Part shown: positions 1-64,000 of the stretch, in pieces
Numbering within the stretch: the first letter of the stretch is position 1
Layout of the letters: each line of letters opens with the position of its first letter
Made by a program: the position numbers and the translations under genes
Notes under the pieces: generated by a model
What the model was told of the DNA's origin: nothing
Seen by the model: the letters and a program-made list of their open reading frames with translations, nothing else
The model's database searches: none
Source of the DNA: a virus
IMG/VR virus record: IMGVR_UViG_3300046779_001442
Coordinates: 32,001 to 96,000 of that record
DNA length: 64,000 bases
Direction: 5' to 3' (one strand)

Positions 1-335
1 TAACAGGTCCAATGCTTATTAATAATATATCTCACTATAACTCTGTAAGATTGCAGCAAGTTCAAAATATCTCTGTTAGACCATGGTTCCTAGTAAAAGA
101 GTCTGGAAGAGTCAAATTTGATTGGCGATATTGGGACGGAATATTCAAGTGGTTCGAAGTGCTCGTGCTTTCGTCTAGAAATTTCTACGGTATTGACCCA
201 TCCGATATATACAAGTCATACGTTGGAACTACCAGAATAATTATTGATGACAAGTCAATATTAAGGCTATTAAGGTCAAAGTATAGGGCAATAACAAACT
301 CTAATAGGCAAACTACAACTATTAATGCTGTTTAA
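1..335 (+). CDS. C-terminal part of a hypothetical (probably virion) protein, truncated by the window start
   Basis: Frame is open upstream of the ATG at 12 to the window edge; stop at 335, then a new promoter. Confidence 0.6.
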   Translation, partial: TGPMLINNISHYNSVRLQQVQNISVRPWFLVKESGRVKFDWRYWDGIFKWFEVLVLSSRNFYGIDPSDIYKSYVGTTRIIIDDKSILRLLRSKYRAITNSNRQTTTINAV

Positions 336-337
336 TA

Positions 338-353
338 TGGTATACTAGTGGTT
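338..353 (+). promoter_or_regulatory. Extended -10 promoter (TG-G-TATACT) for the head operon, leaderless start
   Basis: tggtatact 338-346, ATG at 354, no SD. Confidence 0.6.
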
Positions 354-731
354 ATGAAAAAGCAAAAACCACGTTTTCCTGGTCAGGTTGGAGAAACCAA
401 GGTTCAGGTAATTGAAGAAAACTTCTCTCTATTTGGTACCTATGTATGGACAAAGCCAAATGGCAAAGCATTTACAGATGGCCAGGGAAATGCCCTCTCC
501 ATTGAAGGCCTTAAAGATGACAAGGCAAAAATTAAAGAATTAGCTGATGCAGCAAAGTATTGGGGGCAGCCAGAAGGACGTGCCGTATTCTATCCAAACA
601 TGAGAAAGATCTCAGACGAAGAGTACTCTGAGCAAGTAGATAGAATGAACAATGGTCTAATTCCATCTATGAATGACCTTGGTGCAGTTATTGCTGCAAA
701 GAAAACTCTAGAGCTTTATGGAGACGAATAA
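354..731 (+). CDS. Hypothetical protein preceding portal
   Basis: ORF coupled to portal (TAATG overlap); start moved to ATG 354. Confidence 0.75.
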   Translation: MKKQKPRFPGQVGETKVQVIEENFSLFGTYVWTKPNGKAFTDGQGNALSIEGLKDDKAKIKELADAAKYWGQPEGRAVFYPNMRKISDEEYSEQVDRMNNGLIPSMNDLGAVIAAKKTLELYGDE

Positions 732-2368
732 TGTCAGACGAAATTCTTTATATTAATGCTTCGCTACCAGAAGAATCTACAGAGGTAGATGCGTTTAAAG
801 CACAAGACCCATTCTCAAAGTCTTGGGAAGACCTCAAGCTATTTAATGGCCTGGAAAAGAATTTTAAGCGTCGTTCAGACAGAATGTCTAAAGCAGCAGA
901 CCCACTTCTAGAAAGTAGGGTAGTTAATACTAATGTAGATGTTACATCTTTGGGGTATCAAGATTCAGCACTAGCCGTTAGATCTGGAAAAGATGGTGCA
1001 AGATCAAAAGAGATCAATCCTGGTTCGGTATTTAGGAATGGTTACGGAATATTTGATGTAATTACTCCACCATGGAACCTATATGAACTAGCAAATTATT
1101 ATGACACATCTTTTGCTAATCACGCTGCCATTGACGCAAAGGTAGAAAACATTGTTGGTCTTGGCTACGACTTTGAGGTATCAAAAAGAACAATGATGAC
1201 ACTTGATGCACAAGCCAATGAAAGTGCTTTAGAAAAAGCAAAGAAGCGTATTGAAAGAATGAAGGTAGAGCTTCGTGATTGGCTAGAGGGTTTAAATTCA
1301 GATGAATCTTTCACTAACATTATGATGAAAGTAATGACAGACTTTGAGGCTACTGGAAACGGATACCTTGAGATTGGAAGAACAGTAACTGGAGAGATCG
1401 GATATGTTGGACACATACCATCGACAACTATGCGTGTTCGTAGAATGCGTGATGGATATGTTCAGATTATTGGTCAAAGGGTTGTATACTTCCGTAACTT
1501 TGGTGCAAATAATCCTAACCCAATTACTGCAGATCCAAGACCAAACGAGATCATTCACTTTAAGTCATATTCGCCACTAAATACTTTTTATGGTGTTCCA
1601 GATATTATTTCTGCAATTGGTTCTCTACATGGAGATCAGCTTGCTTCACAGTACAACATTGATTATTTTGGCAACAAGGGTGTTCCAAGATATGTTGTAA
1701 CCCTAAAGGGTGCAAGGCTATCTGAAGATGCAGAAGACAAGATGTTTAGATTCTTGCAGACAAATCTAAAGGGTAGCCACCACAGAACTCTTTACATCCC
1801 ACTTCCTGGAGACTCAGATACAAACAAGGTAGAATTTAAGATGGAGCCAGTTGAGACTGGAACTCAGGAAGCATCTTTTAATGAATACAGAATTCGCAAT
1901 CGTGATGACATTCTTGTAGCACACCAGGTCCCACTCTCTAAGATTGGTGGAGGTGACTCTGCTGCGATTGCTGCTGCTCTTGCACAAGATCGTACATTCA
2001 AGGAGCAGGTAGCTCGTCCTAGACAAGATGCTATTCAGAAAATGATCAACAAAATGATCAAAGAGAAGACAGATATCCTTGAGTTTAAGTTTAATGAGTT
2101 AACACTTACTGATGAAATTGCTCAGTCACAGATCCTTGAAAGATATGTAAAGAACATGATTATTGTTCCAGACGAAGCACGTGACATTTTGGGTATGGGT
2201 CCAAGACCTGATGGAGATGGAAACAAGCCACTAGAGCTAAAGCCAAAAGAAGCTCCAAACAGCACTGGCAATGATGCAAGAGATGCTGAAAGAACTAATA
2301 ATGCATCTGATAGTACGGCAACGATTGCTGGAAGAAATCCAAAAGGTGAAGGAAGAGCCAGTCAATAA
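731..2368 (+). CDS. Portal protein
   Basis: 545 aa; GNGYLE, EIIHFK..SP....YGVP, YFGNKGVP and IL.AHQVP motifs; position before protease and capsid. Confidence 0.93.
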   Translation: MSDEILYINASLPEESTEVDAFKAQDPFSKSWEDLKLFNGLEKNFKRRSDRMSKAADPLLESRVVNTNVDVTSLGYQDSALAVRSGKDGARSKEINPGSVFRNGYGIFDVITPPWNLYELANYYDTSFANHAAIDAKVENIVGLGYDFEVSKRTMMTLDAQANESALEKAKKRIERMKVELRDWLEGLNSDESFTNIMMKVMTDFEATGNGYLEIGRTVTGEIGYVGHIPSTTMRVRRMRDGYVQIIGQRVVYFRNFGANNPNPITADPRPNEIIHFKSYSPLNTFYGVPDIISAIGSLHGDQLASQYNIDYFGNKGVPRYVVTLKGARLSEDAEDKMFRFLQTNLKGSHHRTLYIPLPGDSDTNKVEFKMEPVETGTQEASFNEYRIRNRDDILVAHQVPLSKIGGGDSAAIAAALAQDRTFKEQVARPRQDAIQKMINKMIKEKTDILEFKFNELTLTDEIAQSQILERYVKNMIIVPDEARDILGMGPRPDGDGNKPLELKPKEAPNSTGNDARDAERTNNASDSTATIAGRNPKGEGRASQ

Positions 2369-2442
2369 TAAAATGTGATATAATAGTACAAAATGTTATA
2401 AAAACGTAATATTGCAAAAAAAGGCTCTATAATTATACTACG

Positions 2443-3768
2443 ATGACTATTTCTAAGGCAAACTGGACTACAGACGGCACAGACATCCGCCTGTCAATGC
2501 CCCTTTCTAAGGTGGACGAAGAAAAGCGTATCGTTTCTGGTTTTGCCACACTAGACAACCTAGATAAGCAGGCAGATATCGTAACCCCAGAAGCAAGCCT
2601 TAACGCATTTAAGAGATTCCGTGGAAATATTCGTGAAATGCACCAGCCAATTTCAGTTGGCAAGATGGTTTCATTTAAAGAAGAAAAGTTTTTTGATCCA
2701 GAGACAAAGAAGATGTATAACGGCATCTATGTTTCTGCATATGTTTCAAAGGGTGCTCAGGACACTTGGGAAAAGGTCCTTGATGGCACCCTTTCTGGTT
2801 TTTCTATCGGCGGTAGAATGAACAAGTGGGATGATGCATATGATGAGAAGATGGATTCTGCAGTTCGTATTATCAAAGACTACGACCTAACAGAGTTATC
2901 ACTTGTTGACAATCCAGCTAACCAATTTGCCAATATTCTTTCTGTACAGAAGTCAGATGGTGTAATTACTGGTATCGCAGTAGACACAGTAATTGAAAAT
3001 GTTTTTTATGATAAAGAGGCTGGCATCGCAATCCTGTCTGAAGAAGAATCAGCCAATAGTCCAATATCAGGTGAGCCAATGCAGAATATAGGTTTCGTTG
3101 AAAAGAATGACAGCGAAAAATCAGAAATGATAAAATTCTTAGTTGATAGTGCTAAAGGCATTAATCTTGCTAAGATGACAAAGGAGGTAAGTCCTATGAC
3201 AGAAGAGACAACAATTGATGCAACAGTAGAAAAAGCTGATGCAGCAGATACCGTTGTTGACAATGCACAGGTCGCTCCAGAGGCAGAAGTTGTGGCAGAT
3301 GCTCCAGCAGAAGACGTTGAAAAGTCTGACGTTGTTGAGAAGAGCGATGACAAAGATGAAGATGACAAGCCAGAAGCCGAAGCTACTATGAAGTCAGATG
3401 ATATGTCTGATGAAGAGGAAGAAGAGGAAGAGGCTAAGAAGTCAGATGATGGCGAAGAGGTTTCAAAGGCAATTGCCGAAATGAAAGACTCTGTAACATC
3501 AGCCTTTAGCGATCTTGTATCAACAATTAAGTCAATGCAAGAAGAAATTTCAGTATTGACCAAATCACTAGATTCAGTAAAAAATGAGGTTTCTGAATCA
3601 AAGAGTGTATTTAACGAGTTTGGAAAGAGAGTAGATGCTGTAGAAGCAGACACAGCTTTCCGCAAGTCTGGCGATATCGGCGATATCGTGCAGGAACAGC
3701 CTGAGACACAGGTTGAAAAATCAATATGGGGCGGACGTTTCCTCAAAACTGCCGATCTATTCAGATAA
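2443..3768 (+). CDS. HK97-type prohead protease fused to acidic coiled-coil scaffold
   Basis: REMH, GFSIGG and ELSLVDNPAN motifs; acidic/coiled-coil C-terminal half. Confidence 0.9.
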   Translation: MTISKANWTTDGTDIRLSMPLSKVDEEKRIVSGFATLDNLDKQADIVTPEASLNAFKRFRGNIREMHQPISVGKMVSFKEEKFFDPETKKMYNGIYVSAYVSKGAQDTWEKVLDGTLSGFSIGGRMNKWDDAYDEKMDSAVRIIKDYDLTELSLVDNPANQFANILSVQKSDGVITGIAVDTVIENVFYDKEAGIAILSEEESANSPISGEPMQNIGFVEKNDSEKSEMIKFLVDSAKGINLAKMTKEVSPMTEETTIDATVEKADAADTVVDNAQVAPEAEVVADAPAEDVEKSDVVEKSDDKDEDDKPEAEATMKSDDMSDEEEEEEEAKKSDDGEEVSKAIAEMKDSVTSAFSDLVSTIKSMQEEISVLTKSLDSVKNEVSESKSVFNEFGKRVDAVEADTAFRKSGDIGDIVQEQPETQVEKSIWGGRFLKTADLFR

Positions 3769-3789
3769 AATCACTTAGGAGGTGACAAT

Positions 3790-4923
3790 ATGTCGGAAGA
3801 AATTAAGAAAAACAACCCTGATGCTGCAGGTGCTGACTCTGGTCTTTTTAACGGAGAAGGTGCTTTCGCTTCAGGTTCAACAGCTGGTGCTAATGTTCCA
3901 GGTAACTACACTGATGGTGGTGCTATTGGTAACATCCCAACAGCTAACTTTGGAGTAACTACAGGAGCTAACGCAGTAAATCCTTCAGGTGAGGCTGGCA
4001 GTGGTATTCTACGCCCTGAGCAGGCACGTCGTTTTATCGACTATGTTTGGGACGCAACTGTTCTTGCTAACGATGGTCGTCGTGTAACAATGAGAGCTAA
4101 CACCATGGAACTTGAGAAGGTAAACGTTGGTGAGCGTGTAATCCGTGCAGCTGCACAGGCAAACGGTGACTACACAAACACTGGTGCTACATTCTCTAAG
4201 GTAGAACTTACAACCAAGAAGATTCGTCTTGACTGGGAAGTTTCTGCTGAAGCTCTAGAAGATGGTATTGAAGGTGGTGCTCTTGAGGATCACCTAGTAC
4301 GTCTAATGACCAACGCATTCGCCAATGACATTGAGGACCTTGCCATTAATGGTACAGGTACAGGTAGCGATTCATTCTTGTCAATCATGAATGGTTTCGT
4401 TAACAAGGTCAAGAATGATGGAGATGCACACGAGGCAGTAGTTACTGTTGCTGACAATGCATGGACTCCAGAAGTCATGCAGAAGATTATCCTTGCTATG
4501 CCACGTAAGTACCGTGCACTTAAGAACAACCTTAAGTTCTACGCTGGTACTGATGCATTCCAGGGTATCGTAAAGCACAATGGTACTCTTGCTGACGCAA
4601 TTGCTGAAGCATTTGCTGGTACTCCAGCAGGTACCCCTGCAAACCGTCAGGCTTACCTAGACGGTGCTGGTCAAACATTCGGTGGAGCACGTACAACTCG
4701 TGTTCTCGGTGTAGACGTTCAGGAAGTTCCATACTACCCAGAAGGCTACGTTGACCTTACATTCCCAGCTAACCGTGTTTGGGGTATGCAGAGAGACATC
4801 ACTGTAAACCGTGAATACAAGCCAAAGAAGGACACCATTGAATACACAGTATTCGTTCGCTTTGGTATTCAGTGGGAAGAGCAGGACGCTATTGCGTTCG
4901 CTGACGCTGCTGCAGATGCATAG
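3790..4923 (+). CDS. Major capsid protein (HK97 fold)
   Basis: GILRPEQARRFID, EDLAINGTG; SD ggaggt; high-expression codon bias; follows protease. Confidence 0.92.
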   Translation: MSEEIKKNNPDAAGADSGLFNGEGAFASGSTAGANVPGNYTDGGAIGNIPTANFGVTTGANAVNPSGEAGSGILRPEQARRFIDYVWDATVLANDGRRVTMRANTMELEKVNVGERVIRAAAQANGDYTNTGATFSKVELTTKKIRLDWEVSAEALEDGIEGGALEDHLVRLMTNAFANDIEDLAINGTGTGSDSFLSIMNGFVNKVKNDGDAHEAVVTVADNAWTPEVMQKIILAMPRKYRALKNNLKFYAGTDAFQGIVKHNGTLADAIAEAFAGTPAGTPANRQAYLDGAGQTFGGARTTRVLGVDVQEVPYYPEGYVDLTFPANRVWGMQRDITVNREYKPKKDTIEYTVFVRFGIQWEEQDAIAFADAAADA

Positions 4924-4945
4924 TCTGTAAACAGTACCTTTTTAG

Positions 4946-4975
4946 GGGGCAGGGGCATCCAAGCTCCTGCCCCTT
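4946..4975 (+). terminator. Hairpin after capsid gene
   Basis: ggggcaggggc-atccaa-gctcctgcccc; weak U-tract. Confidence 0.6.
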
Positions 4976-5022
4976 ATCTCATATAATAATGTATAATATA
5001 CATAGACATTTAAGGAGGAATT

Positions 5023-5481
5023 ATGTCCGAAGAAATCAAAAATGAAGATGTAGTCCCAGCATCAGTTGTAGCAGATGAACCGATTGTTGCACCAGAAGTT
5101 GCAGAAAAGGCAGCTGAGGTTGTAGCTGAAATCGTTGCTGAAGCAAAGATTGAAGAAGCACCAAAGACAGCAGAAGATGTTATTACAACTAACGCAGCTC
5201 CTGCAGCTACTGAAAAGCCAGCTCTTGGCTCAGTGTCAGATGGTGTGATTGGAACATCAACAGTTAAGTCAGTCAAGAAAGCTACTGCACCTAAGAAGGC
5301 AGAAGAGAAGAGAGACGATGTAGTCGCAGTATATTCTCCAAAGAATATTCACTGGGAAGGCGTTGGAAGACTTTCAAAGGGCTTTAATGTTGTATCTAAG
5401 GATGCAGCAGCCAAGTGGCTTACACGAGATGGTGTCAGAGCAGCTGATCCAAAAGAAGTTGCTAAGGGATACGGTCTATAA
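5023..5481 (+). CDS. Ala/Glu/Lys-rich head-associated hypothetical protein
   Basis: SD aaggagg; between capsid and neck genes. Confidence 0.7.
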   Translation: MSEEIKNEDVVPASVVADEPIVAPEVAEKAAEVVAEIVAEAKIEEAPKTAEDVITTNAAPAATEKPALGSVSDGVIGTSTVKSVKKATAPKKAEEKRDDVVAVYSPKNIHWEGVGRLSKGFNVVSKDAAAKWLTRDGVRAADPKEVAKGYGL

Positions 5482-5483
5482 TA

Positions 5484-6362
5484 ATGGAGATATTGAGAGT
5501 TCCGTCAAGTGTTATTGCCTATAAGGTTACTGGGCTTACCCCAGGGGCAGAGTATTCGTACACTGTTCTAACCTTGGCGGATCACTCAGTACTTTCTCAA
5601 ACAGGAACAGCAGATAGTGATGGTTCGCTATCCGTAGTACTGCCATCAAATATCGATGGGGACTATGAAATCACAATTGATGGAGAAACATATGATGTAT
5701 CAGTAGTAAGGCCATATGTAGATCCAAACACAAAGGGAGACACTGCTTCTGAAATACAGGCATATGCAGAGAATGAGGAAATTGCTAGAGCAATTATTGA
5801 CTCAATCATTGCACCTGGATTTTATTACAAGAGGTATGTACTAGATACAGTTGGAAATGGTTCTGACTATATTCCACTATGGGTAGATGCAAAAAAGGTT
5901 TTAAAAGTTTATGAAAACAATGTATGTATTTACGATGCGGATGATGCAGCAAACTACCAACGCTCATTTAAGATAACAGAAGATAAGACTGCCGTAGTTG
6001 AAGACTACCCTGGCATGGTCAATAGATCAGAAGGTCCAAACGTTATCTTGCCACTTGCTGCATCAGACAATGGTTCTGTAATTTACTTTACTGGTGGATT
6101 TGTGAAGAATGCAGACTATAAGATTGTTCTAGAGATAGGACACAAAAATATACCGTCAGACATTGTCAGAGCAACCAGTTTGTTGGTTGACGACCTTGCA
6201 TGTGGAAAGTTAGAATATTACAAGAGATTTGTTACTGCATACAATACAGATCAATTCAGAATTCAATTTGATAAGTCAAGTTTTGAGGGAACTGGAAACA
6301 TTATAGTAGACAAAATACTTTCAAAGTATAACAAGTCTATTCTTAAACTTGGGGTGTTGTAA
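5484..6362 (+). CDS. Head-to-tail adaptor
   Basis: Synteny; IPSDIVRAT and GTGNIIVDKILSKY C-terminal motifs. Confidence 0.7.
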   Translation: MEILRVPSSVIAYKVTGLTPGAEYSYTVLTLADHSVLSQTGTADSDGSLSVVLPSNIDGDYEITIDGETYDVSVVRPYVDPNTKGDTASEIQAYAENEEIARAIIDSIIAPGFYYKRYVLDTVGNGSDYIPLWVDAKKVLKVYENNVCIYDADDAANYQRSFKITEDKTAVVEDYPGMVNRSEGPNVILPLAASDNGSVIYFTGGFVKNADYKIVLEIGHKNIPSDIVRATSLLVDDLACGKLEYYKRFVTAYNTDQFRIQFDKSSFEGTGNIIVDKILSKYNKSILKLGVL

Positions 6363-6811
6363 TGGTAGTATGCGAAAAGACAGATTTCGTATTTCCAATG
6401 ACTGCAGAGGTTTTCTATCCTACTGTTGAGCAGGGTGCCTATGGCAATGTAAAGAAAACTTGGATTCATAATAAAACTGTCGCATGCTACTTTGCATCAG
6501 CTGCAGGTGCAGCAAAAGAAGAAGTTATCCCAAATGTAAATATTACAAAAGAGCTAATTTTGGTTGGTAGGGTCAAATCTGACATTAGAGTAAATGCTCA
6601 GCAAGATGGTCAAGCAATAACCAATATTGTTATTAGCAATATCAAGGATACTGTTGGAGCAAGTATTTATATCGAGACCTCTGGTGTGCGTGATGGAAAG
6701 GCAACCATTTTTGAAATTGCATCACAAGAACCTATCGTTGGCCCATTTGGAACAGTTGAATACTACAAGGTTGTATTGCGTAGATCTGAAAACCAGGGGG
6801 TAGATGTTTAA
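6362..6811 (+). CDS. Head-to-tail stopper
   Basis: Synteny, 149 aa beta-rich, QGAYGNVKKTW. Confidence 0.6.
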   Translation: MVVCEKTDFVFPMTAEVFYPTVEQGAYGNVKKTWIHNKTVACYFASAAGAAKEEVIPNVNITKELILVGRVKSDIRVNAQQDGQAITNIVISNIKDTVGASIYIETSGVRDGKATIFEIASQEPIVGPFGTVEYYKVVLRRSENQGVDV

Positions 6812-7482
6812 TGCTATCAATAACTTGGGACGATAAACAGTTTAATAGAGAGATGAATAATCTTATTCAGTATTCAATTGGATACCTTGACGGTGTTCAG
6901 TCTGGCAAAAATGCATTTCTAAATAATCTTGGAAGATCGACTGTAGAGGCACTAAAGGATTTTGTTGACTCAATGGCAAGAGTAGACCACCAAATGCTAC
7001 ACCATGTATATGAGTGGAATCAGACAGGAAATCCATCAGCCAGACTTTTTGAAATTGGATACTCAGTTGCAAATGGTGGATTATCCATCAACTCAACACT
7101 AACGCAGTCTAAGATAGCTGCTGCTGGAGCAACAAGACCATTCTATAATAAAGCATCTATTATGGAAAATGGTGTACCAATAACTATTACACCAAGAAAG
7201 AAAGCCCTGCGTTTTGAAGTAGATGGAGAAACTATATTTACTAAGAAGCCAGTAACAATCACAAATCCAGGTGGGCGAGAGGTTCAAGGCGGATTTGAGC
7301 AAACTATGAGCACATTCTTTAATAGCTACTTCTCACAAGCTTTCCTTGAAAGAAGTGGAATTAACAAATACCTACAGACACCAACACTGTATGACAAATA
7401 CCTAGTTACTGGAATGAAGGTTGGTCGTTCTGTTGGACTTTCTGCAGGGTATAACTGGATGGCAAAGGCAGGTAACGAATAA
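6811..7482 (+). CDS. Neck / tail completion protein
   Basis: Synteny; LHHVYEW motif. Confidence 0.5.
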   Translation: MLSITWDDKQFNREMNNLIQYSIGYLDGVQSGKNAFLNNLGRSTVEALKDFVDSMARVDHQMLHHVYEWNQTGNPSARLFEIGYSVANGGLSINSTLTQSKIAAAGATRPFYNKASIMENGVPITITPRKKALRFEVDGETIFTKKPVTITNPGGREVQGGFEQTMSTFFNSYFSQAFLERSGINKYLQTPTLYDKYLVTGMKVGRSVGLSAGYNWMAKAGNE

Positions 7483-8018
7483 TGTCAATACATTATCCAC
7501 CAGCATTCATTAATGCATATTTAGCAGAAAAAATTCCTGCAGATTTAGGTCCAGAAAGATTTGGGAATGGCTTAATGAAGTTCTTTCCAGCAAGCCCAAC
7601 AGACATAGAGGCACTAACTGAAACATTCCCAGATGCGTCAGCAAATGTCTTTGCAGTGTATGACAGAATGCTAAAAATGAGACGTAGTCCATTTCCACAT
7701 ACTAAGTCAGAACAGCTACTGTATTATTTTTATAAGATGGCAGGAGATCCAGTAGATCTCATAGAGGCCACCCAGGTTGTTCAAGACCTACTAGATAGAG
7801 AAGATGAATCAGCTCAAGAGCTAAATGCTTGGATTAAGGCAAAGCAGGCATCAAATAGTCCAGTAACAGACGATGCAGGAGAACCACTGCCAATGCCATT
7901 TTTTCATAAAATCCGAATATATCAGCTAGAAGAAACAAGGGACCTGATTGATTTTGGCACTGCCAGAACATACGCAGGCAACAAAATAATTATTGATTAC
8001 GACTGGCATAAATCGTAA
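7482..8018 (+). CDS. Tail terminator-like protein
   Basis: Last neck gene before major tail protein. Confidence 0.5.
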   Translation: MSIHYPPAFINAYLAEKIPADLGPERFGNGLMKFFPASPTDIEALTETFPDASANVFAVYDRMLKMRRSPFPHTKSEQLLYYFYKMAGDPVDLIEATQVVQDLLDREDESAQELNAWIKAKQASNSPVTDDAGEPLPMPFFHKIRIYQLEETRDLIDFGTARTYAGNKIIIDYDWHKS

Positions 8019-8094
8019 TTCTATAATAAAGGGCGGTATACTTATAACGAGGAAACAAACGCCCACTTATCCATAAAATAAGAGGTGAAAAAAT

Positions 8095-8703
8095 ATGGCA
8101 TATACACGTGGTACAAGTGCAAACATCATCGTTGGTGCTGCTGCTCTCTTCACATACGAAGTGGGCACACTATCAGATGCTGCTTTGCCAACATATACTG
8201 CAGGTCAGTCATTCAAGGAAGATCTAACTTCCGACACTGACTTCCGTAATATTGGTTATACCAGTAACGGTCTTGAGTTGCAGTTCCAGCCTGACTTCGG
8301 TGAAGTACAGGTAGACCAGGTTCTTGACGTTGCTAAGCTTTACAAGCAAGGCATGCAGGTTAACCTAAATACCACTTTTGCTGAGGCTACACTTGAGAAT
8401 TTGCTCTTTGCTCTCGCAAGCAAGGATACAAACCTTACTTCAGGTACTGGCCTACAGACCCTCAACCTATCTGCAGGTGAACTTGGCGAATGCCCAGTTG
8501 AGCGTGGATTGGTTGCAGTTGGTCCTGGTACAGGTGACTGTGCAGCAGATGAGGAAAGAATCTATGTTGCTTACCGTGCACTCTCAATTGAGAATGTTAC
8601 AGTAGCAGCAAAGCGTGACGAAGCTACCCAATTCGAGGTATCATTCCGTCTGCTTCCAAACGACTCAGCATCTTACGGAAAGATTGTTGACCGTACATTC
8701 TAA
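8095..8703 (+). CDS. Major tail tube protein
   Basis: NIIVGAA, GYTSNG, EATLENL motifs; SD gaggtg; upstream -10 TATACT. Confidence 0.85.
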   Translation: MAYTRGTSANIIVGAAALFTYEVGTLSDAALPTYTAGQSFKEDLTSDTDFRNIGYTSNGLELQFQPDFGEVQVDQVLDVAKLYKQGMQVNLNTTFAEATLENLLFALASKDTNLTSGTGLQTLNLSAGELGECPVERGLVAVGPGTGDCAADEERIYVAYRALSIENVTVAAKRDEATQFEVSFRLLPNDSASYGKIVDRTF

Positions 8704-8722
8704 TAATTTAATATAGAGAAGG

Positions 8723-8760
8723 CTGCCCTGGGAGAAAACTCCTGGGGCAGTTTTATTTTT
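8723..8760 (+). terminator. Intrinsic terminator after major tail gene
   Basis: ctgccctgggag-aaaa-ctcctggggcag followed by ttttattttt. Confidence 0.8.
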
Positions 8761-8774
8761 GCTATAATAGTTTA

Positions 8775-9470
8775 ATGGCTACTAGCGTTTACGAAAAGGG
8801 TACTGTCGAGACAATTGATGGAATAGATATTGAACTATCTCCACTCAAAATTAAGTATCTAAGAGAGTTTATGGAGTCTTTTAGATTTTTAAAAGAATCT
8901 GTAAATGATGAAATGGCACTTACATTTATGTCTGATTGCGTCAGGATAGCCATGAAGCAGTTTTATCCAACTATATCGAGTGTCAGAGATGTGGAAGATA
9001 GGTTTGACCTACAGACTGTAAAAAGGATACTTGAGATTGTTGCTGGTATTAACATTAATCCAGAAGAAGAAGATTTAGCTAAACAAGCAAAAAATGACAA
9101 AGAAGGTACAAGCTGGGAAGAATTTGACCTAGTTCCACTAGAGGCAGAGATATTCATGCTTGGCATTTGGAAGGACTTTGAGGAGCTAGAAAGCTCAATA
9201 TCAATGCCAGAGCTAAGAGCACTACTTGATTCAAAACGAGAAAAAGATTATCAGGATAAAAAGTTTGCAGCAGCACTACAGGGTGTTGATCTAGATGAGC
9301 AAAGTGGCAGAAAAGAAGAGGACCCATGGGAAGCAATGAAAGCAAGAGTCTTTAGTGGTGGCAAAACAGATGATGCTAGTAGTATTTTGGCATATCAGGG
9401 TGCCAATGCAAGCAAAGCAGGCTTTGGAATTGGTATGGGGTTAGACTACGAAGATTTACGTTCAAATTAA
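8775..9470 (+). CDS. Tail assembly chaperone, long GT-like form (leaderless)
   Basis: N-terminal half paralogous to 9527..9838; extra C-terminal domain; TG-C-TATAAT 6 nt before ATG. Confidence 0.75.
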   Translation: MATSVYEKGTVETIDGIDIELSPLKIKYLREFMESFRFLKESVNDEMALTFMSDCVRIAMKQFYPTISSVRDVEDRFDLQTVKRILEIVAGININPEEEDLAKQAKNDKEGTSWEEFDLVPLEAEIFMLGIWKDFEELESSISMPELRALLDSKREKDYQDKKFAAALQGVDLDEQSGRKEEDPWEAMKARVFSGGKTDDASSILAYQGANASKAGFGIGMGLDYEDLRSN

Positions 9471-9526
9471 AGACTTGCTGTGATATAATAATATCACCAC
9501 ATCGTATATGTTCATAAGGAGGAACA

Positions 9527-9838
9527 GTGTCTACAGAAAAGAAAACAATCACTCTTATTGACGGAACAGAAATTGAAATCAGACCACTAAAGGTGTCTCT
9601 ACTGCGTCAATTTATGAAAAAGTTTGAGGGCCTTGCAAAGGTCGCTGATAACAATGACAAGTCAATGGATCTACTAATTGAATGCGTACAAATTGCAATG
9701 CAGCAGTATGCACCAGAGTTTGCCGAAGACAAGGCAAAGCTTGAAGATAACATTGACCTACCAACAGTGTACAAAATCGTTGAAGAAGCATCAGGAGCAG
9801 ATCTTGGTGGGCAAGGATTGAGTTCACTTCAAGGATAA
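9527..9838 (+). CDS. Tail assembly chaperone, short G-like form
   Basis: Directly before tape measure; own TG-A-TATAAT (9481-9489) and SD aaggagga. Confidence 0.75.
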   Translation: MSTEKKTITLIDGTEIEIRPLKVSLLRQFMKKFEGLAKVADNNDKSMDLLIECVQIAMQQYAPEFAEDKAKLEDNIDLPTVYKIVEEASGADLGGQGLSSLQG

Positions 9839-9856
9839 CTGGGAGTGCAAGGTTGA

Positions 9857-12800
9857 ATGGCTGATATACAGTCTAATATTCAAGTTAATATTGATACGTC
9901 TAGTGCTCTAGCGTCTATCAAGGCTCTTCAGGCACAGATATCAGCATTTCAAAAGGAGATGGCTAGCTCTTCAGCAGCCAATGCTCTTGCAGCCAAGAAT
10001 CTACAAAAAGGTTTAATTGATGACATAAATGCAACTGGAAAGTTTGCTGCAAGCATCAAAACTGTTACCTCAACAACAGACTATTTCACAAGGTCACTTG
10101 AGAAAAATAAGCTCTCGCTTGGAGAATATTTCCGTTATGGAATGGCTTCAAGCAAGAGCTTTTCTCGTATGTTTGAAAGTGAATTTAACACAATAAATAA
10201 AGTTGCTCGTGAGCGTGTTAAAGATCTTCAAACACAATACATATCATTAGGCAAGGATGCTTCTGGTGCCACAAAAGCTATTGCAATACGCCCACTAGCT
10301 CTTGATCTTGAGCATGTTGGGACTAAGGCACAAATAGCTGCACAAAGAACTCAGCTCTTTAATCAAATACTAAAACAAGGATCAACTAATCTTCTTAACT
10401 TCGGTAAGAATACTCAGTGGGCTGGTCGTCAGCTCATGGTTGGTTTCACAATTCCTCTTTCTATTTTTGGTGCAAAGGCTGCACAAGAATTTAAGAAGCT
10501 AGAAGAGCAATCAATTAGATTTAAGCGTGTATATGGCGATGCTATGACCACACCAGAAGAAGCTGACAAGATGATTGAGCAGCTTCGTACACTTGGTCTA
10601 GAGTTTACAAAATATGGTGTTGCTCTGGAAGCAACTATGCAATTGGCTGCAGATGCAGCAGCAATGGGTAAAACTGGGCAAGATCTGTTGGGTCAGGTTA
10701 GCCAAGCTAATATTCTGGGGGTACTTGGTCAGGTAAGCCAAGAGCAAGCACTAGAAACAACTATATCTCTTACTAATGCATTTGGCTACAGCACTGAGCA
10801 ACTAGCAGACAAAGTTAATTTCCTTAACGCAGTAGAAAACCAAACTGTAGTATCCATTGAAGACTTGACAACTGCAATTCCTAAAGCAGGTCCAGTTGTT
10901 CAGCAGCTTGGTGGAGACGTAGAAGATCTAGCATTCTTCCTTACAGCAATGAAGGAAGGTGGAATCAATGCATCAGAAGGTGCCAACGCTCTGAAGTCTG
11001 GTCTAGCATCCTTGATCAACCCAACAGAAAAGGCATCGAACATGCTTCTTGGTATGGGTATTAATATTAAAAATATTGTTGCTGAAAACAATAATGATGT
11101 TGCAGGAATTGTTGTTGACTTTGCTCAGGCTCTGGACTCACTTGATCCAACAACTAGAGCACAGGCAATCGAACAGCTATTTGGTAAGTTCCAGTTTTCA
11201 CGTCTATCAACATTATTTCAAAACGTAATTCAAGAAGGTACCCAGGCTTCCCGTGTACTAGAGTTGACCAATATGACAACTGCTCAGCTTGCAGCAATGT
11301 CAAGAAAAGAGTTAAGGAATGTAGAAGAGTCATCTCTATACAAGTTCCAAGCTGCCATTGAAAGATTTAATGCTGCATTAGCTCCAGTCGGAGAACAGTT
11401 TATGAAGATGGTCACACCTCTAATTGAATTTGGAACAAGAATACTAAACATGTTTAACAACATGTCTGACGGAGCAAAGGGATTTGTTACAGCAATTGTT
11501 GGTATTGTTGGCGGTATTGCCCCAATCTTTATTATGACATTTGGTCTTATTGCTAACGCTATTGCTAACGGTATGAAGGGGTTCTTATTTATCAAGAATG
11601 CTATTCAGGGTGCAAAGCAAGAAACAACTGACCTTGGACTACAAACTCAATATATGTCAACAGAGCAGCTAGAGGCTGCCACAGTTGCTGCATCTCTTGA
11701 CCAGGTACACTCTAAGCTAGTTCAGACATTCACATCTGAAGCAGGAGCAATTGATAAATTAAGAACTGCACTTGAAAGAGCAGCAGTTGCACAAGCAAGA
11801 TTTGGTGGAGTTCGAGTTGCTGGAAATGCTCCTAAGCCAAAGAACTTTGCAAATGGAGGAATGGTTGTTGCTGGTCCTGGAGGTCCAAAGGGAGACAAAA
11901 TTCCTGCAAATCTTTCTGATGGAGAAGTTGTTCTATCGGTAGCAACAGTAGAAGAAAATCCAGCAGTTGTTCAAGCACTTCTTTCTGGACAAAAGGTACA
12001 GATTCCTGGATATGCTGAAAGTGGCACTGCTGGAAAGTCTGCAATAAGAGAGTTCTATGCACCAACTGGAAATACTTATCAGGCTGCACACTTCTCTGGA
12101 CATACAGAAATGTCTGGTGCTCAGCTACAAGAAATGGCTGCTGGAACAAGACTTGCAGCTGGCGTAGAAAAACTATTTGCTAACCTTATGGCTAGGTTAG
12201 AAAAAGAGGCATTAGAGGCAGGGGCTGTATTCGATAAGGCAGCAGCTGAGCTAAGAATACTTAATGAAACATTCGACCTGTATGATAATCGTGTAGTTTC
12301 TCTTGATGCAGAGCTAAACAATATTTTGGGTAGAAGTGGTGGTGAAAGCGGTGGAACTGCTCCTGTAGCAAGAGTTCAATCTGCTTTGCAGTCTGCTGGT
12401 ACAGATGCACACATGCAGGCAGCATTAACAATGAGCACTCAGGGTGCAACTAGAGAACAACAAAATGCTGCAATAGAACAGCTAGATGCTGCAGTGCAGC
12501 AATCAATGCAAGATTTTATTGACGATCAGGTAAAACTTGCTACTGGTGTTTCAGATGTTTCTGATTTGACAAAGCAAGAATATGAAGAGGCTATTGCCAA
12601 CATAAAGATGTCTGGAGAAGATTTAGATAGAGTTATCCAGAGAGCATACGAAGCGGTATCTGAAAAGAATGACCAACTAAAGGCAGCATATGAAGAGATG
12701 TCTGAGATTAGTGGTTATGCTCTTGCTGGAGATCTAAATCCAAACAAAGATAAGTCAAGAAACCGAAAAGGATTTACTGGCACTGGAACCAAACTCTATA

Positions 12801-15800
12801 CGGACACAAGAGGTCAGGCATATGAAAATATGTCTCAGATCAATGCAGATCAGGGTAGAGATAACAAGTTTGTTGAGACACAGAAGAGAAAATTTGCTAG
12901 AGTTCTAGAGGATGCAATTTCTCAAATTGTTGAGGTTGATCCAGAAGCTTTCACTCAGGTTTTGCAAAATCCTGATGCACAGGCAAGACTAAGAGAGCTT
13001 TCTGCTATTGCAGAAAAGTATGGGATTAAGCTCACACAGACTGCAATGGCAGAACTACAGAGAGGCTTTGAGGTAGGTCTACAGAAACAGTTAGATATTC
13101 AGTCACCTTCAAAAGAAGCCGAAGTTCGTGGTGCTCAAACAGGTGAGGGGTACCTTGATGGAGCGGAATCAAAGATTGATGATGCAAAAGCAGTTGGAGA
13201 GCAGACTGGTGATGCACTAACGAGAGCAGCTGCATCTAGAGCTGCTACGTATGGAGACCTTGAGGCTACTCCAGCACTAAAGTCAGCACGTAGAAAATTT
13301 GGTTCAGTTGAAAACATTCCCCCAGAGGTGCTATCTACACTAACATCTGGCATGACATCTGCTGGGGTAGAGGCAGAGAAAGCTGCAATTAATATTGGTG
13401 CTGTTGCAAATAAAGCAATGGCAGTCTCTGGTGCACTAAGCTCTGTATCATTCTTGCTGCAAGGATTTGGAATAAATCTTGGGGGTATTGGCGATGTTGT
13501 CACTACACTAACTAACTCAATGTTTGCACTATCTATGGCAACCGCTGCAGCTGCAAGAAGCACAATGGTCATGAGTGCACTAAATCTTTCTGGACTTGCA
13601 AATATAGGTGGATTGTTAAAGGGCAAGGGACTCCTTGATGGCTTTAAAACTATATTTTCATCTATAAGAACTTTTGGTGGTGCCCTAACTGGACTATCTG
13701 GAATTGTGTTTAGATTTATTCCATATATTGGCTTAGCACTACTGGCATTTGAAGGGTTTAAGTTCCTTTCAAATCAGATTCAGATAAGTAATGAAAAGAT
13801 TACTGGTCTTGGAGATGTGGCAAAACTAACAGCAGAAAAGCTTTCAAAAATTGGAAATGCTTTTGGTTTTGACCCAGCAAAACCTACTGATTTTGGTTCA
13901 AGAATTGGCACGTCTGACTCTACTTCTGGAAGCAGCAAGTCACAAACTGGTAGAGAAAAGCTTTTGTCTGGTTACGAAGGCGAAACAATAGAAGACAAGT
14001 TTAGCAAATTTAAAGATGACTACCGTGCAGAAATTAATGGTCTAGAAAATGCAACAGCAGAGCAGGCCACAAGAGCTTTGTCTAGCACAGCTAGACAGAT
14101 GTATGCTTCTGGAGCAACACAAGAAGCTGTAGATGCAACAATTAAAGCTTTAATTGAAGCAACAGAAAATAATCCAGAGCTTCAAAAGGTTGATGCTGGC
14201 AAGATTATTGGAACAGTGTTTGACCCAACAAAGCCAGGATCACTTCAGGCAATTCAAGATGCAGCAGCTGCCTCTGCAGAGGCATATCAAAAAGCATATA
14301 ACCTGGGACTTGCAACCGATTTTGGATCATCGGTTGATCCAGAGTCATGGATGGCTGGGACATACGATCCAAGCAAAGTTACTCAGCAACAGTTGGATGC
14401 TGCAGGAGTTAAGGGCAACACTGTAACACCACTAAGTTCAGACGCTACTAAGGAGCAGTCTATTCTTGCATCTGAAACAGCTGCCTCTGCAGATGCACTA
14501 TTCCAAGCTTTTGAGGCATCATCTATTGGTGCACAAGAACTAATTGACAATGTTAATGGATTGATTGCTCCAATTGAGGGTCTTAGTGAAACAGCACAAG
14601 CAAGACTTGTTCCAATATTGGCAGAACAGCTTGGTCCAGAATTTCAAGAGCAGACAAAAGATATTAAGGACTATGCAGATGTTCTTTATATGGCTAAGTA
14701 TGTGATGGCTGGCGGTGTAATAACAGATGAGCAAGTTAATAAGATTAAAAAGGGTACATCTGCAACTTCATTGCTTAGCGGATCGTTTGGACAGCTAGCA
14801 TTTGAAACAGAAAATGCACGTAAGGCAGAGGAAAGAAGGCAAGAAGCTGCAGATAATGCTGCATATGTTAAGCAGCAAATTGTTAACGTCTCTGATCAGA
14901 TAAAGGCATACAACATTCTCAGAGATGCAGGATATGATTCTGCCACTGCTTTGTCACTTGTAAATGATGAAACTCTAAGGTCTGAAATTTTAGCTGCAGG
15001 TGCAGCAGATAAATTGGGCGAGTTTGGGGTAAAGCTTAAAGAGTATGCTGGCCTAGTGGCACAATGGAATAAGATCAGCAGCTCTGGCGGTGGCGGAAGT
15101 GGCAAAAAGACACCTCTTCAGGAAGCACTAGAGTCACTAAAGGAACAAAGAGGTAATATTCTAAATGCAGCAACAGCATATAGTAAACTAAGAAAGGCAA
15201 ATATTGATGTTTCAACTTCTTGGAAGTACGCAAATGATGCAACTGTCGCAGCTGGTCTAGCCTCAGCAAAAACAGCTAAGCAAGTTAAACAAATTGTTGC
15301 TGCCATTAAGGAGCTAGAAAAGGCAACAGCCAAGAATGCATGGGGCAACTTCTCAAAGCAAACAGCTGATGCCAAGATTGCATTGCAGAATCAATCCAAG
15401 ATGGCAACAATTCTTGGTAACGTTGGTGCGTCTGCTGAAGAAATTGACGCATTGATAAATGATGAAGGTCTTGCAGCAGGCTTTAAGGCTGGAACAGTAA
15501 CAGCAGCACAGCTAGAAGAAGCTCTCAAGAGAATTCGTGCAAATTCTGACATTGAGCTGAAAATTAAGATGACCACTCCAGAAGGAATGCAGTCAATATT
15601 TGACGAGGCTTACGGCAAGGTACAAGAAGCTTTCTCTGCAAAAGAAACACAAATTGAGCTTGACTTTAAGCTTGGAACTAATCTTAGCGGACAAAACAAA
15701 GATTTGGTCAACACTAAAGCTATTGATGAAACTATCAAGAATGCTGAAGAACAGATTGATGGTCTTAACTATAAAATTGATGATTACGAGGCTGGCGTTC

Positions 15801-16951
15801 AAGAAATTGCTTGGCAAGAAGATGAAGTTAACAAGAAGTATGATGCTAGAGGTAAGGCTCTAGATAAGATTCAAAAGGTTAATGAGAATATTGCTAGACA
15901 AAATAAGGCTCAGTTAACTATTGCGGATGCTCTTAGCCAGGGAGATATCGCTGCTGCTGCACGTGCAATAGAAGATGCAAGAGCAGAAGATGCAGCTGCA
16001 GCAATTGATGCACAAAAGCAGGCACTTGATACAGCAAAAGAGCAGGAGCTTGCTTCCCTTACAGACTCTCAGGGCAGAACACGTGCTCAGCTTGAGGCAT
16101 CAATTCTTGACCTTAAAAAGCAAATTTTTACAATTGAAGAGCAAACACTTGAGCCAGCTCAAAAGGCAAAATCCGAAGCAGAGGCAATTAAGCAAGCTGC
16201 TATCGATAGCATAACTGTTCTTGGCAAGAACAAGGATGAGTGGGAGGCAATTAAAAATAAAGCTGATATTGCTCGTGTTAATTCAGATAAATATGCTAAG
16301 GCTATACAAGGTGCCCTTGATATTGTCAATGATCTTGTTAAAAAATGGGGTGGCCTAGATGGCAAGGTTGTAACAACCACACATGTTATCAACACAATAA
16401 CAAATGGTTCGAGTACTGGATCTACAGGAAGTTCTACCACAACTACAAAACCTATTACAACTACAAAGCCTACCACATCTACAATTACTCCTGCACAAGG
16501 ACAAGCACTTGTAGCAAGACTTACGGGCGGTGCTCCAGTTTCATCATTCAGTGCTGCTGAAAGAGCATATCTTAACCTTAACTCTGGTGGTTCAGTGCCA
16601 GGAATAGGTGACTATGACAAGGTTCCTTCAATGCTAACACCTGGAGAATTTGTTATGAACAGATCAGCCGTTGGTAAGTATGGCGTTGGCATGATGAGGG
16701 CCATTAACGCTGGAAGTTTTGTACCTTCTATGTCAGCACCAACAGTCTCTATGCCAGCTACAGATGGTGGCAACGCCCCAGAAGTATCAAATTCTGGAGT
16801 ATCTGCTACAAATAACAACTCAGCAGTGTATAATTATAATCTAAGCGTTAATGTGTCTTCATCTAATGCAGGTGCACAAGAAATTGCAAATGCAGTAATG
16901 GGAAGAATTAAAGCTGTCAATTCACAGCGAGTAAGAGGAGTTAGAATTTAA
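9857..16951 (+). CDS. Tape measure protein
   Basis: 2364 aa, Ala-rich helical, hydrophobic segments, two G.G....D.(I/V)P..L..GE.V repeats. Confidence 0.95.
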   Translation: MADIQSNIQVNIDTSSALASIKALQAQISAFQKEMASSSAANALAAKNLQKGLIDDINATGKFAASIKTVTSTTDYFTRSLEKNKLSLGEYFRYGMASSKSFSRMFESEFNTINKVARERVKDLQTQYISLGKDASGATKAIAIRPLALDLEHVGTKAQIAAQRTQLFNQILKQGSTNLLNFGKNTQWAGRQLMVGFTIPLSIFGAKAAQEFKKLEEQSIRFKRVYGDAMTTPEEADKMIEQLRTLGLEFTKYGVALEATMQLAADAAAMGKTGQDLLGQVSQANILGVLGQVSQEQALETTISLTNAFGYSTEQLADKVNFLNAVENQTVVSIEDLTTAIPKAGPVVQQLGGDVEDLAFFLTAMKEGGINASEGANALKSGLASLINPTEKASNMLLGMGINIKNIVAENNNDVAGIVVDFAQALDSLDPTTRAQAIEQLFGKFQFSRLSTLFQNVIQEGTQASRVLELTNMTTAQLAAMSRKELRNVEESSLYKFQAAIERFNAALAPVGEQFMKMVTPLIEFGTRILNMFNNMSDGAKGFVTAIVGIVGGIAPIFIMTFGLIANAIANGMKGFLFIKNAIQGAKQETTDLGLQTQYMSTEQLEAATVAASLDQVHSKLVQTFTSEAGAIDKLRTALERAAVAQARFGGVRVAGNAPKPKNFANGGMVVAGPGGPKGDKIPANLSDGEVVLSVATVEENPAVVQALLSGQKVQIPGYAESGTAGKSAIREFYAPTGNTYQAAHFSGHTEMSGAQLQEMAAGTRLAAGVEKLFANLMARLEKEALEAGAVFDKAAAELRILNETFDLYDNRVVSLDAELNNILGRSGGESGGTAPVARVQSALQSAGTDAHMQAALTMSTQGATREQQNAAIEQLDAAVQQSMQDFIDDQVKLATGVSDVSDLTKQEYEEAIANIKMSGEDLDRVIQRAYEAVSEKNDQLKAAYEEMSEISGYALAGDLNPNKDKSRNRKGFTGTGTKLYTDTRGQAYENMSQINADQGRDNKFVETQKRKFARVLEDAISQIVEVDPEAFTQVLQNPDAQARLRELSAIAEKYGIKLTQTAMAELQRGFEVGLQKQLDIQSPSKEAEVRGAQTGEGYLDGAESKIDDAKAVGEQTGDALTRAAASRAATYGDLEATPALKSARRKFGSVENIPPEVLSTLTSGMTSAGVEAEKAAINIGAVANKAMAVSGALSSVSFLLQGFGINLGGIGDVVTTLTNSMFALSMATAAAARSTMVMSALNLSGLANIGGLLKGKGLLDGFKTIFSSIRTFGGALTGLSGIVFRFIPYIGLALLAFEGFKFLSNQIQISNEKITGLGDVAKLTAEKLSKIGNAFGFDPAKPTDFGSRIGTSDSTSGSSKSQTGREKLLSGYEGETIEDKFSKFKDDYRAEINGLENATAEQATRALSSTARQMYASGATQEAVDATIKALIEATENNPELQKVDAGKIIGTVFDPTKPGSLQAIQDAAAASAEAYQKAYNLGLATDFGSSVDPESWMAGTYDPSKVTQQQLDAAGVKGNTVTPLSSDATKEQSILASETAASADALFQAFEASSIGAQELIDNVNGLIAPIEGLSETAQARLVPILAEQLGPEFQEQTKDIKDYADVLYMAKYVMAGGVITDEQVNKIKKGTSATSLLSGSFGQLAFETENARKAEERRQEAADNAAYVKQQIVNVSDQIKAYNILRDAGYDSATALSLVNDETLRSEILAAGAADKLGEFGVKLKEYAGLVAQWNKISSSGGGGSGKKTPLQEALESLKEQRGNILNAATAYSKLRKANIDVSTSWKYANDATVAAGLASAKTAKQVKQIVAAIKELEKATAKNAWGNFSKQTADAKIALQNQSKMATILGNVGASAEEIDALINDEGLAAGFKAGTVTAAQLEEALKRIRANSDIELKIKMTTPEGMQSIFDEAYGKVQEAFSAKETQIELDFKLGTNLSGQNKDLVNTKAIDETIKNAEEQIDGLNYKIDDYEAGVQEIAWQEDEVNKKYDARGKALDKIQKVNENIARQNKAQLTIADALSQGDIAAAARAIEDARAEDAAAAIDAQKQALDTAKEQELASLTDSQGRTRAQLEASILDLKKQIFTIEEQTLEPAQKAKSEAEAIKQAAIDSITVLGKNKDEWEAIKNKADIARVNSDKYAKAIQGALDIVNDLVKKWGGLDGKVVTTTHVINTITNGSSTGSTGSSTTTTKPITTTKPTTSTITPAQGQALVARLTGGAPVSSFSAAERAYLNLNSGGSVPGIGDYDKVPSMLTPGEFVMNRSAVGKYGVGMMRAINAGSFVPSMSAPTVSMPATDGGNAPEVSNSGVSATNNNSAVYNYNLSVNVSSSNAGAQEIANAVMGRIKAVNSQRVRGVRI

Positions 16952-17589
16952 TGGCTACACAAACATATATGGATGGACGCAAGAAGTATTCTCGTCCACA
17001 TGCTATGATGTGGTCAAAGCAGGCCCCACTTATTATTAATGGAAAATATGTTCCATATGGTCTCGAAGTTAACGACTATGTAGAGTCACAAGTTGATGCA
17101 GTGCTACAGGATCAGTTCTTAATTTTGTCTGACGATAACAGAGAGCCACTAGCCTTTAAAACAGATAGAATTCAGACGAGAAAGCGTATGGTTAACGGAC
17201 AGATGCGTTCATACCATATTGCTGATAAATTAAATATTTCTACATCTTGGAGCATGCTGCCATCTCGTGGATTTGCTACATACCCAAATTTTGATACTGC
17301 AACTGGAGAACCAAACCAGGCACTAATTAGTTCTCAGATGATAACTACTGATGGCGGTGCAGGTGGCGTTGATATGTTGCAATGGTATGAAAATAATCAA
17401 GGTTCTTTTTGGGTTTACCTTTCATACGATAAGTACAATGAATTTGCTGAAGATCAGTTTAGATTTGAAAGACTTGGAGAATATCCGCAGGCACTTGAAA
17501 TGTATATCGCATCTTTCGACTATGACGTTGTAAAGCGTGGCGGTAGTCATGACCTGTGGAACATATCAATTTCTCTAGAAGAGGTATAA
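16951..17589 (+). CDS. Distal tail / minor tail protein
   Basis: Follows tape measure; ends WNISISLEEV. Confidence 0.65.
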   Translation: MATQTYMDGRKKYSRPHAMMWSKQAPLIINGKYVPYGLEVNDYVESQVDAVLQDQFLILSDDNREPLAFKTDRIQTRKRMVNGQMRSYHIADKLNISTSWSMLPSRGFATYPNFDTATGEPNQALISSQMITTDGGAGGVDMLQWYENNQGSFWVYLSYDKYNEFAEDQFRFERLGEYPQALEMYIASFDYDVVKRGGSHDLWNISISLEEV

Positions 17590-20500
17590 TGTTTGGTAAT
17601 AAAACACTTCTTTCTCATCTAGAAAAATCATCCAATGTAAGTATTTCATCAGCTATATTTGCTGAGTGGAATATGAACATCCCACAAAATTTTGCAAAGA
17701 TTGGTAACTATAGATATAGACCAACATCTTCGTCAATATACCAAACTATACTGTCTTCATATGACAAATACGATACTGGCAATTTTTATACTGGTGCAAC
17801 TGATGCAGACATAACAATAGACGGTGGCATAGATGATGATGACCAGCCACTAGCATTCACTTCTCCAAAAGAACAGACAAAGCTTCTCTTCTCTCTTGAA
17901 GAATGTTTTAATAAGTTTAGACCAAGATCAGGAATTAATAAGGCAAAATATTTTGCAGACAGATATTTTCACTATAGTGATAAAGATATGGCTAAGCGTC
18001 CAAGGTACTATGTTGCCACCAAGGGAGACGCATTTAAGTACTGGACTTCAGATAGAACTGAGGATGGAATCAGGGGTGTGTCCTATCCAGTAAGAGTTGG
18101 AAACTTTACTAATTATTTTATTGATGATGCAGCACCATTTATAGTATATTCAGAAAGTGTGCCAGCAAATAGGATAGTGGTAAAAATGCAAACCCACATT
18201 GGCACAATTAATAAGGGGCCATTCCTTTCTCCTGCTGGAACTACTCTAGCTGATCCATTCTATGGACAGGAGAATAGCAAAACTCCAACAAAGTGGAGAA
18301 TACAGTATTTGGATGAGAATGATACATGGGTAGATGCTGCTGTATTTTTGCCAACAGACAAAAGAATAGATGGTACACCAATCGTTGGGCCAGACGGATA
18401 TGTCGAGGTATATTATGGTGCAATAATTCCATCAGAGTACTCATCAATTTTTAATTATAAAAGAAGCTTTGTATCTGCACAAATGATCCCATTATCTCCA
18501 GATGTTGGATCTGCCTACTTGGTTAAGTCTTCTGCTACAGATCCTGGAAGATTCTACATATACACATCATCTGGTTACCAGTCATTTGCTGCCAAATATG
18601 GATGGTCTTTATCACAGACTGAGGTACTTGATTTTAGAAATACTGTAGACGCAACAGCATCTTCAGAATATTTTGTTGACCCACTTTCTGGAAAAAAGAA
18701 TTACTCAAAATACCAACATATAAATGGTATCCGTGTTGTCGTAGATCAGATGAATACTACAAACTCTTCATTTGATTTGATTGAAATGTCGCCAAGGCTT
18801 GTTCTAGATTTTACAGGCATGGTTGAGTCATGCAACGTTACAAAAAGCATGTCTGACCTTGGAAATGCTGGTATGCCAGTAGGTCAACTTTTAGCTTCTG
18901 TTGGAAGCCTTTCAATGTTTGACTATAATGAAGTATTCAATGAAAACAACAAGACAAGCGTAATATCTAAATATCTAGATCAAATAATTAAGTTTATGAT
19001 ATATGAAAGAATAACTGATAAGTCTGGAAATCAGTATCTTGTGCCAATTAAATTTATGTACTCTGCAAATAAGCCATCGCTTTCAGCCACAACAAGAGAC
19101 CTGTCTATTGAGCTTAGAGATCTAACATTCTGGTTTGAACAATCAATGTCCCCAGAGCTTTTTATGGTTGATGTCTCAATGAGTGTAGCTATATCTACTT
19201 TGCTGGATTCAATAGGTTTTTCAAATTATAAATTCCTTCGCATGGATGGAGAGAAAGATTTAATAATTCCATATTTCTATACAAGTAGCGAACAGTCTGT
19301 TATGGAGGTATTGCAAGATATTGCAGTGTCCACACAATCAGCAATATTTCTAGATGAAGAAAATAATCTAATAGTTATGTCTAAAGATTATTTGCTACCA
19401 AGTTCATCCTTGCCTAGGGCTACAGATATGATTCTTAGTGGAGAAAAAACTAATTTAATAGATGCAAATATTGAGGATATTGCTGTACAAGAATCTAAGG
19501 TATTTAATGGTGGAACAATTAATTATCAAGAAAAGTATATTCAAAGATCATATGGGTCAATCAAACAATCATCAATGATTGATAGAAATAAGACATGGAT
19601 ATATAAGCCAGCATTGTTATGGGAAGCATCTGGCTCCCTAAACACAAAGTCTCAGAATGGACAGCTAACAAATCAGTCAGCATATTCTCTAGCTGCTATA
19701 CCATTGAACTCCACCCTTCCTGCCACTATCCCGTCAGTTGTTAATGGGTCAATTATTAATAACATTATTGATTTTGGAGAAGGCGTATATTTTACAACAA
19801 GATACAATGGATACTTCTTTGCAAATGGTGAGATTGTAAGATACGATGCAGTAGAATATAGCATGACTGGCCAAGCTGCCCCAGTTTGGATTCAAAGTAC
19901 ACAAGAATACTCAAACTATTTCCAGCAGCTCAAGTTTGGTGGGACAATGTACCCAACAGGACGTGTAAGAATATATTGCGAGCCAAAGTATGAGGTTGTA
20001 AATGGAGTAACAAGATTTAAGGATGGTGCTGTAAACAAACATGGTCGTGGTCAGTTTGGAACTCCTATAGTTGCTCACGAGGCAGGCCTGTCATCTGTGT
20101 GGACTAATTCAGATGGATCAAATCCGACTCGTGGATGCAAAATGTCGTTCTCCGAACTGCTTTCATTTGACGAGACTACAGCACAGACTAAGAGCAAGTC
20201 TTTGTCTACTGGTGCTGCAGGTGTAGCAAACTCTACAGTTGTAAGTGCAAGCAGAAGCGGAATTATCAGAAACTCATTAAGTGGTAACTATAAGACAGAT
20301 GCACAAATTAATCAGCTAAAAATAACTGAGTTTGGAACCGTTCAGTCTTCTGCATTAGTGTTTAATGGTCCAAACTTTACAACAGATGTAAAGGCTACAG
20401 ACCACATTAGCTATATCCCAAAAAATTTAAATAGAACATATTCTCATTTTGGAACTAGAATGAGAATCATTGGTAGGGCTGAGAATGGCACAAACAAGCT

Positions 20501-21848
20501 ACAAACCCCAACTGGATCTATGGGATATTACCAAGATGGTAAGGTTGGTGGAGCTTCTGGCGGATTAGCAGTTATGTTAAATTCAGCCACCAACAACGGA
20601 TACTATTTTGAAATCATGGCACTAACTGGAGACACAGTTCTTGGAGAAGAAGATGTTATTCTCAATAACGTAGTTTTTTATAAGATTAAGTCTGACTCTA
20701 GTGGCAATGCTGTTCCAGTTAGACTATGGTCTGGAATTGCAAATATAGTAGTAGATTCTGGAAATTTTGCAGGGCAGTCAAGAACAAACACACAAGAAAA
20801 TCCATCAGTATATGACCTAGCTATAGAGTACGAAGAAGTCGATAAAAGATCTGCAAGAAGATTCTACCTATACATAAATAATAAGTGTGTGGCAATTATT
20901 GATGATACAGACCCTCTACCAGCATATCAAAATATTGCACCATTCATTCGTGGCACATCAAGAGTAATGTTTGAAAACATTTATGCCCTTGCAAAGAAAT
21001 ACTCTGTAGATGCTGCTGGTAGCTTGTCAACACCAATTAATTCAGTATTTGGAGATAGTTCAGTTGATGTATCAGAGTCAATGAGAAAATATGCTTTATC
21101 TGGTGCAGTGCAAAAGACATATTTGTCAGACATTAATGGACAACAGGGACCAGGATACGACATGTATTTTGAAGAGTTCGGTACTATTATGCGTGAGGCA
21201 GCATACTTTAATATTAAGTTTGACAAGGCATATCCAGCACTAAGTGCTAAAATATCTCCAACATTCAATAAGGTTAAGGGATATACAGTTTCTGGCTTTA
21301 TGCCAAATGCATATGGTGCAGAGTTTTTAGTATTTAACCATACCGATAGTGTTATAAGTCTTGATGAGACTACTGGAAACTATCTAAGAATTCAGGGCGT
21401 AACCTTTACTCAAAACTCAGATAGAAAGCTAACTCTAGACGACTATTATAAGTATAATAGCGACTTATCAAATGTTGACCATGTTGTATCAGGAACAAAC
21501 TCACCGTTTAAGGCAGAGAAAGAATTTTTTGATATCAAGGCAAGTCGTGCAACATATGGTACGAATGAGTTTTCTCTTAATGCTAAGTATATTCAGACAG
21601 AAGATGCTGCTCGTGATCTTATGGGTTGGGTGATTTCAAAAACTATTAAGCCTAGAAAATCAGTTGGTATGAATGTGTTTGCTGGATCTGTGCTGCAATT
21701 GGGAGATATTGTTCAGATTTTTTGGACTGATGATGACGGAACAGATCAGCTGTTTGATAGAAACAAGAAGTTTGTGGTGTATAGTATTGACTATACGATT
21801 AGTCCAAATGGGCCAACTTCGACTGTATATGTTAGTGAGGTAATCTAA
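17589..21848 (+). CDS. Large minor tail / baseplate hub protein
   Basis: ~1420 aa; start reassigned to ATG 17589 (SD gaggt, overlap with upstream stop); LQLGDIV hub-like C-terminus. Confidence 0.7.
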   Translation: MFGNKTLLSHLEKSSNVSISSAIFAEWNMNIPQNFAKIGNYRYRPTSSSIYQTILSSYDKYDTGNFYTGATDADITIDGGIDDDDQPLAFTSPKEQTKLLFSLEECFNKFRPRSGINKAKYFADRYFHYSDKDMAKRPRYYVATKGDAFKYWTSDRTEDGIRGVSYPVRVGNFTNYFIDDAAPFIVYSESVPANRIVVKMQTHIGTINKGPFLSPAGTTLADPFYGQENSKTPTKWRIQYLDENDTWVDAAVFLPTDKRIDGTPIVGPDGYVEVYYGAIIPSEYSSIFNYKRSFVSAQMIPLSPDVGSAYLVKSSATDPGRFYIYTSSGYQSFAAKYGWSLSQTEVLDFRNTVDATASSEYFVDPLSGKKNYSKYQHINGIRVVVDQMNTTNSSFDLIEMSPRLVLDFTGMVESCNVTKSMSDLGNAGMPVGQLLASVGSLSMFDYNEVFNENNKTSVISKYLDQIIKFMIYERITDKSGNQYLVPIKFMYSANKPSLSATTRDLSIELRDLTFWFEQSMSPELFMVDVSMSVAISTLLDSIGFSNYKFLRMDGEKDLIIPYFYTSSEQSVMEVLQDIAVSTQSAIFLDEENNLIVMSKDYLLPSSSLPRATDMILSGEKTNLIDANIEDIAVQESKVFNGGTINYQEKYIQRSYGSIKQSSMIDRNKTWIYKPALLWEASGSLNTKSQNGQLTNQSAYSLAAIPLNSTLPATIPSVVNGSIINNIIDFGEGVYFTTRYNGYFFANGEIVRYDAVEYSMTGQAAPVWIQSTQEYSNYFQQLKFGGTMYPTGRVRIYCEPKYEVVNGVTRFKDGAVNKHGRGQFGTPIVAHEAGLSSVWTNSDGSNPTRGCKMSFSELLSFDETTAQTKSKSLSTGAAGVANSTVVSASRSGIIRNSLSGNYKTDAQINQLKITEFGTVQSSALVFNGPNFTTDVKATDHISYIPKNLNRTYSHFGTRMRIIGRAENGTNKLQTPTGSMGYYQDGKVGGASGGLAVMLNSATNNGYYFEIMALTGDTVLGEEDVILNNVVFYKIKSDSSGNAVPVRLWSGIANIVVDSGNFAGQSRTNTQENPSVYDLAIEYEEVDKRSARRFYLYINNKCVAIIDDTDPLPAYQNIAPFIRGTSRVMFENIYALAKKYSVDAAGSLSTPINSVFGDSSVDVSESMRKYALSGAVQKTYLSDINGQQGPGYDMYFEEFGTIMREAAYFNIKFDKAYPALSAKISPTFNKVKGYTVSGFMPNAYGAEFLVFNHTDSVISLDETTGNYLRIQGVTFTQNSDRKLTLDDYYKYNSDLSNVDHVVSGTNSPFKAEKEFFDIKASRATYGTNEFSLNAKYIQTEDAARDLMGWVISKTIKPRKSVGMNVFAGSVLQLGDIVQIFWTDDDGTDQLFDRNKKFVVYSIDYTISPNGPTSTVYVSEVI

Positions 21849-22855
21849 TGGCAGAAAAACCAAAGGCATCACCAAAAGCTTTATTGCCAACACTTAAACC
21901 AGTTACAACTGGCGTACCAAAGTCTTTGCAAAAGCCAGCTCTGACCTTACAGCAACAGTCTGATAGATCTAGAACAGCATCACGAGCTGCATTTCAAGCT
22001 TCTCCAGCAAAGAAAGAAAGAAATAAAGCAACTCAAAGCGTAATAGCTGCAAATAAAAAAGTTGATCAACTAAAAGCTTCTGCTAATGCTCCAGGGCTAA
22101 CTGCTCAGCAAAAATCAGATAGGATGCGTACTCTTGGTAGGGCACAAAATCAACAGTCAAAAGCAAAGGCTAACCTTAACAAAATAACTGGATATAAGAA
22201 ACCAGTAAAAAAGAGTGATCCAGTCAACACCAAGCCAACAAAGCCAAAAACTACAAAACCAAAGACTACAAAACCAAAGACCACAAAACCAAAAACTACT
22301 AAACCACAAACTGGTAACAATTCTACACTGCCACAAACTACGTCCCCAGTTGATGCTACGGAAAATCCTGTAGTTTCTGCTACCCCAGAGTCTCCATCTC
22401 CAGGAGTTACTTCAGAAGCAGAAAGTGTAAAGACCTATAAGCCTGCTACTCCAGATTTGATTCAGTTACAGGAAGACGAATTTCCAGTAGAGATTATTAC
22501 AGACTTGTTGTTTGAGGATATTGGCGGTACAGAAATTTTAAATTTAGCAAGGCATGACCTTGTGAGTGGTATAGATATAAAATATCAGCAAATATCAAAT
22601 CTTTCCAAGATTGAGGCTGTGTATGGTGGAGCAAACTTGGTTGCACTACAAAACACATCTGAACAAGTGTTTAGTAAATATCCACTCAGAAGATATCAAT
22701 TTATACCAACAGTCACAGATGATCCATCTGGACTAAATAGCCATGTCTACCTTGATGCTGCTGGAGACTTGGTGATAGAGCTAATCAACATAGACAACTC
22801 ATACCAAATAGAGGTAGAGTTCCAGGCAGCAGACATTAATGATATAATATATTGA
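21848..22855 (+). CDS. Tail-module protein with basic, Thr/Pro-rich low-complexity N-terminus
   Basis: TKPKT repeats; globular acidic C-terminus. Confidence 0.65.
   Translation: MAEKPKASPKALLPTLKPVTTGVPKSLQKPALTLQQQSDRSRTASRAAFQASPAKKERNKATQSVIAANKKVDQLKASANAPGLTAQQKSDRMRTLGRAQNQQSKAKANLNKITGYKKPVKKSDPVNTKPTKPKTTKPKTTKPKTTKPKTTKPQTGNNSTLPQTTSPVDATENPVVSATPESPSPGVTSEAESVKTYKPATPDLIQLQEDEFPVEIITDLLFEDIGGTEILNLARHDLVSGIDIKYQQISNLSKIEAVYGGANLVALQNTSEQVFSKYPLRRYQFIPTVTDDPSGLNSHVYLDAAGDLVIELINIDNSYQIEVEFQAADINDIIY
22229..22310 (+). repeat. Degenerate 15-nt tandem repeat encoding (TKPKT)n
   Basis: acaaaaccaaagact-like units, about 5 copies. Confidence 0.85.
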
Positions 22856-22864
22856 GGTAAAAAC

Positions 22865-24241
22865 ATGATAACTAATAAAGGTCAACAGCTAATAACCAAG
22901 TATATGATTGGTCAGGCATCTTCATATGCTTCACATGTTGCAGTTGGATGTGGACCAATGCCATACAATGCTCAGTCATCTGTTACGCAAGCAGAAATTG
23001 CTACACAAAGACTTAAGCAGAACCTAGACTTTGAGATGTTTCGTGTACCAATTACTTCTCGTGGATATGTTACAGAGGAATCTGGATCTGCATCAATCAG
23101 CGGAGTAGCGGTGGCAAACAATGTTGTGACGTATACCACATCAACAAATTCTTTCTTGACTGGAGACCGTGTAACCGTATCTGGAGTAAATCCCTCACAA
23201 TTTAATATATCAGATGCGATTATTATTGACTCATCACCAACTAGTTTTTCTATTCAAGGGTCTCCGTCTGGTACCTATGTTTCTGGAGGAATTGCAAAAA
23301 CATATTATACAGACATAGTTTTGACTGCAGAGCTGCCAACTGAAGAAAGATATGAAATTACTGAAGTTGGAATTTTTTCTGCACAGTCTAACCCAGATGC
23401 AGGTTCTTATGATAGTAGAACTATATATTCGTTTTCTCAAAATGAAAACTGGCAGTATCACGGGGTAAACATTGAGCCAATTCCAGTAGTATATACACCG
23501 CTAGATCCAAATCAGGCTAACGTCCTTGAAGGAATATACACAGTAAATGGTGAGCAAAAAGACTGCAAGGCATTGCACACAAATGCTGACAATACATTGT
23601 TTGCAAATGAGAATAGAATTCTTAGATATGAGACATGTAGATATTTAAATAATATTGTTGCTTTGCGTGGCAATTTGTCTAATTTGTCTTATGATTCTGT
23701 CACAAAAAGAGTTTCATATAACTCTGGAGATCACATACACCTAAACAATGTTAAATTAAATTTTGACAGAAACTCTCCTTCAGACGAGATCAAGCTTGCA
23801 TTTTCTGTTATTAATAAAAGAGGAAGTATTTCAGAAAACCCATCTGAAGTAAATCTTATTATAGAATTTTCAAATGCAGACTCTAACGCTACACAATCTG
23901 CAAAGCTAGAAGTACATCTAAATTCATCAGATTACAATTTTTCTAACAATAGATATTTTGTAGTTTCTAAAAAAATTAGTGAGTTGATCACATCTCAGTA
24001 TTTTTCATGGGGGCAGGTAACAACTATTAAGGTGTTTGCCTCAGCAAAAGATACAGATGGTGCAGTGTCAGACCTGTTCTATATCTGTCTAGATGCACTT
24101 AGACTAGAAAATACTCAAACAATAAATCCATTATATGGAATGTCTGGATACTCTGTTGTTAAAACAACAAACGGAACTACTGTGAAAAAGCTAGAAAATA
24201 CTACAAACTACATAGAGTTTAGATTTGGTGTTGATATATAG
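22865..24241 (+). CDS. Minor tail / baseplate protein
   Basis: MITNKG...VAVGCG and ITEVGIF motifs typical of tail fibre/baseplate N-termini. Confidence 0.65.
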   Translation: MITNKGQQLITKYMIGQASSYASHVAVGCGPMPYNAQSSVTQAEIATQRLKQNLDFEMFRVPITSRGYVTEESGSASISGVAVANNVVTYTTSTNSFLTGDRVTVSGVNPSQFNISDAIIIDSSPTSFSIQGSPSGTYVSGGIAKTYYTDIVLTAELPTEERYEITEVGIFSAQSNPDAGSYDSRTIYSFSQNENWQYHGVNIEPIPVVYTPLDPNQANVLEGIYTVNGEQKDCKALHTNADNTLFANENRILRYETCRYLNNIVALRGNLSNLSYDSVTKRVSYNSGDHIHLNNVKLNFDRNSPSDEIKLAFSVINKRGSISENPSEVNLIIEFSNADSNATQSAKLEVHLNSSDYNFSNNRYFVVSKKISELITSQYFSWGQVTTIKVFASAKDTDGAVSDLFYICLDALRLENTQTINPLYGMSGYSVVKTTNGTTVKKLENTTNYIEFRFGVDI

Positions 24242-24657
24242 TGGCAAATAAAAAGATTAGAATTGAAAAGTCGTCTTTACCACTAGTCAATTTTGAAAAT
24301 AAACACTTAGTTAGATACAAAATTGTTTTTGATAAAACAAAATCATCAGACTGGTCAAATATATATGCATTGTCTGCACCTGCCATCGTCACAGTAAATG
24401 GGGTGGTAAGATACTCCAGCGGTGTAATTGATGTTATCTGGGATAATACAAATAGACTATCATCTTATGATATATTTGTCAAGTATGATCTGTCTGAAAG
24501 CTATAAGCATCATGGAACAACTACCGCAAATAACTACTCGGTCATACCCAAAACAGGGGCATCTCAGATTTATGTCTTAATTCAGGCAGCATCTAGCAGC
24601 AAGAAAGTTTCTACCCCAAATAAGCTTTTGGTTTTTGAGGGTAATGTCAGCTGGTAA
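24241..24657 (+). CDS. Small beta-sandwich (FN3-like) tail protein
   Basis: Coupled ORF, beta-rich, SDWSN motif. Confidence 0.5.
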   Translation: MANKKIRIEKSSLPLVNFENKHLVRYKIVFDKTKSSDWSNIYALSAPAIVTVNGVVRYSSGVIDVIWDNTNRLSSYDIFVKYDLSESYKHHGTTTANNYSVIPKTGASQIYVLIQAASSSKKVSTPNKLLVFEGNVSW

Positions 24658-24681
24658 TGGTATAATTAATTAGGAGATATT

Positions 24682-25128
24682 ATGGCAAACATCGTTAGAA
24701 CACCAAGTGCAGGTCAGCCAATTGACGCTACCTATTTATTAGAATTGGCTAACGCCATCAACACATTGGCAAGTAACATATCAACTTCGCCAACCATGAA
24801 GCTGACAAGCATCAACACACCATCAGCAGGTGTGCAAACAGTAAAAACATCCGAAGCAGCTTTTGTTGGCGGATACGTTGAGGTATCTAGCGGTAACGTA
24901 GCAGCAGGAACTGCAGTTAAGTGGGACTACTCTTTCCCATCATACTTTAAGTATCCTCCAGTAGTTACCGCAACACCAATTAGCGTATCTGGTGCAGATG
25001 CAGGAACTGGCGTTAGCGTTATGATCAAGTCTGTTGGTCAAAATCTTGTAAGTGGAACTGTGACTTTTGCTAGTACTGGAAATCTAACTGTTGGCTTAAA
25101 CTTAATCATTGTTGGCATTCCTAACTAG
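24682..25128 (+). CDS. Small tail-tip / fibre-associated protein
   Basis: FKYPPVVTAT...LIIVG pattern; SD aggaga; upstream TG-G-TATAAT. Confidence 0.5.
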   Translation: MANIVRTPSAGQPIDATYLLELANAINTLASNISTSPTMKLTSINTPSAGVQTVKTSEAAFVGGYVEVSSGNVAAGTAVKWDYSFPSYFKYPPVVTATPISVSGADAGTGVSVMIKSVGQNLVSGTVTFASTGNLTVGLNLIIVGIPN

Positions 25129-25134
25129 GATATT

Positions 25135-25686
25135 ATGGAAAAGAAGCAACATCGCCTTGGGGCAATGTCTATTGAGGACTACAATAATGCCCCGATTATA
25201 CCTGGAAGTAAAAAGGTTTATTTTTTGAATGGTGACCTTGTTAGGGTACATCATCTAAATAAGTCTAATGGTATTATGTCTGTTTATAATATTACACAGG
25301 ACAGAATAGAAAGTTGTCTTATTAGTGATTTTAAGAAAAATAGGGAAAGAGCGTTCACTGTTGGCGAGACTGCTAGTTTAGTTAATCGTCATAAAAAGTA
25401 TATGCCGTCTTTGGTAAGGAGAGGCATTGTTCCTCCTGCTACTGGCTCCCAGAAGGGCGGAGATACTGGGTGGCAGGTAAGGTCTTACTACTCAGAGTCG
25501 CAAGTTTTTGAACTTCGTGATATACTAGCTTCATACCACATTGGTGGTCCACGAAAAGATAAGTTAATAACGAACAATATTACTCCAACACGCCAAGAGT
25601 TGACAAGGCGTATGGGAGATGGTATACTTACATATACCAAAACAGAAGATGGCAGATTCATTCCAGTGTGGTCTGAATCTATATAG
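25135..25686 (+). CDS. HTH (MerR-like) DNA-binding protein
   Basis: FTVGETASLVNRH...RSYYSESQV. Confidence 0.6.
   Translation: MEKKQHRLGAMSIEDYNNAPIIPGSKKVYFLNGDLVRVHHLNKSNGIMSVYNITQDRIESCLISDFKKNRERAFTVGETASLVNRHKKYMPSLVRRGIVPPATGSQKGGDTGWQVRSYYSESQVFELRDILASYHIGGPRKDKLITNNITPTRQELTRRMGDGILTYTKTEDGRFIPVWSESI
25600..25628 (+). promoter_or_regulatory. SigA-type promoter for the replication module
   Basis: TTGACA-17-TATACT with extended TG. Confidence 0.75.
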
Positions 25687-25700
25687 TAAGGAAAACGGGT

Positions 25701-25904
25701 ATGGAAAACGAAAACACTAAAGTTGGTGTAACTCTTGGTTACACTCTAAATCTAGGCAACTTCCAGTCACTAAGGATTGACCTAAACGTAATTGATAATA
25801 AGCGTGAGAGCGAAAGCATCAATGAGGCATTTGATCGTGTCTACTCTTTTGTAGAGACCAAGCTTGCCGAAAAGATTACAGAAGCTAAGTCAGAAGTAGA
25901 ATAA
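25701..25904 (+). CDS. Hypothetical protein
   Basis: LGYTLNLGNFQSLRID; coupled to next gene. Confidence 0.7.
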   Translation: MENENTKVGVTLGYTLNLGNFQSLRIDLNVIDNKRESESINEAFDRVYSFVETKLAEKITEAKSEVE

Positions 25905-26212
25905 TGGCAGAACGCAAAGACCGTATGGCTTTGCTTAGTCGCTACTCAAAGCTTTACACTCAAAAATACGAGCAGAAGCCACAGATCAACATAAACGTTG
26001 AGCAATGGGCTGCAGACGCTTTAATTGAATCATATGGCATATCAGAATGCTATGATCTTCTGGCACACTATTTTGATGTTGCACAGAATCCAAGTTGGAA
26101 ATACTTTGCCAACTACGCACAAGATATAATTGATAAAAAAGCACAACTACAAGAAGATATTAAAGAAAGGGCAAAGAGAAGAGAGATGGCAAAGAGGTGG
26201 CTAAGTGAGTAA
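25904..26212 (+). CDS. Putative helicase loader / replication protein
   Basis: Overlaps the start of the DnaB gene. Confidence 0.45.
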   Translation: MAERKDRMALLSRYSKLYTQKYEQKPQININVEQWAADALIESYGISECYDLLAHYFDVAQNPSWKYFANYAQDIIDKKAQLQEDIKERAKRREMAKRWLSE

Positions 26213-27425
26213 TTCAGAGTCTAAACTAATCTCTGCTGTTTTGCAAGATAAACAGATTCACGTACTGCTACAGGCAAACGTTGATAACATTCTCAAGACC
26301 CATAAAGATATCTGGAACTTTATTAGATTATATTTTGAGCAGAATGGTTCAACTCCTCCGCAATCACTAGTTGTAGAGAAGTTCCGTGACTTTCAGCCAG
26401 AATCTGGTGTAGGTGCAACAAAACACCACCTAGAAGAGTTGCAAGCAGAGTTTATGACTGATAGCCTAAAGGATATCATTAGGACTGCTGCTGCAGAGGT
26501 TCAGGCAGATAAGGGTCTAGATGCCCTTGAGTTGCTAATTTCAAAAACATCTGAGCTCAGAAAGAACACTGCAGCAATTCGTGATATTGATGCTACAGAT
26601 CTTGAGTCTGCAATTGCTTACTATGAAAATGTAAAGAAGCAGGCAGAGCTAGGTTTGGCTGGTATCAAGACTGGTTTGCCAGGATTCGACAACTATCTTC
26701 CAGCAGGAATTATGCCAGGACAACTAGGAGTAATGCTTGCATATCCAGGTATTGGTAAGTCATGGCTATCTCTATACTTTGCGGTACAGGCATGGAAGCA
26801 AGGCAAGTCACCAATGATTGTATCACTTGAAATGAGTGAGACAGAAGTCCGTAACCGTGTATTTGCAATTATGGGAGAAGGGCTTTGGTCACACAGAAAG
26901 CTTTCTGCTGGACAAATTGAGATTGATGACCTAAAGATGTGGCACCAAAAGGCACTTCAAGGTAAGCCAGAATTTCATATTATCTCTAATGATTCTGGTG
27001 GAGAAGTTACGCCATCTGTGTTGCGTGGTAAGATTGACCAGTATAAGCCAGACTTTGTTGTGGTTGACTACCTTCAACTTATGTCTCCAAACCAAAAGTC
27101 AGATAATGAAACTGTGCGTATGAAGAACTTGTCTCGTGAGCTAAAGCTTATGGCTATCTCAGAAGAAGTTCCTATTATTGCTATCTCATCTGCTACTCCT
27201 GATGATGTCACTAAGCTTGACACAGTTCCAACACTTGGACAGACAGCATGGTCACGTCAGATTGCTTACGATGCTGACTGGGTGCTTGCTCTTGGTCGTG
27301 GGACTAATTCTGATATTATTGAATGTGTATTTAGAAAGAATCGTAATGGCTTCATGGGAGAGTTTTTAGTTCAGGCAGACTTCGATAGAGGATATTACAA
27401 GTACAAGGATTTTGAGGACAATTAA
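26205..27425 (+). CDS. dnaB: DnaB-like replicative helicase
   Basis: AYPGIGKS Walker A, SLEMS, VVVDYLQLM, KNRNG. Confidence 0.95.
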   Translation: MSNSESKLISAVLQDKQIHVLLQANVDNILKTHKDIWNFIRLYFEQNGSTPPQSLVVEKFRDFQPESGVGATKHHLEELQAEFMTDSLKDIIRTAAAEVQADKGLDALELLISKTSELRKNTAAIRDIDATDLESAIAYYENVKKQAELGLAGIKTGLPGFDNYLPAGIMPGQLGVMLAYPGIGKSWLSLYFAVQAWKQGKSPMIVSLEMSETEVRNRVFAIMGEGLWSHRKLSAGQIEIDDLKMWHQKALQGKPEFHIISNDSGGEVTPSVLRGKIDQYKPDFVVVDYLQLMSPNQKSDNETVRMKNLSRELKLMAISEEVPIIAISSATPDDVTKLDTVPTLGQTAWSRQIAYDADWVLALGRGTNSDIIECVFRKNRNGFMGEFLVQADFDRGYYKYKDFEDN

Positions 27426-28342
27426 TGGCCACATATACATCCGACCAAATTAAAAAAGTGCTAATTGGTGCAGGGCTAACCATTGAAAAAGAAATTGACT
27501 CTGACTATATAATCTTCTGTCCTTTTCATGCCAACAATAGAACTCCAGCAGGAGAAGTAGACAAGATTACTGGAAAGTTTTTTTGTTTTTCCTGTCACCA
27601 TGTTGCAGATTTGATTGAAGTAGTAATGCATACAACAGCACGTAGCTATTTTGAAGCAGCACGGTATATCAAATCAAAAGAAGGGCTATCTTCAATTATT
27701 GGTGATGTAGAGAAAAAGCTTATTAGTATTCCAGAGTATATCCAGTATGATCAAGTAATTATTAAGAGACTTAATCAACAAGCATTAGAGTCGCCAAGAG
27801 CGATGAGATATTATTCTGGTAGACTCATAACAGAGGCATCTGTTAAAAAGTTTCAGCTTGGATACTCAGAAAAACAGGATATGGTTACAATACCAATAGC
27901 TGCACCAGATGGCATGGAGGTTGGTTTTGTTGGCAGGTCAATCGAGGGCAAAGATTTTAAAAATACCCCTGGATTGCCAAAGTCAAAAATTCTATTTAAC
28001 TTGCATAGAGTTAAAACATCTAATAGGGTTTATGTGGTAGAATCGTCTTTCGATGCTATTCGTTTAGATCAAGTTGGAATTCCAGCTGTTGCTACACTAG
28101 GTGCAATGGTATCTACAAAACAGATAGAGCTTCTTCGTAAGTATTTCAACTCTGTTTTTGTTATTGCAGATAATGATGAGGCAGGAAGTAACATGAGAGA
28201 TAAGATTATCAAAAGTCTTGGAGCAATGGTTACAACTGTCAAGCTAGACTCTGCTTACAAAGACATTGGGGATATGCAAGATGAAGATATAAAAAGGCTA
28301 GATATGTCATTTGACAAATCAATAATGGCCATGCTACAATAA
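27425..28342 (+). CDS. dnaG: DNA primase (CHC2 zinc finger + TOPRIM)
   Basis: CPFH...CFSC, VESSFD, DNDEAG, KDIG. Confidence 0.92.
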   Translation: MATYTSDQIKKVLIGAGLTIEKEIDSDYIIFCPFHANNRTPAGEVDKITGKFFCFSCHHVADLIEVVMHTTARSYFEAARYIKSKEGLSSIIGDVEKKLISIPEYIQYDQVIIKRLNQQALESPRAMRYYSGRLITEASVKKFQLGYSEKQDMVTIPIAAPDGMEVGFVGRSIEGKDFKNTPGLPKSKILFNLHRVKTSNRVYVVESSFDAIRLDQVGIPAVATLGAMVSTKQIELLRKYFNSVFVIADNDEAGSNMRDKIIKSLGAMVTTVKLDSAYKDIGDMQDEDIKRLDMSFDKSIMAMLQ

Positions 28343-28370
28343 TACAACAAACAAAAATAAGGAGAACACC

Positions 28371-29024
28371 ATGGGTGTAATTAAAGGGCTAAAGGATATC
28401 AATGCAATTCTTGATAAGCCAAAGTATGAAAGCACAGGAACAAAGGTTCGTTGGGTAAAGCTAGCTGACGGACAGGCTGCAAAGATTCGTTTCGTAGAGG
28501 AATTGGATCAGGATTCAGCACACTACGACGAGGCTCGTGGCCTTTCTGTAGTAATCGCACAGCACACAAATCCAAAGGACTACAAGCGTATGGCTGCATG
28601 TACTATGGAGACTGAAGGTCGCTGCTTCGCATGTGAGATGGCACGTAAGGAGCCAAAGGCTGGTTGGCGTTCAAAGCTTCGCTTCTACTGCAACGTGCTG
28701 GTAGAGGATGGCCTTGAGGCACCATACATTGCAGTTTGGTCACAGGGTGTTACCAAGCAGTCCGCATTCAATACTATTCGTGAGTATGCACTAGAGACTG
28801 GCTCAATCTCAAACCTTGAGTGGAAGCTAAAGCGTAATGGTCAGGGAACTGAAACCAACTATACACTTCTTCCTACCAAGCCAGACTCAGAGCCATTCGT
28901 ATGGGGAGACTACGAATTCCACAACCTTGAGAAGGTTGTACGAGAAGTCCCATACCCAGAGCAGGAAGCATTCTACTTTGGATTCGACACTCCGTCTGTT
29001 ACATCAACCAATATTGATTGGTAA
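28371..29024 (+). CDS. Single-stranded DNA-binding protein (gp32-like)
   Basis: C...CFAC zinc site, KRNGQGTETNY, acidic-aromatic tail; upstream TTGACA-18-TACAAT at 28311-28340. Confidence 0.75.
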   Translation: MGVIKGLKDINAILDKPKYESTGTKVRWVKLADGQAAKIRFVEELDQDSAHYDEARGLSVVIAQHTNPKDYKRMAACTMETEGRCFACEMARKEPKAGWRSKLRFYCNVLVEDGLEAPYIAVWSQGVTKQSAFNTIREYALETGSISNLEWKLKRNGQGTETNYTLLPTKPDSEPFVWGDYEFHNLEKVVREVPYPEQEAFYFGFDTPSVTSTNIDW

Positions 29025-29036
29025 TTAAGTTTGATG

Positions 29037-29060
29037 TGGGGGTAACTTCGGTTGCCCCCA
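29037..29060 (+). terminator. UUCG hairpin after SSB gene
   Basis: tgggggtaac-ttcg-gttgccccca. Confidence 0.65.
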
Positions 29061-29114
29061 TCTCATCCTATCCTATAGAAATTATTAAAAGAAAAACTAA
29101 CAAAAAGGAAATAA

Positions 29115-32100
29115 ATGAGTTACGCTGGTCTACATGTCCACACACACTACTCGCTATTTGACGGAATTGCAACACCACAGGAATATGTGGACCGTGCCGT
29201 AGAGCTGGGCATGCCAGCAATCGCAATCACTGACCACGGATCTCTATCTGGTCACCGTGAAATGTATCGTGCTGCTAAAGAAGCAGGCATCAAGCCAATC
29301 CTTGGTATCGAAGGGTATATTACAAAAGACCGTTTTGACCACACAGATAAGAAGGAAAAGAATGACCCTCTTGATCTAAACTATAACCACCTAATCATTA
29401 TTGCAAAGAATGCTAAGGGTCTACAGAACCTAAATAAGCTTAATGAGATTGCTTGGACAGAAGGATTTTACAAGAAGCCACGTATTGACTGGGACATCCT
29501 TGAAGAGTATAAGGATGGACTTATCATTACTTCTGGATGCCTATCTGGTGTTCTTGCTAAGGCCATTGAGGCTAATGAATTTGCCTATGCAAAAGAGCAC
29601 ATTCAAAAGTGCAAGACTATTTTCGGTGATGACTATTACATTGAGGTAATGCCACATAACCCACCAGAGATTAATAAGGCTCTTCTAGATCTTGCAGATG
29701 AATTTGGTGTAAAGCCTGTTGTAACTCCAGACTGTCACCACTCTGACCCATCTCAGAAAGAGATTCAGGAGCTTAAGCTAATCCTTAACTCATACTCAAA
29801 TAAGGTTGAGAAGGGTGCTACATATGAAGGCTCAAAGAAGTATGACAATCTAATGGACCGTCTAGATTATCTTTATGGTGCAGATCGTCAAATGTCATTT
29901 AACAAGTTTGAAATTCATCTGCTATCTGATGAAGAAATGCACAATGCCATGAAGGCCCAAGGTATTGACCGTGAAGATATGTATGACACTACTCGTGAAA
30001 TTGTTGACAAGGTAGAAGACTACAAGATTAAGGATCACCAAGATCTACTTCCAGTTCAGTACCAGAATCCAAACAAAGAGCTTAAAGAGCTTGCTCTTGC
30101 TGGTCTAAAAGAACGTGGAATTGAAACACAAGAATACTTAGCACGTCTAGATGAAGAGCTAGAAGTGATTGAAGCAAAGAACTTTGGACCATACTTCCTT
30201 GTTGTACGCTCAATGATTTCCTGGGCTAAAAAAGAAGGAATCATGGTTGGTCCAGGTCGTGGTTCTGCAGCAGGCTCACTGCTCTGCTATGCTCTAGGAA
30301 TTACAGACATTGATCCAATTCAGCATGGACTATTGTTCTTCCGATTTATCAACCCAGAGCGTAATGACTTCCCAGATATTGATACTGATATTCAGGACTC
30401 ACGTCGTGAAGAAGTAAAGGATTACCTAGTACGTCAATATAAGCATGTTGCGTCTATTGCAACATTTTTACAGTTCCGTGGCAAAGGTATGGTTCGTGAT
30501 ATTGCACGTACACTCAACGTACCACTTGCAGATGTAAATAAGGTTCTAAAGGTTGTTGACGATTGGGACGACTACTGTTCTTCAAAGCAGTCAGCATGGT
30601 TCCGTGAAAAGTATCCTGAGATTGAAACTTACGGAGATCTTCTACGAGGTCGTATTCGTGGTACTGGTATTCACGCTGCAGGTGTTGTAACATCTAAGCA
30701 GCCTATCTTTAAGTTCGCACCACTAGAAACTCGTACCTCACCAGGAAACAAAGAGCGTATCCCAGTTGTGGCGGTAGACATGGAAGAAGCAGAGCGTATT
30801 GGTCTAATTAAGATTGATGCACTTGGACTCAAGACATTGTCTGTTCTACGAGACACTCTAGACATTATTGAAGAACGTCATGACAAGAAGATTGACTTAT
30901 TGTCAATTGATATGGATGATGCAAATGTATATAGAATGCTATCTGATGGATATACAAAGGGTGTGTTTCAGTGTGAAGCAACACCATATACAAATCTTTT
31001 GGTAAAGATGGGTGTAAAGAACCTAGATGAGCTTGCTGCTTCTAATGCTCTAGTTCGTCCAGGTGCTGCAAATACAATTGGTAAGGACTACATTGCACGT
31101 AAGCAGGGTAGACAGAATATTGATTATAAGCACCAAGTTATGAAGTCTTTTACTGCAGAGACCTATGGCTGCATCTTGTACCAGGAACAGGTTATGCAGG
31201 CTTGTACAGAGCTTGGTGGCATGACAATGGCTGAGGCCGATAAGGTTCGTAAGATCATTGGTAAGAAGAAAGATGCTAAAGAGTTTGACCAATTCAAGGA
31301 TAAGTTTGTTGATGGGGCTAGTAAGTTCATTTCTCCTAACGCTGCTATGGATCTATGGCACGATTTTGAAGCACACGCAGGCTATTCTTTCAACAAGTCC
31401 CATGCCGTTGCCTACTCAACACTTTCATACTGGACAGCGTGGCTAAAGTATCACTATCCACTAGAGTTTATGTACTCAATACTTAAAAACGAAAAAGACA
31501 AGGATGCACGTACTGAATATCTAATTGAGACAAAGCGTATGGGAATTCCTATCAAGCTTCCACACGTTAATGATTCAGATGCTGACTTTAAGATTGAGGG
31601 CAAAGGCATAAGGTTTGGTCTAACTGGAATTAAGTATATTTCTGACAATATTGCATCTAAGTATATGGCTGCTCGTCCATTTAATAGCTATAAAGAACTT
31701 GAAGAGTTTACGTTCGGCAAGGGCAATGGAGTAAATAGTCGTGCACTGCAAGCAATGAGAGTTGTTGGTGCTGCAACATTCCACGATCAACCACGAAACG
31801 ACCAAGAAATTCGTGAGAACTTATATGAGTACTTAAACCTTCCAGAGTTTAATATCTCTGTTCCTCAACACTATCACGCATTTGTTAGTGATGTAGAAGA
31901 GTTCGAGGAAAAGGGATCATTTATTCTAATGGGGATGGCAAAAGAGATTAAGCGTGGCAAGGGTTGGTCACGTGTAGAGATTCTAGATAAAACAGGAAGC
32001 GTAGGTATCTTTGATGATGAGCAGTCTGCAATCGAAACTGGAAAGACATATCTTATTTTGGCTAGCGATAATCGCATTACTGAGGCCATCCAGATTGATG

Positions 32101-32390
32101 AGATTGGTAAGGTTGATTCGGCACTTGTGAAGTATCTTAATTATAAGCAATTGCCTTATAAAGATGAAGAAATGTTTGTTGTCTCATTCAAGTCACGCAT
32201 AACAAAGGCTGGCAAGAAGATGGCAACACTAACTTTAGCAGATGCCTCTAGAGAACTGCACCCTGTGACAGTATTCCCTACTGCATATGCTAAGGCTTAT
32301 ATGAAGATTCAAGAAGGGTCTGCATACAAATTTGATTTGGGTAAAACAAAGGATGGAACAATAATTATGGAGGATGCACATGCAATTTGA
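29115..32390 (+). CDS. dnaE: DNA polymerase III alpha subunit
   Basis: PHP HVHTHYS, GRGSAAGS, PDIDTD, YSFNKSHA; no intein-sized insertion. Confidence 0.97.
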   Translation: MSYAGLHVHTHYSLFDGIATPQEYVDRAVELGMPAIAITDHGSLSGHREMYRAAKEAGIKPILGIEGYITKDRFDHTDKKEKNDPLDLNYNHLIIIAKNAKGLQNLNKLNEIAWTEGFYKKPRIDWDILEEYKDGLIITSGCLSGVLAKAIEANEFAYAKEHIQKCKTIFGDDYYIEVMPHNPPEINKALLDLADEFGVKPVVTPDCHHSDPSQKEIQELKLILNSYSNKVEKGATYEGSKKYDNLMDRLDYLYGADRQMSFNKFEIHLLSDEEMHNAMKAQGIDREDMYDTTREIVDKVEDYKIKDHQDLLPVQYQNPNKELKELALAGLKERGIETQEYLARLDEELEVIEAKNFGPYFLVVRSMISWAKKEGIMVGPGRGSAAGSLLCYALGITDIDPIQHGLLFFRFINPERNDFPDIDTDIQDSRREEVKDYLVRQYKHVASIATFLQFRGKGMVRDIARTLNVPLADVNKVLKVVDDWDDYCSSKQSAWFREKYPEIETYGDLLRGRIRGTGIHAAGVVTSKQPIFKFAPLETRTSPGNKERIPVVAVDMEEAERIGLIKIDALGLKTLSVLRDTLDIIEERHDKKIDLLSIDMDDANVYRMLSDGYTKGVFQCEATPYTNLLVKMGVKNLDELAASNALVRPGAANTIGKDYIARKQGRQNIDYKHQVMKSFTAETYGCILYQEQVMQACTELGGMTMAEADKVRKIIGKKKDAKEFDQFKDKFVDGASKFISPNAAMDLWHDFEAHAGYSFNKSHAVAYSTLSYWTAWLKYHYPLEFMYSILKNEKDKDARTEYLIETKRMGIPIKLPHVNDSDADFKIEGKGIRFGLTGIKYISDNIASKYMAARPFNSYKELEEFTFGKGNGVNSRALQAMRVVGAATFHDQPRNDQEIRENLYEYLNLPEFNISVPQHYHAFVSDVEEFEEKGSFILMGMAKEIKRGKGWSRVEILDKTGSVGIFDDEQSAIETGKTYLILASDNRITEAIQIDEIGKVDSALVKYLNYKQLPYKDEEMFVVSFKSRITKAGKKMATLTLADASRELHPVTVFPTAYAKAYMKIQEGSAYKFDLGKTKDGTIIMEDAHAI

Positions 32391-32700
32391 TGATTGGGCA
32401 GAAGAGCTACACAAGACTGCCGTAGCCAAGGGATTTTGGCCAGAAGACGTAGATGATATCTTCATTACAAAGCAGCTGATGATGATTGTGTCAGAGGCTG
32501 TAGAGGTCATGGAGGCTATTAGAAAGGATAAGGGAGAAGACCAAATCGCTGACGAAATGGCAGATATCCTTATTAGAACCTTTGATCTATACGCAGGGCT
32601 AGTGGAGCATGGATATACCAGAACCTCTCTAGACTATGCTATGGAAAAGAAGACAAGCTTTAACAAGACAAGACCAGAAAAGCACGGGGTAAAGTTCTAA
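32380..32700 (+). CDS. MazG-like NTP pyrophosphohydrolase
   Basis: SEAVEVMEA...DEMADILIR; SD ggagg before ATG 32380. Confidence 0.8.
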   Translation: MQFDDWAEELHKTAVAKGFWPEDVDDIFITKQLMMIVSEAVEVMEAIRKDKGEDQIADEMADILIRTFDLYAGLVEHGYTRTSLDYAMEKKTSFNKTRPEKHGVKF

Positions 32701-33713
32701 TGACAGTAACAGTAGAAGATGTATTGGCACAGCTTAATCCAAAGCTACGTAAGAATATTATGGTTGGAGATTCAGTTCCAGAGACAGAGTTTCAGCCAAC
32801 ACCAAGCTTTGGTCTTAATAGAGCACTAAATGGTGGACTTCCATATGGTCGTCAGGTATTGATTTGGGGATCTAAGTCATCTGCAAAGTCATCTGTATGC
32901 CTACAGACAATTGCTCTTGCACAAAAAGATGGAAAGATCTGTGCCTGGATTGATGCTGAAATGTCATATGATAAGTCATGGGCAGAACGTTTGGGTGTAG
33001 ATACATCAAAGCTTATTGTGTCTCAGGCACGTACGATTAATGACATGGTTGATGTTGGTACACAGCTTATGAATGCTGGAGTAGATATAATTGTTGTTGA
33101 CTCAATCACATCACTACTGCCTGCAATCTACTTTGAGAAAGATTCTGATGAGCTTAAGCAGTTAGAGAATACTAAGCAGATTGGTGCAGAAGCCAGAGAC
33201 TTTAGCAATGCAGTAAAGATGCTTAACTATGCAAATAATAAAGTTAAGCCTACGCTACTAATCTTTATTAGTCAGTCTAGAAACAATATTAGTGCAATGT
33301 ATACTAGCCAGCAACCAACTGGAGGCACATCAGTTAAGTTCTACTCGTCTACTATCATTAAGCTGTTCTCATCCGAGTCAGATAATCAAGCAATAAAGGG
33401 GAAGATCCATGTTGGAGATAAGCTCATTGAGGAAAAGATTGGTAGAAAAGTTCGTTGGGATTTACAGTTCTCTAAAACATCTCCTGCTTTTCAGGGTGGC
33501 GAATATGACTTTTATTTTAGGGGAGATGATGTTGGTGTTGATGCCATTGGCGATTTGGTTGATACTGCAGAGTCTCTAGGCATTGTAGCAAGAACTGGTG
33601 CATGGTATCAGCTTGAGGATGGAACAAAGGTTCAGGGAAGAGAGGCTTTTATCGCAAGGGTAAAGGAAGATCTAGATCTACAGGAATCAATCAAGGCAAA
33701 GCTAAATGGCTAA
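32700..33713 (+). CDS. recA: RecA-like recombinase
   Basis: GSKSSAKS Walker A, WIDAE, VVDSI, GAWY. Confidence 0.92.
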   Translation: MTVTVEDVLAQLNPKLRKNIMVGDSVPETEFQPTPSFGLNRALNGGLPYGRQVLIWGSKSSAKSSVCLQTIALAQKDGKICAWIDAEMSYDKSWAERLGVDTSKLIVSQARTINDMVDVGTQLMNAGVDIIVVDSITSLLPAIYFEKDSDELKQLENTKQIGAEARDFSNAVKMLNYANNKVKPTLLIFISQSRNNISAMYTSQQPTGGTSVKFYSSTIIKLFSSESDNQAIKGKIHVGDKLIEEKIGRKVRWDLQFSKTSPAFQGGEYDFYFRGDDVGVDAIGDLVDTAESLGIVARTGAWYQLEDGTKVQGREAFIARVKEDLDLQESIKAKLNG

Positions 33714-33882
33714 GTACACGGTATATAGCGGTAAATTTCAATGTCATACCTGCAAGGCAGAGGTTACATCTCTAAGATCATATCCAGAAACAAAAGAATT
33801 AACTTGGATGTGCAAGGATGGACACATTAGTAGGGTGTCGCTAGCAACAAAGAAGAAAAGGGACTATGAGCGAGAGAAGTGA
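33706..33882 (+). CDS. Small zinc-finger protein (58 aa, absent from ORF track)
   Basis: MAKYTVYSGKFQCHTC...WMCKDGH...; overlaps both neighbours. Confidence 0.65.
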   Translation: MAKYTVYSGKFQCHTCKAEVTSLRSYPETKELTWMCKDGHISRVSLATKKKRDYEREK

Positions 33883-34150
33883 GAGCAAGAGAATAGGAGC
33901 TAAGCAGCATAAGAATTCTGGTAGAAATACCAAGAAGGGCGATGCCACTTGGCACAACTTCACTGTTGACTTCAAAGAGTATCCCAAGGGTTTTACAGTA
34001 AACAAGGACAACTGGGCTAAGGCAGTTACAGATGCAATCAGGAATGGTAATGACCCAGCAATCTTTGTTGTTCTTGGCGAGGGTAACCAGAAGGTAAGGC
34101 TGGCTATTGTTGAGCTAGAGTTACTAGAACAATTAATTGATGAGGTATAA
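33866..34150 (+). CDS. PD-(D/E)xK nuclease, Holliday-junction-resolvase-like
   Basis: SG....KGD......DFKE. Confidence 0.7.
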   Translation: MSERSESKRIGAKQHKNSGRNTKKGDATWHNFTVDFKEYPKGFTVNKDNWAKAVTDAIRNGNDPAIFVVLGEGNQKVRLAIVELELLEQLIDEV

Positions 34151-34157
34151 TATTATT

Positions 34158-34718
34158 ATGCAAAAATATGTAAAAGGTGTTTTCTCAGAAGAACAGGTTT
34201 TATACCTAAAAAAGTATATAGCAGATGAGCTGTCAAAGAGAACGGTTTATGTCTGGGATGAACATAAAACCAAAGAGACATTTCCACAAGAAGTATTTAT
34301 GGATACGTCTAAATATCTTAACAATGTTTCTCTTGGAAAAATTATACTAGAGCTAAAACTTAGACAAGATATCAAAGATAGGGTTGTTGAAATTGCCAGA
34401 AATAATGGGTTTGATGTAGACTTTTTTGATGCAACATACACCGAATATTCTGCAAAATATGGTAGGCCAAATCTTGAGTCGCATACAGATTTCCAAAACT
34501 TTTGTTTGATGGATTACCAGCTAGAGGCAAATATTTCTTGGCCACTTTACATAGAAGACATAACTTATGATCTTCAGGATAACGAATCAATAACCTTTGT
34601 GCCTTCAAAGCTAATTCATGGTAGAATAGACAAAGAGTTTAAAGACGGAGATGTAGTAAAAATGATATTTTTCAATATGACTTTTAAAAATGAAACAGGA
34701 GATAAAAATGAAAATTAA
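34158..34718 (+). CDS. 2OG-Fe(II) oxygenase-like protein (leaderless)
   Basis: HTD...WPL...HGR; TATAAT 6 nt before ATG 34158. Confidence 0.65.
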   Translation: MQKYVKGVFSEEQVLYLKKYIADELSKRTVYVWDEHKTKETFPQEVFMDTSKYLNNVSLGKIILELKLRQDIKDRVVEIARNNGFDVDFFDATYTEYSAKYGRPNLESHTDFQNFCLMDYQLEANISWPLYIEDITYDLQDNESITFVPSKLIHGRIDKEFKDGDVVKMIFFNMTFKNETGDKNEN

Positions 34719-35526
34719 TCCACAAACAGGTCTTCCGCTAAATGTTGCACCAATGCACAAGTGGCTAACAGACTTTGACAAATACAATGAAAAGCTTCCA
34801 ATTTATATTGAGAAGCCATTTACAGATGAACAGATTGAGCAGCTTAGATCAGTAATTGAGGCCAATCGTGCATTAATGACTGAAGGTCAGTATGATAGAC
34901 TTCAGGGTAGTCAGGAGCAGTACTACGGTCAAACACGATTCCATCCAAAGAAGATTGTTCATATGTCTAGACTTCTTATCGAGTTTAACTGCCCACCAGA
35001 AATTGAAGCGGTAATGGATTCTTATGCCAAGCCACTTCATAAGGACCCAATCAGGCTTACCCACTACAATTACATTGACTATAATATTAAGTATGGGGAT
35101 GGAAAGCATGCACCAGCACTACCACCACATCTAGATGCAGATGAAAATCTAGTAACCTTTAACTACTGTCTTGACCAGAACATTGAGGACTGGGAAGTTT
35201 GGGTAGAAGACAAGCCATATAATCTTAAGAAAGGTGATGCCCTTATCTTTAGTGCTGTAAACCAGGTACACTGGAGACCAAAGCGAAAGTGGAAAGAGGG
35301 AGAGTTTGTAGAAATTGTAAGCTTTGACTATTGCCCAGTAACAAACTATCGCTGGACTGGTCAGTTTAACCCTATTGATCCAAGGTTCTGCCATGAAGAG
35401 AGAGAAGCATATGGTGATCAGGTAGCAAAGCATCCAAAAATGATGGCTGCATGGGATATCTATAATGAAATGGGTCTAAAAGACGGAATCCATCAATCAG
35501 AGATTGCAGGATTTGTGAATGAGTAA
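34708..35526 (+). CDS. 2OG-Fe(II) oxygenase-like protein
   Basis: PPHLD...HWR; SD aggaga. Confidence 0.65.
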   Translation: MKINPQTGLPLNVAPMHKWLTDFDKYNEKLPIYIEKPFTDEQIEQLRSVIEANRALMTEGQYDRLQGSQEQYYGQTRFHPKKIVHMSRLLIEFNCPPEIEAVMDSYAKPLHKDPIRLTHYNYIDYNIKYGDGKHAPALPPHLDADENLVTFNYCLDQNIEDWEVWVEDKPYNLKKGDALIFSAVNQVHWRPKRKWKEGEFVEIVSFDYCPVTNYRWTGQFNPIDPRFCHEEREAYGDQVAKHPKMMAAWDIYNEMGLKDGIHQSEIAGFVNE

Positions 35527-35821
35527 TGAGACAACTCTTGACATGATTAATGGTCTTGCAGAAGTTGCAGACTATATGCAGGATGAAGAGCTTACTACAG
35601 CACTTACATTTATTGCAAAACTAATAGTAAAACCAGACATTCCTCTGAATGTCGCAACAATTGAGATCGTACGCCTACAGGCAATTGCTGCTAAAATGTC
35701 CTTTAAGGCAACCTGGATGGCTAACGTAGATAAGGGAGATAGAGCGAAGAAGAACCTATACTTTACCGCTGCAGAATCAATCAATAACTTGGTTGCTGCA
35801 CTAAAGTATATTACTCGCTAA
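35519..35821 (+). CDS. Hypothetical helical protein
   Basis: Coupled ORF. Confidence 0.7.
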   Translation: MSNETTLDMINGLAEVADYMQDEELTTALTFIAKLIVKPDIPLNVATIEIVRLQAIAAKMSFKATWMANVDKGDRAKKNLYFTAAESINNLVAALKYITR

Positions 35822-35829
35822 GTGGTATT

Positions 35830-36663
35830 ATGGCTAAAAATTTATTAAGTCAGGTAATGTTAAAAAAGGTTGAAGAAAAGCCTAACATGTTTATCAAGCC
35901 TGAAGAACTGATTGCAAAAATTCATCATGGATACACTGTAACTCGTGTAGCAAAGTTTCAAAAGAAGAAGACTTTTGCTCCTAGTACAATCGCATACTCT
36001 CATGGAGAGTGTCCAAGATATTGGTACCTAGCTTTTGATGGTGCCATGTTTGAAGACAATGCAGATGCTTATGGTGTAGCAAATATGACATCTGGAACTT
36101 TGTCTCATGACAGAATTCAGACTGCAATGCTTAACTCTGGCCTCGCTAAAGAGTTTGTTGATGACAATGGTCAGAAAACTACAGAGTTTAAGATTGTAAG
36201 TCAAGATCCACCAATCTTTGGATATGGTGATGCAATGTTGGAGTGGGCTGGCGAAGACGTTGTTGGAGAAATTAAAACCATGCCAAGCGAAGGATTTGAG
36301 TATAGAAAGGCTCATGGTAAGCCAAAGACTGGCCACCTTGTTCAGCTTCTTATCTATATGAAGATTCTTGGCAAAACTAAGGGTGTTCTTATATATGAGA
36401 ATAAGAATAACCACGACTTGTTGGTATTGCCTATTGAGGTTAAACCAGGAAGTTATCTAGTATCGTGGGTAAACCAGGCATTTGATTGGATGAGAACTGT
36501 TCGAAAGGCATGGACAGATAGAACCTTGCCAGAAAAGAACTATAGGTCTAATTCAAAAATTTGCAAGACATGTCCTATTCAGGCTGCATGTGCTGAAGCT
36601 GGTAAGGGAGATATTAAAATTAAATCTCTGGAGCCAATAGATGAAGCACTGTCAATGGTGTGA
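35830..36663 (+). CDS. Cas4-like PD-(D/E)xK exonuclease
   Basis: CPR, D...EIK, QL..Y, C..CP....C (Fe-S cysteine pattern). Confidence 0.8.
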   Translation: MAKNLLSQVMLKKVEEKPNMFIKPEELIAKIHHGYTVTRVAKFQKKKTFAPSTIAYSHGECPRYWYLAFDGAMFEDNADAYGVANMTSGTLSHDRIQTAMLNSGLAKEFVDDNGQKTTEFKIVSQDPPIFGYGDAMLEWAGEDVVGEIKTMPSEGFEYRKAHGKPKTGHLVQLLIYMKILGKTKGVLIYENKNNHDLLVLPIEVKPGSYLVSWVNQAFDWMRTVRKAWTDRTLPEKNYRSNSKICKTCPIQAACAEAGKGDIKIKSLEPIDEALSMV

Positions 36664-36964
36664 TACACACTTTAGTCCAAAAACTTCTTATCAAATATAT
36701 TGCTCTTCCTTGTGTAGGGATCAGGCTACAAAAGAAAAAATAGCCCAGCGTTACGAGAGAACAAGGCGTGAGCGACGAAAGAATAAGGATCGTAGATGCA
36801 AGATTTGCAATAATGTTTTGTCATTTTATAACGATGAAAAGACATGTGAGTCATGCAAGGTTGATCCAAAAGAAATTAACAGAGTACTTAGACAAATAAA
36901 AGGAATGGCAAATGGTAAAGTTGAACTCGATAGTGGGGAAGCCAACCAAAATTCTGGCAATTGA
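36641..36964 (+). CDS. Cys-rich zinc-finger protein
   Basis: Four CxxC / Cx3C pairs. Confidence 0.65.
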   Translation: MKHCQWCDTHFSPKTSYQIYCSSLCRDQATKEKIAQRYERTRRERRKNKDRRCKICNNVLSFYNDEKTCESCKVDPKEINRVLRQIKGMANGKVELDSGEANQNSGN

Positions 36965-37490
36965 TGCAAGCACAAATAGTCTTGCATTTGCACTGTTTGA
37001 TTCAAAGTCTTTGGTATCTTTCGGTAAAATAAAGTATAGTGGCATTACAACATACGACAAGGTCATAGATGCATGCAAGAAAACTAAGGCTTTCTTAGAC
37101 ATCTATGGCCCTGTTGGTGCCATTGTGATTGAGCACACAGTATTTATGAATAGTCCTAAAACTGCAGCAGACCTAGCTCTAGTTCAGGGTGGGCTGCTTG
37201 GGGCAGCTGGTTTGGCTGGGGTAACACAGATTAAGTCAGTAGCTCCAATCACATGGCAAAACTACATTGGCAACAAGAAACTAACTAAAGAGGAAAAGCT
37301 TGCTATTCGTAACCAAAATCCTGAAAAGTCTGAGTCATGGCTTAAAACATATGAAAGAAATCTCAGAAAAGAAAAAACTATTAATTATATTAATATTCAA
37401 TATGACAGGATGGTTAGCGATAATGACGTTGCTGACGCAATTGGCATTGGGCATTATGCAATAAACAACTGGGAAAGGTTGACAAGCTAA
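36912..37490 (+). CDS. ruvC: RuvC-like resolvase
   Basis: ILAIDAS, IVIEH, DVADAIGI. Confidence 0.85.
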   Translation: MVKLNSIVGKPTKILAIDASTNSLAFALFDSKSLVSFGKIKYSGITTYDKVIDACKKTKAFLDIYGPVGAIVIEHTVFMNSPKTAADLALVQGGLLGAAGLAGVTQIKSVAPITWQNYIGNKKLTKEEKLAIRNQNPEKSESWLKTYERNLRKEKTINYINIQYDRMVSDNDVADAIGIGHYAINNWERLTS

Positions 37491-37642
37491 TGGCAAAGCT
37501 GTATACTAGTGAGGCATGGCTTCGTAAACGTTTTATAATGGATAAGAAGTCTCCAGAAGATATTGCCAAGGAGTGCGGAGTTAGTCTAGAGACTATCTAT
37601 GTATATCTTGCAAAATTTGGACTAAGAAAGAGCAGACGATGA
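37490..37642 (+). CDS. Small HTH protein (50 aa, absent from ORF track)
   Basis: SPEDIAKECGVSLETIYVYL; coupled at both ends. Confidence 0.7.
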   Translation: MAKLYTSEAWLRKRFIMDKKSPEDIAKECGVSLETIYVYLAKFGLRKSRR

Positions 37643-37875
37643 GTGATAAGTTAAAGATTACGGTTGATCAGGTAAATCACCCAACACACTATACCAGCCA
37701 TCCAAGCGGTATTGAGGCATTACAGATTACTAGACACATGAACTTCAATTTAGGTAATGCAATGAAGTATATCTGGAGAGCTGGAATTAAGAGCGAAGAG
37801 AAGCACATTGAGGATCTTGAGAAGGCTATCTTTTATATTCAGGACGAGATCAAGCGTATTAAGGGTGAGTTTTAG
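37639..37875 (+). CDS. DUF3310-like protein
   Basis: DQVNHPTHY...GNAMKYIWRAG.K...EDLEKA.FY. Confidence 0.85.
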   Translation: MSDKLKITVDQVNHPTHYTSHPSGIEALQITRHMNFNLGNAMKYIWRAGIKSEEKHIEDLEKAIFYIQDEIKRIKGEF

Positions 37876-38172
37876 TTGGGTCGTAAGAAGAATGCTGCAC
37901 CAGTAGCTCCTAGTAAATTTACTAGAGAGCATTCAATGCTAGTTAATGGCTTTGAGATAGTTCGTGGTGATATAATTAAAGTTAGTGGAGAATATGGACT
38001 CAAGTTCAAATTCGATGCTGTAGTAACCAACATGGAGACAGGATCTAGTTGGGTAGACTGCTTTGAACTATTCAGAGGGCAAAGCCATAGCTACAGATCG
38101 TTTTCCTTGGACAAGGTCAAAAGAATACCGCAGAAGGGCAAGAGGGCAAAAAAGAATGTCTCATCAGATTGA
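37876..38172 (+). CDS. Hypothetical protein
   Basis: TTG start directly after upstream stop; WVDCFE. Confidence 0.6.
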   Translation: MGRKKNAAPVAPSKFTREHSMLVNGFEIVRGDIIKVSGEYGLKFKFDAVVTNMETGSSWVDCFELFRGQSHSYRSFSLDKVKRIPQKGKRAKKNVSSD

Positions 38173-38896
38173 ATATCTTGACTCACCAACAAGGGTCTGG
38201 ATTATTGACGACTTCTTGAGTACAGAGCTTGCAACACAGCTTTCTGACGAATTCTATAAGTATGAAGATGAAAGATGGCTAACAAGAAACAACTCAGAGT
38301 TTGAGGAAAAGCTTCTTTCTACACATTGGGACTGGTACCCTAAATCTTTTTATAAAACATTTTTTGATTTGACATCTGTTAATTTTACAAAAGAGTTAGA
38401 AGACCTAACTGGTATTGATGGGCTTATCGCAGACTATGGCCTACATGCTGGTGGAATGCATCTACACGCAAGCAACGGCAGACTTAATCTACACCAGGAT
38501 GCAAAGGTGCATCCGAAACTTGACCTAGTAAGAAAGCTAAACTTAATCGTTTATCTAAATAAAAACTGGGAAGATAAATGGGGTGGAGAGCTAGAGTTCT
38601 GGAGTGATAAAGACGGAGAGCCTAATGAGCTAGAGTTCTATGTCGAACCAAAGTTTAATCGTGCAGTACTGTTTGAAACAGATAGAGATTTTTGGCATGG
38701 GCTTCCAGAGATGATTGCTGCACCTAATGGCGAAAACAGACAAAGCATCGCTATTTTTTATTACATTAAATCTGACAAAAGTATAGACATGCCAACAAGA
38801 GCAAAGTTTGCACTCACTGATGAGCAGAAAATGAATCCAGAGCTTGTCGCTAAGAGTGAAGAAAGAATGAGAACGGCCTTTAAATATGGAAGATAA
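38156..38896 (+). CDS. 2OG-Fe(II) oxygenase, prolyl-hydroxylase-like
   Basis: LHQD, YLNKNWEDKWGGEL, PKFNRAVLF, WHG, RQS; start reassigned to 38156. Confidence 0.85.
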   Translation: MSHQIEYLDSPTRVWIIDDFLSTELATQLSDEFYKYEDERWLTRNNSEFEEKLLSTHWDWYPKSFYKTFFDLTSVNFTKELEDLTGIDGLIADYGLHAGGMHLHASNGRLNLHQDAKVHPKLDLVRKLNLIVYLNKNWEDKWGGELEFWSDKDGEPNELEFYVEPKFNRAVLFETDRDFWHGLPEMIAAPNGENRQSIAIFYYIKSDKSIDMPTRAKFALTDEQKMNPELVAKSEERMRTAFKYGR

Positions 38897-39416
38897 GCTA
38901 ATAGAGCACCTTGATAATGTAAACAAGGTTGTAGAAAAATACCTTGCTGGTAGCGATCCAACACAGATTTCAAAAGAACTGTCTATGTCAAGACAGACTG
39001 TCGTTGGATACATTAGCGAATGGAGACAGATGGCTGCAGATAATGCAGCTATTCGTGCTCGTGCCAAAGAGGCACTAGTTGGTGCTGATACGCATTACAG
39101 CAAGCTAATTTCAAAAGCTTATGAAGTTATTGAAGAGGCCACGACTACTGCAAATCTTAGTGCAAAAACGCAGGGCATTAAACTCGTAATGGACCTAGAA
39201 AAGACACGAATTGAGATGCTACAAAAAGCTGGACTACTTGAAAATAAAGAGCTAGCAGAAGAAATGATTGAGATTGAGGAAAAGCAGGAAGCACTTATCC
39301 AAATCCTAAAAGACATCGCATCTGAATATCCAGAAATTCGTGATGAAATCATGAGAAGACTCTCTAGACTTAGTAAAGATAAAGAGACTGTAGTGATTGT
39401 GAATAATAATGTTTGA
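38886..39416 (+). CDS. Putative terminase small subunit
   Basis: N-terminal HTH, coiled coil, overlaps TerL start. Confidence 0.6.
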   Translation: MEDKLIEHLDNVNKVVEKYLAGSDPTQISKELSMSRQTVVGYISEWRQMAADNAAIRARAKEALVGADTHYSKLISKAYEVIEEATTTANLSAKTQGIKLVMDLEKTRIEMLQKAGLLENKELAEEMIEIEEKQEALIQILKDIASEYPEIRDEIMRRLSRLSKDKETVVIVNNNV

Positions 39417-41187
39417 TGATTTCTTAGATGCACTGAAGTCCGATAACTTTGATGAGCGTCCAGTAGATGCCAAAACCTTCGTTGAAGGAGAGGACTATCT
39501 GAACCAACCACCACTATCTGATGTTCAGTACGACATTGTAGAGGCTATGAGCCAAATCTACAAACTAGAAGATCTTATTGATCTTATGGGAGAAACAGAT
39601 GGAAGAAGATACTACAAGAAATATACCAAGAACGAAGTCATTCTTCAGCTCGGAAAAGGCTCTGGAAAAGATTTTACTTCTACGGTTGCGTGTGCTTATA
39701 TTGTCTATAAGCTACTTTGCCTTAAAGATCCTGCACGTTATTTTGGTAAGCCTAGTGGCGATGCCATTGATATCATTAACGTTGCGATCAACGCACAACA
39801 GGCGAAGAACGTATTCTTTAAAGGCTTTAAAACTAAGATTGAGAAATCGTCTTGGTTTGCTGGAAAATATAACCCAAAAGCGGAATCAATTGAATTTGAT
39901 AAATCTATCACAGTATACTCAGGTCACTCAGAAAGAGAGTCGCATGAGGGTCTTAACCTTATCCTTGCAGTTCTTGACGAGATCTCTGGTTTTGCTACAG
40001 AAATTGGAACAGGAAATGATCAGGGTAAGACGGCTGACAATATCTACAAAGCGTTTCGTGCGTCTGTTGACTCACGTTTCCCAGACTTAGGTAAAGTAGC
40101 ACTTCTTTCGTTTCCACGTTTCCCTGGAGACTTCATCTCTACAAGATATGATGCAGTAATTGCAGAAAAAGAAGTAGTAACCAAGCAGCATAAATTTATT
40201 ATGAATGAAGATCTTCCAGAAGATGCAGAAGGAAACTCGCTTGAAATTTCATGGGATGAAGACACAATTGTTTCTTATAAGTATCCAGGAATGTTTGCAC
40301 TTAAGCGTCCTACCTGGGTAGTTAATCCTACTCGTAAGATTGATGACTTCAAGTTGGCATTCTTTACAGACATGGGAGATGCTATGCAACGTTTTGCTTG
40401 TGTTCCAACATACATGTCAGATGCTTTCTTTAAGCAGAGAGACAAGGTTCGTGCAGCAATGACTGTACGCAACCCACTAGATTCATTTAGAAGGTTTGAG
40501 CCTTCATTTGAACCAGATCCAGAAAAAATTTACTATGTGCATGCTGACCTTGCACAGAAGCATGATAAATGTGCTGTAGCTATTGCTCACGTTGAAAAGT
40601 GGGTAAATGTTCAGGTAGTAAAAGACTACCAACAAATTGCACCAATTGTAGTTGTAGATGCAGTAGCGTATTGGGAACCAAAAGTAGAAGGCCCAGTAGA
40701 TTTGTCTGAAGTAAAACAGTGGATACAAAACCTAAGAAGAATTGGTTTCAACATAGGGCTTGTATCTTTTGACCGCTGGCAGTCATTTGACATTCAGAAT
40801 GAGCTAAAACAGATTGGTATGAGAACTGATACTGTTTCTGTTGGTAAAAAGCATTATGAAGATATGGCTATGCTAGTATATGAAGAAAGACTTGCTATGC
40901 CAGCAGTCGAACTTTTGTTCGAAGAGCTGACAGAGCTAAAGATCACTAAGAATGGTAAGAATGTTGACCACCCACGTAAGCTGTCCAAGGACTTAGCTGA
41001 CGCTGTGTGTGGCTCTATTTTTGGTGCTATAAGTCACACACCAAGGGATCTAAACCTTGAAGTTGAGGTGCATACCTTTAGGGATAGACCTAAAACTGAA
41101 CTTGACAAGCAAAAAGATAGTGTGATACAATATAAACCTATGCCAAAAGAGGTAAAAGACTATTTGGATAGGTTCAATTTAATCTAA
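39409..41187 (+). CDS. terL: Terminase large subunit
   Basis: GKGSGKD, VLDE, HADLA, SFDRWQS, DHP...SKDLADA. Confidence 0.92.
   Translation: MFDDFLDALKSDNFDERPVDAKTFVEGEDYLNQPPLSDVQYDIVEAMSQIYKLEDLIDLMGETDGRRYYKKYTKNEVILQLGKGSGKDFTSTVACAYIVYKLLCLKDPARYFGKPSGDAIDIINVAINAQQAKNVFFKGFKTKIEKSSWFAGKYNPKAESIEFDKSITVYSGHSERESHEGLNLILAVLDEISGFATEIGTGNDQGKTADNIYKAFRASVDSRFPDLGKVALLSFPRFPGDFISTRYDAVIAEKEVVTKQHKFIMNEDLPEDAEGNSLEISWDEDTIVSYKYPGMFALKRPTWVVNPTRKIDDFKLAFFTDMGDAMQRFACVPTYMSDAFFKQRDKVRAAMTVRNPLDSFRRFEPSFEPDPEKIYYVHADLAQKHDKCAVAIAHVEKWVNVQVVKDYQQIAPIVVVDAVAYWEPKVEGPVDLSEVKQWIQNLRRIGFNIGLVSFDRWQSFDIQNELKQIGMRTDTVSVGKKHYEDMAMLVYEERLAMPAVELLFEELTELKITKNGKNVDHPRKLSKDLADAVCGSIFGAISHTPRDLNLEVEVHTFRDRPKTELDKQKDSVIQYKPMPKEVKDYLDRFNLI
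41102..41131 (+). promoter_or_regulatory. SigA-type promoter inside the TerL 3' end
   Basis: TTGACA-18-TACAAT with extended TG. Confidence 0.6.
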
Positions 41188-41213
41188 ATAATATAGAAAA
41201 GGAAAACATATAT

Positions 41214-42233
41214 ATGACTTCACTTAAGAAGATCGCATTCGCATTGGTTGCAGCCTCTGCCCTTGCAACATCAGTAATTGCAACACCTGCAAGTGCTGCA
41301 GTATCTACTGCTCTAACAGTTGGCGGAAACGCTGCGGTTGGCGGTACTGCTGTATCAGCACCAGTAGCACTACCAGTACCTGCAGACAACTCTGTAGATG
41401 CTGTAGATGCACTAAAGATTGCTCTAACAGGCCTTGACACTGGAACAACTGTTTCTGCTGTCGCAACTAATGGTAAGATCGTTACTGCACTTGCTGCTGT
41501 TAACGCTCCTGTATCTGCTTCTGCAGGTGTTTCAAATGTATCAATTAACACTGGTACTGGAACTACTGCAGATATCTACGTATTTACTACAACCACTGCA
41601 GTTGGTACTGTAGCAGTTACTGTCGGTGGAAACACAACTACATACTACTTCCAGGGTACTGCTGGTGCACTAAACGCAATTGAACTTGCTGGTGCAACTT
41701 CAGGTGCTGCAGGAACTACATATACTGCATCAGTACGTGGTGTTGACGTTTTTGGCAATGCAAAGGGTGGTGCATCAATCAGCCTTCAGGTTGTTACAAA
41801 CACCACATCCACTACATACGCACTAACAACTGACACTGCAACTGCAACTCTTGGAACAAAGACTCAGGATGTAACACTTCCTGCTGCTGGCACTGTTCGT
41901 TTGATCGCAACTGCAACTGTCGCATCTGCTGTTACTGGTCTAGCAACTCCTGTTGCTGTTCGTGTTGCTGATGTTACAGTTCGTGACCTTGCATCAGAGC
42001 TAACTGCTAAGACTGCAGAACTAACTGTCGCTCAGGCTGCACTTGCTGCTGAAAAGGTTGCACACGATGCAACTAAGGCTGAACTTGCTAAGGTAAAGGC
42101 TGAACTTGCTCTTGAGCAGGCAAAGGCTATTGCTGAGGCTAAGAATACAGCATCTGCAAAGGCAAAGTACAATGCACTTGCTAAAAAGTGGAACAAGAAG
42201 TTCCCAAAGACTAAGGTCGCATTGCTTAAGTAA
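41214..42233 (+). CDS. Secreted Ala/Thr/Val-rich Ig-like protein with coiled-coil, basic C-terminus
   Basis: Signal peptide ending ASA-A; high-expression codon bias. Confidence 0.7.
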   Translation: MTSLKKIAFALVAASALATSVIATPASAAVSTALTVGGNAAVGGTAVSAPVALPVPADNSVDAVDALKIALTGLDTGTTVSAVATNGKIVTALAAVNAPVSASAGVSNVSINTGTGTTADIYVFTTTTAVGTVAVTVGGNTTTYYFQGTAGALNAIELAGATSGAAGTTYTASVRGVDVFGNAKGGASISLQVVTNTTSTTYALTTDTATATLGTKTQDVTLPAAGTVRLIATATVASAVTGLATPVAVRVADVTVRDLASELTAKTAELTVAQAALAAEKVAHDATKAELAKVKAELALEQAKAIAEAKNTASAKAKYNALAKKWNKKFPKTKVALLK

Positions 42234-42247
42234 TTAAAGCATAACTT

Positions 42248-42282
42248 GTAGGGGGAGGGAGTAAAATCTCTCCCCTTACTTG
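42248..42282 (+). terminator. Intrinsic terminator
   Basis: gtagggggaggga-gtaaaa-tctctccccttac. Confidence 0.65.
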
Positions 42283-42309
42283 TCTCAAAATATGGTAGGA
42301 GCATATAAG

Positions 42310-42703
42310 GTGTCAATAAAGTTGGTATACTTTTCTAACCATTCTGGAAATACCAGAAGGTTCGTTGAGAAGCTAGCCTACGAGGCACAGCAAATTCCAA
42401 TTAGATGGAATGAAGATGACCCACTTATTGTTGACTTTAAATATGTATTATGTGTGCCAACATATGGTGGTGGAAATGACAATACATCAATCCCAAAACA
42501 AGTCAAAAAGTTTTTAAATGTTCCAGCAAATAGATCAAATTTAGTTGGTATAATAGGTTTCGGAAATACGAATTTTGGAGAACATTTCTGCAAAGCTGCA
42601 GATCTGATATCTCAAAAAACTGGGGCACCAGTAATTGCAAGAGTAGAAATTTTTGGCACGTCAGAAGATGTGCAAAGAGTAACAGATAGGTTGGAAGAGA
42701 TAA

Positions 42704-42717
<14 letters not shown>
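42310..42717 (+). CDS. nrdI: Class Ib RNR flavodoxin
   Basis: [25 protein letters not shown]. Confidence 0.92.
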
Positions 42718-45777
<3,060 letters not shown>

Positions 45778-45791
45778 AACTAAATAAGATT

Positions 45792-45815
45792 GGCCCCTCT
45801 TCGGAGGGGCTTTTC
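45792..45815 (+). terminator. Intrinsic terminator after nrdF
   Basis: ggcccctc-ttcg-gaggggct-tttc. Confidence 0.85.
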
Positions 45816-45878
45816 TATTATTAAAGTGGTGTATAATTAAACTACTAAGCTTCTAACCCCACAAAGGAGACCCCAACT

Positions 45879-48104
45879 TTGAAGAAGTCTTGGGCTATAA
45901 TTGCCCTACTTTTACTCACAGGAGTGATGACACTCTGGCCACTTTCTGCATATGCTGATGAAGTGGTAAATAGTGCTACCGTAACTGTTGTTCAGCAGGA
46001 TGAGCTGACTACTGTGGTTGTTGCAATAGAAACTGCCAACTCAGACCTGGTTGTTGTTTCTCAAAATATGGATGCTGCGGTACAGCAATCAGGATCTGTT
46101 TCAGTGACAGAAACAATTGCCAATGCTATAACTACAGCAACTAATGCCATATCTGTTGCCTCAGATGCCGTAGATCAAGCTGAGGTAGCTGTTGAGCAAG
46201 CAAATATAAAGATTTCTATAGCCGATGGAGCTACAGCAACTGTAGAGCAGGCTGAGGCAAACCTAAGTGTAGCACAGCAAGATTTGGTAAATGCAACAGC
46301 AGACCTAGCAGAGGCAACTGCAAATGTTGATGCTCAAGAGGTTATAGTAGCTACAGACATTCAGAATGTACAGGCTGCACAAGCTGCAGTGGATCAAGCT
46401 ATTGGTAGTGCCCCTGGCCTTAAGGCTGAGGTATATAATATGGTTGGCTACAATAATGCACCACCACTGCCAGAAACAATTGGCAAGACTCCAGTGGTTA
46501 CAACAACAGTAACTCAGATTAGTTTTGACTGGGGTGGGGGTACAGCATTCAATGCATTGTCCGAAGACTTTATAGTTAAGTTTAGTGGTAACATTACCTC
46601 TCAATATACTGGAACTATTGGGCTATACGCCCCTGCTGATGATGGAGTTATCCTTAAGCTAGATGGACAAACAGTTATTAATGACTGGTATGACAAGGGT
46701 GGCGGTGGAACTGCTGTTACATATAATGTGCAGGCAGGAGACCCAATTCCGCTAACACTATACTATTATGAAAATGGTGGTGGAGCACATGTTAACCTAA
46801 TGTGGACTCAAGGTGGTAGTTGGTCTATTGTTCCAGCAAGTGCATTCACCACTACAACAGGAACTGCTACACAAGAACAATTGAGTACACTTTCAAGTGC
46901 ACAAACACAATTGCAATCTGATCAAACAGCACTAGCTGGGTTACAGCAAATTGAAACTAGCATGCAAAATAATTTTAACTCATCCTCTGACACTCTTGCA
47001 ACAGCAGTGCTTGCAGTAGTTGAAGCAGAGGAGTCGGAGACAGCAGCAATACAGGATGCTAATCAAGCAATTCAAACTGCAGTAGAGTTATCTGCAACTG
47101 CTACACAGGCTGTTGAGGATGCAGGGCAGTCCGTATCTAATTTGTCTACAGTTATTGCTCAGCAATCTGCAGCAGAAGAAGCTGCTAGACAGGCAGCTAT
47201 TGCTGCTGAGCAAGCAAGACTAGCAGCAGAAGCTGCAGCAAGAGCAGAGGCGGAAAGATTAAGGCTAGAGGCAGAGGCTAAAGCTGCTGCAGAAGCAGCT
47301 GCAAAAGCAGAAGCAGAAAGATTAGCTGCTGAAGCAAAAGCTGCAGAAGAAGAAAGATTGAGACTTGAAGCAGAAGCCAAGGCAGCTGAAGAAGAAAGAC
47401 TGAGGCTTGAGGAAGAGGCAAGACTAGCTGCAGAAGCAGAAGCCAAGGCCAAGGCAGAAGCAGAAGCACTTGCCAAAGCTGAAGAAGAGGCAAGGATAGA
47501 AGCAGAAAGATTAGCTGCAGAAGAAGCTGCTAAAGCTGAGGCAGAAAGATTAGAAGCAGAAGCACTTGCAGAGGCAGAAAGATTGGCAGAAGAAAAAGCA
47601 AGGTTAGAGGCAGAACAAAAGGCTGCAGAAGAAGCTGCAAAGATTGAAAACGTTGTAAAAGATGCTGAGGCAGACGGGGTAGTTACAGAAGAAGAGAAAG
47701 AGGCTATTGTCTCATCTCTAATAGAAGAGCTAAAGCCAGGAGAAGCATTGTCTAGCGAACAGATACAGGCAGCAGGAATATCCTACTCTGATCTACCACC
47801 TTCAACACCAGTTGATGTTAGAACAGATGAGAGTGGAAATGCTGTTGTAATTACTGCTGAGGTAGCAGCAGACATTGAATTGATTTCTGACCCAGGAGCA
47901 TTCGTAGGAGAATTGCTTTCTGATCCAGGAGCAGCCATTGCTGCCCTTGGTTCTATTGGTGCAGATATGAGCCCTGCTGAGAGAGAAGAGGCTCAACACA
48001 TGGTAGTCGCAACAGTAGTTGCTGCAGGTGCAGCGATGAACGCAGTTTCTGTTGCATCATCAGGTGGTACTACAGGTGGGTCTAACAATACAAGGAGATC
48101 ATAA
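45879..48104 (+). CDS. Secreted/surface coiled-coil protein with PA14 domain
   Basis: Signal peptide; FDWGGG, ADDGV.L..DG, YYENGGGA; Ala/Glu/Arg repeats. Confidence 0.8.
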   Translation: MKKSWAIIALLLLTGVMTLWPLSAYADEVVNSATVTVVQQDELTTVVVAIETANSDLVVVSQNMDAAVQQSGSVSVTETIANAITTATNAISVASDAVDQAEVAVEQANIKISIADGATATVEQAEANLSVAQQDLVNATADLAEATANVDAQEVIVATDIQNVQAAQAAVDQAIGSAPGLKAEVYNMVGYNNAPPLPETIGKTPVVTTTVTQISFDWGGGTAFNALSEDFIVKFSGNITSQYTGTIGLYAPADDGVILKLDGQTVINDWYDKGGGGTAVTYNVQAGDPIPLTLYYYENGGGAHVNLMWTQGGSWSIVPASAFTTTTGTATQEQLSTLSSAQTQLQSDQTALAGLQQIETSMQNNFNSSSDTLATAVLAVVEAEESETAAIQDANQAIQTAVELSATATQAVEDAGQSVSNLSTVIAQQSAAEEAARQAAIAAEQARLAAEAAARAEAERLRLEAEAKAAAEAAAKAEAERLAAEAKAAEEERLRLEAEAKAAEEERLRLEEEARLAAEAEAKAKAEAEALAKAEEEARIEAERLAAEEAAKAEAERLEAEALAEAERLAEEKARLEAEQKAAEEAAKIENVVKDAEADGVVTEEEKEAIVSSLIEELKPGEALSSEQIQAAGISYSDLPPSTPVDVRTDESGNAVVITAEVAADIELISDPGAFVGELLSDPGAAIAALGSIGADMSPAEREEAQHMVVATVVAAGAAMNAVSVASSGGTTGGSNNTRRS
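47160..47645 (+). repeat. EAERL/AEAKAA coding repeats
   Basis: Repeated gcagaagaagaaaga / gcagaaagattag units. Confidence 0.8.
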
Positions 48105-48106
48105 GA

Positions 48107-48277
48107 ATGGTTAAATTCTTTAAAGATATGGTAGACCAACTTTGGACGCTCCTAGGCATGTTTATTGCTTGGGTAGTTCTTGATGGTAGTGCCAAAACAA
48201 TCGTTGGGTATGCGATATTAGGAACCCTATTTGCATGGGTTGTTACCTATCCTATCAGAAACAGAGAGGAAGACTAA
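48107..48277 (+). CDS. Small two-TM membrane protein (56 aa, absent from ORF track)
   Basis: MVKFFKDMVDQLWTLLGMFIAWVVL...; SD aaggag. Confidence 0.7.
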   Translation: MVKFFKDMVDQLWTLLGMFIAWVVLDGSAKTIVGYAILGTLFAWVVTYPIRNREED

Positions 48278-48567
48278 TGGCAACTAAAAAAGAAGCAGGA
48301 ACAGTGCCAGCAAAACCCCAGGGCCAAAAGGCTCTGTCTAATGTCCTCATGAGAATCGTAGCAGTATTCGCTGCAAACGGTCTTGGAGTTCTTGGTGCAG
48401 GAGCCGTTGTTGGTATTGATACAGCACAGGCAGTATTTCTTGCAGGTTTGCTGGGCGTAGCCACAGTCGTAGAGAAGCTCGCAAGAGCATTTCTTGATGA
48501 TGGCAAGCTCACAATCACTGAAATTAATGACGCATTCGCTACAGTCGATAAGAAACAAGTTAAATAG
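48277..48567 (+). CDS. Membrane protein, holin-like
   Basis: Two hydrophobic segments, DDGKLT..EI motif; start reassigned to 48277. Confidence 0.6.
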   Translation: MATKKEAGTVPAKPQGQKALSNVLMRIVAVFAANGLGVLGAGAVVGIDTAQAVFLAGLLGVATVVEKLARAFLDDGKLTITEINDAFATVDKKQVK

Positions 48568-48584
48568 TCATTATTTGGGGTCAA

Positions 48585-48645
48585 TTGACAGAATCCCCTA
48601 GCTAGTGTATACTTATATGTAGGTATCTAAGGCTAGGGGATTTTT
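48585..48645 (+). promoter_or_regulatory. SigA promoter nested in a terminator-like inverted repeat
   Basis: TTGACA-17-TATACT; aatcccctagc / gctaggggatt then T-run. Confidence 0.7.
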
Positions 48646-48647
48646 GT

Positions 48648-49172
48648 ATGACATGTATAGTTGCAGCACGTCACGAAGATAAAATTTATATGGCAGGTGA
48701 CCGTGGTGCATCTGAAAACAATTTAATTATGTCTCTTACAAGTCCAAAAGTTTGGAAGCATGGAGAATATGTTTTTGGATATTGTGGTTCAATGGATGGC
48801 GATAGGATGAAGTATAATTTTAAGCCACCTGCACCAAAGGGCGATGACGTAGATAAGTTTATGTATACTGATTTTCTAATTGCTCTACGTGTATTCTATG
48901 AAAATTGGTGGGTAGATGTATCAAATGACTCAGACTTTGGATTGCTCATTGGTGTTCGTGGAAAGATATATGAACATAATGCTGTTGATATGTCACTAAA
49001 CCAATACATGCATGACTATATAGCAATGGGGTCTGGATCAGAATATGCATATGGTTCTATGTATTCTACAGAAAATTTAAAAGATACACGCAAGCGTGTC
49101 ATGAAAGCTGTTAGTGCTGCTATTAAATTCTCAACTTCTTGCCAAGGTCCAGTTGACATTGTCAGCACCTAG
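48648..49172 (+). CDS. HslV / proteasome-like Ntn hydrolase
   Basis: MTCIVA (Thr2 nucleophile), AGD, AMGSGS. Confidence 0.8.
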   Translation: MTCIVAARHEDKIYMAGDRGASENNLIMSLTSPKVWKHGEYVFGYCGSMDGDRMKYNFKPPAPKGDDVDKFMYTDFLIALRVFYENWWVDVSNDSDFGLLIGVRGKIYEHNAVDMSLNQYMHDYIAMGSGSEYAYGSMYSTENLKDTRKRVMKAVSAAIKFSTSCQGPVDIVST

Positions 49173-49187
49173 TGATAGAATATATTT
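49153..49187 (+). promoter_or_regulatory. SigA promoter, leaderless start
   Basis: TTGACA-17-TAGAAT, ATG 6 nt downstream. Confidence 0.75.
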
Positions 49188-49385
49188 ATGGAAAACAATA
49201 ACGACATTATTATTTTAGATAAGCAAGACATGTGGGAATGGCTACAGGTAGGCATTGATAAGGGATGGGTAACTGAGCCATTTTGCTATACACATGATGG
49301 CGACCCATATATGACAGAAGAAGAGCAGCAAGAATGGGAAGAGGGCGGAGACCCTTGTGCACCAGTAGTTAAACTTATTCAGTAG
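49188..49385 (+). CDS. Hypothetical protein
   Basis: FCYTHDG...GGDPC. Confidence 0.7.
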   Translation: MENNNDIIILDKQDMWEWLQVGIDKGWVTEPFCYTHDGDPYMTEEEQQEWEEGGDPCAPVVKLIQ

Positions 49386-49398
49386 AGGATTTTTGGGT

Positions 49399-50505
49399 AT
49401 GAAAAAATTTGCAACTGTTTTAACAACAGCATTTTTGCTAACTGGATTCGTTAATGCGTCTGAAGCTGCTGTATTCCAGCCTTGCTCTGCAAAAAAAGTA
49501 AATGTAGTAAGCAATAATAAGATATGCAAAAAGGTTGGAATTTTTTATAGGTGGGTTAGTCTACCAACAAAAAGCAAGGCTCCAATTGCCACACCCAAGC
49601 CAAGTCCAACTATAACGGCACAGCCAATAACTGCAACAGACTATTCAGTGCTGCTGACATCATTTGACGATGTTGATAAGTATCTGTTTGTTAATGACTA
49701 CAGGCTACCAACTAATAATATAAAATTTGGTCCAAGCCTTGATCCAAAAATTGTGTCTAATGGTACTGAGGCCTTTGTCTCTATTGCAAGTGTGTTCTCT
49801 ACTTTTTATTCTCCATCATATTATTATGCAATAGTTACATCAGAAAAGGACCGTGAGTGGGCAGCATCACCATCAATCAACAAGATTGACTCTAGGTTTA
49901 CTGGACTATATGGCAATACCTGTGAAAACGGTAATAGCGGAAATGAGTGGAGTTCAATTTCATGCACCTGGTCTGATAAAACAGAGTGGTACAGAATGGA
50001 ATTGCTTGCACATGAATATACTCATAGCGTAATCTATAGCACTGGAGGAACAAAGACTGGTGCAGTTAGCAACTACCAAAGGGCATTTGACATTCCTTCT
50101 TGGCTCAATGAGGGTGCTGCAACATACTATGGATGGTGGCTAGGATCTATAAAAGATAAAAACATTTCTGCACATATAAAGGGCCACCTTAACGGATTTG
50201 CATGCAGCGTTCCAGGCTATTCAGATTTACCAAACCCAGAAAAGCTAGCATCTGAGATGAAGCAGATAGAAACTGGTGCAGGGCATTCATTTAAACAATA
50301 TGGGTACGGTGCTATTGCTGTAGCAGAATTAGTATCAAAGTATGGAGGGCACAAAGCAATGCTTGACTTCTATACACAGATGCGTTATACTAGTAATTGG
50401 AAAGATGCATTTGAAAAGTCATTTGGAGTTACTCCAGATAAGTTTTATGTTGAACAATATAAAGATTTTATTAAAATGCTTCCAGACTTGACATGTAAAC
50501 GATAA
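49399..50505 (+). CDS. Secreted gluzincin-type metallopeptidase
   Basis: Signal peptide; HEYTH and WLNEG.A.Y. Confidence 0.8.
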   Translation: MKKFATVLTTAFLLTGFVNASEAAVFQPCSAKKVNVVSNNKICKKVGIFYRWVSLPTKSKAPIATPKPSPTITAQPITATDYSVLLTSFDDVDKYLFVNDYRLPTNNIKFGPSLDPKIVSNGTEAFVSIASVFSTFYSPSYYYAIVTSEKDREWAASPSINKIDSRFTGLYGNTCENGNSGNEWSSISCTWSDKTEWYRMELLAHEYTHSVIYSTGGTKTGAVSNYQRAFDIPSWLNEGAATYYGWWLGSIKDKNISAHIKGHLNGFACSVPGYSDLPNPEKLASEMKQIETGAGHSFKQYGYGAIAVAELVSKYGGHKAMLDFYTQMRYTSNWKDAFEKSFGVTPDKFYVEQYKDFIKMLPDLTCKR

Positions 50506-50516
50506 CGTGTTATAAT
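50488..50516 (+). promoter_or_regulatory. Consensus promoter of tRNA array
   Basis: TTGACA-17-TATAAT with extended TG. Confidence 0.85.
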
Positions 50517-50533
50517 AAAATACAACTTAATAA

Positions 50534-50606
50534 TGCCCTATAGCTCAGCTGGCAGAGCGTCCGACTGTTAATCGGCAGGTCCCTGGTTCGATCCCAGGTG
50601 GGGCAG
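50534..50606 (+). tRNA. tRNA-Asn(GTT)
   Basis: Cloverleaf, loop ctGTTaa. Confidence 0.92.
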
Positions 50607-50610
50607 CAAA

Positions 50611-50790
50611 CACATTAACGACGGTTGATGTGGAGTATGACCGAATAATTCCCAGAGTCAAATGGGGGGAATAAGGTACTATCGGATCTTAGCGGATCGT
50701 CTTAGCGGACAAACGGTAGGTGTGCTCAAAGCGGTACTTGACGAGCCGTATTGACTAGGCACTGGTGGTAAAATGCAATCCACCTACTCA
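50611..50790 (+). ncRNA. Candidate structured ncRNA 1
   Basis: Multi-branch pairing found by hand, twin TTAGCG-loop hairpins, no ORF. Confidence 0.6.
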
Positions 50791-50794
50791 CTTT

Positions 50795-50865
50795 GCGAAT
50801 GTTGCATAATGGTAGTGCCTCTGCCTTCCAAGCAGAAGGTGAGAGTTCGATTCTCTCTATTCGCT
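50795..50865 (+). tRNA. tRNA-Gly(TCC)
   Basis: Cloverleaf, loop ctTCCaa. Confidence 0.92.
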
Positions 50866-50866
50866 C

Positions 50867-51035
50867 TATAGGCTAATCACCTATACGTGTACAAGTGTAC
50901 GTAAAAATTCAACACTTGAGAATGTCCAGGCATTGGTTTAATCTGGCGTGTAGGCACCTCACGATATAGGTTCGGAGCTAGTCACTCGTCTTAGGAAACG
51001 ACTCAGGGATATAGATCTGATTAATCTGATATCCC
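50867..51035 (+). ncRNA. Candidate structured ncRNA 2
   Basis: Several 7-11 bp helices, no ORF. Confidence 0.5.
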
Positions 51036-51039
51036 ACTT

Positions 51040-51113
51040 GGTCTCATAGTTCAGTTGGTTAGAACGCCACCCTGTCACGGTGGAGGTCAGGGGTTCAAGT
51101 CCCCTTGGGATCG
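51040..51113 (+). tRNA. tRNA-Asp(GTC)
   Basis: Cloverleaf, loop ctGTCac. Confidence 0.92.
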
Positions 51114-51120
51114 CTCAGAA

Positions 51121-51279
51121 GCATAAGTCTGAACAACTTATGTGGAGATTGTTATACCGAAACCTGCACTGTGGACGCATCATACGAAGGGGTTCAGCCC
51201 GATGGAGATTGCTCTGCTAACCCACTAGGTATAACAGCCAATGGCAAACTTCCTTAACCAAAAGGTGAGCACGATTGGC
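51121..51279 (+). ncRNA. Candidate structured ncRNA 3
   Basis: 10-bp closing helix with nested stems, no ORF. Confidence 0.55.
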
Positions 51280-51283
51280 AAAT

Positions 51284-51357
51284 GCTTCCTTAGCTCAGTT
51301 GGCCAGAGCAATCGCCTTGTAAGCGATAGGTCGTCAGTTCGAACCTGACAGGGAGCT
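51284..51357 (+). tRNA. tRNA-Thr(TGT)
   Basis: Cloverleaf, loop ctTGTaa. Confidence 0.92.
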
Positions 51358-51361
51358 CGAT

Positions 51362-51433
51362 GGCCCCATCGTCTATCGGTTAGGACTCCAGATTTTCAAT
51401 CTGGCAAGACGGGTTCGATTCCCGTTGGGGCTA
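51362..51433 (+). tRNA. tRNA-Glu(TTC)
   Basis: Cloverleaf, loop ttTTCaa. Confidence 0.92.
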
Positions 51434-51465
51434 CTATAGCATAAAAAGTATGCTATACTATAACT

Positions 51466-51561
51466 ATGGAGCTAACTATGAAGTATTCAAACCAGCAATC
51501 GCATGTGCGATTTAGTCTGGCGTACTCTTGGCATTTAGCCAGTCTCCAGCCGAGTATCTAA
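51466..51561 (+). CDS. Putative 31-aa leader peptide MELTMKYSNQQSHVRFSLAYSWHLASLQPSI
   Basis: ATG 6 nt after TG-C-TATACT (51451-51459); second in-frame ATG at 51478. Confidence 0.45.
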   Translation: MELTMKYSNQQSHVRFSLAYSWHLASLQPSI

Positions 51562-51648
51562 TCTAACTCGCTTAAACAAATAGATTATCTAATAAAAATC
51601 CAAACAATCACAATTTAATACAATACCAAACAGTTAGTTCCATAACAT

Positions 51649-51722
51649 ATCGTATTGGTGTAGTGGTAGCACAACAGCTTCCAAACCTGTTGGCGTGGGT
51701 TCGATTCCTACATACTTTGCCA
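51649..51722 (+). tRNA. tRNA-Trp(CCA), aberrant acceptor stem
   Basis: D and T arms intact, CCA encoded; mismatches at 2:71, 3:70 and 31:39. Confidence 0.7.
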
Positions 51723-51795
51723 CCTGATATAGCTCAATTGGTAGAGCGTCTGTTTGAAGCACAGAAGGTTCTTGGTTCGATTCCAAGTGTTAGGA
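51723..51795 (+). tRNA. tRNA-Phe(GAA)
   Basis: Cloverleaf, loop ttGAAgc. Confidence 0.88.
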
Positions 51796-51796
51796 C

Positions 51797-51825
51797 TTGA
51801 CAACTAAATATAGAAAAGATATAAT
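51797..51825 (+). promoter_or_regulatory. Consensus promoter for the distal tRNA block
   Basis: TTGACA-17-TATAAT. Confidence 0.85.
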
Positions 51826-51831
51826 ATACAT

Positions 51832-51909
51832 TGCGGAGTAGAGCAGTTCGGACAGCTCAGCAGCCTCATAAGCTGAAGGTCGTGGGTTCAAATCCCACCT
51901 CCGCAACCA
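51832..51909 (+). tRNA. tRNA-Met(CAT), initiator-like
   Basis: GAGC/GCTC D stem (A11-U24), TTCAAAT T loop, CCA encoded. Confidence 0.88.
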
Positions 51910-51910
51910 A

Positions 51911-51982
51911 CTAGATATAGTGAAGCGGTATCACGCCTGTTTTGGGAACAGGAGATCGCAGGTTCAATCCCTGCTATCTAGA
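51911..51982 (+). tRNA. tRNA-Pro(TGG)
   Basis: Cloverleaf, loop ttTGGga. Confidence 0.9.
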
Positions 51983-51986
51983 CGAT

Positions 51987-52062
51987 AGATGTATGGCCAA
52001 GTGGTTAAGGCACTGCTCTGATAAGGCAGGGATCGCTGGTTCAAATCCAGCTACATCTACCA
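51987..52062 (+). tRNA. tRNA-Ile(GAT)
   Basis: Cloverleaf, loop ctGATaa, CCA encoded. Confidence 0.9.
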
Positions 52063-52063
52063 T

Positions 52064-52135
52064 ACCAATATAGCTCAGCGGAAGAGCAATGGTCTACGAA
52101 GCCATGAGTCAAAGGTTCGAATCCTTTTATTGGTA
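52064..52135 (+). tRNA. tRNA-Arg(ACG)
   Basis: Cloverleaf, loop ctACGaa. Confidence 0.9.
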
Positions 52136-52138
52136 CGA

Positions 52139-52221
52139 GGAAGTGCGTCGCAGTTGGAGAGGCGAGGCGGTCTGTAAAACCGTTGGGTGCACCTGAGTCA
52201 GTTCGAATCTGACCACTTCCA
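52139..52221 (+). tRNA. tRNA-Tyr(GTA)
   Basis: Loop ctGTAaa, long variable arm. Confidence 0.88.
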
Positions 52222-52223
52222 CT

Positions 52224-52297
52224 GTGGTACTAGTTCAATGGTAGAACGCTTGGTTGTGGTCCAAGGAATGAGGGTTCAATTCCCTCGTATCACCCCA
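52224..52297 (+). tRNA. tRNA-His(GTG)
   Basis: Loop ttGTGgt, C73, CCA encoded, T at -1. Confidence 0.9.
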
Positions 52298-52370
52298 GGG
52301 TCTTTAGCTCAATTGGGAGAGCGTCTGGTTTGCATCCAGAAGGCTAGGAGTTCGATTCTCCTAAGATCCA
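52298..52370 (+). tRNA. tRNA-Ala(TGC)
   Basis: G3:U70, loop ttTGCat. Confidence 0.92.
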
Positions 52371-52374
52371 CAGC

Positions 52375-52445
52375 AGTCCATTAGCTCAATGGTAGAGCAG
52401 CTGGCTTACATCCAGTAGACAGGAGTTCGATTCTCTTATGGACTA
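52375..52445 (+). tRNA. tRNA-Val(TAC)
   Basis: Cloverleaf, loop ctTACat. Confidence 0.9.
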
Positions 52446-52446
52446 C

Positions 52447-52519
52447 GCTTCTCTAGCCCAACGGTAGAGGCAGTAGTCTTAGAAGCTACAAAGTGTGAGT
52501 TCAAATCTCACGGGAAGCA
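52447..52519 (+). tRNA. tRNA-Leu(TAG), short variable loop
   Basis: Loop ctTAGaa, A73. Confidence 0.88.
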
Positions 52520-52520
52520 C

Positions 52521-52610
52521 GGAAGGACAATCCGATTGGCGACGGAACCTGTCTTGAAAACAGTTGAGGTGTTAAAGCCCTTGGGAGTTCGACTCTCCCT
52601 CCTTCCGCCA
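52521..52610 (+). tRNA. tRNA-Ser(TGA)
   Basis: Loop ctTGAaa, long variable arm, G73, CCA encoded. Confidence 0.9.
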
Positions 52611-52611
52611 A

Positions 52612-52684
52612 GCTTCTCTAGTCCAACGGTAGAGACATCAGATTCAAACCCTGATCAGTATAGGTTCAAATCCTATGGGAAGCA
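52612..52684 (+). tRNA. tRNA-Leu(CAA), short variable loop
   Basis: Loop ttCAAac, A73. Confidence 0.85.
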
Positions 52685-52688
52685 CAAA

Positions 52689-52761
52689 GCCCTTATAGCC
52701 CAGTGGTAGAGGTAAGCGACTTAAAATCGTTTCAGCGATGGTTCGAATCCATCTGGGGGCA
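52689..52761 (+). tRNA. tRNA-Leu(TAA), short variable loop
   Basis: Loop ctTAAaa, A73. Confidence 0.88.
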
Positions 52762-52762
52762 C

Positions 52763-52849
52763 GGAAGCATGGCAGAGTGGTCCATTGCAGCGGTTTGCTA
52801 AACCGTGGGTGTAACAGCCCCGTAGGTTCGAATCCTACTGTTTCCGCCA
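52763..52849 (+). tRNA. tRNA-Ser(GCT)
   Basis: Loop ttGCTaa, long variable arm, CCA encoded. Confidence 0.9.
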
Positions 52850-52850
52850 T

Positions 52851-52922
52851 GCCCCTATAGCTCAGCGGTAGAGCTGCGGACTTTTAATCCGTAGGCCCTT
52901 GGTTCGATCCCAAGTGGGGGCA
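52851..52922 (+). tRNA. tRNA-Lys(TTT)
   Basis: Cloverleaf, loop ctTTTaa. Confidence 0.92.
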
Positions 52923-52926
52923 CTAT

Positions 52927-52997
52927 TCTCCCTTCGTCCAACGGCAGGACACTAGGTTTTGGCCCTAGGAATCGTGGTTCGAATCCACGGGGGAGAG
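52927..52997 (+). tRNA. tRNA-Gln(TTG)
   Basis: U1-A72, loop ttTTGgc. Confidence 0.9.
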
Positions 52998-53042
52998 CAA
53001 GATAAAGCGATTAATGCTATAATAGGTTGGAAAGGTTTGGAT

Positions 53043-53723
53043 ATGGAAAAGCCTCCTATAATAACGCACGAGATTAATAATTTTGATATTTGGTATAACA
53101 CCAAAGATCCATTTTTCACAGAGCTGTCTCAGAAATCAAACATACCATTTAATTGGCTTGCATACAAAACAGTGCTTTCTGGAGAGAACAAAGACTCAGT
53201 GATAAAGCCAATTAATAGATATGTTGAGAGACTGGTACCGCCACCAGATCTGATAAGTATAAATAATAATATAGTAACACTTCGTCAACGTAACCATGCT
53301 GAGTTTTTTCTATTAGAAAAAGAAGATGGATCATTTTATAACGTTGATAGACCATGGCAAAGACAATACTATAATTCTGCACTAGACTTTGATGCAGATA
53401 ACTGCTATCCTGGAACATTTAAATTCTATGTACCATGGTTTATTGATGAATCAGTTGTTGCATATTTTCATCCACCAAAAGAAGATACCCCATTCCACAC
53501 ATATTCAAGCATAGCAAACTATGGCAGGGTTCCAGATGATGCAAGGTTTGTAGAGCCACACTTCGTTCCCTTTAGATTTAAGAGGGTGGGGCCACACATG
53601 ATTGATGATAAGTTTGGTAAAATACCAATAGGATCTGCAATGTATGACATAATGTTCTACGCAGATGATATAATAATAGAAAGAGTAAAGGAATTCTATG
53701 AAAAACAAAGCAAACATAATTAG
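53043..53723 (+). CDS. Divergent paralog of the next two genes (DUF6065-like)
   Basis: FKFYVPWF and GKIPIGSAMYDI resemble paralog motifs; start moved out of tRNA-Gln; upstream TG-C-TATAAT. Confidence 0.5.
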   Translation: MEKPPIITHEINNFDIWYNTKDPFFTELSQKSNIPFNWLAYKTVLSGENKDSVIKPINRYVERLVPPPDLISINNNIVTLRQRNHAEFFLLEKEDGSFYNVDRPWQRQYYNSALDFDADNCYPGTFKFYVPWFIDESVVAYFHPPKEDTPFHTYSSIANYGRVPDDARFVEPHFVPFRFKRVGPHMIDDKFGKIPIGSAMYDIMFYADDIIIERVKEFYEKQSKHN

Positions 53724-54429
53724 CTTTTATCCTCTGAATGAAGAGGTACGAAATTTTGTCCCAGAGCCAGTACCAGCTTCACGGAACTTACCACAGTGGT
53801 ACAAGGACACACCTGGTTCAATTGATAACGGTGAAATGATGGCACAAATGGGTCAGCCAGCTAGTACAGTAAAGAAGTGCATGCCCATCTTTGATGCAAT
53901 TACTGCAGGATATATTTTGAGAATGCCTATGGATGTCTATGTAGATGCGACTGGCGAAAAACTAACCTATCAAATACCACTAGCTATGTCAAAGTTCAAG
54001 GGTGATCTTTTTGCTACACATGAACGTAGACAATATGAGAAGTATCCATATGGAGACAAGTGGCACCAAGACCTACTTAGAATCATGCCTATGTGGATCA
54101 TTAAGACACCAAAGGGCTTTAGCACACTGATCACTCAGCCATTTCATGGAGATTCATCACCGCTATATGCAGTACATGGTCTTGTTGATACTGATGGGTT
54201 TGCTACTGATGGGCACTTTTCTTTCTGGGTTGAAAAAGGTTTCAAGGGCACAATCCCACAGGGCACACCAATTGCACAGGTAATTCCTTTCAGACGTGAT
54301 GATTGGCAGATGGAAATTCTTACGGCAGAAGATACGCAAAAGGATATTCTTCCACAAAGACTAACTCTGCGTAGTACATTTAATAATGGATATAAGAATA
54401 AGTTTAGAAGCCGTAAAGAATATAAATAA
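53698..54429 (+). CDS. DUF6065-like protein (possible dUTPase-like fold)
   Basis: P.WYK, KKCMPIFDAITAGY, TPKGFSTL, G.VDTD, IPQGTPIAQVIPFRR. Confidence 0.65.
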   Translation: MKNKANIISFYPLNEEVRNFVPEPVPASRNLPQWYKDTPGSIDNGEMMAQMGQPASTVKKCMPIFDAITAGYILRMPMDVYVDATGEKLTYQIPLAMSKFKGDLFATHERRQYEKYPYGDKWHQDLLRIMPMWIIKTPKGFSTLITQPFHGDSSPLYAVHGLVDTDGFATDGHFSFWVEKGFKGTIPQGTPIAQVIPFRRDDWQMEILTAEDTQKDILPQRLTLRSTFNNGYKNKFRSRKEYK

Positions 54430-55202
54430 TGTCTGAACCGCTAAAGATTACTTTTATACCTGCTCACGCAGAGCCGTATAGGCTAAAAGAGATGAGCCCA
54501 CCAGAACCAGCTGTAAGGCATATTCCTGAGTGGTACAGGTCTTTGGCAAGACATGACAAGTCTAATAGTGATATAACTCTTAGGCCAGAGAATCATATTG
54601 GCACTGATGGTGCACAGGTATCTACAAAAATGTGCATGCCTTATTTTGATGCAATAACTGCAGGGTATCAGTACTGTTTAGAGGATGATCTATATGTTGA
54701 TATGGATGAGAATGGTCATCCTATTATGCATTGGAAGGGTAATGTTATGTTGGTTGATACACGACCAATCTTTGACGTTCCGCTACCAGACAACTGCCAC
54801 CCAATACATTTTGGCTGGAGAATGAATTGGTTCTATGAGACTCCTCCAGGATACTCTGTTCTAATTACACACCCAATGAATAGGCACGATCTTCCATTCT
54901 ATACTCTTTCTGGAATAGTTGATGCTGACATTTGGGGACTACCCGTATTTACCGCATTCTTTTTAAAGCGTAACTTCCGTGGTGTAATTCCAAAGGGCAC
55001 ACCAATTTTTCAGATGATACCATTCAAGCGTGACAACTGGGAGTTAGATGTTGATAGCTCACAGGAAACGATTGATGAACACTGGTTCCGTGGAGAAAAT
55101 AGAAGATCTATGCTATATGGATACTATAAGAAGACAGCTTGGCGTAAAAAGATATTTGGTATTTTTGGCAAAAAAGAAAAAGAAGTTTCCCATGATGAAT
55201 AG
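54429..55202 (+). CDS. DUF6065-like protein, paralog
   Basis: KMCMPYFDAITAGY, TPPGYSVL, IPKGTPIFQMIPFKR. Confidence 0.65.
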   Translation: MSEPLKITFIPAHAEPYRLKEMSPPEPAVRHIPEWYRSLARHDKSNSDITLRPENHIGTDGAQVSTKMCMPYFDAITAGYQYCLEDDLYVDMDENGHPIMHWKGNVMLVDTRPIFDVPLPDNCHPIHFGWRMNWFYETPPGYSVLITHPMNRHDLPFYTLSGIVDADIWGLPVFTAFFLKRNFRGVIPKGTPIFQMIPFKRDNWELDVDSSQETIDEHWFRGENRRSMLYGYYKKTAWRKKIFGIFGKKEKEVSHDE

Positions 55203-56061
55203 CACAAACCTTACAATAGTTGTAGTGTCTTATAAAGATAAGAATCTTTTTGATTTTGTAAATAATCTAGATAAGAACACTATTTCTGATCATTCAATTG
55301 AGGTATTTGAGCAGCACCCAGTAGACCACTATAAAGATTTCTGGGAGATACCTAAATGCTCTTATGAACATAAAATATGGGATGATATCGCTGGACTAAC
55401 CGTCAAAAAAATAAGTAAGATTGAACCAAGGTTAGATTCGTCAACACATATATGCATTATAACTCCAGACTCTGTTCTCTCTTATGGATGGGACAAAGAG
55501 TTGCTTGAGTTCATGAATAGCAATGACAATGTAGTAATTTCTGGTGGTGGGTTAATATCTGTAACACATAAGGATTTGTTCTCGCTTGAGGCAAAGTATG
55601 TCCCATCAAAGCATTTTTCAAAAACAAATTTTATAAATAAAAATTTCATATTTGCAAAATCAGAAGCATTTAATAATATTGTTATGCCTAATTTCTTAAA
55701 ATACTACGGAGAAGACGAATATTGGACTCTTGCCTTTATGTCTAATGGGTATGAAATATTCTCATGCCCAGATAATATATATGTAGATAAGATGTATAGG
55801 TCTATAGAAAATACATATCATACATTTTCATCTGAGCATAACTATAATGTAGTTGTAGATATTTTAAATAAAATTGACAACGATAGGTATGGAATCACTG
55901 ATGAAGCAATTGATAGATTTGCTAATTTTCACAAGATTGACACTGCAAAAATACTGAAGCTGCCATATCAAACAAATGATGTTTTATATGATCCATATGA
56001 CTTAAAAATGCATGATGTGGATGCAAGAAGATTTATAGCAGGGACTAAGGCGGTATACTAA
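55192..56061 (+). CDS. GT-A glycosyltransferase-like protein, degenerate
   Basis: IVVVSYKD, PDS.L..GWD, YYGEDE; lacks the DSH motif. Confidence 0.55.
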   Translation: MMNSTNLTIVVVSYKDKNLFDFVNNLDKNTISDHSIEVFEQHPVDHYKDFWEIPKCSYEHKIWDDIAGLTVKKISKIEPRLDSSTHICIITPDSVLSYGWDKELLEFMNSNDNVVISGGGLISVTHKDLFSLEAKYVPSKHFSKTNFINKNFIFAKSEAFNNIVMPNFLKYYGEDEYWTLAFMSNGYEIFSCPDNIYVDKMYRSIENTYHTFSSEHNYNVVVDILNKIDNDRYGITDEAIDRFANFHKIDTAKILKLPYQTNDVLYDPYDLKMHDVDARRFIAGTKAVY

Positions 56062-56062
56062 G

Positions 56063-56674
56063 ATGGAGGAAAAAATGCATAGAATAGAAATTGTAAGTAA
56101 CTTCTTAGAAGAAGATGATGCTAAGCTTTATGTAAAAGAAGCAGATCATCCATCAGCCATAGAGCCATTTCCAGAATACTATAAGGAAAGATTTGGTGGC
56201 ACAGCTCTTCAGTATAATGAGAACACCAGATATCTTAATAAAAAGTACGGAAGAAAGGCTGCTGAGTATGTAAAAAAGCTTTATGGCTTTAAGCGTCCAG
56301 TATATGTATACAAGGTGTTTATGAATCATACTACAGAGATAGGATATACTGGTGGACTGCATACAGACTCTGTAAATCCAGAACCTTGGATCGAATGGAG
56401 TGTTGTTGCCTACCCAGAGAATAATTTTGAGGGAGGAAAGCTACACTTTCCAAATCAAGAATTTGTGTATGATCCAGTGCCACTAGAAGCAGTTTTTTTC
56501 CCAAGTGCAGGACACGAATATATTCATGGAATATCAGAGATGACTGCTGGAGAAAGATTTTCAATAGTTATTTGTCTGACAAGTCTTCCATGGCATGCAG
56601 ATCAGGACATGCTGGAGCCAGAAGATGATATGGAATGGATTCCAAACATTTATAATTTGAAAGAAGATAACTAA
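56063..56674 (+). CDS. 2OG-Fe(II) prolyl-4-hydroxylase-like oxygenase
   Basis: LHTD, NFEGGKLHF, FFPS...YIHG, GERFS. Confidence 0.85.
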   Translation: MEEKMHRIEIVSNFLEEDDAKLYVKEADHPSAIEPFPEYYKERFGGTALQYNENTRYLNKKYGRKAAEYVKKLYGFKRPVYVYKVFMNHTTEIGYTGGLHTDSVNPEPWIEWSVVAYPENNFEGGKLHFPNQEFVYDPVPLEAVFFPSAGHEYIHGISEMTAGERFSIVICLTSLPWHADQDMLEPEDDMEWIPNIYNLKEDN

Positions 56675-57636
56675 TGTTTATAAATAAAGATAAAACAATT
56701 TTTATGACTGTTCCAGCATACAATGATCCATCTCTTATTAGGACTATAGAGAGTGCCATAGACAATGCACTTTTTCCAGAAAGAGTATTCTTTTGTATTG
56801 GTATGCAATATGACGAAGATAAAATGCCAGATATTTCTAAATACTTGGATAACCCTAATTTCAATTTTATTTTTTATGATGTGAAAGAAAGGCCAGGGGT
56901 TTATTGGATTAGACGTGAAATGGCTGAGCAACACCAGGGCCAAGATTACTTCTTGATGATTGACTCTCACATGTTATTTTCTAAATACTGGGATGCAAAA
57001 CTAATAAATGACTATGAAGATCTTAGAAGATTGCATGGTGACAGAACCATCATATCTAGACCAACCATGGATGGTTTGGGAGAAGCTATTACAAGCGGTT
57101 TGATTAATGATAAATCGCACTGGATCGTTGACTGGAATAATCAAAAAGATAGTATTGAGCGTACGATATTACCTTGGACATCACAGTTTCCTTGGGAAGG
57201 TGAGAGATATCAGTATACCCTATACTCATGCAGTCACTTTTTTTTCACAAACAAAGACTATCTTTCTGATGTAGGGTTTCATAAAACAATAAGGTCATAT
57301 TCCGAGGAATATACTATTGCAATAAGTAGCTTCTTATCTGGATGGGATTACTATATGCTTCCAGAGTATGTACATATAGGACATGACGATAGGGCAACAG
57401 CTCAGGCAATTTATGGTAAAGATAAGCATACCTTGGGTAGCGATGGTAAGAGATATCAGGCCTTGTTTGAGACACCAGAAGAAAAACTGGAGATATCAAA
57501 GTTTGTTTTGCTAGACAATTCTAAAATGTTTAAGGTTAAAAACCAGAGAAGAAACATAGAAGAATTCTATCAAATAGCTGGAAAAGAACTTTCCGATGCT
57601 AGAGATACCTTTATAGCAATGCTAAATTTAAATTAA
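56674..57636 (+). CDS. GT60/Gnt1-like GlcNAc transferase
   Basis: IFMTVPAYND, YFLMIDSHMLFSKYWD, HFFF, SEE. Confidence 0.75.
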   Translation: MFINKDKTIFMTVPAYNDPSLIRTIESAIDNALFPERVFFCIGMQYDEDKMPDISKYLDNPNFNFIFYDVKERPGVYWIRREMAEQHQGQDYFLMIDSHMLFSKYWDAKLINDYEDLRRLHGDRTIISRPTMDGLGEAITSGLINDKSHWIVDWNNQKDSIERTILPWTSQFPWEGERYQYTLYSCSHFFFTNKDYLSDVGFHKTIRSYSEEYTIAISSFLSGWDYYMLPEYVHIGHDDRATAQAIYGKDKHTLGSDGKRYQALFETPEEKLEISKFVLLDNSKMFKVKNQRRNIEEFYQIAGKELSDARDTFIAMLNLN

Positions 57637-58542
57637 TTTGCATGTTACTGGATCATACCCTATAAAGCTAATATAGTCTTCAATAGATCTTTTAGTTAGT
57701 GCACCGTTCTTTGGGTGGTATATCTTTTCTACAAATATTGACTTGAAATATTCGTGGTCTTGCTCTTCTTTTTTCCCCCAAAGACTATTCCATCTTGGAT
57801 CCTTATACCTAGAGTGCTTAACATATGAGTCTTTATCTGCATGCTCATAGTCAAAACCGCAGAGATATGATCCTGAAGGGCCTACTACATTGTATCCACC
57901 AGTATATGCCCTAAGCATCATCATAGGCTGTTCATATTTAAATAATATGTTATCTGCTTGTGGAACATCACGTAAAAATTGTGTCTCACCAAATAAATGT
58001 CCAGCACATATAAATTTTTCTAGAGTTTGTATTGGTTGCTTGACTACCTGCCTGCCCATGATTGGTCCGCCATATATTTTGAACCACTCTTCATCGGCTT
58101 CTGCTGTCCACAAACACCCCTTAAAGTCTTCATCCCAGTCTGTAAATATTGTTGGTATGTATCCACCAATTACACTTTTACCAAATTGGCGATTAGCATC
58201 TTCTAGCTCATTAATAAAGTGTAAGTCCCAGTTTGGTGCAAATTTTGTGTGGGAGTCAACCTGTAAAAAATATCTCTCATCCCTAACTAACGTCATGGCT
58301 ATATCGCCACGTATTTTGGTAAGTGATAGAGGAGCTGTCTCTGCGTCAATCCAAATAAACCTAACCTCTGGTCCAAGGTTATTTATTTCTTTAATCATCC
58401 ATCTATCTTCTTCATACCCCTGAAAGACACAGCCAAAAACCAGCCCATCCTTATTTGATGCAGAGTTATATGCAGATAGGATTGTATTAATTACAAACGG
58501 ATCTCTCCATGCAGATATCTGAACTATTATCTTATTTTTCAC
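57628..58542 (-). CDS. GT60/Gnt1-like GlcNAc transferase (only credible minus-strand gene)
   Basis: IIVQISAWRD, YFLQVDSHTKFAPNWD, RAYTGGY. Confidence 0.8.
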   Translation of the reverse strand: MKNKIIVQISAWRDPFVINTILSAYNSASNKDGLVFGCVFQGYEEDRWMIKEINNLGPEVRFIWIDAETAPLSLTKIRGDIAMTLVRDERYFLQVDSHTKFAPNWDLHFINELEDANRQFGKSVIGGYIPTIFTDWDEDFKGCLWTAEADEEWFKIYGGPIMGRQVVKQPIQTLEKFICAGHLFGETQFLRDVPQADNILFKYEQPMMMLRAYTGGYNVVGPSGSYLCGFDYEHADKDSYVKHSRYKDPRWNSLWGKKEEQDHEYFKSIFVEKIYHPKNGALTKRSIEDYISFIGYDPVTCKLI

Positions 58543-58555
58543 AGCTTTCCTAACA

Positions 58556-58574
58556 TGATATAATTAGTATACCA
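58556..58574. promoter_or_regulatory. Bidirectional extended -10 promoter
   Basis: Plus TG-A-TATAAT 58556-58564; minus TG-G-TATACT 58574-58566. Confidence 0.6.
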
Positions 58575-58594
58575 GAAGGCCTAGGGGAGGTATT

Positions 58595-59173
58595 ATGGCA
58601 AATAAAAACACGGCAGCCCTACTAGTTGAGGTTGCAAAGAAAGAACTTGGGACTATTGAAGGACCAAAAGATAATGAGACCAAATATGGTAAATTTACAA
58701 AGGTAAACTTTCAGCCTTGGTGCGGAAGTTTCGTTATGTGGTGTGCAGATCAAGCAGGGGTAAAGGTGCCAAACACTGTCTACACACCAGCAGGTGCAGC
58801 ATCATTTGAAAAAATGGGTGCATGGATTGATGCAAAGAGTGGAGAATCACCACAGCCAGGAGACATCCTGTTTTTTGATTTTCCAGAAGATGGTGTCAAT
58901 AGAATATCTCATGTAGGTATTTGCATTAAGGCTGGAAGAGATGGGCTATGCACAACTGTAGAAGGCAACACATCTGGGACTGCAAAGGGAGACCAGAGAA
59001 ATGGCGGAATGGTTGCAGAAAAGATTCGTGGATATGCAAAGAATAAAAAGGGTATTCAGGTGTCTATTGTTGGATGGGGCAGACCAAAGTTTGCATCTAA
59101 CACTTCTGCATCAGAGAAACCTTTTGACACAGACTCGGTAGTGGAAATTTATTGCGATTATCTAGAAGCATAA
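58595..59173 (+). CDS. CHAP-domain endolysin
   Basis: PWCGSFV, PGDI.FF, SHVGI, EGNT. Confidence 0.88.
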   Translation: MANKNTAALLVEVAKKELGTIEGPKDNETKYGKFTKVNFQPWCGSFVMWCADQAGVKVPNTVYTPAGAASFEKMGAWIDAKSGESPQPGDILFFDFPEDGVNRISHVGICIKAGRDGLCTTVEGNTSGTAKGDQRNGGMVAEKIRGYAKNKKGIQVSIVGWGRPKFASNTSASEKPFDTDSVVEIYCDYLEA

Positions 59174-59208
59174 TGTGTTAAAATATATTTATACAGAAGG
59201 AGGGCCAT

Positions 59209-59979
59209 ATGGCCAAGTATCAATATCCGATTGACGGAGGAAAAAACAAAGGCTGGAAAATCAGCAGTAAGATGGGCTGGAGAATCCACCCAGTTCAGAA
59301 AACCAAAAAGCACCACAATGGAACTGACATCTTTGGGCTTGGAAAGAAGCCATGGTACATCGAAGCATTTGCAGATGGAAAGGTTCTAAAGGCACAGAAG
59401 TCGACTGCTGCAGGTGGTGGATTTGGATACTATGTAGTGCTTTTACACAAGATTGATGGAGTATTTTACACATCGCTATATGCTCACATGGAAGAAGGAT
59501 CTATTCAGGTAAAGGTTGGTCAGACTGTTAAGGCTGGTACAGTTCTTGGTAAGATGGGAACTACTGGTATGTCAACTGGTGTTCACCTTCACTGGGAGAT
59601 CTGGAAGGGCAAAGAACATGGCTGGTCTGCAGATGGCAAGGGCTTCGTTGAGCCAGTTGGTTTCGTAGAAGCACTTATGGCAGCAGAGAAGGCAAAGGCA
59701 TCAGCTGATGAGGTAACTCCTGCTGACGCTCCAGCACAGCCACTGCCAGCTCACTCGGCCATGCCAGAGGAAAAGCCAAAGCCAGCACCAAAGACTGCAT
59801 CTAAACCAGCTGCTAAGCCAGTTGCAAAGACAGCAGCAAAGATATATACTGTTAAGTCAGGAGATACTCTTGGTGCTATTGCAACTAAGAACAAAACTAC
59901 TGTTGCTAATCTTGTTAAGATTAATGGACTTAAAGATGCTAACAAGATTTCTGTTGGTCAGAAAATTAAGCTTGGCTAG
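59209..59979 (+). CDS. M23 peptidase + LysM endolysin
   Basis: HNGTD, YAHM, HLHWE; YTVKSGDTL..IA. Confidence 0.92.
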   Translation: MAKYQYPIDGGKNKGWKISSKMGWRIHPVQKTKKHHNGTDIFGLGKKPWYIEAFADGKVLKAQKSTAAGGGFGYYVVLLHKIDGVFYTSLYAHMEEGSIQVKVGQTVKAGTVLGKMGTTGMSTGVHLHWEIWKGKEHGWSADGKGFVEPVGFVEALMAAEKAKASADEVTPADAPAQPLPAHSAMPEEKPKPAPKTASKPAAKPVAKTAAKIYTVKSGDTLGAIATKNKTTVANLVKINGLKDANKISVGQKIKLG

Positions 59980-60026
59980 TTGACAAGATCTACACTGGGT
60001 GGTATACTTTATATAGTATGCCACCC
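59980..60026 (+). promoter_or_regulatory. SigA promoter overlapped by 12-bp inverted repeat
   Basis: TTGACA-17-TATACT; gggtggtatact / agtatgccaccc. Confidence 0.7.
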
Positions 60027-60050
60027 TTTGTGGCCTTTATAGGAGGAAAT

Positions 60051-60251
60051 ATGGAATCCAATAAAAGAAGTATGATTAAGACATTGAGCTGGGAGACATT
60101 CCATCTCGTTGGAGTGGCTGGTGTGATTTATCTTTTCACTGGCGAATGGGAGTACGCAAGCCTTGGAGCACTAATTTACATTGCTTGGGAATCTCTTGGA
60201 TATTATATCCATGAGCGTCTTTGGGCTAAGTTTGGTAAGAAGGTAAAGTAG
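60051..60251 (+). CDS. DUF2061-like membrane protein
   Basis: RSMIKTLSW...YYIHERLW; SD aggagg. Confidence 0.75.
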   Translation: MESNKRSMIKTLSWETFHLVGVAGVIYLFTGEWEYASLGALIYIAWESLGYYIHERLWAKFGKKVK

Positions 60252-60430
60252 TGCCAGTATACGAATACGCATGCACATCCTGTGACCATTCATTTAAAGA
60301 AACTAGAAGCATCCACGATCCATCTCCAGAGCATATGTGTGAAAAATGTGGATATAGAATGAAGCAAGTGCTAGGCACTCCTGCAGTTCATTTTAAGGGT
60401 AGTGGATTTTATCGTACGGACAATAAATAA
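60251..60430 (+). CDS. FmdB-family zinc-ribbon protein (59 aa, absent from ORF track)
   Basis: MPVYEYACTSC...CEKCG...FKGSGFYRTD. Confidence 0.88.
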   Translation: MPVYEYACTSCDHSFKETRSIHDPSPEHMCEKCGYRMKQVLGTPAVHFKGSGFYRTDNK

Positions 60431-60666
60431 TGACAGAAGAGACAGTAAAAGAGTGGGTTCTAACTGCCAATGATCGCTGTGATAGTTGTGGTGCTCAGGC
60501 ATATGTACAGGTTACTGGAGTAACTGGATCTTTGCTCTTCTGCAGCCATCACTATAATAAGATTATGGATAATGCAGTAGGATATGACAAGATGATGAAG
60601 TTTGCGTATGAGTTTATTGATGAGCGTGAACGTCTACAAGAGAATCGAACAAAAGGTGAAGACTAA
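60430..60666 (+). CDS. Small zinc-binding protein
   Basis: DRCDSCGAQAYV...FCSHH. Confidence 0.7.
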   Translation: MTEETVKEWVLTANDRCDSCGAQAYVQVTGVTGSLLFCSHHYNKIMDNAVGYDKMMKFAYEFIDERERLQENRTKGED

Positions 60667-61660
60667 AAGAATTTTACTAACAGGTGGTGCTGGTTTTGTT
60701 GGAAGCCATGTGCTAAAGCGTATTCTTGATACCACTGACTGGGAAGTTGTTTTGCTAAAAACATTTCAGCATCATGGATGGCAGGACAGAATAGTTTGGG
60801 CAACTGATAGCAATGATGTAAAACTAAACAGAATTAAGCTAATCACATGCGACCTATCTGCACCAATTTCACCAATCACATCGAAAGAGATTGGGCATAT
60901 TGATTATGTAATTAATCTTGCAAGTGAAAGCCATGTTGATAGAAGTATTCAGTCACCCACCCCCTTTATTGTCAACAATGTTCAAGTTATTTGCCATATG
61001 CTTGACTGGGCTCGTGAGGCAAAGCCAGAAAAATTTGTGCATGTTTCTACTGACGAAGTGTTTGGTCCGTACCAAGATAGAAACTTTGTTGAGTGGGACA
61101 CACACCTACCTAGTAACCCATATAGTGCATCTAAAGCAGCACAAGAGGATATTATTTTTGCATATTGGAGAACCTATAGCATTCCAGTAGCAATTGTGAA
61201 TATCATGAATATTGTAGGCGAATGTCAAAACGTAGAGAAATTTACACCAATGGCAATTAAAAAAATTGTCAACGGTGAGACTCTAGACATCCACACTTAT
61301 GATGGCGACAAGATCGGAAGAAGATACTGGCTATATGCTGGAAATAAGGCATCAGCACTACTTCATACACTTGATCAGCCTTTTAGGCTGCCATCAGAGA
61401 CAAATCGTCCACTTAGATTTAATATTGCTGGAGATGCAGAATACTCTAATCTAGAGTGGGCACAGAAGATTGCAGATATTATTGGTAAGCCATTAAACTA
61501 CAGGCTTGTTGATTCTTCTATATCAAGGCCTGGATATGATTCAAGTTATGGGCTAGATAATAGCAAGATTCTCGATTCTGGATGGAAACCGCCATATAGT
61601 TTAGACGAGGCATTAGAAAAAATTGTTAATTGGTATTTGGAGCATCCAGAATGGTTATAA
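60656..61660 (+). CDS. rmlB: NDP-glucose 4,6-dehydratase (RmlB-like)
   Basis: GGAGFVG, ESHVDRS, STDEVFG, YSASK. Confidence 0.88.
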   Translation: MKTKRILLTGGAGFVGSHVLKRILDTTDWEVVLLKTFQHHGWQDRIVWATDSNDVKLNRIKLITCDLSAPISPITSKEIGHIDYVINLASESHVDRSIQSPTPFIVNNVQVICHMLDWAREAKPEKFVHVSTDEVFGPYQDRNFVEWDTHLPSNPYSASKAAQEDIIFAYWRTYSIPVAIVNIMNIVGECQNVEKFTPMAIKKIVNGETLDIHTYDGDKIGRRYWLYAGNKASALLHTLDQPFRLPSETNRPLRFNIAGDAEYSNLEWAQKIADIIGKPLNYRLVDSSISRPGYDSSYGLDNSKILDSGWKPPYSLDEALEKIVNWYLEHPEWL

Positions 61661-62847
61661 GAAATAAATGTCGTGCATGCGACAGCCCTAAACTATTTTT
61701 AGCTATTGACCTTGGCATACAGCCATTAGCTGGTGGATTTGTAAAAGAAAAAGAGCCATCATATCTGTATCCAAACAAAATGATGGTTTGCAGTGATTGT
61801 GGACTGGGTCAGTTATCAGTTGATATCAAGCCAAGCGAATTGTACAAGAACTATAACTGGAGAACATCAACAAGTAAGTCCTATCTAAATTATATTTATG
61901 AGTTTGCTGATAAACATATTATTCCTAGGATTAACCCAGGTGAATGGGTCTTGGAAATTGCAAGCAACGATGGATACTTACTCAAATATTTGCAATCAAA
62001 TGGAATAGATGTCCTTGGCGTAGATCCTGCAGAAAATATCTCTAGGTACGCTATTTGTGATGGTGTTCCAGTAATCACAGACTTTTTTGGAACCAAGGTA
62101 GCAGAAGATGTAGTCAGGCTAAAGGGTAAACCTAAGTGGATTATTGCTAACAATGTTATGGCACACACACCAGACATTCAAGATTTTATGGCAGGCATAT
62201 CAATGCTATGTGATAGAGATACGATTGTTACTGTGGAAAATCCGACCATAATGAACATCATTGACCATGACCACTTTGATGTGATCTTCCATGAACATTA
62301 CTCATATTTGTCTGCACACGCTGTTGCAAAGCTTGCAAATAAGATGGGCCTATCTCTATTCAACGTTCAGTCAGTGCCTCCGCAAGGTGGTTCCAATAGG
62401 TATTGGATCAAGCAGGGTGGGGAGCCAACTGAGGGAGTTAGGGTAGCAATCAGGGAAGAGCTGCAGTATGGTCTTTTAGATAGAAACAAATGGTCTGAGA
62501 CACAAGATAGAATTCGCCAATCAGCAAATAGTTTTAATGGCAGGGTTGAATCTATCTGGCAATCTGGTGGAGTTGTATGTGGTGTTGGTGCATCTGCAAA
62601 GTCAACAGTGGTTCTTAATTTTGCTGGCGTACAGTCAAAAAGAATTTCAGCAATTGCTGATGATGTAAAAGAGAAGCAGGGACACTATGTCCCTGGACCC
62701 AACATTCCAATCATAAGTATGGATGAAATGCTAAAAATGAATCCAACTGATATAATAGTTTTTGCTTGGAACATTCGAGAAGAGCTAGAAAATAAGCTAA
62801 GAAATTTAGGATACACTGGAAAAGTCTGGGTATGGAACGGAGAATAA
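61651..62847 (+). CDS. NDP-hexose C-methyltransferase
   Basis: CRAC...CSDC zinc site, EIASNDG, HEHYSY, GASAK, AWN. Confidence 0.85.
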   Translation: MVIRNKCRACDSPKLFLAIDLGIQPLAGGFVKEKEPSYLYPNKMMVCSDCGLGQLSVDIKPSELYKNYNWRTSTSKSYLNYIYEFADKHIIPRINPGEWVLEIASNDGYLLKYLQSNGIDVLGVDPAENISRYAICDGVPVITDFFGTKVAEDVVRLKGKPKWIIANNVMAHTPDIQDFMAGISMLCDRDTIVTVENPTIMNIIDHDHFDVIFHEHYSYLSAHAVAKLANKMGLSLFNVQSVPPQGGSNRYWIKQGGEPTEGVRVAIREELQYGLLDRNKWSETQDRIRQSANSFNGRVESIWQSGGVVCGVGASAKSTVVLNFAGVQSKRISAIADDVKEKQGHYVPGPNIPIISMDEMLKMNPTDIIVFAWNIREELENKLRNLGYTGKVWVWNGE

Positions 62848-62848
62848 T

Positions 62849-63262
62849 ATGTATGAATATTATGTAAATGAAGTAACGAACGTAGTAGATGGAGATACCA
62901 TTGACGTTGTAATTGATTTAGGATTTGATATCCTGTTTAAGAGTCGTGTACGCTTAGCTGGAATTGATACCCCAGAATCTCGTACCTCAGATAAAGCAGA
63001 GAAGGCATTGGGTCTTGAAGCAAAAGAGTACCTAAAGAAAAACATTAAGGCTGCAAAGCATATAGTTATTCGTACCGAGAAGATGGACTCATCTGAAAAG
63101 TATGGTCGTATTCTTGGCTGGGTATATCTAGACGGTGCATCCGAATCAATTAATAATAAGATGATCGCTGATGGGTATGCTTGGGGATATCTTGGAGAGA
63201 CCAAGATCAAAGATTTTGATGCACTTGCAAAAGCACGTGCTAAAGCAAATCTATCTAAGTAA
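62849..63262 (+). CDS. Thermonuclease (SNase-like)
   Basis: VDGDTID, RLAGIDTPE, KYGRIL. Confidence 0.9.
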   Translation: MYEYYVNEVTNVVDGDTIDVVIDLGFDILFKSRVRLAGIDTPESRTSDKAEKALGLEAKEYLKKNIKAAKHIVIRTEKMDSSEKYGRILGWVYLDGASESINNKMIADGYAWGYLGETKIKDFDALAKARAKANLSK

Positions 63263-63287
63263 TAACTAATAGCAGTATAATATTACT

Positions 63288-63725
63288 ATGGAATACATAC
63301 TTGGTGCCATAATAACATTAGGGACTGTAGCTTTTGTCTCTAACAGGTTTAACAAAAGCAAAGCCATGAAGGTTTCTGTTAATGTTAGATACAGTCAGTC
63401 AAGAGCATTTGAGCTAATGAAGCCATTAAATATTTTTAGCCAGATGCTTGAGATGGCACAGAACCCAATGATTACTCAGACTACCAAGCATAACGATTCT
63501 ATGCATGTCAAAGTGGTGATTGCTGATAATGAGGCTTACTGGATATCCAACAATAAGTTTTATGTTGCTGACGTTAGAGATAAGATGGTTGTCCAGGAAT
63601 CAACCAGAGAAGTTGACACAATGGCTATGGATGATGTAGAATTAAAGAAGATAAGTGAAATTGTAGAAATATTGAGAAAGGAAGATAAAAATGATCGTGG
63701 TAGTTCAGGGAACAAAAAACTTTAA
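63288..63725 (+). CDS. Membrane-anchored hypothetical protein (leaderless)
   Basis: N-terminal TM; TATAAT 6 nt before ATG. Confidence 0.65.
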   Translation: MEYILGAIITLGTVAFVSNRFNKSKAMKVSVNVRYSQSRAFELMKPLNIFSQMLEMAQNPMITQTTKHNDSMHVKVVIADNEAYWISNNKFYVADVRDKMVVQESTREVDTMAMDDVELKKISEIVEILRKEDKNDRGSSGNKKL

Positions 63726-64000
63726 TGACTACTCAATCTTTTTGTCTGGCATGCGTTCAGCTCTAATCAGAAGAGATGAATCTGATAAAGAGTTAATAGT
63801 ATTTACAGCAGGACCCATAAACATTAATAACATGGCTATGGAGTTTCTTAATGTAACGGAGCGAAGTCTTAAGGCTAAGGGCATTAAGACCAAGCTTGTA
63901 AAGATTCCACCAAAGTGGATTGAAGATAATCATTCCGATATTGATTACTTCGCCTATTACTGCTTACCAAAAGAGTCAGTTTCTAGCTCTGTAGAATTTG
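63691..64000 (+). CDS. SLOG/YspA-like protein, truncated by the window end
   Basis: MIVVVQGTKNFNDY; frame open to the edge. Confidence 0.5.
   Translation, partial: MIVVVQGTKNFNDYSIFLSGMRSALIRRDESDKELIVFTAGPININNMAMEFLNVTERSLKAKGIKTKLVKIPPKWIEDNHSDIDYFAYYCLPKESVSSSVEF

Follow-up and report, generated by a model that had tools for sequence, protein, structure and literature searches.

The DNA analysed here (the window, 64,000 nucleotides) was taken from a 110.9-kb IMG/VR virus entry with a phage gene content that includes portal, HK97-type capsid, DnaE, DnaB and RNR, and portal comparison identified Streptomyces phages of ~130 kb (46% identity) as the closest isolated relatives. ARAGORN detected 22 tRNA genes, all on the + strand, between positions 50534 and 52998. 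The first five are arranged with three spacers (Asn-187 nt-Gly-173 nt-Asp-169 nt-Thr-Glu), in close agreement with the ~188, ~174 and ~170 nt estimated when the locus was originally described. The other 17 are mostly packed as tightly as had been claimed, with gaps of 0–3 nt, excepting a Glu-Trp gap (214 nt) and a Phe-Met gap (35 nt). A 370-aa protein is encoded upstream of the cassette, and no relatives of it were recovered when it was searched. The features of the cassette are as follows.

50488–50516, + strand: predicted sigma-70-type promoter, TTGACA-17 nt-TATAAT with a TG extension (12 of 12 consensus matches)
50534–50607, + strand: tRNA-Asn(GTT), CCA not encoded (ARAGORN)
50608–50794, + strand: spacer 1, assigned to manA RNA by an Rfam RF01745 match at 50613–50794
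50795–50866, + strand: tRNA-Gly(TCC), CCA not encoded (ARAGORN)
50867–51039, + strand: spacer 2, predicted RNA of an uncatalogued family (16 homologues, covariation)
51040–51114, + strand: tRNA-Asp(GTC), CCA not encoded (ARAGORN)
51115–51283, + strand: spacer 3, predicted RNA of an uncatalogued family (model R1, 34 distinct homologues)
51284–51358, + strand: tRNA-Thr(TGT) (ARAGORN)
51362–51434, + strand: tRNA-Glu(TTC), which closes the cassette (ARAGORN)
51435–51457, + strand: perfect 9-bp hairpin, TATAGCATA-AAAAG-TATGCTATA, read from the sequence immediately 3′ of tRNA-Glu

Encoded CCA is absent from all five cassette tRNAs. The predicted promoter lies 17 nt upstream of tRNA-Asn, and a second was predicted at 51797–51825, inside the 35-nt Phe-Met gap. 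The hairpin following tRNA-Glu may be a transcript end or a processing site; it lacks a T-run, and terminator prediction did not report it. The spacers had been described as free of ORFs, richer in G+C than other intergenic DNA of the region, and opened by a hairpin, all of which was borne out. The ORFs that overlap them are short chance ORFs (26–50 codons only), G+C was 0.465, 0.416 and 0.456 for spacers 1, 2 and 3, respectively, compared with 0.336 in the Glu-Trp gap and 0.401 in the window, and a hairpin opens each spacer 0–7 nt past the tRNA end. Each spacer RNA begins at the base following a CCA-less tRNA and stops 0–4 nt short of the next tRNA, and the terminal hairpins leave at most 6 nt unpaired per RNA end. 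Given the promoters, the spacer layout, the presence of short chance ORFs only, and the raised G+C, we therefore consider the described layout to be real. The extensive pairing also proposed for the spacers finds support in covariation among relatives (see below), but single-sequence folding energy was significant for spacer 1 only (z −3.0, vs −1.4 for spacer 2 and −1.3 for spacer 3).

Spacer 1 matched the manA RNA motif (Weinberg et al. 2010, PMC2864571; RF01745) at 65.8 bits (cmscan, Rfam 15; gathering score 55.2, E 5e-17) across the full model, positions 1–192 of 192, and is the sole manA copy in the genome. Aligned to the manA consensus, it displays the 5′ hairpin, the closing pseudoknot helix and the multi-stem junction with few non-standard pairs; its minimum-energy fold recovers the consensus helices, and orthologous copies in relatives likewise score above the manA cut-off. 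By this match, spacer 1 is manA RNA, which is already catalogued. The cassette had been put forward as a set of three unexplained RNAs, with manA mentioned as a candidate but no class assigned, and the confident Rfam match removes the novelty of spacer 1. Spacers 2 and 3, for which cmscan returned nothing at E ≤ 10 beyond noise, continue to fit that description.

An association of manA with tRNA genes was also evident beyond the window. Among distinct loci found by the manA 3′ motif, a tRNA was located within 3 kb in 55 of 63, ended directly upstream in 35 of 59, and started ≤70 nt downstream in 29 of 57. Such an arrangement is also seen in an isolated phage, Francesca of Rhodococcus, whose tRNA-Met and tRNA-Lys are separated by 187 nt filled by a manA-like stretch that lacks annotation. 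The literature describes manA as a 5′-UTR riboswitch candidate; here, and at most of the loci fetched, the next feature is a tRNA, not a coding gene.

Searched alone, spacer 2 gave zero Rfam matches at E ≤ 10 and zero blastn matches to 50,697 GenBank phage records. Its predicted structure comprises two hairpins, given below with their loops, a core that is invariant and an arm that varies.

50867–50885, + strand: 5′ hairpin of spacer 2, loop CUAAUCA at 50873–50879
51006–51035, + strand: 3′ hairpin of spacer 2, loop CUGAUUA at 51017–51023

We aligned 16 distinct copies of spacer 2 with MAFFT, involving no structure fitting. In this alignment 98.3% of cells were paired, vs 27–47% when the partners were slid, and changes on both sides were found in 12 pairs (3.6 expected), a value reached by 0 of 500 shuffles. 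The covarying sites fall in the 5′ hairpin, the variable arm and the long 3′ hairpin, while the central core and the loop pair are invariant or nearly so. The 5′ loop (UAAUCA) is complementary to the 3′ loop (UGAUUA), with 5–6 bp retained in 16/16 sequences; covariation of this loop-loop complementarity was absent across the 16, both loops being nearly invariant. The first base of every copy lies directly after tRNA Gly, Asn or Asp, and the 3′ end leaves ~4 nt to the next tRNA or to a tRNA-like element uncalled by ARAGORN. As judged from these alignments, spacer 2 is a genuine structured RNA family of uncultured phages that is absent from Rfam.

Spacer 3 searched alone likewise returned only noise from Rfam at E ≤ 10 and zero blastn matches to the same 50,697 GenBank phage records. 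A permuted-tmRNA match across tRNA-Asp and spacer 3 (19 bits, E 0.36) was judged to be noise from tRNA parts. A covariance model, R1, was built from nine spacer 3 copies of the type found in the window, and places the following helices and loops.

51121–51143, + strand: helix P1 of spacer 3, with loop CUGAAC at 51129–51134
51150–51158 with 51228–51236, + strand: helix P2
51171–51174 with 51222–51225, + strand: helix P3
51189–51191 with 51198–51200, + strand: helix P6, with loop GUUCAG at 51192–51197, predicted to form a 6-bp loop-loop contact with the P1 loop
51237–51242 with 51274–51279, + strand: helix P7

A MAFFT alignment of divergent spacer 3 copies mis-registered P2, making pair counts meaningless, and we therefore aligned the R1 matches (35, of which 34 are distinct) by fitting them to the covariance model. 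Standard pairs occupied 95.6% of cells in this alignment, the fitting of which favours the model structure, vs 30–39% when the 3′ partners were slid by 1–3 columns. Both sides changed at 31 of 47 pairs, and 0 of 500 shuffles matched any of five measures. Compensated variants were found in P2 (UGUUAUACC/GGUAUAACA, GUGUAUCC/GGAUACAC, GUGUAAU/AUUACAC), P3 (GUGG/CCAC, GUCC/GGAC, GUUC/GAAC), P6 (GGG/CCC, GGU/ACC, AGU/ACU, GUG/CAC) and P7 (GCCAAU/AUUGGC, GCUAUC/GAUAGC, GCCAUC/GAUGGC), and the central P4/P5 domain varies among subgroups. The P1 and P6 loops were complementary in 33 of the 33 sequences having both, the last pair of the contact being C-G in 28, U-A in four (CUGAAU with AUUCAG) and U-G in one. 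Read from the alignment, the P1-P6 contact is a covarying loop-loop pseudoknot. Copies of the L178 and L211 types were excluded from the counted alignment owing to marginal R1 scores (with filters off, E ≤ 10 admits noise), although the spacer 3 helices are still readable by eye in them. By this comparative evidence, spacer 3 too is a genuine structured RNA family of uncultured phages, absent from Rfam. Collecting homologous spacers had been suggested as a check on the original prediction that the spacers are structured ncRNAs. With covariation found in 34 distinct copies of spacer 3 and 16 of spacer 2, and with the manA match of spacer 1, the prediction of conserved structured ncRNAs was upheld.

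We assessed how the three RNAs are distributed among related phages and tRNA neighbours. The portal search recovered hundreds of related viral contigs, with a homologous tRNA region in seven long ones, and further spacer copies were gathered by pattern scans and nhmmer. With the 3′ end of tRNA-Asp plus TCAGA as a pattern, the few spacer 3 copies recovered from viral contigs were for the most part near-identical, and the metagenome matches were largely due to chance; a spacer 3 pattern scan of cellular genome contigs gave two chance matches only, and hence no sign of the family by that pattern. A strict link of spacer 3 to tRNA-Asp was apparent because the patterns were Asp-anchored, and was rejected when an un-anchored pattern also placed spacer 3 after Asn, Gly and Met. 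The spacer 2 pattern and this second spacer 3 pattern contain no tRNA sequence, and all spacer 2 and spacer 3 copies found by them adjoin a tRNA or tRNA-like element, nearly always flush. Overall, the tRNA upstream of spacer 3 is Asp, Asn, Gly or Met, and the one downstream Thr, Leu, Arg, Asp, Gly, Ser or Trp.

The order of modules also differed between relatives. One (G004) has Asn-manA-Asp-spacer 3-Thr, lacking both tRNA-Gly and spacer 2; another (G017) has Asn-49 nt-Gly-manA-Asp-spacer 3-Thr, and thus carries manA in the Gly-Asp slot; in a third (G012), Gly-spacer 2-Asp precedes another, different RNA of 171 nt; and two more (G010 and G011) have none of manA, spacer 2 and spacer 3. When distinct loci flanked by 700 nt or more were counted, 36 had manA alone, 14 had spacer 3 alone and four had spacer 2 alone, and only two had all three. 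Accordingly, manA, spacer 2 and spacer 3 are modules that occur independently and exchange slots. Their mostly separate occurrence speaks against one obligate complex, and together with slot swapping it speaks against a role in processing one particular tRNA.

Comparison with known systems indicates where spacers 2 and 3 resemble catalogued RNAs and where they depart from them. They are like manA in size (~170–190 nt), in their niche flush between phage tRNAs, and in folding into multiple helices with a terminal hairpin at the 5′ end and complementary loops that are conserved; however, neither matches the manA model at E ≤ 10, and their helix topologies are different. The stable RNAs rnaC and rnaD of phage T4 (species 1 and 2; non-tRNA RNAs of 119–139 nt) are encoded directly after tRNA-Arg, and so share with the spacers a position flush with a tRNA in a phage cluster. 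They sit at the cluster end, whereas the spacers here lie between tRNAs, and no sequence or structure similarity was seen, the model comparison covering spacer 3 only (R1 with filters off gave no match to rnaC or rnaD). ROOL and GOLLD, found near phage tRNA islands, form RNA-only cages (10.1101/2024.12.08.627333). Both are, like the spacers, structured orphan RNAs that phages and prophages carry, in many cases close to tRNA islands, but they are several times larger (GOLLD often >800 nt), and neither had an Rfam match in the cassette or spacers at E ≤ 10. Nor do the RNAs resemble riboswitches or cis-leaders, as a tRNA follows each within 0–4 nt, and no terminator or ribosome-binding-site expression platform was found in the spacers. 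Since spacers 2 and 3 fall outside manA, GOLLD, ROOL, the ribozymes (below) and the T4 RNAs (the last by model for spacer 3 only), we therefore regard them, by sequence and predicted structure, as new families that resemble the stable, structured RNAs already known from within phage tRNA operons.

Taken as a whole, the cassette is probably one promoter-driven precursor in which tRNAs alternate with three unrelated, free-standing structured RNAs. RNase P would cleave such a precursor at the 5′ end of each downstream tRNA, and RNase Z/BN-type 3′ processing would cleave past the discriminator base of the upstream CCA-less tRNA. Cleavage of the latter type after the discriminator base is a known route for CCA-less T4 tRNAs. 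As far as position indicates, the two cleavages would together release compact RNAs of ~170–190 nt precisely, and these RNAs, with their ends buried in terminal hairpins, would be expected to resist exonucleases and could then act in trans during infection.

An alternative, which we consider improbable, is that spacers 2 and 3 act in cis within the precursor (as guides or timers of tRNA processing, or as attenuators of transcription into the tRNAs that follow) and are not functional products. Their location inside a tRNA operon, abutting tRNAs, would be expected of such elements. However, close relatives carry the same tRNAs without the spacers or with another module in the slot, spacer 3 has varied tRNA neighbours on both sides, and hairpins of terminator type, with a T-run, are absent; moreover, a fold with a pseudoknot and five to seven covarying helices is far more elaborate than a processing spacer would need.

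A single hetero-complex or RNP with the three RNAs as its subunits is less probable still. The RNAs are co-transcribed here, at least as far as one predicted promoter implies, and all three also co-occur in two other distinct loci, but the modules are mostly found alone at the loci counted. The original suggestion that they are parts of one RNP is thus at odds with their separation in most phages. Words common to the spacers, as pointed out in the original description, are no evidence of a single family either. TCGTCTTAG is indeed present in both spacers 1 and 2, and ATGTGGAG in both spacers 1 and 3, but these are at chance level (300 shuffles gave as much 27 and 91 times, respectively), and the manA model gives spacers 2 and 3 no score.

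Self-cleavage is the least probable alternative: HDV-like theta ribozymes free tRNA ends beside phage tRNAs, and spacers 2 and 3 likewise adjoin the 3′ end of a tRNA and fold with a pseudoknot, but they gave zero matches to the ribozyme families of Rfam 15 at E ≤ 10 (hammerhead, twister, pistol, hatchet and HDV-like), the CUGAACA element is a hairpin loop predicted to pair with GUUCAG and not a hammerhead core, and 170 nt is much larger than small self-cleavers.

Returning to free-standing RNAs released from a tRNA precursor, we questioned what spacers 2 and 3 might do once free. Other manA RNAs assemble as decamers and a 60-mer cage via kissing loops (cryo-EM, bioRxiv 10.64898/2026.07.01.735769). 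By analogy, spacers 2 and 3 could quite possibly also be RNA particles organised by loop-loop (kissing) contacts, a reading we hold tentatively; their complementary loop pairs could lock the fold or join copies. Considering manA assembly, the ROOL and GOLLD cages, and the loop pairs of spacers 2 and 3 together, a free, trans-acting and possibly self-associating RNA appears to be the most economical interpretation. Our next guess after RNA particles, and a rather doubtful one, is a decoy or scaffold role for spacers 2 and 3, directed at a protein of the host or of the phage. The more specific proposal that they are protomers of RNA-only assemblies, in which CUGAAC/GUUCAG and UAAUCA/UGAUUA would serve as intermolecular kissing contacts, also draws on the manA analogy and seems unlikely, and the contacts may be purely intramolecular.

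To our knowledge, stable non-tRNA RNAs have been recognized in phage tRNA clusters since T4, and none has an assigned function. In the cassette described here, manA stands beside two further well-supported RNA folds. Spacers 2 and 3 (~170 nt each) are small enough for direct structural and biochemical work, each offers a built-in, testable loop-loop contact, and RNA catalogues could gain from them two uncatalogued families with dozens of members. The cassette also argues for manA as a processed, free-standing RNA as opposed to the 5′-UTR switch still described. If spacers 2 and 3 were indeed protomers of RNA-only assemblies, phage tRNA operons would serve generally to produce self-assembling RNA particles of several unrelated kinds.

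Most of the 22 tRNAs of the array (window 50534-52998) lack an encoded CCA, which is present only in those for Trp, Met and Ile and in the two for Ser. Within the array, the gap from tRNA-Glu to tRNA-Trp is low in GC, begins with a perfect 9-bp hairpin, contains a short open reading frame (ORF), and shows 84-99% identity to its counterparts in four related contigs; it is probably a separator of two transcription units. The 35-nt gap that separates tRNA-Phe from tRNA-Met contains a second sigma-70 consensus promoter. Two extra tRNAs follow the main array 20 kb further downstream, outside the window.

Features of the array and its surroundings
51435-51648, Glu-Trp gap (214 nt, GC 0.336)
51466-51561, 31-codon ORF within that gap
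51797-51825, second sigma-70 promoter (12/12 matches)
G000:C1:105288-105438, tRNA-Ile(TAT) and tRNA-Arg(TCT)

Other RNAs were found in the tRNA spacers of related loci (L-numbered handles, each with its own coordinates). In another family, whose members are 170-195 nt long and sit in Asp-Thr or Asn-Met slots, a 5' hairpin precedes the sequence GGARGGCUGAUAKACCUU...AAACGU; an Rfam search gave no match to this family. In a 155-nt Thr-Glu spacer, covarying stems bear the loops UAAUC and GAUUA, the same loops as in spacer 2 (the uncatalogued RNA of the Gly-Asp gap); this 155-nt spacer looks like a distant relative of that RNA. In some relatives, a tRNA spacer contains a homologous ORF about 750 nt long in place of an RNA module.

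Short tRNA spacers of relatives are occupied by an element (CUAAUGGU...CACCACUC...GGGUAUGNGAUAAAAG...) that is conserved and about 50 nt long; it is not present in the window and found no match in an Rfam search. One of its stems covaries visibly (CCUGC/GCAGG, CUUGC/GCAAG, GUCCAU/AUGGAC), and the element resembles an H-type pseudoknot. Directly 3' of spacer 2, some phages have an element that resembles a tRNA in its acceptor stem and T-arm and is not called by ARAGORN; the order is spacer 2, this tRNA-like element, then manA or another module, and the element may be a processing handle.

Spacer contents of related loci
L099:2759-2929; L130:1073-1239; L150; L210; L113:11371-11564, 170-195-nt family
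L104:978-1132 (- strand); L126:10751-10905, 155-nt Thr-Glu spacer
L101:2649-3414; L130:243-995, ORF of about 750 nt
L098:3644-3692; L099:2398-2446; L101:3490-3542 and 3615-3666; L100:3335-3429 (first ~50 nt), ~50-nt element
L118:338-410; L195, - strand, ~840-905; L178, - strand, ~5770-5835; L199:2736-2795, tRNA-like element

In an isolated actinophage, Rhodococcus phage Francesca, further gaps of 120-230 nt in the tRNA array are without annotation, as is a manA-like RNA between tRNA-Met and tRNA-Lys (L249:1478-1664, corresponding to PP978770.1 76479-76665) that is 75% identical to spacer 1, the manA RNA of the window.

Follow-up and report, generated by a model that had tools for sequence, protein, structure and literature searches.

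Weinberg et al. 2010 (PMC2864571) regarded the manA motif as a candidate riboswitch, since its conserved fold is complex and it is mostly found in 5' UTRs. The alignment published at that time already included examples flanked by tRNAs, and the accompanying drawing marked a long-range pairing as 'pseudoknot?'. Five manA RNAs have now been solved by cryo-EM (Ren et al. 2026, bioRxiv 10.64898/2026.07.01.735769); their assemblies are an icosahedral cage of 60 subunits, decamers and an octamer, all built from pentamers except for the octamer, which is built from tetramers. According to that preprint, subunits touch through a contact named I1, which joins L5 with L7' and is common to the four-way-junction constructs, and through I2, which is L3-L8' in the Photobacterium type or L8-L9' in the cyanophage type; further inter-subunit contacts are L1-L1' and, where P6 helices are long, one of the GNRA type. 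The four-way junction P4-P5-P6-P7 is present in most members of the family and in four of the five solved RNAs, the exception being 6FAB. The assemblies were obtained in vitro, and no cellular role was claimed for them. Only in 2026 was an RNA that had been an orphan riboswitch candidate since 2010 shown to form, in vitro, cages made of RNA alone.

The ROOL and GOLLD RNAs, which are often phage-borne and near tRNA genes, offer another comparison. They too are natural RNAs that form protein-free symmetric multimers, including nanocages (summarised in 10.64898/2026.07.01.735769), but they are several hundred nucleotides long and unrelated to manA in sequence, their assemblies are dihedral rather than pentamer-based, and neither has an Rfam match at the locus described below. 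With respect to placement only, that locus also resembles the genes for RNAC and RNAD of phage T4, small non-tRNA RNAs that come from the phage's tRNA gene cluster and whose biological role is unknown (PMC3014915).

The window analysed here is a stretch of 64,000 nucleotides (positions 32,001 to 96,000) from the IMG/VR virus record IMGVR_UViG_3300046779_001442, which is 110.9 kb long and rated complete. The virus has a G+C content of about 40% and encodes a portal, a protease, a capsid protein, a DnaB-like helicase, a DNA polymerase and a ribonucleotide reductase; the closest relatives of its capsid protein, at about 43% identity, come from large, tRNA-rich siphoviruses of Streptomyces and Rhodococcus. 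Near the start of an array of 22 tRNA genes (called by ARAGORN) lies a manA RNA, and the features of this region, in window positions, are the following:

50488-50516, + strand: consensus sigma-70 promoter, TTGACA, 17 nt, TATAAT, with a TG (hexamers 12/12)
50534-50606, + strand: tRNA-Asn(GUU), from Rfam, ARAGORN and acceptor pairing read off the sequence
50607-50794, + strand: whole manA-family RNA, bounded by two tRNAs, from Rfam RF01745 and our own model R1
50611-50632, + strand: P1 hairpin, cacattaac 50611-50619 with gttgatgtg 50624-50632, 9 bp including one G-U
50633-50637 and 50785-50789, + strand: closing helix (P2 in the preprint's numbering), gagta with tactc
50640-50677, + strand: P3a/P3b arm, AC 50640-50641 with GU 50676-50677, internal loop GAAUAA...UAAG, stem UUCCC/GGGAA
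50657-50661, + strand: 5' partner of the long-range pairing, GUCAA in L3
50679-50719, + strand: three-way junction domain, stem ctatcg 50679-50684 with cggtag 50714-50719, two hairpins inside
50685-50698, + strand: first twin-loop hairpin, GAUC-UUAGCG-GAUC, at the P5/L5 position
50699-50710, + strand: second twin-loop hairpin, GUC-UUAGCG-GAC, at the P7/L7 position
50722-50762, + strand: P8 arm, GUGCU/GGCAC, with inner hairpin GCGGU...GCCGU and a 3' internal strand
50751-50755, + strand: 3' partner of the long-range pairing, UUGAC, on the 3' side of the P8 internal loop
50764-50784, + strand: P9 hairpin, ggtgg 50764-50768 with ccacc 50780-50784, conserved loop UAAAAUGCAAU
50795-50865, + strand: tRNA-Gly(UCC), from Rfam and ARAGORN

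The original prediction had described the spacer as a structured RNA and suggested a comparison with Rfam's manA, which proved to be the right family: model RF01745 matches 50613-50794 over its full length (model positions 1-192 of 192), at 65.8 bits against a gathering score of 55.2 and with an E-value of 1.7e-14 over the window. No tRNA, tmRNA or YrlA model matched 50607-50794 even at E<=5, and ARAGORN called nothing there. With the motif of 2010 (PMC2864571) the RNA shares P1 with its GACG loop, the closing helix, the P3 module GAAUAA/UAAGG that is common to the whole family, the P8 arm and the P9 hairpin with GGUA...AAUCC, and it has a complementarity between L3 and the P8 arm (GUCAA/UUGAC) at the site that was marked 'pseudoknot?'. 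It departs from the motif at the junction, which is three-way instead of four-way: only two hairpins lie inside the P4 stem and P6 is missing, and the Rfam alignment passes the junction by local ends, with 28 model positions replaced by 8 residues. In that 6FAB, an accepted manA member, likewise has no four-way junction, the missing junction does not exclude membership. Both junction hairpins, moreover, carry UUAGCG, and the complementarity of L5 with L7 seen in the cyanophage type (GUGGUG with UUACCA) is absent; the long-range pairing is variable and covarying, as against the near-invariant GGCAU/AUGCC of cyanophage manA; and the RNA directly adjoins tRNA-Asn on one side and tRNA-Gly on the other instead of lying in a 5' UTR. 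The segment 50607-50794 is thus a manA-family RNA of a little-described sub-group with two identical loops, a sub-group set apart by its three-way junction, identical L5 and L7, variable interface pairing and tRNA-embedded placement.

Every helix of the original prediction was found when read directly from the sequence, and the minimum-free-energy fold of 50607-50794 recovers all nested helices at -59.6 kcal/mol (z-score -3.40; none of 200 shuffles folds as well). It is conservation, however, and not the single sequence, that establishes the fold as more than chance. In an alignment of 47 sub-group sequences, 90.9% of pair cells hold standard pairs, a share that drops to 37-44% once partners are displaced by 1-3 columns; none of 500 shuffles attained the covariation score of 0.746 (compared with about 0.10), and 46 of 50 pairs show changes on both sides, although the nested helices were fitted by the covariance model and their pair counts therefore favour it. 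In the same alignment, compensatory changes occur at all nine pairs of P1 (helices 1-3), whose loop L1, the GACG tetraloop at 50620-50623, is kept in most relatives, and at all five pairs of the closing helix, which is 99.1% paired. The first twin-loop stem (helix 10) is 99.5% paired with compensatory changes at four of four pairs, the second (helix 11) is 95% paired, and P9 (helix 13) is 100% paired with GGUAA...AAUCC invariant. The P3 stem is formed by ttccc (50649-50653) and gggaa (50667-50671) and encloses L3, a loop of 13 nt at 50654-50666. The Rfam match, the fold and the covariation together uphold the view that this is a structured RNA.

Running a covariance model had been proposed as a check, and it both found relatives and revealed strong covariation of the stems. 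The loci found by pattern scans of IMG/VR fell into two sets, one of the cyanophage type and one like the window, and the model R1 was built from 40 sequences of the latter. In the sub-group R1 returned about 60 matches with scores of 79-180 bits, which represent 52 distinct RNAs in uncultured viruses, and it also found one in Rhodococcus phage Francesca; the window has one match only (50609-50791, 177.8 bits). Cyanophage-type manA RNAs score about 20-69 bits with R1, which indicates common descent with the sub-group. Rfam largely misses these RNAs, since its cut-off was reached by 3 of the 16 sub-group loci tested. Among deposited phages, blastn found only Rhodococcus phage Francesca, whose RNA (72.9 bits with Rfam) lies flush between tRNA-Met and tRNA-Lys. 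Streptomyces phage Sham has a related copy with other loop sequences (Rfam 73.8 bits), flush between tRNA-Leu and tRNA-Pro. With Francesca carrying an RNA of this sub-group and Sham one of a related variant, both in culture, the role of manA in a phage comes within reach of experiment.

Beyond phages, a loose DNA pattern picked up 120 stretches in cellular genomes, of which 80 are listed as loci; these were dismissed as chance matches, R1 matching none of 82 loci (L238-L319), a null that is no proof of absence from cells. A blastn search of plasmids with the RNA found nothing, blastn being too insensitive for this RNA for the result to inform; a published paper reports the manA motif on a Bifidobacterium megaplasmid, together with a tmRNA and tRNAs. 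Two viral loci hold longer manA-like RNAs of about 216-221 nt (L189, 8109-8329; L206, 2159-2374; 29-32 bits with R1), each with three UUAGCG (TTAGCG in the DNA) or near-alike loop sequences instead of two. In a further locus, L167 of a related phage, the spacer that follows tRNA-Asp is 94% identical to that of the window (10697-11132, compared with window positions 50609-51283). The manA copy just upstream of it is far more diverged, with a different P1, different stems and the interface duplex GCCAGCAA/UUGCUGGC, a pattern that points to an exchange of manA cassettes, or to rapid compensatory evolution of the RNA, in arrays that are otherwise similar.

The identity of the two junction loops had been taken as a sign of a bivalent protein-binding site or sponge. 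Among 51 relatives, the first loop is N-UAGC-G in all and U-UAGC-G in 43, and the second is U-UAGC-G in 50; one of these loops was prescribed by the search pattern, so that only the constancy of the other is an unbiased observation. The stems vary freely while the loops hold (GAUC, GACC, GACA, GGGA and GCUC all occur), and this combination of constant loops with covarying stems shows that the loops are under selection. Laid antiparallel upon each other, two UUAGCG loops can form G-C and C-G only, flanked by A.G, so that their mutual contact is a weak one of two G-C pairs. A contact through this palindromic GC core would need the same sequence in both loops and would thereby explain their identity, and we offer it as a conjecture. 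So small a contact has a precedent in a retroviral RNA, whose GACG tetraloops form a kissing interaction of only two G-C pairs.

If the loops instead bound protein, the RNA might serve as a decoy or sponge, each molecule capturing an RNA-binding protein of the host or the phage, as two copies or as a dimer; a tRNA-directed defence nuclease or a tRNA-modifying enzyme would be examples. An invariant loop on variable stems is what a sequence-specific contact of this kind would produce, the longer RNAs in L189 and L206 have three such loops, and the RNA is made together with tRNAs and has relatives with tmRNA genes beside them. Other manA lineages, however, keep the fold and carry different loops at the positions of the twin loops (UGGU/ACCA in cyanophages, CUAAUCA/UGAAG in Sham), and the corresponding positions in the solved RNAs touch RNA, not protein, according to our own mapping onto those structures (10.64898/2026.07.01.735769); nor was a TROVE/Ro protein found in this phage. 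We consider the sponge unlikely. Bivalency of the twin loops is plausible, and their partner would more likely be another copy of the RNA than a protein.

Several other candidate partners were examined. A codon-like match of UUAGC to the anticodon loop of tRNA-Ser(GCU) was rejected, as the corresponding cyanophage loops share ACCA and not U-A-N-C, and as the flanking tRNAs are never Ser-specific. The P9 loop was rejected as a partner of UAGCG, its middle letters varying freely among near-identical relatives. The tRNA island of Sham (L358) encodes a Ro-like RNA-binding protein and a tmRNA (13601-15235 and 22777-23074) besides its manA-like RNA at 11161-11319; the Ro/Y-RNA link that this protein raised was dropped, the phage of the window having no TROVE domain.

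The loop agtcaa at 50656-50661 is the exact reverse complement of ttgact at 50751-50756, from which the original prediction had derived a possible pseudoknot. Because this helix was left out of the covariance model, it provides an independent test: it is 81.6% paired across the 47 sequences, with compensatory changes at five of six pairs. Thirty distinct complementary duplexes occur in 42 non-redundant sequences, and their mean duplex energy is -10.1 kcal/mol when the strands come from the same sequence versus -5.3 kcal/mol when they come from different ones; a run of at least six contiguous pairs is found in 83% of the former and 25% of the latter. The long-range pairing therefore holds for a core of five pairs, GUCAA/UUGAC, which covaries and is under selection, but the outermost pair, A50656-U50756, is not conserved (8 A-U, 25 unpaired) and drops out. 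In the cyanophage type the same positions are a near-invariant GGCAU/AUGCC, which explains why only 'pseudoknot?' was possible in 2010; a pairing that was queried then is now very strongly supported by natural compensatory changes. In the lineage of the window, UUGA (50751-50754) can alternatively pair with UCAA (50726-50729) inside P8, and this offers a second state.

Loop names were mapped by sequence and helix order onto the preprint's constructs, which places L1 at the GACG loop, L5 and L7 of the cyanophage-type constructs at GUGGUG and UUACCA, and L3 of the Photobacterium construct at UCAGC, complementary to GCUGA in L8. The solved RNAs (10.64898/2026.07.01.735769) and the one in the window have a core fold in common, with counterparts here of L1, L3, L5, L7, L8 and L9, and L3 again has a partner, here strongly covarying, in the P8 arm. 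Unlike in those constructs, L5 and L7 are identical here and not complementary, and the partner of L3 is the 3' side of the P8 internal loop and not a terminal loop. Because manA RNAs make their contacts at the same topological positions, the long-range pairing may join neighbouring copies instead of folding a single one, and it would then be the equivalent of the inter-subunit contact I2. The covariation fits an intramolecular pseudoknot, as drawn with a question mark in 2010, equally well: in a homo-oligomer both strands lie on one gene, such that covariation cannot separate pairing in cis from pairing in trans. We give the two roughly even odds.

The molecule is a compact junction from which project P1, P3 with L3, the three-way junction with its two UUAGCG hairpins, P8 and P9, and its most likely molecular behaviour, by homology, is self-assembly into rings or cages. 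In such an assembly the twin loops would stand where L5 and L7 make the I1 contact, with mutual Watson-Crick pairing possible only through the palindromic GC core. This second interface is altered relative to the known structures, its two loops now being identical, and a different contact geometry is predicted. Assembly is carried over by homology only, given that UAGCG loops occur in none of the five solved constructs, that four of these have a four-way junction, and that P6 is missing here. Taken as a whole, we put the probability at about 0.7 that the RNA is a member of manA that is released from a tRNA precursor and, as its homologues do, assembles with itself.

A more elaborate version of this reading would make the twin-UAGCG sub-group a distinct manA assembly type, held together by two sticky loops with palindromic cores and by GACG, in which the lineage-specific L3-P8 pairing acts as an 'address' that admits identical copies only, and in which the resulting RNA shell or lattice acts on the tRNA pool. 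We regard this as rather a long shot; if true, a shell made in fixed proportion with the tRNAs, all from a single precursor, might hold or shield tRNAs or tRNA-directed host factors while the phage infects its host.

The placement of the RNA among its relatives suggests how it is made. Among the 52 distinct sub-group members, a same-strand tRNA lies at most 10 nt upstream in 26, at most 12 nt downstream in 17 and on both sides in 14, and a tRNA lies within 3 kb in 43; of 68 other, mostly cyanophage-type, manA RNAs, three are tRNA-flush. Members that have no upstream tRNA have a TTGACA/TATAAT-like promoter set so that the RNA begins at the same AACA position, and many members that have no flanking tRNA end in a separate terminator hairpin. 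In this large sub-group, mostly missed by Rfam, the RNA behaves as its own gene, either in phage tRNA arrays or with a promoter and terminator of its own, and this speaks for a free RNA and against a gene switch.

In the window, the promoter at 50488-50516 is situated 18 nt 5' of tRNA-Asn and heads the first transcription unit of the array. Transcription from it would yield a tRNA precursor that runs from tRNA-Asn through the manA RNA to tRNA-Gly and onward. The gene for tRNA-Asn encodes no CCA, its discriminator G50606 being followed by CAAAC, and in tRNA maturation a precursor must be cut after the discriminator before CCA can be added; this cut would create the 5' end of the manA RNA. At the other side, the closing helix ends at 50789 and the 5' end of tRNA-Gly is 5 nt further on. 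The 5' end of a downstream tRNA sets the site at which RNase P cuts, and a cut at 50794/50795 would create the 3' end, releasing a free RNA of about 188 nt that would exert no control over a neighbouring gene. No ORF of at least 40 aa overlaps the spacer, and the next such ORF downstream starts beyond 51080; a scan for terminator-like sites on the + strand found none within or 3' of the manA RNA. Since neither an ORF nor a terminator follows, a free RNA excised along with the tRNAs is more likely than a riboswitch. A mimicry of tRNA towards RNase P by the stacked closing helix and P9 was also considered and dropped, as the 3' tail is not consistently ACCA.

Rfam nevertheless classes manA as a cis-regulator, and on that reading the RNA would respond to a metabolite and regulate the tRNAs that follow, either by way of read-through or by way of their processing. 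The rating of 2010 (PMC2864571) drew on the complex fold and the habit of lying in 5' UTRs, a terminator hairpin follows some sub-group members, and the closing helix stops just 5 nt short of tRNA-Gly. The same closeness, combined with the lack of a + strand terminator and of an ORF after the RNA, leaves no expression platform, and 14 distinct relatives are tRNA-flush on both sides. Where relatives have terminators, these are hairpins of their own outside the conserved fold, no ligand of manA is known after 16 years, and the solved structures are oligomers for which a ligand pocket was not reported (10.64898/2026.07.01.735769). A riboswitch is, in our judgement, improbable at this locus.

The position between two tRNAs, in an array that has other long spacers, could also mean that the RNA is a passive structured spacer, which aids processing or stabilises the tRNA precursor and has no role of its own. 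Yet gaps of only 0-5 nt separate most tRNAs of the array, which do not need a spacer of this kind, stand-alone copies have their own promoter and terminator and no flush tRNA, and the fold persists in very divergent sequences and in phages whose hosts are unrelated. We hold this explanation to be very improbable.

Metatranscriptomes provide a weak hint of an abundant short RNA, with which their contig depth fits. Two freshwater runs from different studies gave contigs at 50623-50741 (depth 1678) and 50626-50741 (depth 2115), which differ from the window at 1-3 letters, and contigs on the flanking tRNAs had depths of at most 62; such contigs show neither ends nor strand and cannot rank abundance, DNA carry-over is possible, and the parts they leave uncovered are uninformative. 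Illumina adapter sequence directly adjoins position 50626 in X2 and position 50624 in X5, two of the runs; for X3 none is listed. The contigs contained no joints indicating a circular form.

Some relatives have unusual neighbours. In six loci (L132, L138, L144, L146, L183 and L203), a T-arm with the 3' strand of an acceptor stem (e.g., GGTTCAAGTCCTAGCAATCCACA) directly precedes manA; these sequences, about 60 nt 5' of the manA copies, are not called as tRNAs by ARAGORN and may be unusual or decayed tRNAs. Genes for tmRNA, some of them permuted, adjoin or lie near sub-group manA copies in L126 (3298-3623, with a gap to manA of only about 8 nt), L138 (3393-3690), L164 (10357-10658), L134 (6175-6257) and L217 (1194-1276).

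The array itself is probably composed of two transcription units. Within it, at 51797-51825 and just 5' of tRNA-Met (51832), is another perfect sigma-70 promoter (TTGACA, 17 nt, TATAAT), and every long spacer falls in the first unit. The three other long spacers (50867-51039, 51115-51283 and 51435-51648) were matched neither by Rfam at E<=5 nor by R1 at E<=0.001, which rules them out as further manA copies. The third and fourth long spacers of the array are 94-99% identical in the close relatives L147, L221, L172 and L167, and of the second, only a part recurs, in L140. Upstream of the array are genes for a 741-aa PA14-domain protein (45879-48104) and an HslV/proteasome-like peptidase (48648-49172), and a 370-aa protein without a family match ends at the array promoter. 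At 52521-52610, Rfam narrowly calls a tRNA-Sec (47.8 bits against a cut-off of 47) and ARAGORN a tRNA-Ser(UGA); this gene is most likely an ordinary tRNA-Ser with a long arm.

Follow-up and report, generated by a model that had tools for sequence, protein, structure and literature searches.

The 64,000-nucleotide stretch of DNA analysed here (the window) covers positions 32,001 to 96,000 of the virus record IMGVR_UViG_3300046779_001442. Its source is an uncultured lake phage of Actinobacteria, a lytic-type siphophage of freshwater Actinobacteria with a genome of about 111 kb, for which CheckV gives a completeness of 100%. The region of interest, 55192-58542, lies within a glycosylation island of variable content. 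An earlier note on this DNA had recognized there a glycosyltransferase (GT), a P4H-like oxygenase and a second GT, along with a third, convergent GT, and all four open reading frames are indeed present, at 55192-56061 (+, 289 aa), 56063-56674 (+, 203 aa), 56674-57636 (+, 320 aa) and 57628-58542 (-, 304 aa). The first two are separated by a 1-nt spacer (TAAGATG), the start codon of the second GT lies on the stop codon of the oxygenase, OX1 (TAATG, 1-nt overlap), and the 3' ends of the two convergent genes overlap by 9 nt. Phage genes are usually packed tightly, and such packing counts for little by itself. Of the coupled run proposed earlier, the coupling of OX1 to the GT at 56674-57636 stands, but the run begins farther upstream, at about 53043, with three DUF6065-like genes. 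The first of these, 'a' (53043..53723, +), is a remote third copy, with syntenic orthologues in related phages and with no match in either Pfam or NCBIfam; its longest reading frame opens at a TTG at 52959, inside a tRNA-Gln gene (52927-52998), and the ATG at 53043 is the probable start. The second, 'b' (53698..54429, +), matches phrog_7084 (2.5e-45) and, weakly, PF19541, and the third, 'c' (54429..55202, +), shares about 31% identity with its paralogue 'b' and overlaps the first GT gene by 11 nt. Elsewhere in the window are found two genes for donor tailoring, an NDP-sugar 4,6-dehydratase/epimerase (60602..61660, +; PF16363 4e-43, PF01370 2e-41) and an NDP-hexose C-methyltransferase (61630..62847, +; PF08421, PF08484, PF13489), and a further P4H-like oxygenase (38063..38896, +; PF13640 5.9e-17); a GT8 gene lies at L007:12882-13694, and GT8 is found in relatives as well.

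The two clear GTs of the region belong with the GT60-like family, as had been proposed: with the PF11397 ('GlcNAc') profile, whose cut-off is 21 bits, 56674-57636 scores 51.7 bits (1.2e-13) and 57628-58542 scores 77.3 bits (2e-21), two of four matches genome-wide. The motifs quoted in their support, I...(Y/W)(N/R)D and (I/V)DSH..F...WD, are present in both, as AYND/AWRD and as IDSH..F...WD/VDSH..F...WD, the latter being kept in all four clear GT60-like paralogues of the genome. In the tree of GT60-like proteins, 56674-57636 falls in an oxygenase-associated clade, and 57628-58542 forms part of a separate clade of seven rows with L007:5763-6893, with an end branch of 0.99. No syntenic orthologue of 57628-58542 is found at the same site in relatives, and it is a fast-evolving paralogue. 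GT60-like genes were found in 237 viral stretches, and their products make up at least 4462 metagenomic clusters, many of these proteins being multi-domain giants fused to hydroxylases. Traits of the family are a UDP-GlcNAc donor and retaining transfer to a peptidyl Hyp or Thr. The characterized GT60 enzymes are polypeptide GlcNAc-transferases (PMC3769586; PMC9472816).

The first GT of the region, 55192-56061, is a divergent GT-A enzyme. It has no match in Pfam and no significant similarity to the other GTs by BLASTP, and it lacks the DxH (DSH) motif of the PF11397 family; the earlier note had seen in it a degenerate, DSH-less paralogue serving as a non-catalytic subunit. Its AlphaFold (AF2) model shows a GT-A fold (pLDDT 85.5), and polypeptide GalNAc-transferases fill the first 28 places among its structural matches (VIA Z 19.7-17.5, about 245 residues aligned), with Z of up to 19.7 for these versus 16-17 for generic GT2 enzymes; the top Foldseek match is ppGalNAc-T2 (1e-9), and the GT domain of LH3 (Z 15.3) and TarP (E 1.1e-7) are also among the fold matches. 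The family comprises at least 49 homologues at 37% identity or more, with 36 invariant columns that include D93, W100-D101, E174/E176 and H216, and with (S/T)PD in place of DSH, its Asp, which stands where DSH has His, being invariant. A few of the orthologues carry precomputed PF11397 matches. With such strong conservation, decay to a non-catalytic paralogue is not supported. The protein is instead the core GT of a cassette confined to phages, the one transferase constant in it, and is present in 76 of the 80 cassette loci.

As to the oxygenase, OX1 alone (56063-56674) has no match in Pfam, but its orthologues carry PF13640, and phrog_61, to which it is assigned, is annotated as a 2-oxoglutarate (2OG) oxygenase. 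A profile of 22 OX1 sequences (A3) searched against the PDB retrieves prolyl 3-hydroxylase 1 (P3H1, 7.6e-10), followed by the P4H of Bacillus anthracis (0.011), and no PhyA or PHD2 chain was found in the PDB searches at E <= 1. The HxD...H iron triad (H100-x-D102, H155) and R165, the basic residue that binds 2OG some 10 positions beyond the distal His, are invariant in the 22 sequences, in agreement with the P4H-like class first assigned to this gene. Membership in PF13640, a family with many uncharacterized phage oxygenases, is compatible with Pro, Lys or other substrates, and the family memberships of the oxygenase and the GTs fit hydroxylation of Pro, hydroxylation of Lys and direct glycosylation of Thr alike.

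Hydroxylation followed by glycosylation is also the logic of the known DNA systems, those of the T-even phages, of base J and of the 5mYOX-GT type, and in a DNA hypermodification scheme the oxygenase would produce a 5-hydroxymethyl-pyrimidine that the GTs would glycosylate. Phage DNA GT-A enzymes do exist (bioRxiv 10.1101/2023.12.21.572611), oxygenases of the OX2 type show weak, sub-threshold matches to Tet_JBP (24 and 13 bits versus a cut-off of 34.9), and the partner proteins have a dUTPase fold. Against this, every oxygenase scores better as PF13640, and the complete genome has no match to PF00145 (C5-cytosine methyltransferase) or PF00303 (ThyA-type hydroxymethylase) and none above the cut-off to PF12851 (Tet_JBP; best 13.3 bits versus 34.9), leaving glycosylation of DNA by the known routes unsupported. 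In addition, the genome encodes ThyX, the described phage DNA GT-A enzymes adjoin either C5-MT and 5mYOX or ThyS, all the enzymes here are acidic, and the GTs match PF11397, while JGT lies outside the CAZy families (PMC9472816). We thus consider modification of DNA very unlikely, in agreement with the preference for protein O-glycosylation expressed in the earlier note.

The arrangement of the genes provides further evidence. Of 80 related viral loci, 72 share the order DUF6065-like, DUF6065-like, core GT, oxygenase 1, oxygenase 2, and lake actinophages commonly carry the cassette. The locus at 55192-58542 has lost oxygenase 2, a gene of undefined type and a carbamoyltransferase, all three retained by relatives, and the abutment of OX1 and the GT60-like gene at 56674 is therefore derived, the adjacency having arisen through gene loss. 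The functional coupling of oxygenase and GT60-like enzyme, suggested initially from this adjacency, is nonetheless independently supported. One example is a second overlapping oxygenase-GT60 pair in the same genome (L007:9332-10934). Another is presented by other phages, in which both the oxygenase-then-GT and the GT-then-oxygenase orders are found, all within one GT60 clade. A third example is gene fusion: 12 of the best 148 metagenomic GT60-like representatives (13 with P0150, detected by Pfam only) carry a fused P4H-like domain, and PF13640 was confirmed in three of these fusion proteins of unassigned origin.

The DUF6065-like proteins, found in 147 viral stretches, raise the question of a different substrate. 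The AF2 model of 'b' is of moderate quality (pLDDT 69), and in a wide VIA search with this model dUTPases and dCTP deaminases take up all of the first 21 rows (Z 9.3-5.2), the next, unrelated row being at 4.3, which gives 'b' a dUTPase/dCTP-deaminase-like beta-barrel fold. Since such strictly conserved partners have a fold that elsewhere is that of nucleotide enzymes, they could indicate a nucleotide or nucleic-acid substrate. The proteins might then bind a uridine or thymidine nucleotide, be it a nucleoside metabolite, the uridine of a tRNA or a sugar carried by UDP or dTDP, and the oxygenases and the GT would modify that molecule in place of a protein. No other partners are linked as rigidly to the GT and the oxygenases, and the cassette follows an array of 22 tRNA genes, but this adjacency is not independent evidence because the synteny is shared within one phage group. 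The conserved motifs of the DUF6065-like proteins are AGY, G(L/I)VDxD and PI(A/F)Q.IPF. Compared with dUTPases, residues resembling motifs 3 and 4 are kept and the ribose-excluding Tyr is lost, but motifs 2 and 5 and the Asp of motif 1 are missing, and the set of five catalytic motifs, which includes PRSS and a C-terminal P-loop-like motif, is incomplete. Solved dUTPases in the PDB gave no sequence-level match to these proteins. The oxygenase and GT families themselves favour protein, and one phage-like contig, of an independent lineage, encodes a fusion of HPAT (hydroxyproline O-arabinosyltransferase family), protein O-FucT and GT60 domains, adjoined by a PLOD-type hydroxylysine GT and by a canonical DUF6065 gene, placing this family next to protein glycosyltransferases. 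We find a nucleotide, nucleotide-sugar or RNA substrate improbable. Somewhat more improbable still is a new modification machine made up of the whole cassette (the two or three dUTPase-fold proteins, the GT27/GT60-like GT lacking DxH and the two P4H-like oxygenases), in which the dUTPase-fold proteins would hold a uridine or thymidine substrate, such as a base in a nucleic acid, the uridine of a tRNA or some nucleoside metabolite, for hydroxylation and glycosylation by recruited members of protein-modifying families. The DUF6065-like proteins probably bind the nucleotide part of the donor or product, or act as a scaffold.

If the substrate is a protein, its origin may be questioned. The cassette and island enzymes are soluble and acidic (pI 4.8-5.8, no membrane segment in any), and they are therefore expected to act in the infected cytoplasm, which would also suit a host-directed role, in which a host protein (a translation factor or a ribosomal protein) or an envelope polymer is modified for takeover or to block superinfection. 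Hydroxylases of the PHD/Tpa1 type act on a translation factor or a ribosomal protein, one of the fused GT60 relatives is named 'Rps23 Pro-64 dihydroxylase Tpa1-like' by JGI, and TarP, a phage-encoded teichoic-acid GT, is among the fold matches of the core GT, although the ppGalNAc-T matches rank above both TarP and GT2. Among about 186,000 prokaryote species genomes the cassette turned up on a single short MAG contig only, which speaks against such a role, and so does the great variation in GT and sugar-tailoring content of the island among close relatives, a variability typical of surface or virion decoration and less so of a fixed host target. We regard a host target as unlikely, if somewhat less so than the substrates considered above. 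A virion protein is the most likely acceptor. The TKPKT repeat mentioned in the earlier note does exist, as (TKPKT)5, in a disordered K/P/T-rich arm of a tail-tip-module protein (21848..22855, +; pI 9.5) that follows a minor tail protein of 1430 aa and whose orthologues have hypervariable Pro/Thr/Lys arms. No phage acceptor was found to co-vary with the cassette, which favours a host target; for the arm, co-variation is not clean, as one relative (G004) has the cassette and no arm and another (G005) the arm and no cassette. The phage also encodes a collagen-like G-X-Y protein, and both this fibre protein and the (TKPKT)n protein are acceptor candidates only.

Overall, hydroxylation of a protein followed by its O-glycosylation is the best reading of the cassette, and we give it about an even chance of being correct. 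It builds on enzyme classes, intact catalytic residues, a gene order that is conserved and fusions that join the two activities in one protein; from these we infer that the acceptor is a protein, and also the sequence of steps and the identity of the sugar. With O2 and 2-oxoglutarate, P4H-like oxygenases would hydroxylate Pro or Lys side chains of the acceptor, on which GT-A transferases of the GT27/GT60 lineage, that is the conserved divergent GT and accessory GT60-like and GT8 enzymes, would attach and extend an O-linked glycan. The donor would be tailored by the 4,6-dehydratase and the C-methyltransferase, and in relatives by a carbamoyltransferase as well, and the two or three dUTPase-fold proteins always encoded ahead of the GT would serve in nucleotide binding or as a scaffold. 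The hydroxyproline-GlcNAc chemistry and the virion target envisaged originally are putative. To our knowledge, protein chemistry of this kind occurs in amoebae, on collagen and in giant viruses and has not been shown in a bacteriophage, and an O2-dependent pathway of protein hydroxylation and O-glycosylation is so far known from eukaryotes and giant viruses only. Should the reading be correct, phages carry such a pathway, and its position in a hypervariable island could let it set virion surface traits such as adsorption, stability and recognition. The outcome is a defined, testable set of enzymes with candidate acceptor peptides, and DUF6065, a Pfam family with no function assigned, is now linked to glycosylation.

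Among known systems, the Skp1 pathway of Dictyostelium and Toxoplasma (the P4H PhyA, the GT60 enzyme Gnt1, GT8) resembles the phage set in combining a cytoplasmic P4H-type oxygenase with a soluble GT60-family GT, in its extension GTs, including GT8, and in its dependence on O2 and 2OG. It differs in that no acceptor like Skp1, a eukaryotic protein, is known in phages or bacteria, the phage oxygenase is not particularly close to PhyA/PHD structures (the best PDB matches being P3H1 and a bacterial P4H), the phage core GT lacks the DxH motif, and the dUTPase-fold partners, the carbamoyltransferase and the C-methyl-deoxysugar genes have no counterpart. Base J (JBP and JGT) and the phage systems of 5mYOX/TET and GT share the hydroxylate-then-glycosylate logic and the GT-A fold, but they need C5-MT with a TET/JBP oxygenase, or a ThyA-like hydroxymethylase, none of which is present here. 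Mycobacteriophages are, like this phage, Actinobacteria phages with their own GTs and sugar-modifying genes, with which, as reportedly found by Freeman et al. in 2023, they O-glycosylate capsid and tail proteins; we know of no report there of an oxygenase step, a GT60-like enzyme or a dUTPase-fold partner. Their virion glycosylation (ref. 80 of PMC12582341) is one precedent, and the collagen hydroxylase and GTs of mimivirus are another (PMC9546862). In the collagen lysyl hydroxylase/glycosyltransferase LH3 (PLOD3) and in mimivirus L230 with R699, as proposed for the phage, a residue is hydroxylated and the new hydroxyl is glycosylated; the hydroxylase is fused there to a GT-A domain, as in the metagenomic GT60-P4H proteins, while the phage genes are separate, the GT families differ (PLOD-GT versus PF11397/GT27-like) and the phage host is bacterial. 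The collagen-like G-X-Y protein of the phage adds to this parallel; the residue targeted by the phage enzymes may be Lys or Pro. The alpha-GlcNAc-transferases of T. cruzi and Dictyostelium (GT60, OGNT/Gnt2) share their Pfam family with the phage enzymes; they reside in the Golgi membrane and act with no prior hydroxylation, whereas the phage enzymes are soluble and oxygenase-linked. The acceptor of the T. cruzi enzyme, KPPTTTTTTTTKPP (PMC3769586; PMC9472816), is a Thr-rich, K/P-flanked mucin peptide that closely resembles the (TKPKT)n arm of the phage.

The four ORFs claimed at 55192-58542 in the earlier note were confirmed as a closely packed run: a divergent glycosyltransferase (GT; 55192-56061, plus strand), a prolyl 4-hydroxylase (P4H)-like oxygenase, OX1 (56063-56674, plus strand), and two GT60-like transferases (56674-57636, plus strand, and 57628-58542, minus strand), both of which match PF11397 and carry the two motifs by which they had been recognized, I...(Y/W)(N/R)D and (I/V)DSH..F...WD. 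The convergent transferase at 57628-58542 has no orthologue at the same site in the relatives, and in the tree it is placed on a long branch in a separate clade. A PDB sequence search with the GT60-like profile returned zero matches, and NCBIfam returned a useful match for no protein of the cassette.

Close gene packing is by itself weak evidence of coupling in phages, and the proposal that oxygenase and GT60 act together is upheld by observations from elsewhere. A second pair is present in the same genome (L007:9332-10934), in which a PF13640 oxygenase overlaps a PF11397 GT, and a third oxygenase of this genome sits near a GT8 gene. Among 80 viral GT60-like loci, both the oxygenase-then-GT and the GT-then-oxygenase orders are seen, and at two loci, L035 and L038, the oxygenase is in divergent orientation, approximately 0.6-1.4 kb upstream of the GT60-like gene. 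All of the oxygenase-associated loci belong to a single 26-row clade (SH-aLRT 96), and in another clade, of 43 rows, the GT60-like genes are solitary, with no oxygenase next to them. Fusion of two domains in one polypeptide is a classic sign of joint activity, and such fusions emerged from a profile search over 1.84 billion representative proteins, which yielded at least 4462 GT60-like clusters: 12 of the best 148 representatives, which were inspected, possess a C-terminal P4H-like domain (13 with the metagenomic protein P0150, detected by Pfam alone), one of them a minimal GT60-oxygenase fusion of 528 aa, and the presence of PF13640 was confirmed by Pfam in three of the fusion proteins. The second pair, the two gene orders within one clade and the fusions argue that the hydroxylase and GT60 are functionally linked. 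More than one third of the same best representatives (55/148) exceed 600 aa and contain two to five GT60-like domains each. Giant proteins of 900-2461 aa, with 2-5 tandem GT60-like domains, are represented by P0147-P0231; P0147, P0148 and P0231 are among the GT60-P4H fusions, and P0148 contains a peroxiredoxin (AhpC/TSA) domain besides the GT60-like and P4H-like oxygenase domains.

As to OX1, the protein alone has no Pfam match. Its P4H-like assignment is supported by the invariance of H100-x-D102, H155 and R165 across 22 homologues, by the presence of PF13640 in many of its orthologues, and by matches of the family profile to human prolyl 3-hydroxylase 1 (7.6e-10) and to Bacillus anthracis P4H (0.011), and OX1 is intact, the Pfam miss notwithstanding. 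Its top PHROG match is phrog_274, "DNA endonuclease V," a label at odds with 2OG oxygenase activity and probably a PHROGs annotation error. Two further PF13640 oxygenases are encoded beyond the island (38063-38896 in the window and L009:8139-8666 in another stretch), and thus the genome codes for at least five P4H-like oxygenases.

The divergent GT had been considered a degenerate, non-catalytic paralogue. It has no Pfam match, and its similarity to the clear GTs is not significant by BLASTP, so that its kinship to them is based on fold and profile evidence. It lacks the DxH motif expected of GT60. An AlphaFold model (pLDDT 85.5) has the GT-A fold, and its top 28 structural matches are polypeptide GalNAc-transferases only (Z 19.7-17.5, approximately 245 of 253 residues aligned), versus Z 16-17 for generic GT2 enzymes and 15.3 for the LH3 GT domain. 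The protein may be a dead subunit, but this reading is opposed by the tight conservation of its family, which includes at least 49 proteins with at least 37% identity and 36 invariant columns: (S/T)PD is found in place of DSH, with an Asp invariant at the His position, and the family retains the WD motif, the two acidic residues of GE(D/N)EY and, beyond them, a conserved His. Such conservation favours an active enzyme, the core of the cassette, over a decayed paralogue.

The real unit is larger than the four-ORF run and includes three upstream genes, all on the plus strand (53043-53723, 53698-54429 and 54429-55202), that overlap one another and the divergent GT. The second and third of these, "b" and "c," are paralogues that match phrog_7084 strongly and DUF6065 weakly. 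A search of IMG/VR with the b/c profile returned 147 stretches, of which 80 loci were kept for the gene-order count. In 72 of these, DUF-b and DUF-c are followed in turn by the divergent GT, by OX1 and by a second oxygenase, OX2, the matches in the remaining eight ending before any oxygenase, mostly at a contig end; a canonical GT60-like gene is found within 5 kb in just 8 of the 80. Downstream of OX1, the closest relatives carry OX2 (PF13640), a 294-aa protein without a family match (L010:3692-4576 in one close relative), a NodU/CmcH-type carbamoyltransferase (L010:4557-5975) and then the GT60 gene, while in other relatives GT8 genes follow OX1. Both the 294-aa protein and the carbamoyltransferase are missing from the window, which has lost the segment from OX2 to the carbamoyltransferase, and it is because of this loss that OX1 abuts GT60. 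What looks like cassette decay is seen in a related complete phage, G005, in which a DUF6065-like pseudogene with two in-frame stops (G005:C1:13182-13715) adjoins a GT60-like gene and the core GT is absent. A scan of cellular genomes with the DUF6065-like profile gave a single match, an 8.6-kb Lake Mendota contig (L188; JBIPOM010000247.1) from a MAG labelled Flavobacterium, probably a mis-binned phage contig. The island also codes for a 4,6-dehydratase and an NDP-hexose C-methyltransferase. GC content is 0.36 at 54001-58000 versus roughly 0.40 over most of the window, as might be expected of an island that is mobile or turns over fast. A scan for promoters and terminators found fewer sites than in shuffled sequence and was uninformative.

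The source record (110,900 bp, IMG/VR, complete by CheckV), from which the window takes bases 32001-96000, encodes a portal, a protease, a capsid protein, a tape measure of 2364 aa, a minor tail protein of 1430 aa, DnaB, a DNA polymerase, a class I RNR, ThyX, CHAP and M23-LysM lysins, WhiB, and 22 tRNAs (50534-52998). This WhiB, along with WhiB genes adjoining GT60-like genes in related loci, points to an actinobacterial host. DNA and protein searches found no close relative among cultured-phage records, the matches being limited to weak GT similarity in Xanthomonas and Stenotrophomonas jumbo phages.

Characterised GT60 enzymes act on Hyp of Skp1 or on Thr of mucin-like peptides, the acceptor of the Trypanosoma cruzi enzyme being KPPTTTTTTTTKPP (PMC3769586; PMC9472816). 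Protein is the favoured substrate here, given these precedents, the proximity of the core GT to polypeptide GalNAc-transferases and of the oxygenases to prolyl hydroxylases, and a fusion at another viral locus, L098 (IMGVR_UViG_3300042691_020305). In the latter, a 1048-aa ORF (254-3400) combines HPAT (the hydroxyproline O-arabinosyltransferase family), protein O-FucT and GT60 domains, and its neighbours (L098:5872-7951) include another GT60-like gene and a PLOD-type hydroxylysine GT. The canonical DUF6065 gene also found there is only distant kin of the window copies, as it was missed by the DUF6065-like profile. The contig is phage-like and of low GC (approximately 30%). Modification of DNA bases, the main alternative in the earlier note, is disfavoured: the genome has neither a C5-cytosine methylase nor a ThyA-like hydroxymethylase, nor any Tet_JBP match above the cut-off, exactly the partners that accompany the phage DNA GT-A enzymes described so far, and the GTs and oxygenases are all acidic (pI 4.8-5.8), without membrane segments. 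The preference for protein O-glycosylation over DNA modification thus stands, and the acceptor proteins named below are candidates.

One candidate is a 335-aa protein of the tail-tip module, whose K/P/T arm is basic and disordered and includes (TKPKT)5. Such Pro/Thr/Lys arms are hypervariable among the orthologues and do not correlate cleanly with the cassette across five complete relatives: G004 possesses the cassette and no arm, and G005 possesses a (TP)n arm, with the DUF pseudogene only and no core GT, a mismatch by which no acceptor is established. A collagen-like protein encoded in the fibre-gene block before the window (genome 15764-16468; L008:15764-16468), with two G-X-Y runs of 9 and 7 triplets and Pro and Lys at Y positions, is an obvious candidate for modification by P4H- or LH-type oxygenases. 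KP-rich linkers are present in two further proteins, and the DUF6065-like proteins bear a PxP motif at the N terminus. C-terminal tails rich in Ser/Thr, as in mycobacteriophages, are missing from the capsid and tail-tube proteins. The acceptor may be hydroxylated at Pro or at Lys, or glycosylated directly at Thr, and the data are compatible with each of the three.

The least explained element of the system is its dUTPase-fold partners. The model of "b" is of moderate quality (pLDDT 69), and its 21 best matches, at Z 9.3-5.2, form a coherent list of dUTPases and dCTP deaminases, with unrelated folds from Z 4.3. The DUF6065-like proteins retain AGY, G(L/I)VDxD and PI(A/F)Q.IPF, which resemble dUTPase motifs 1, 3 and 4. 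The Asp of motif 1 is absent from them, as are PRSS and the motif at the C terminus. A PDB sequence search with their profile gave zero matches, and a literature search found no paper on DUF6065. These partners keep alive the reading that the modification may be directed at a nucleotide or RNA instead of protein; conservatively, they may bind the UDP/dTDP part of the donor or serve as a scaffold in protein modification.

Overall, the cassette is real and widespread and its enzymes are functionally linked, and protein hydroxylation plus O-glycosylation is the best reading of the phage system, at about an even chance of being correct. The literature searches turned up neither a P4H/GT60 system nor DUF6065 in phages, nor any link of GT60 to phage biology, and the sole mention of PF11397 came from a paper on a brown-alga genome. 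In its likely purpose the system is similar to the virion glycosylation of mycobacteriophages (ref. 80 of PMC12582341). The mode of action is like that of the Skp1 PhyA/Gnt1 pathway, but the phage system probably falls outside that pathway: Skp1 is a eukaryotic protein, and the PDB searches of the oxygenases gave no PhyA or PHD2 chain at E <= 1. The mode of action is also like that of collagen LH3 and of mimivirus L230/R699 (PMC9546862, PMC5802723).
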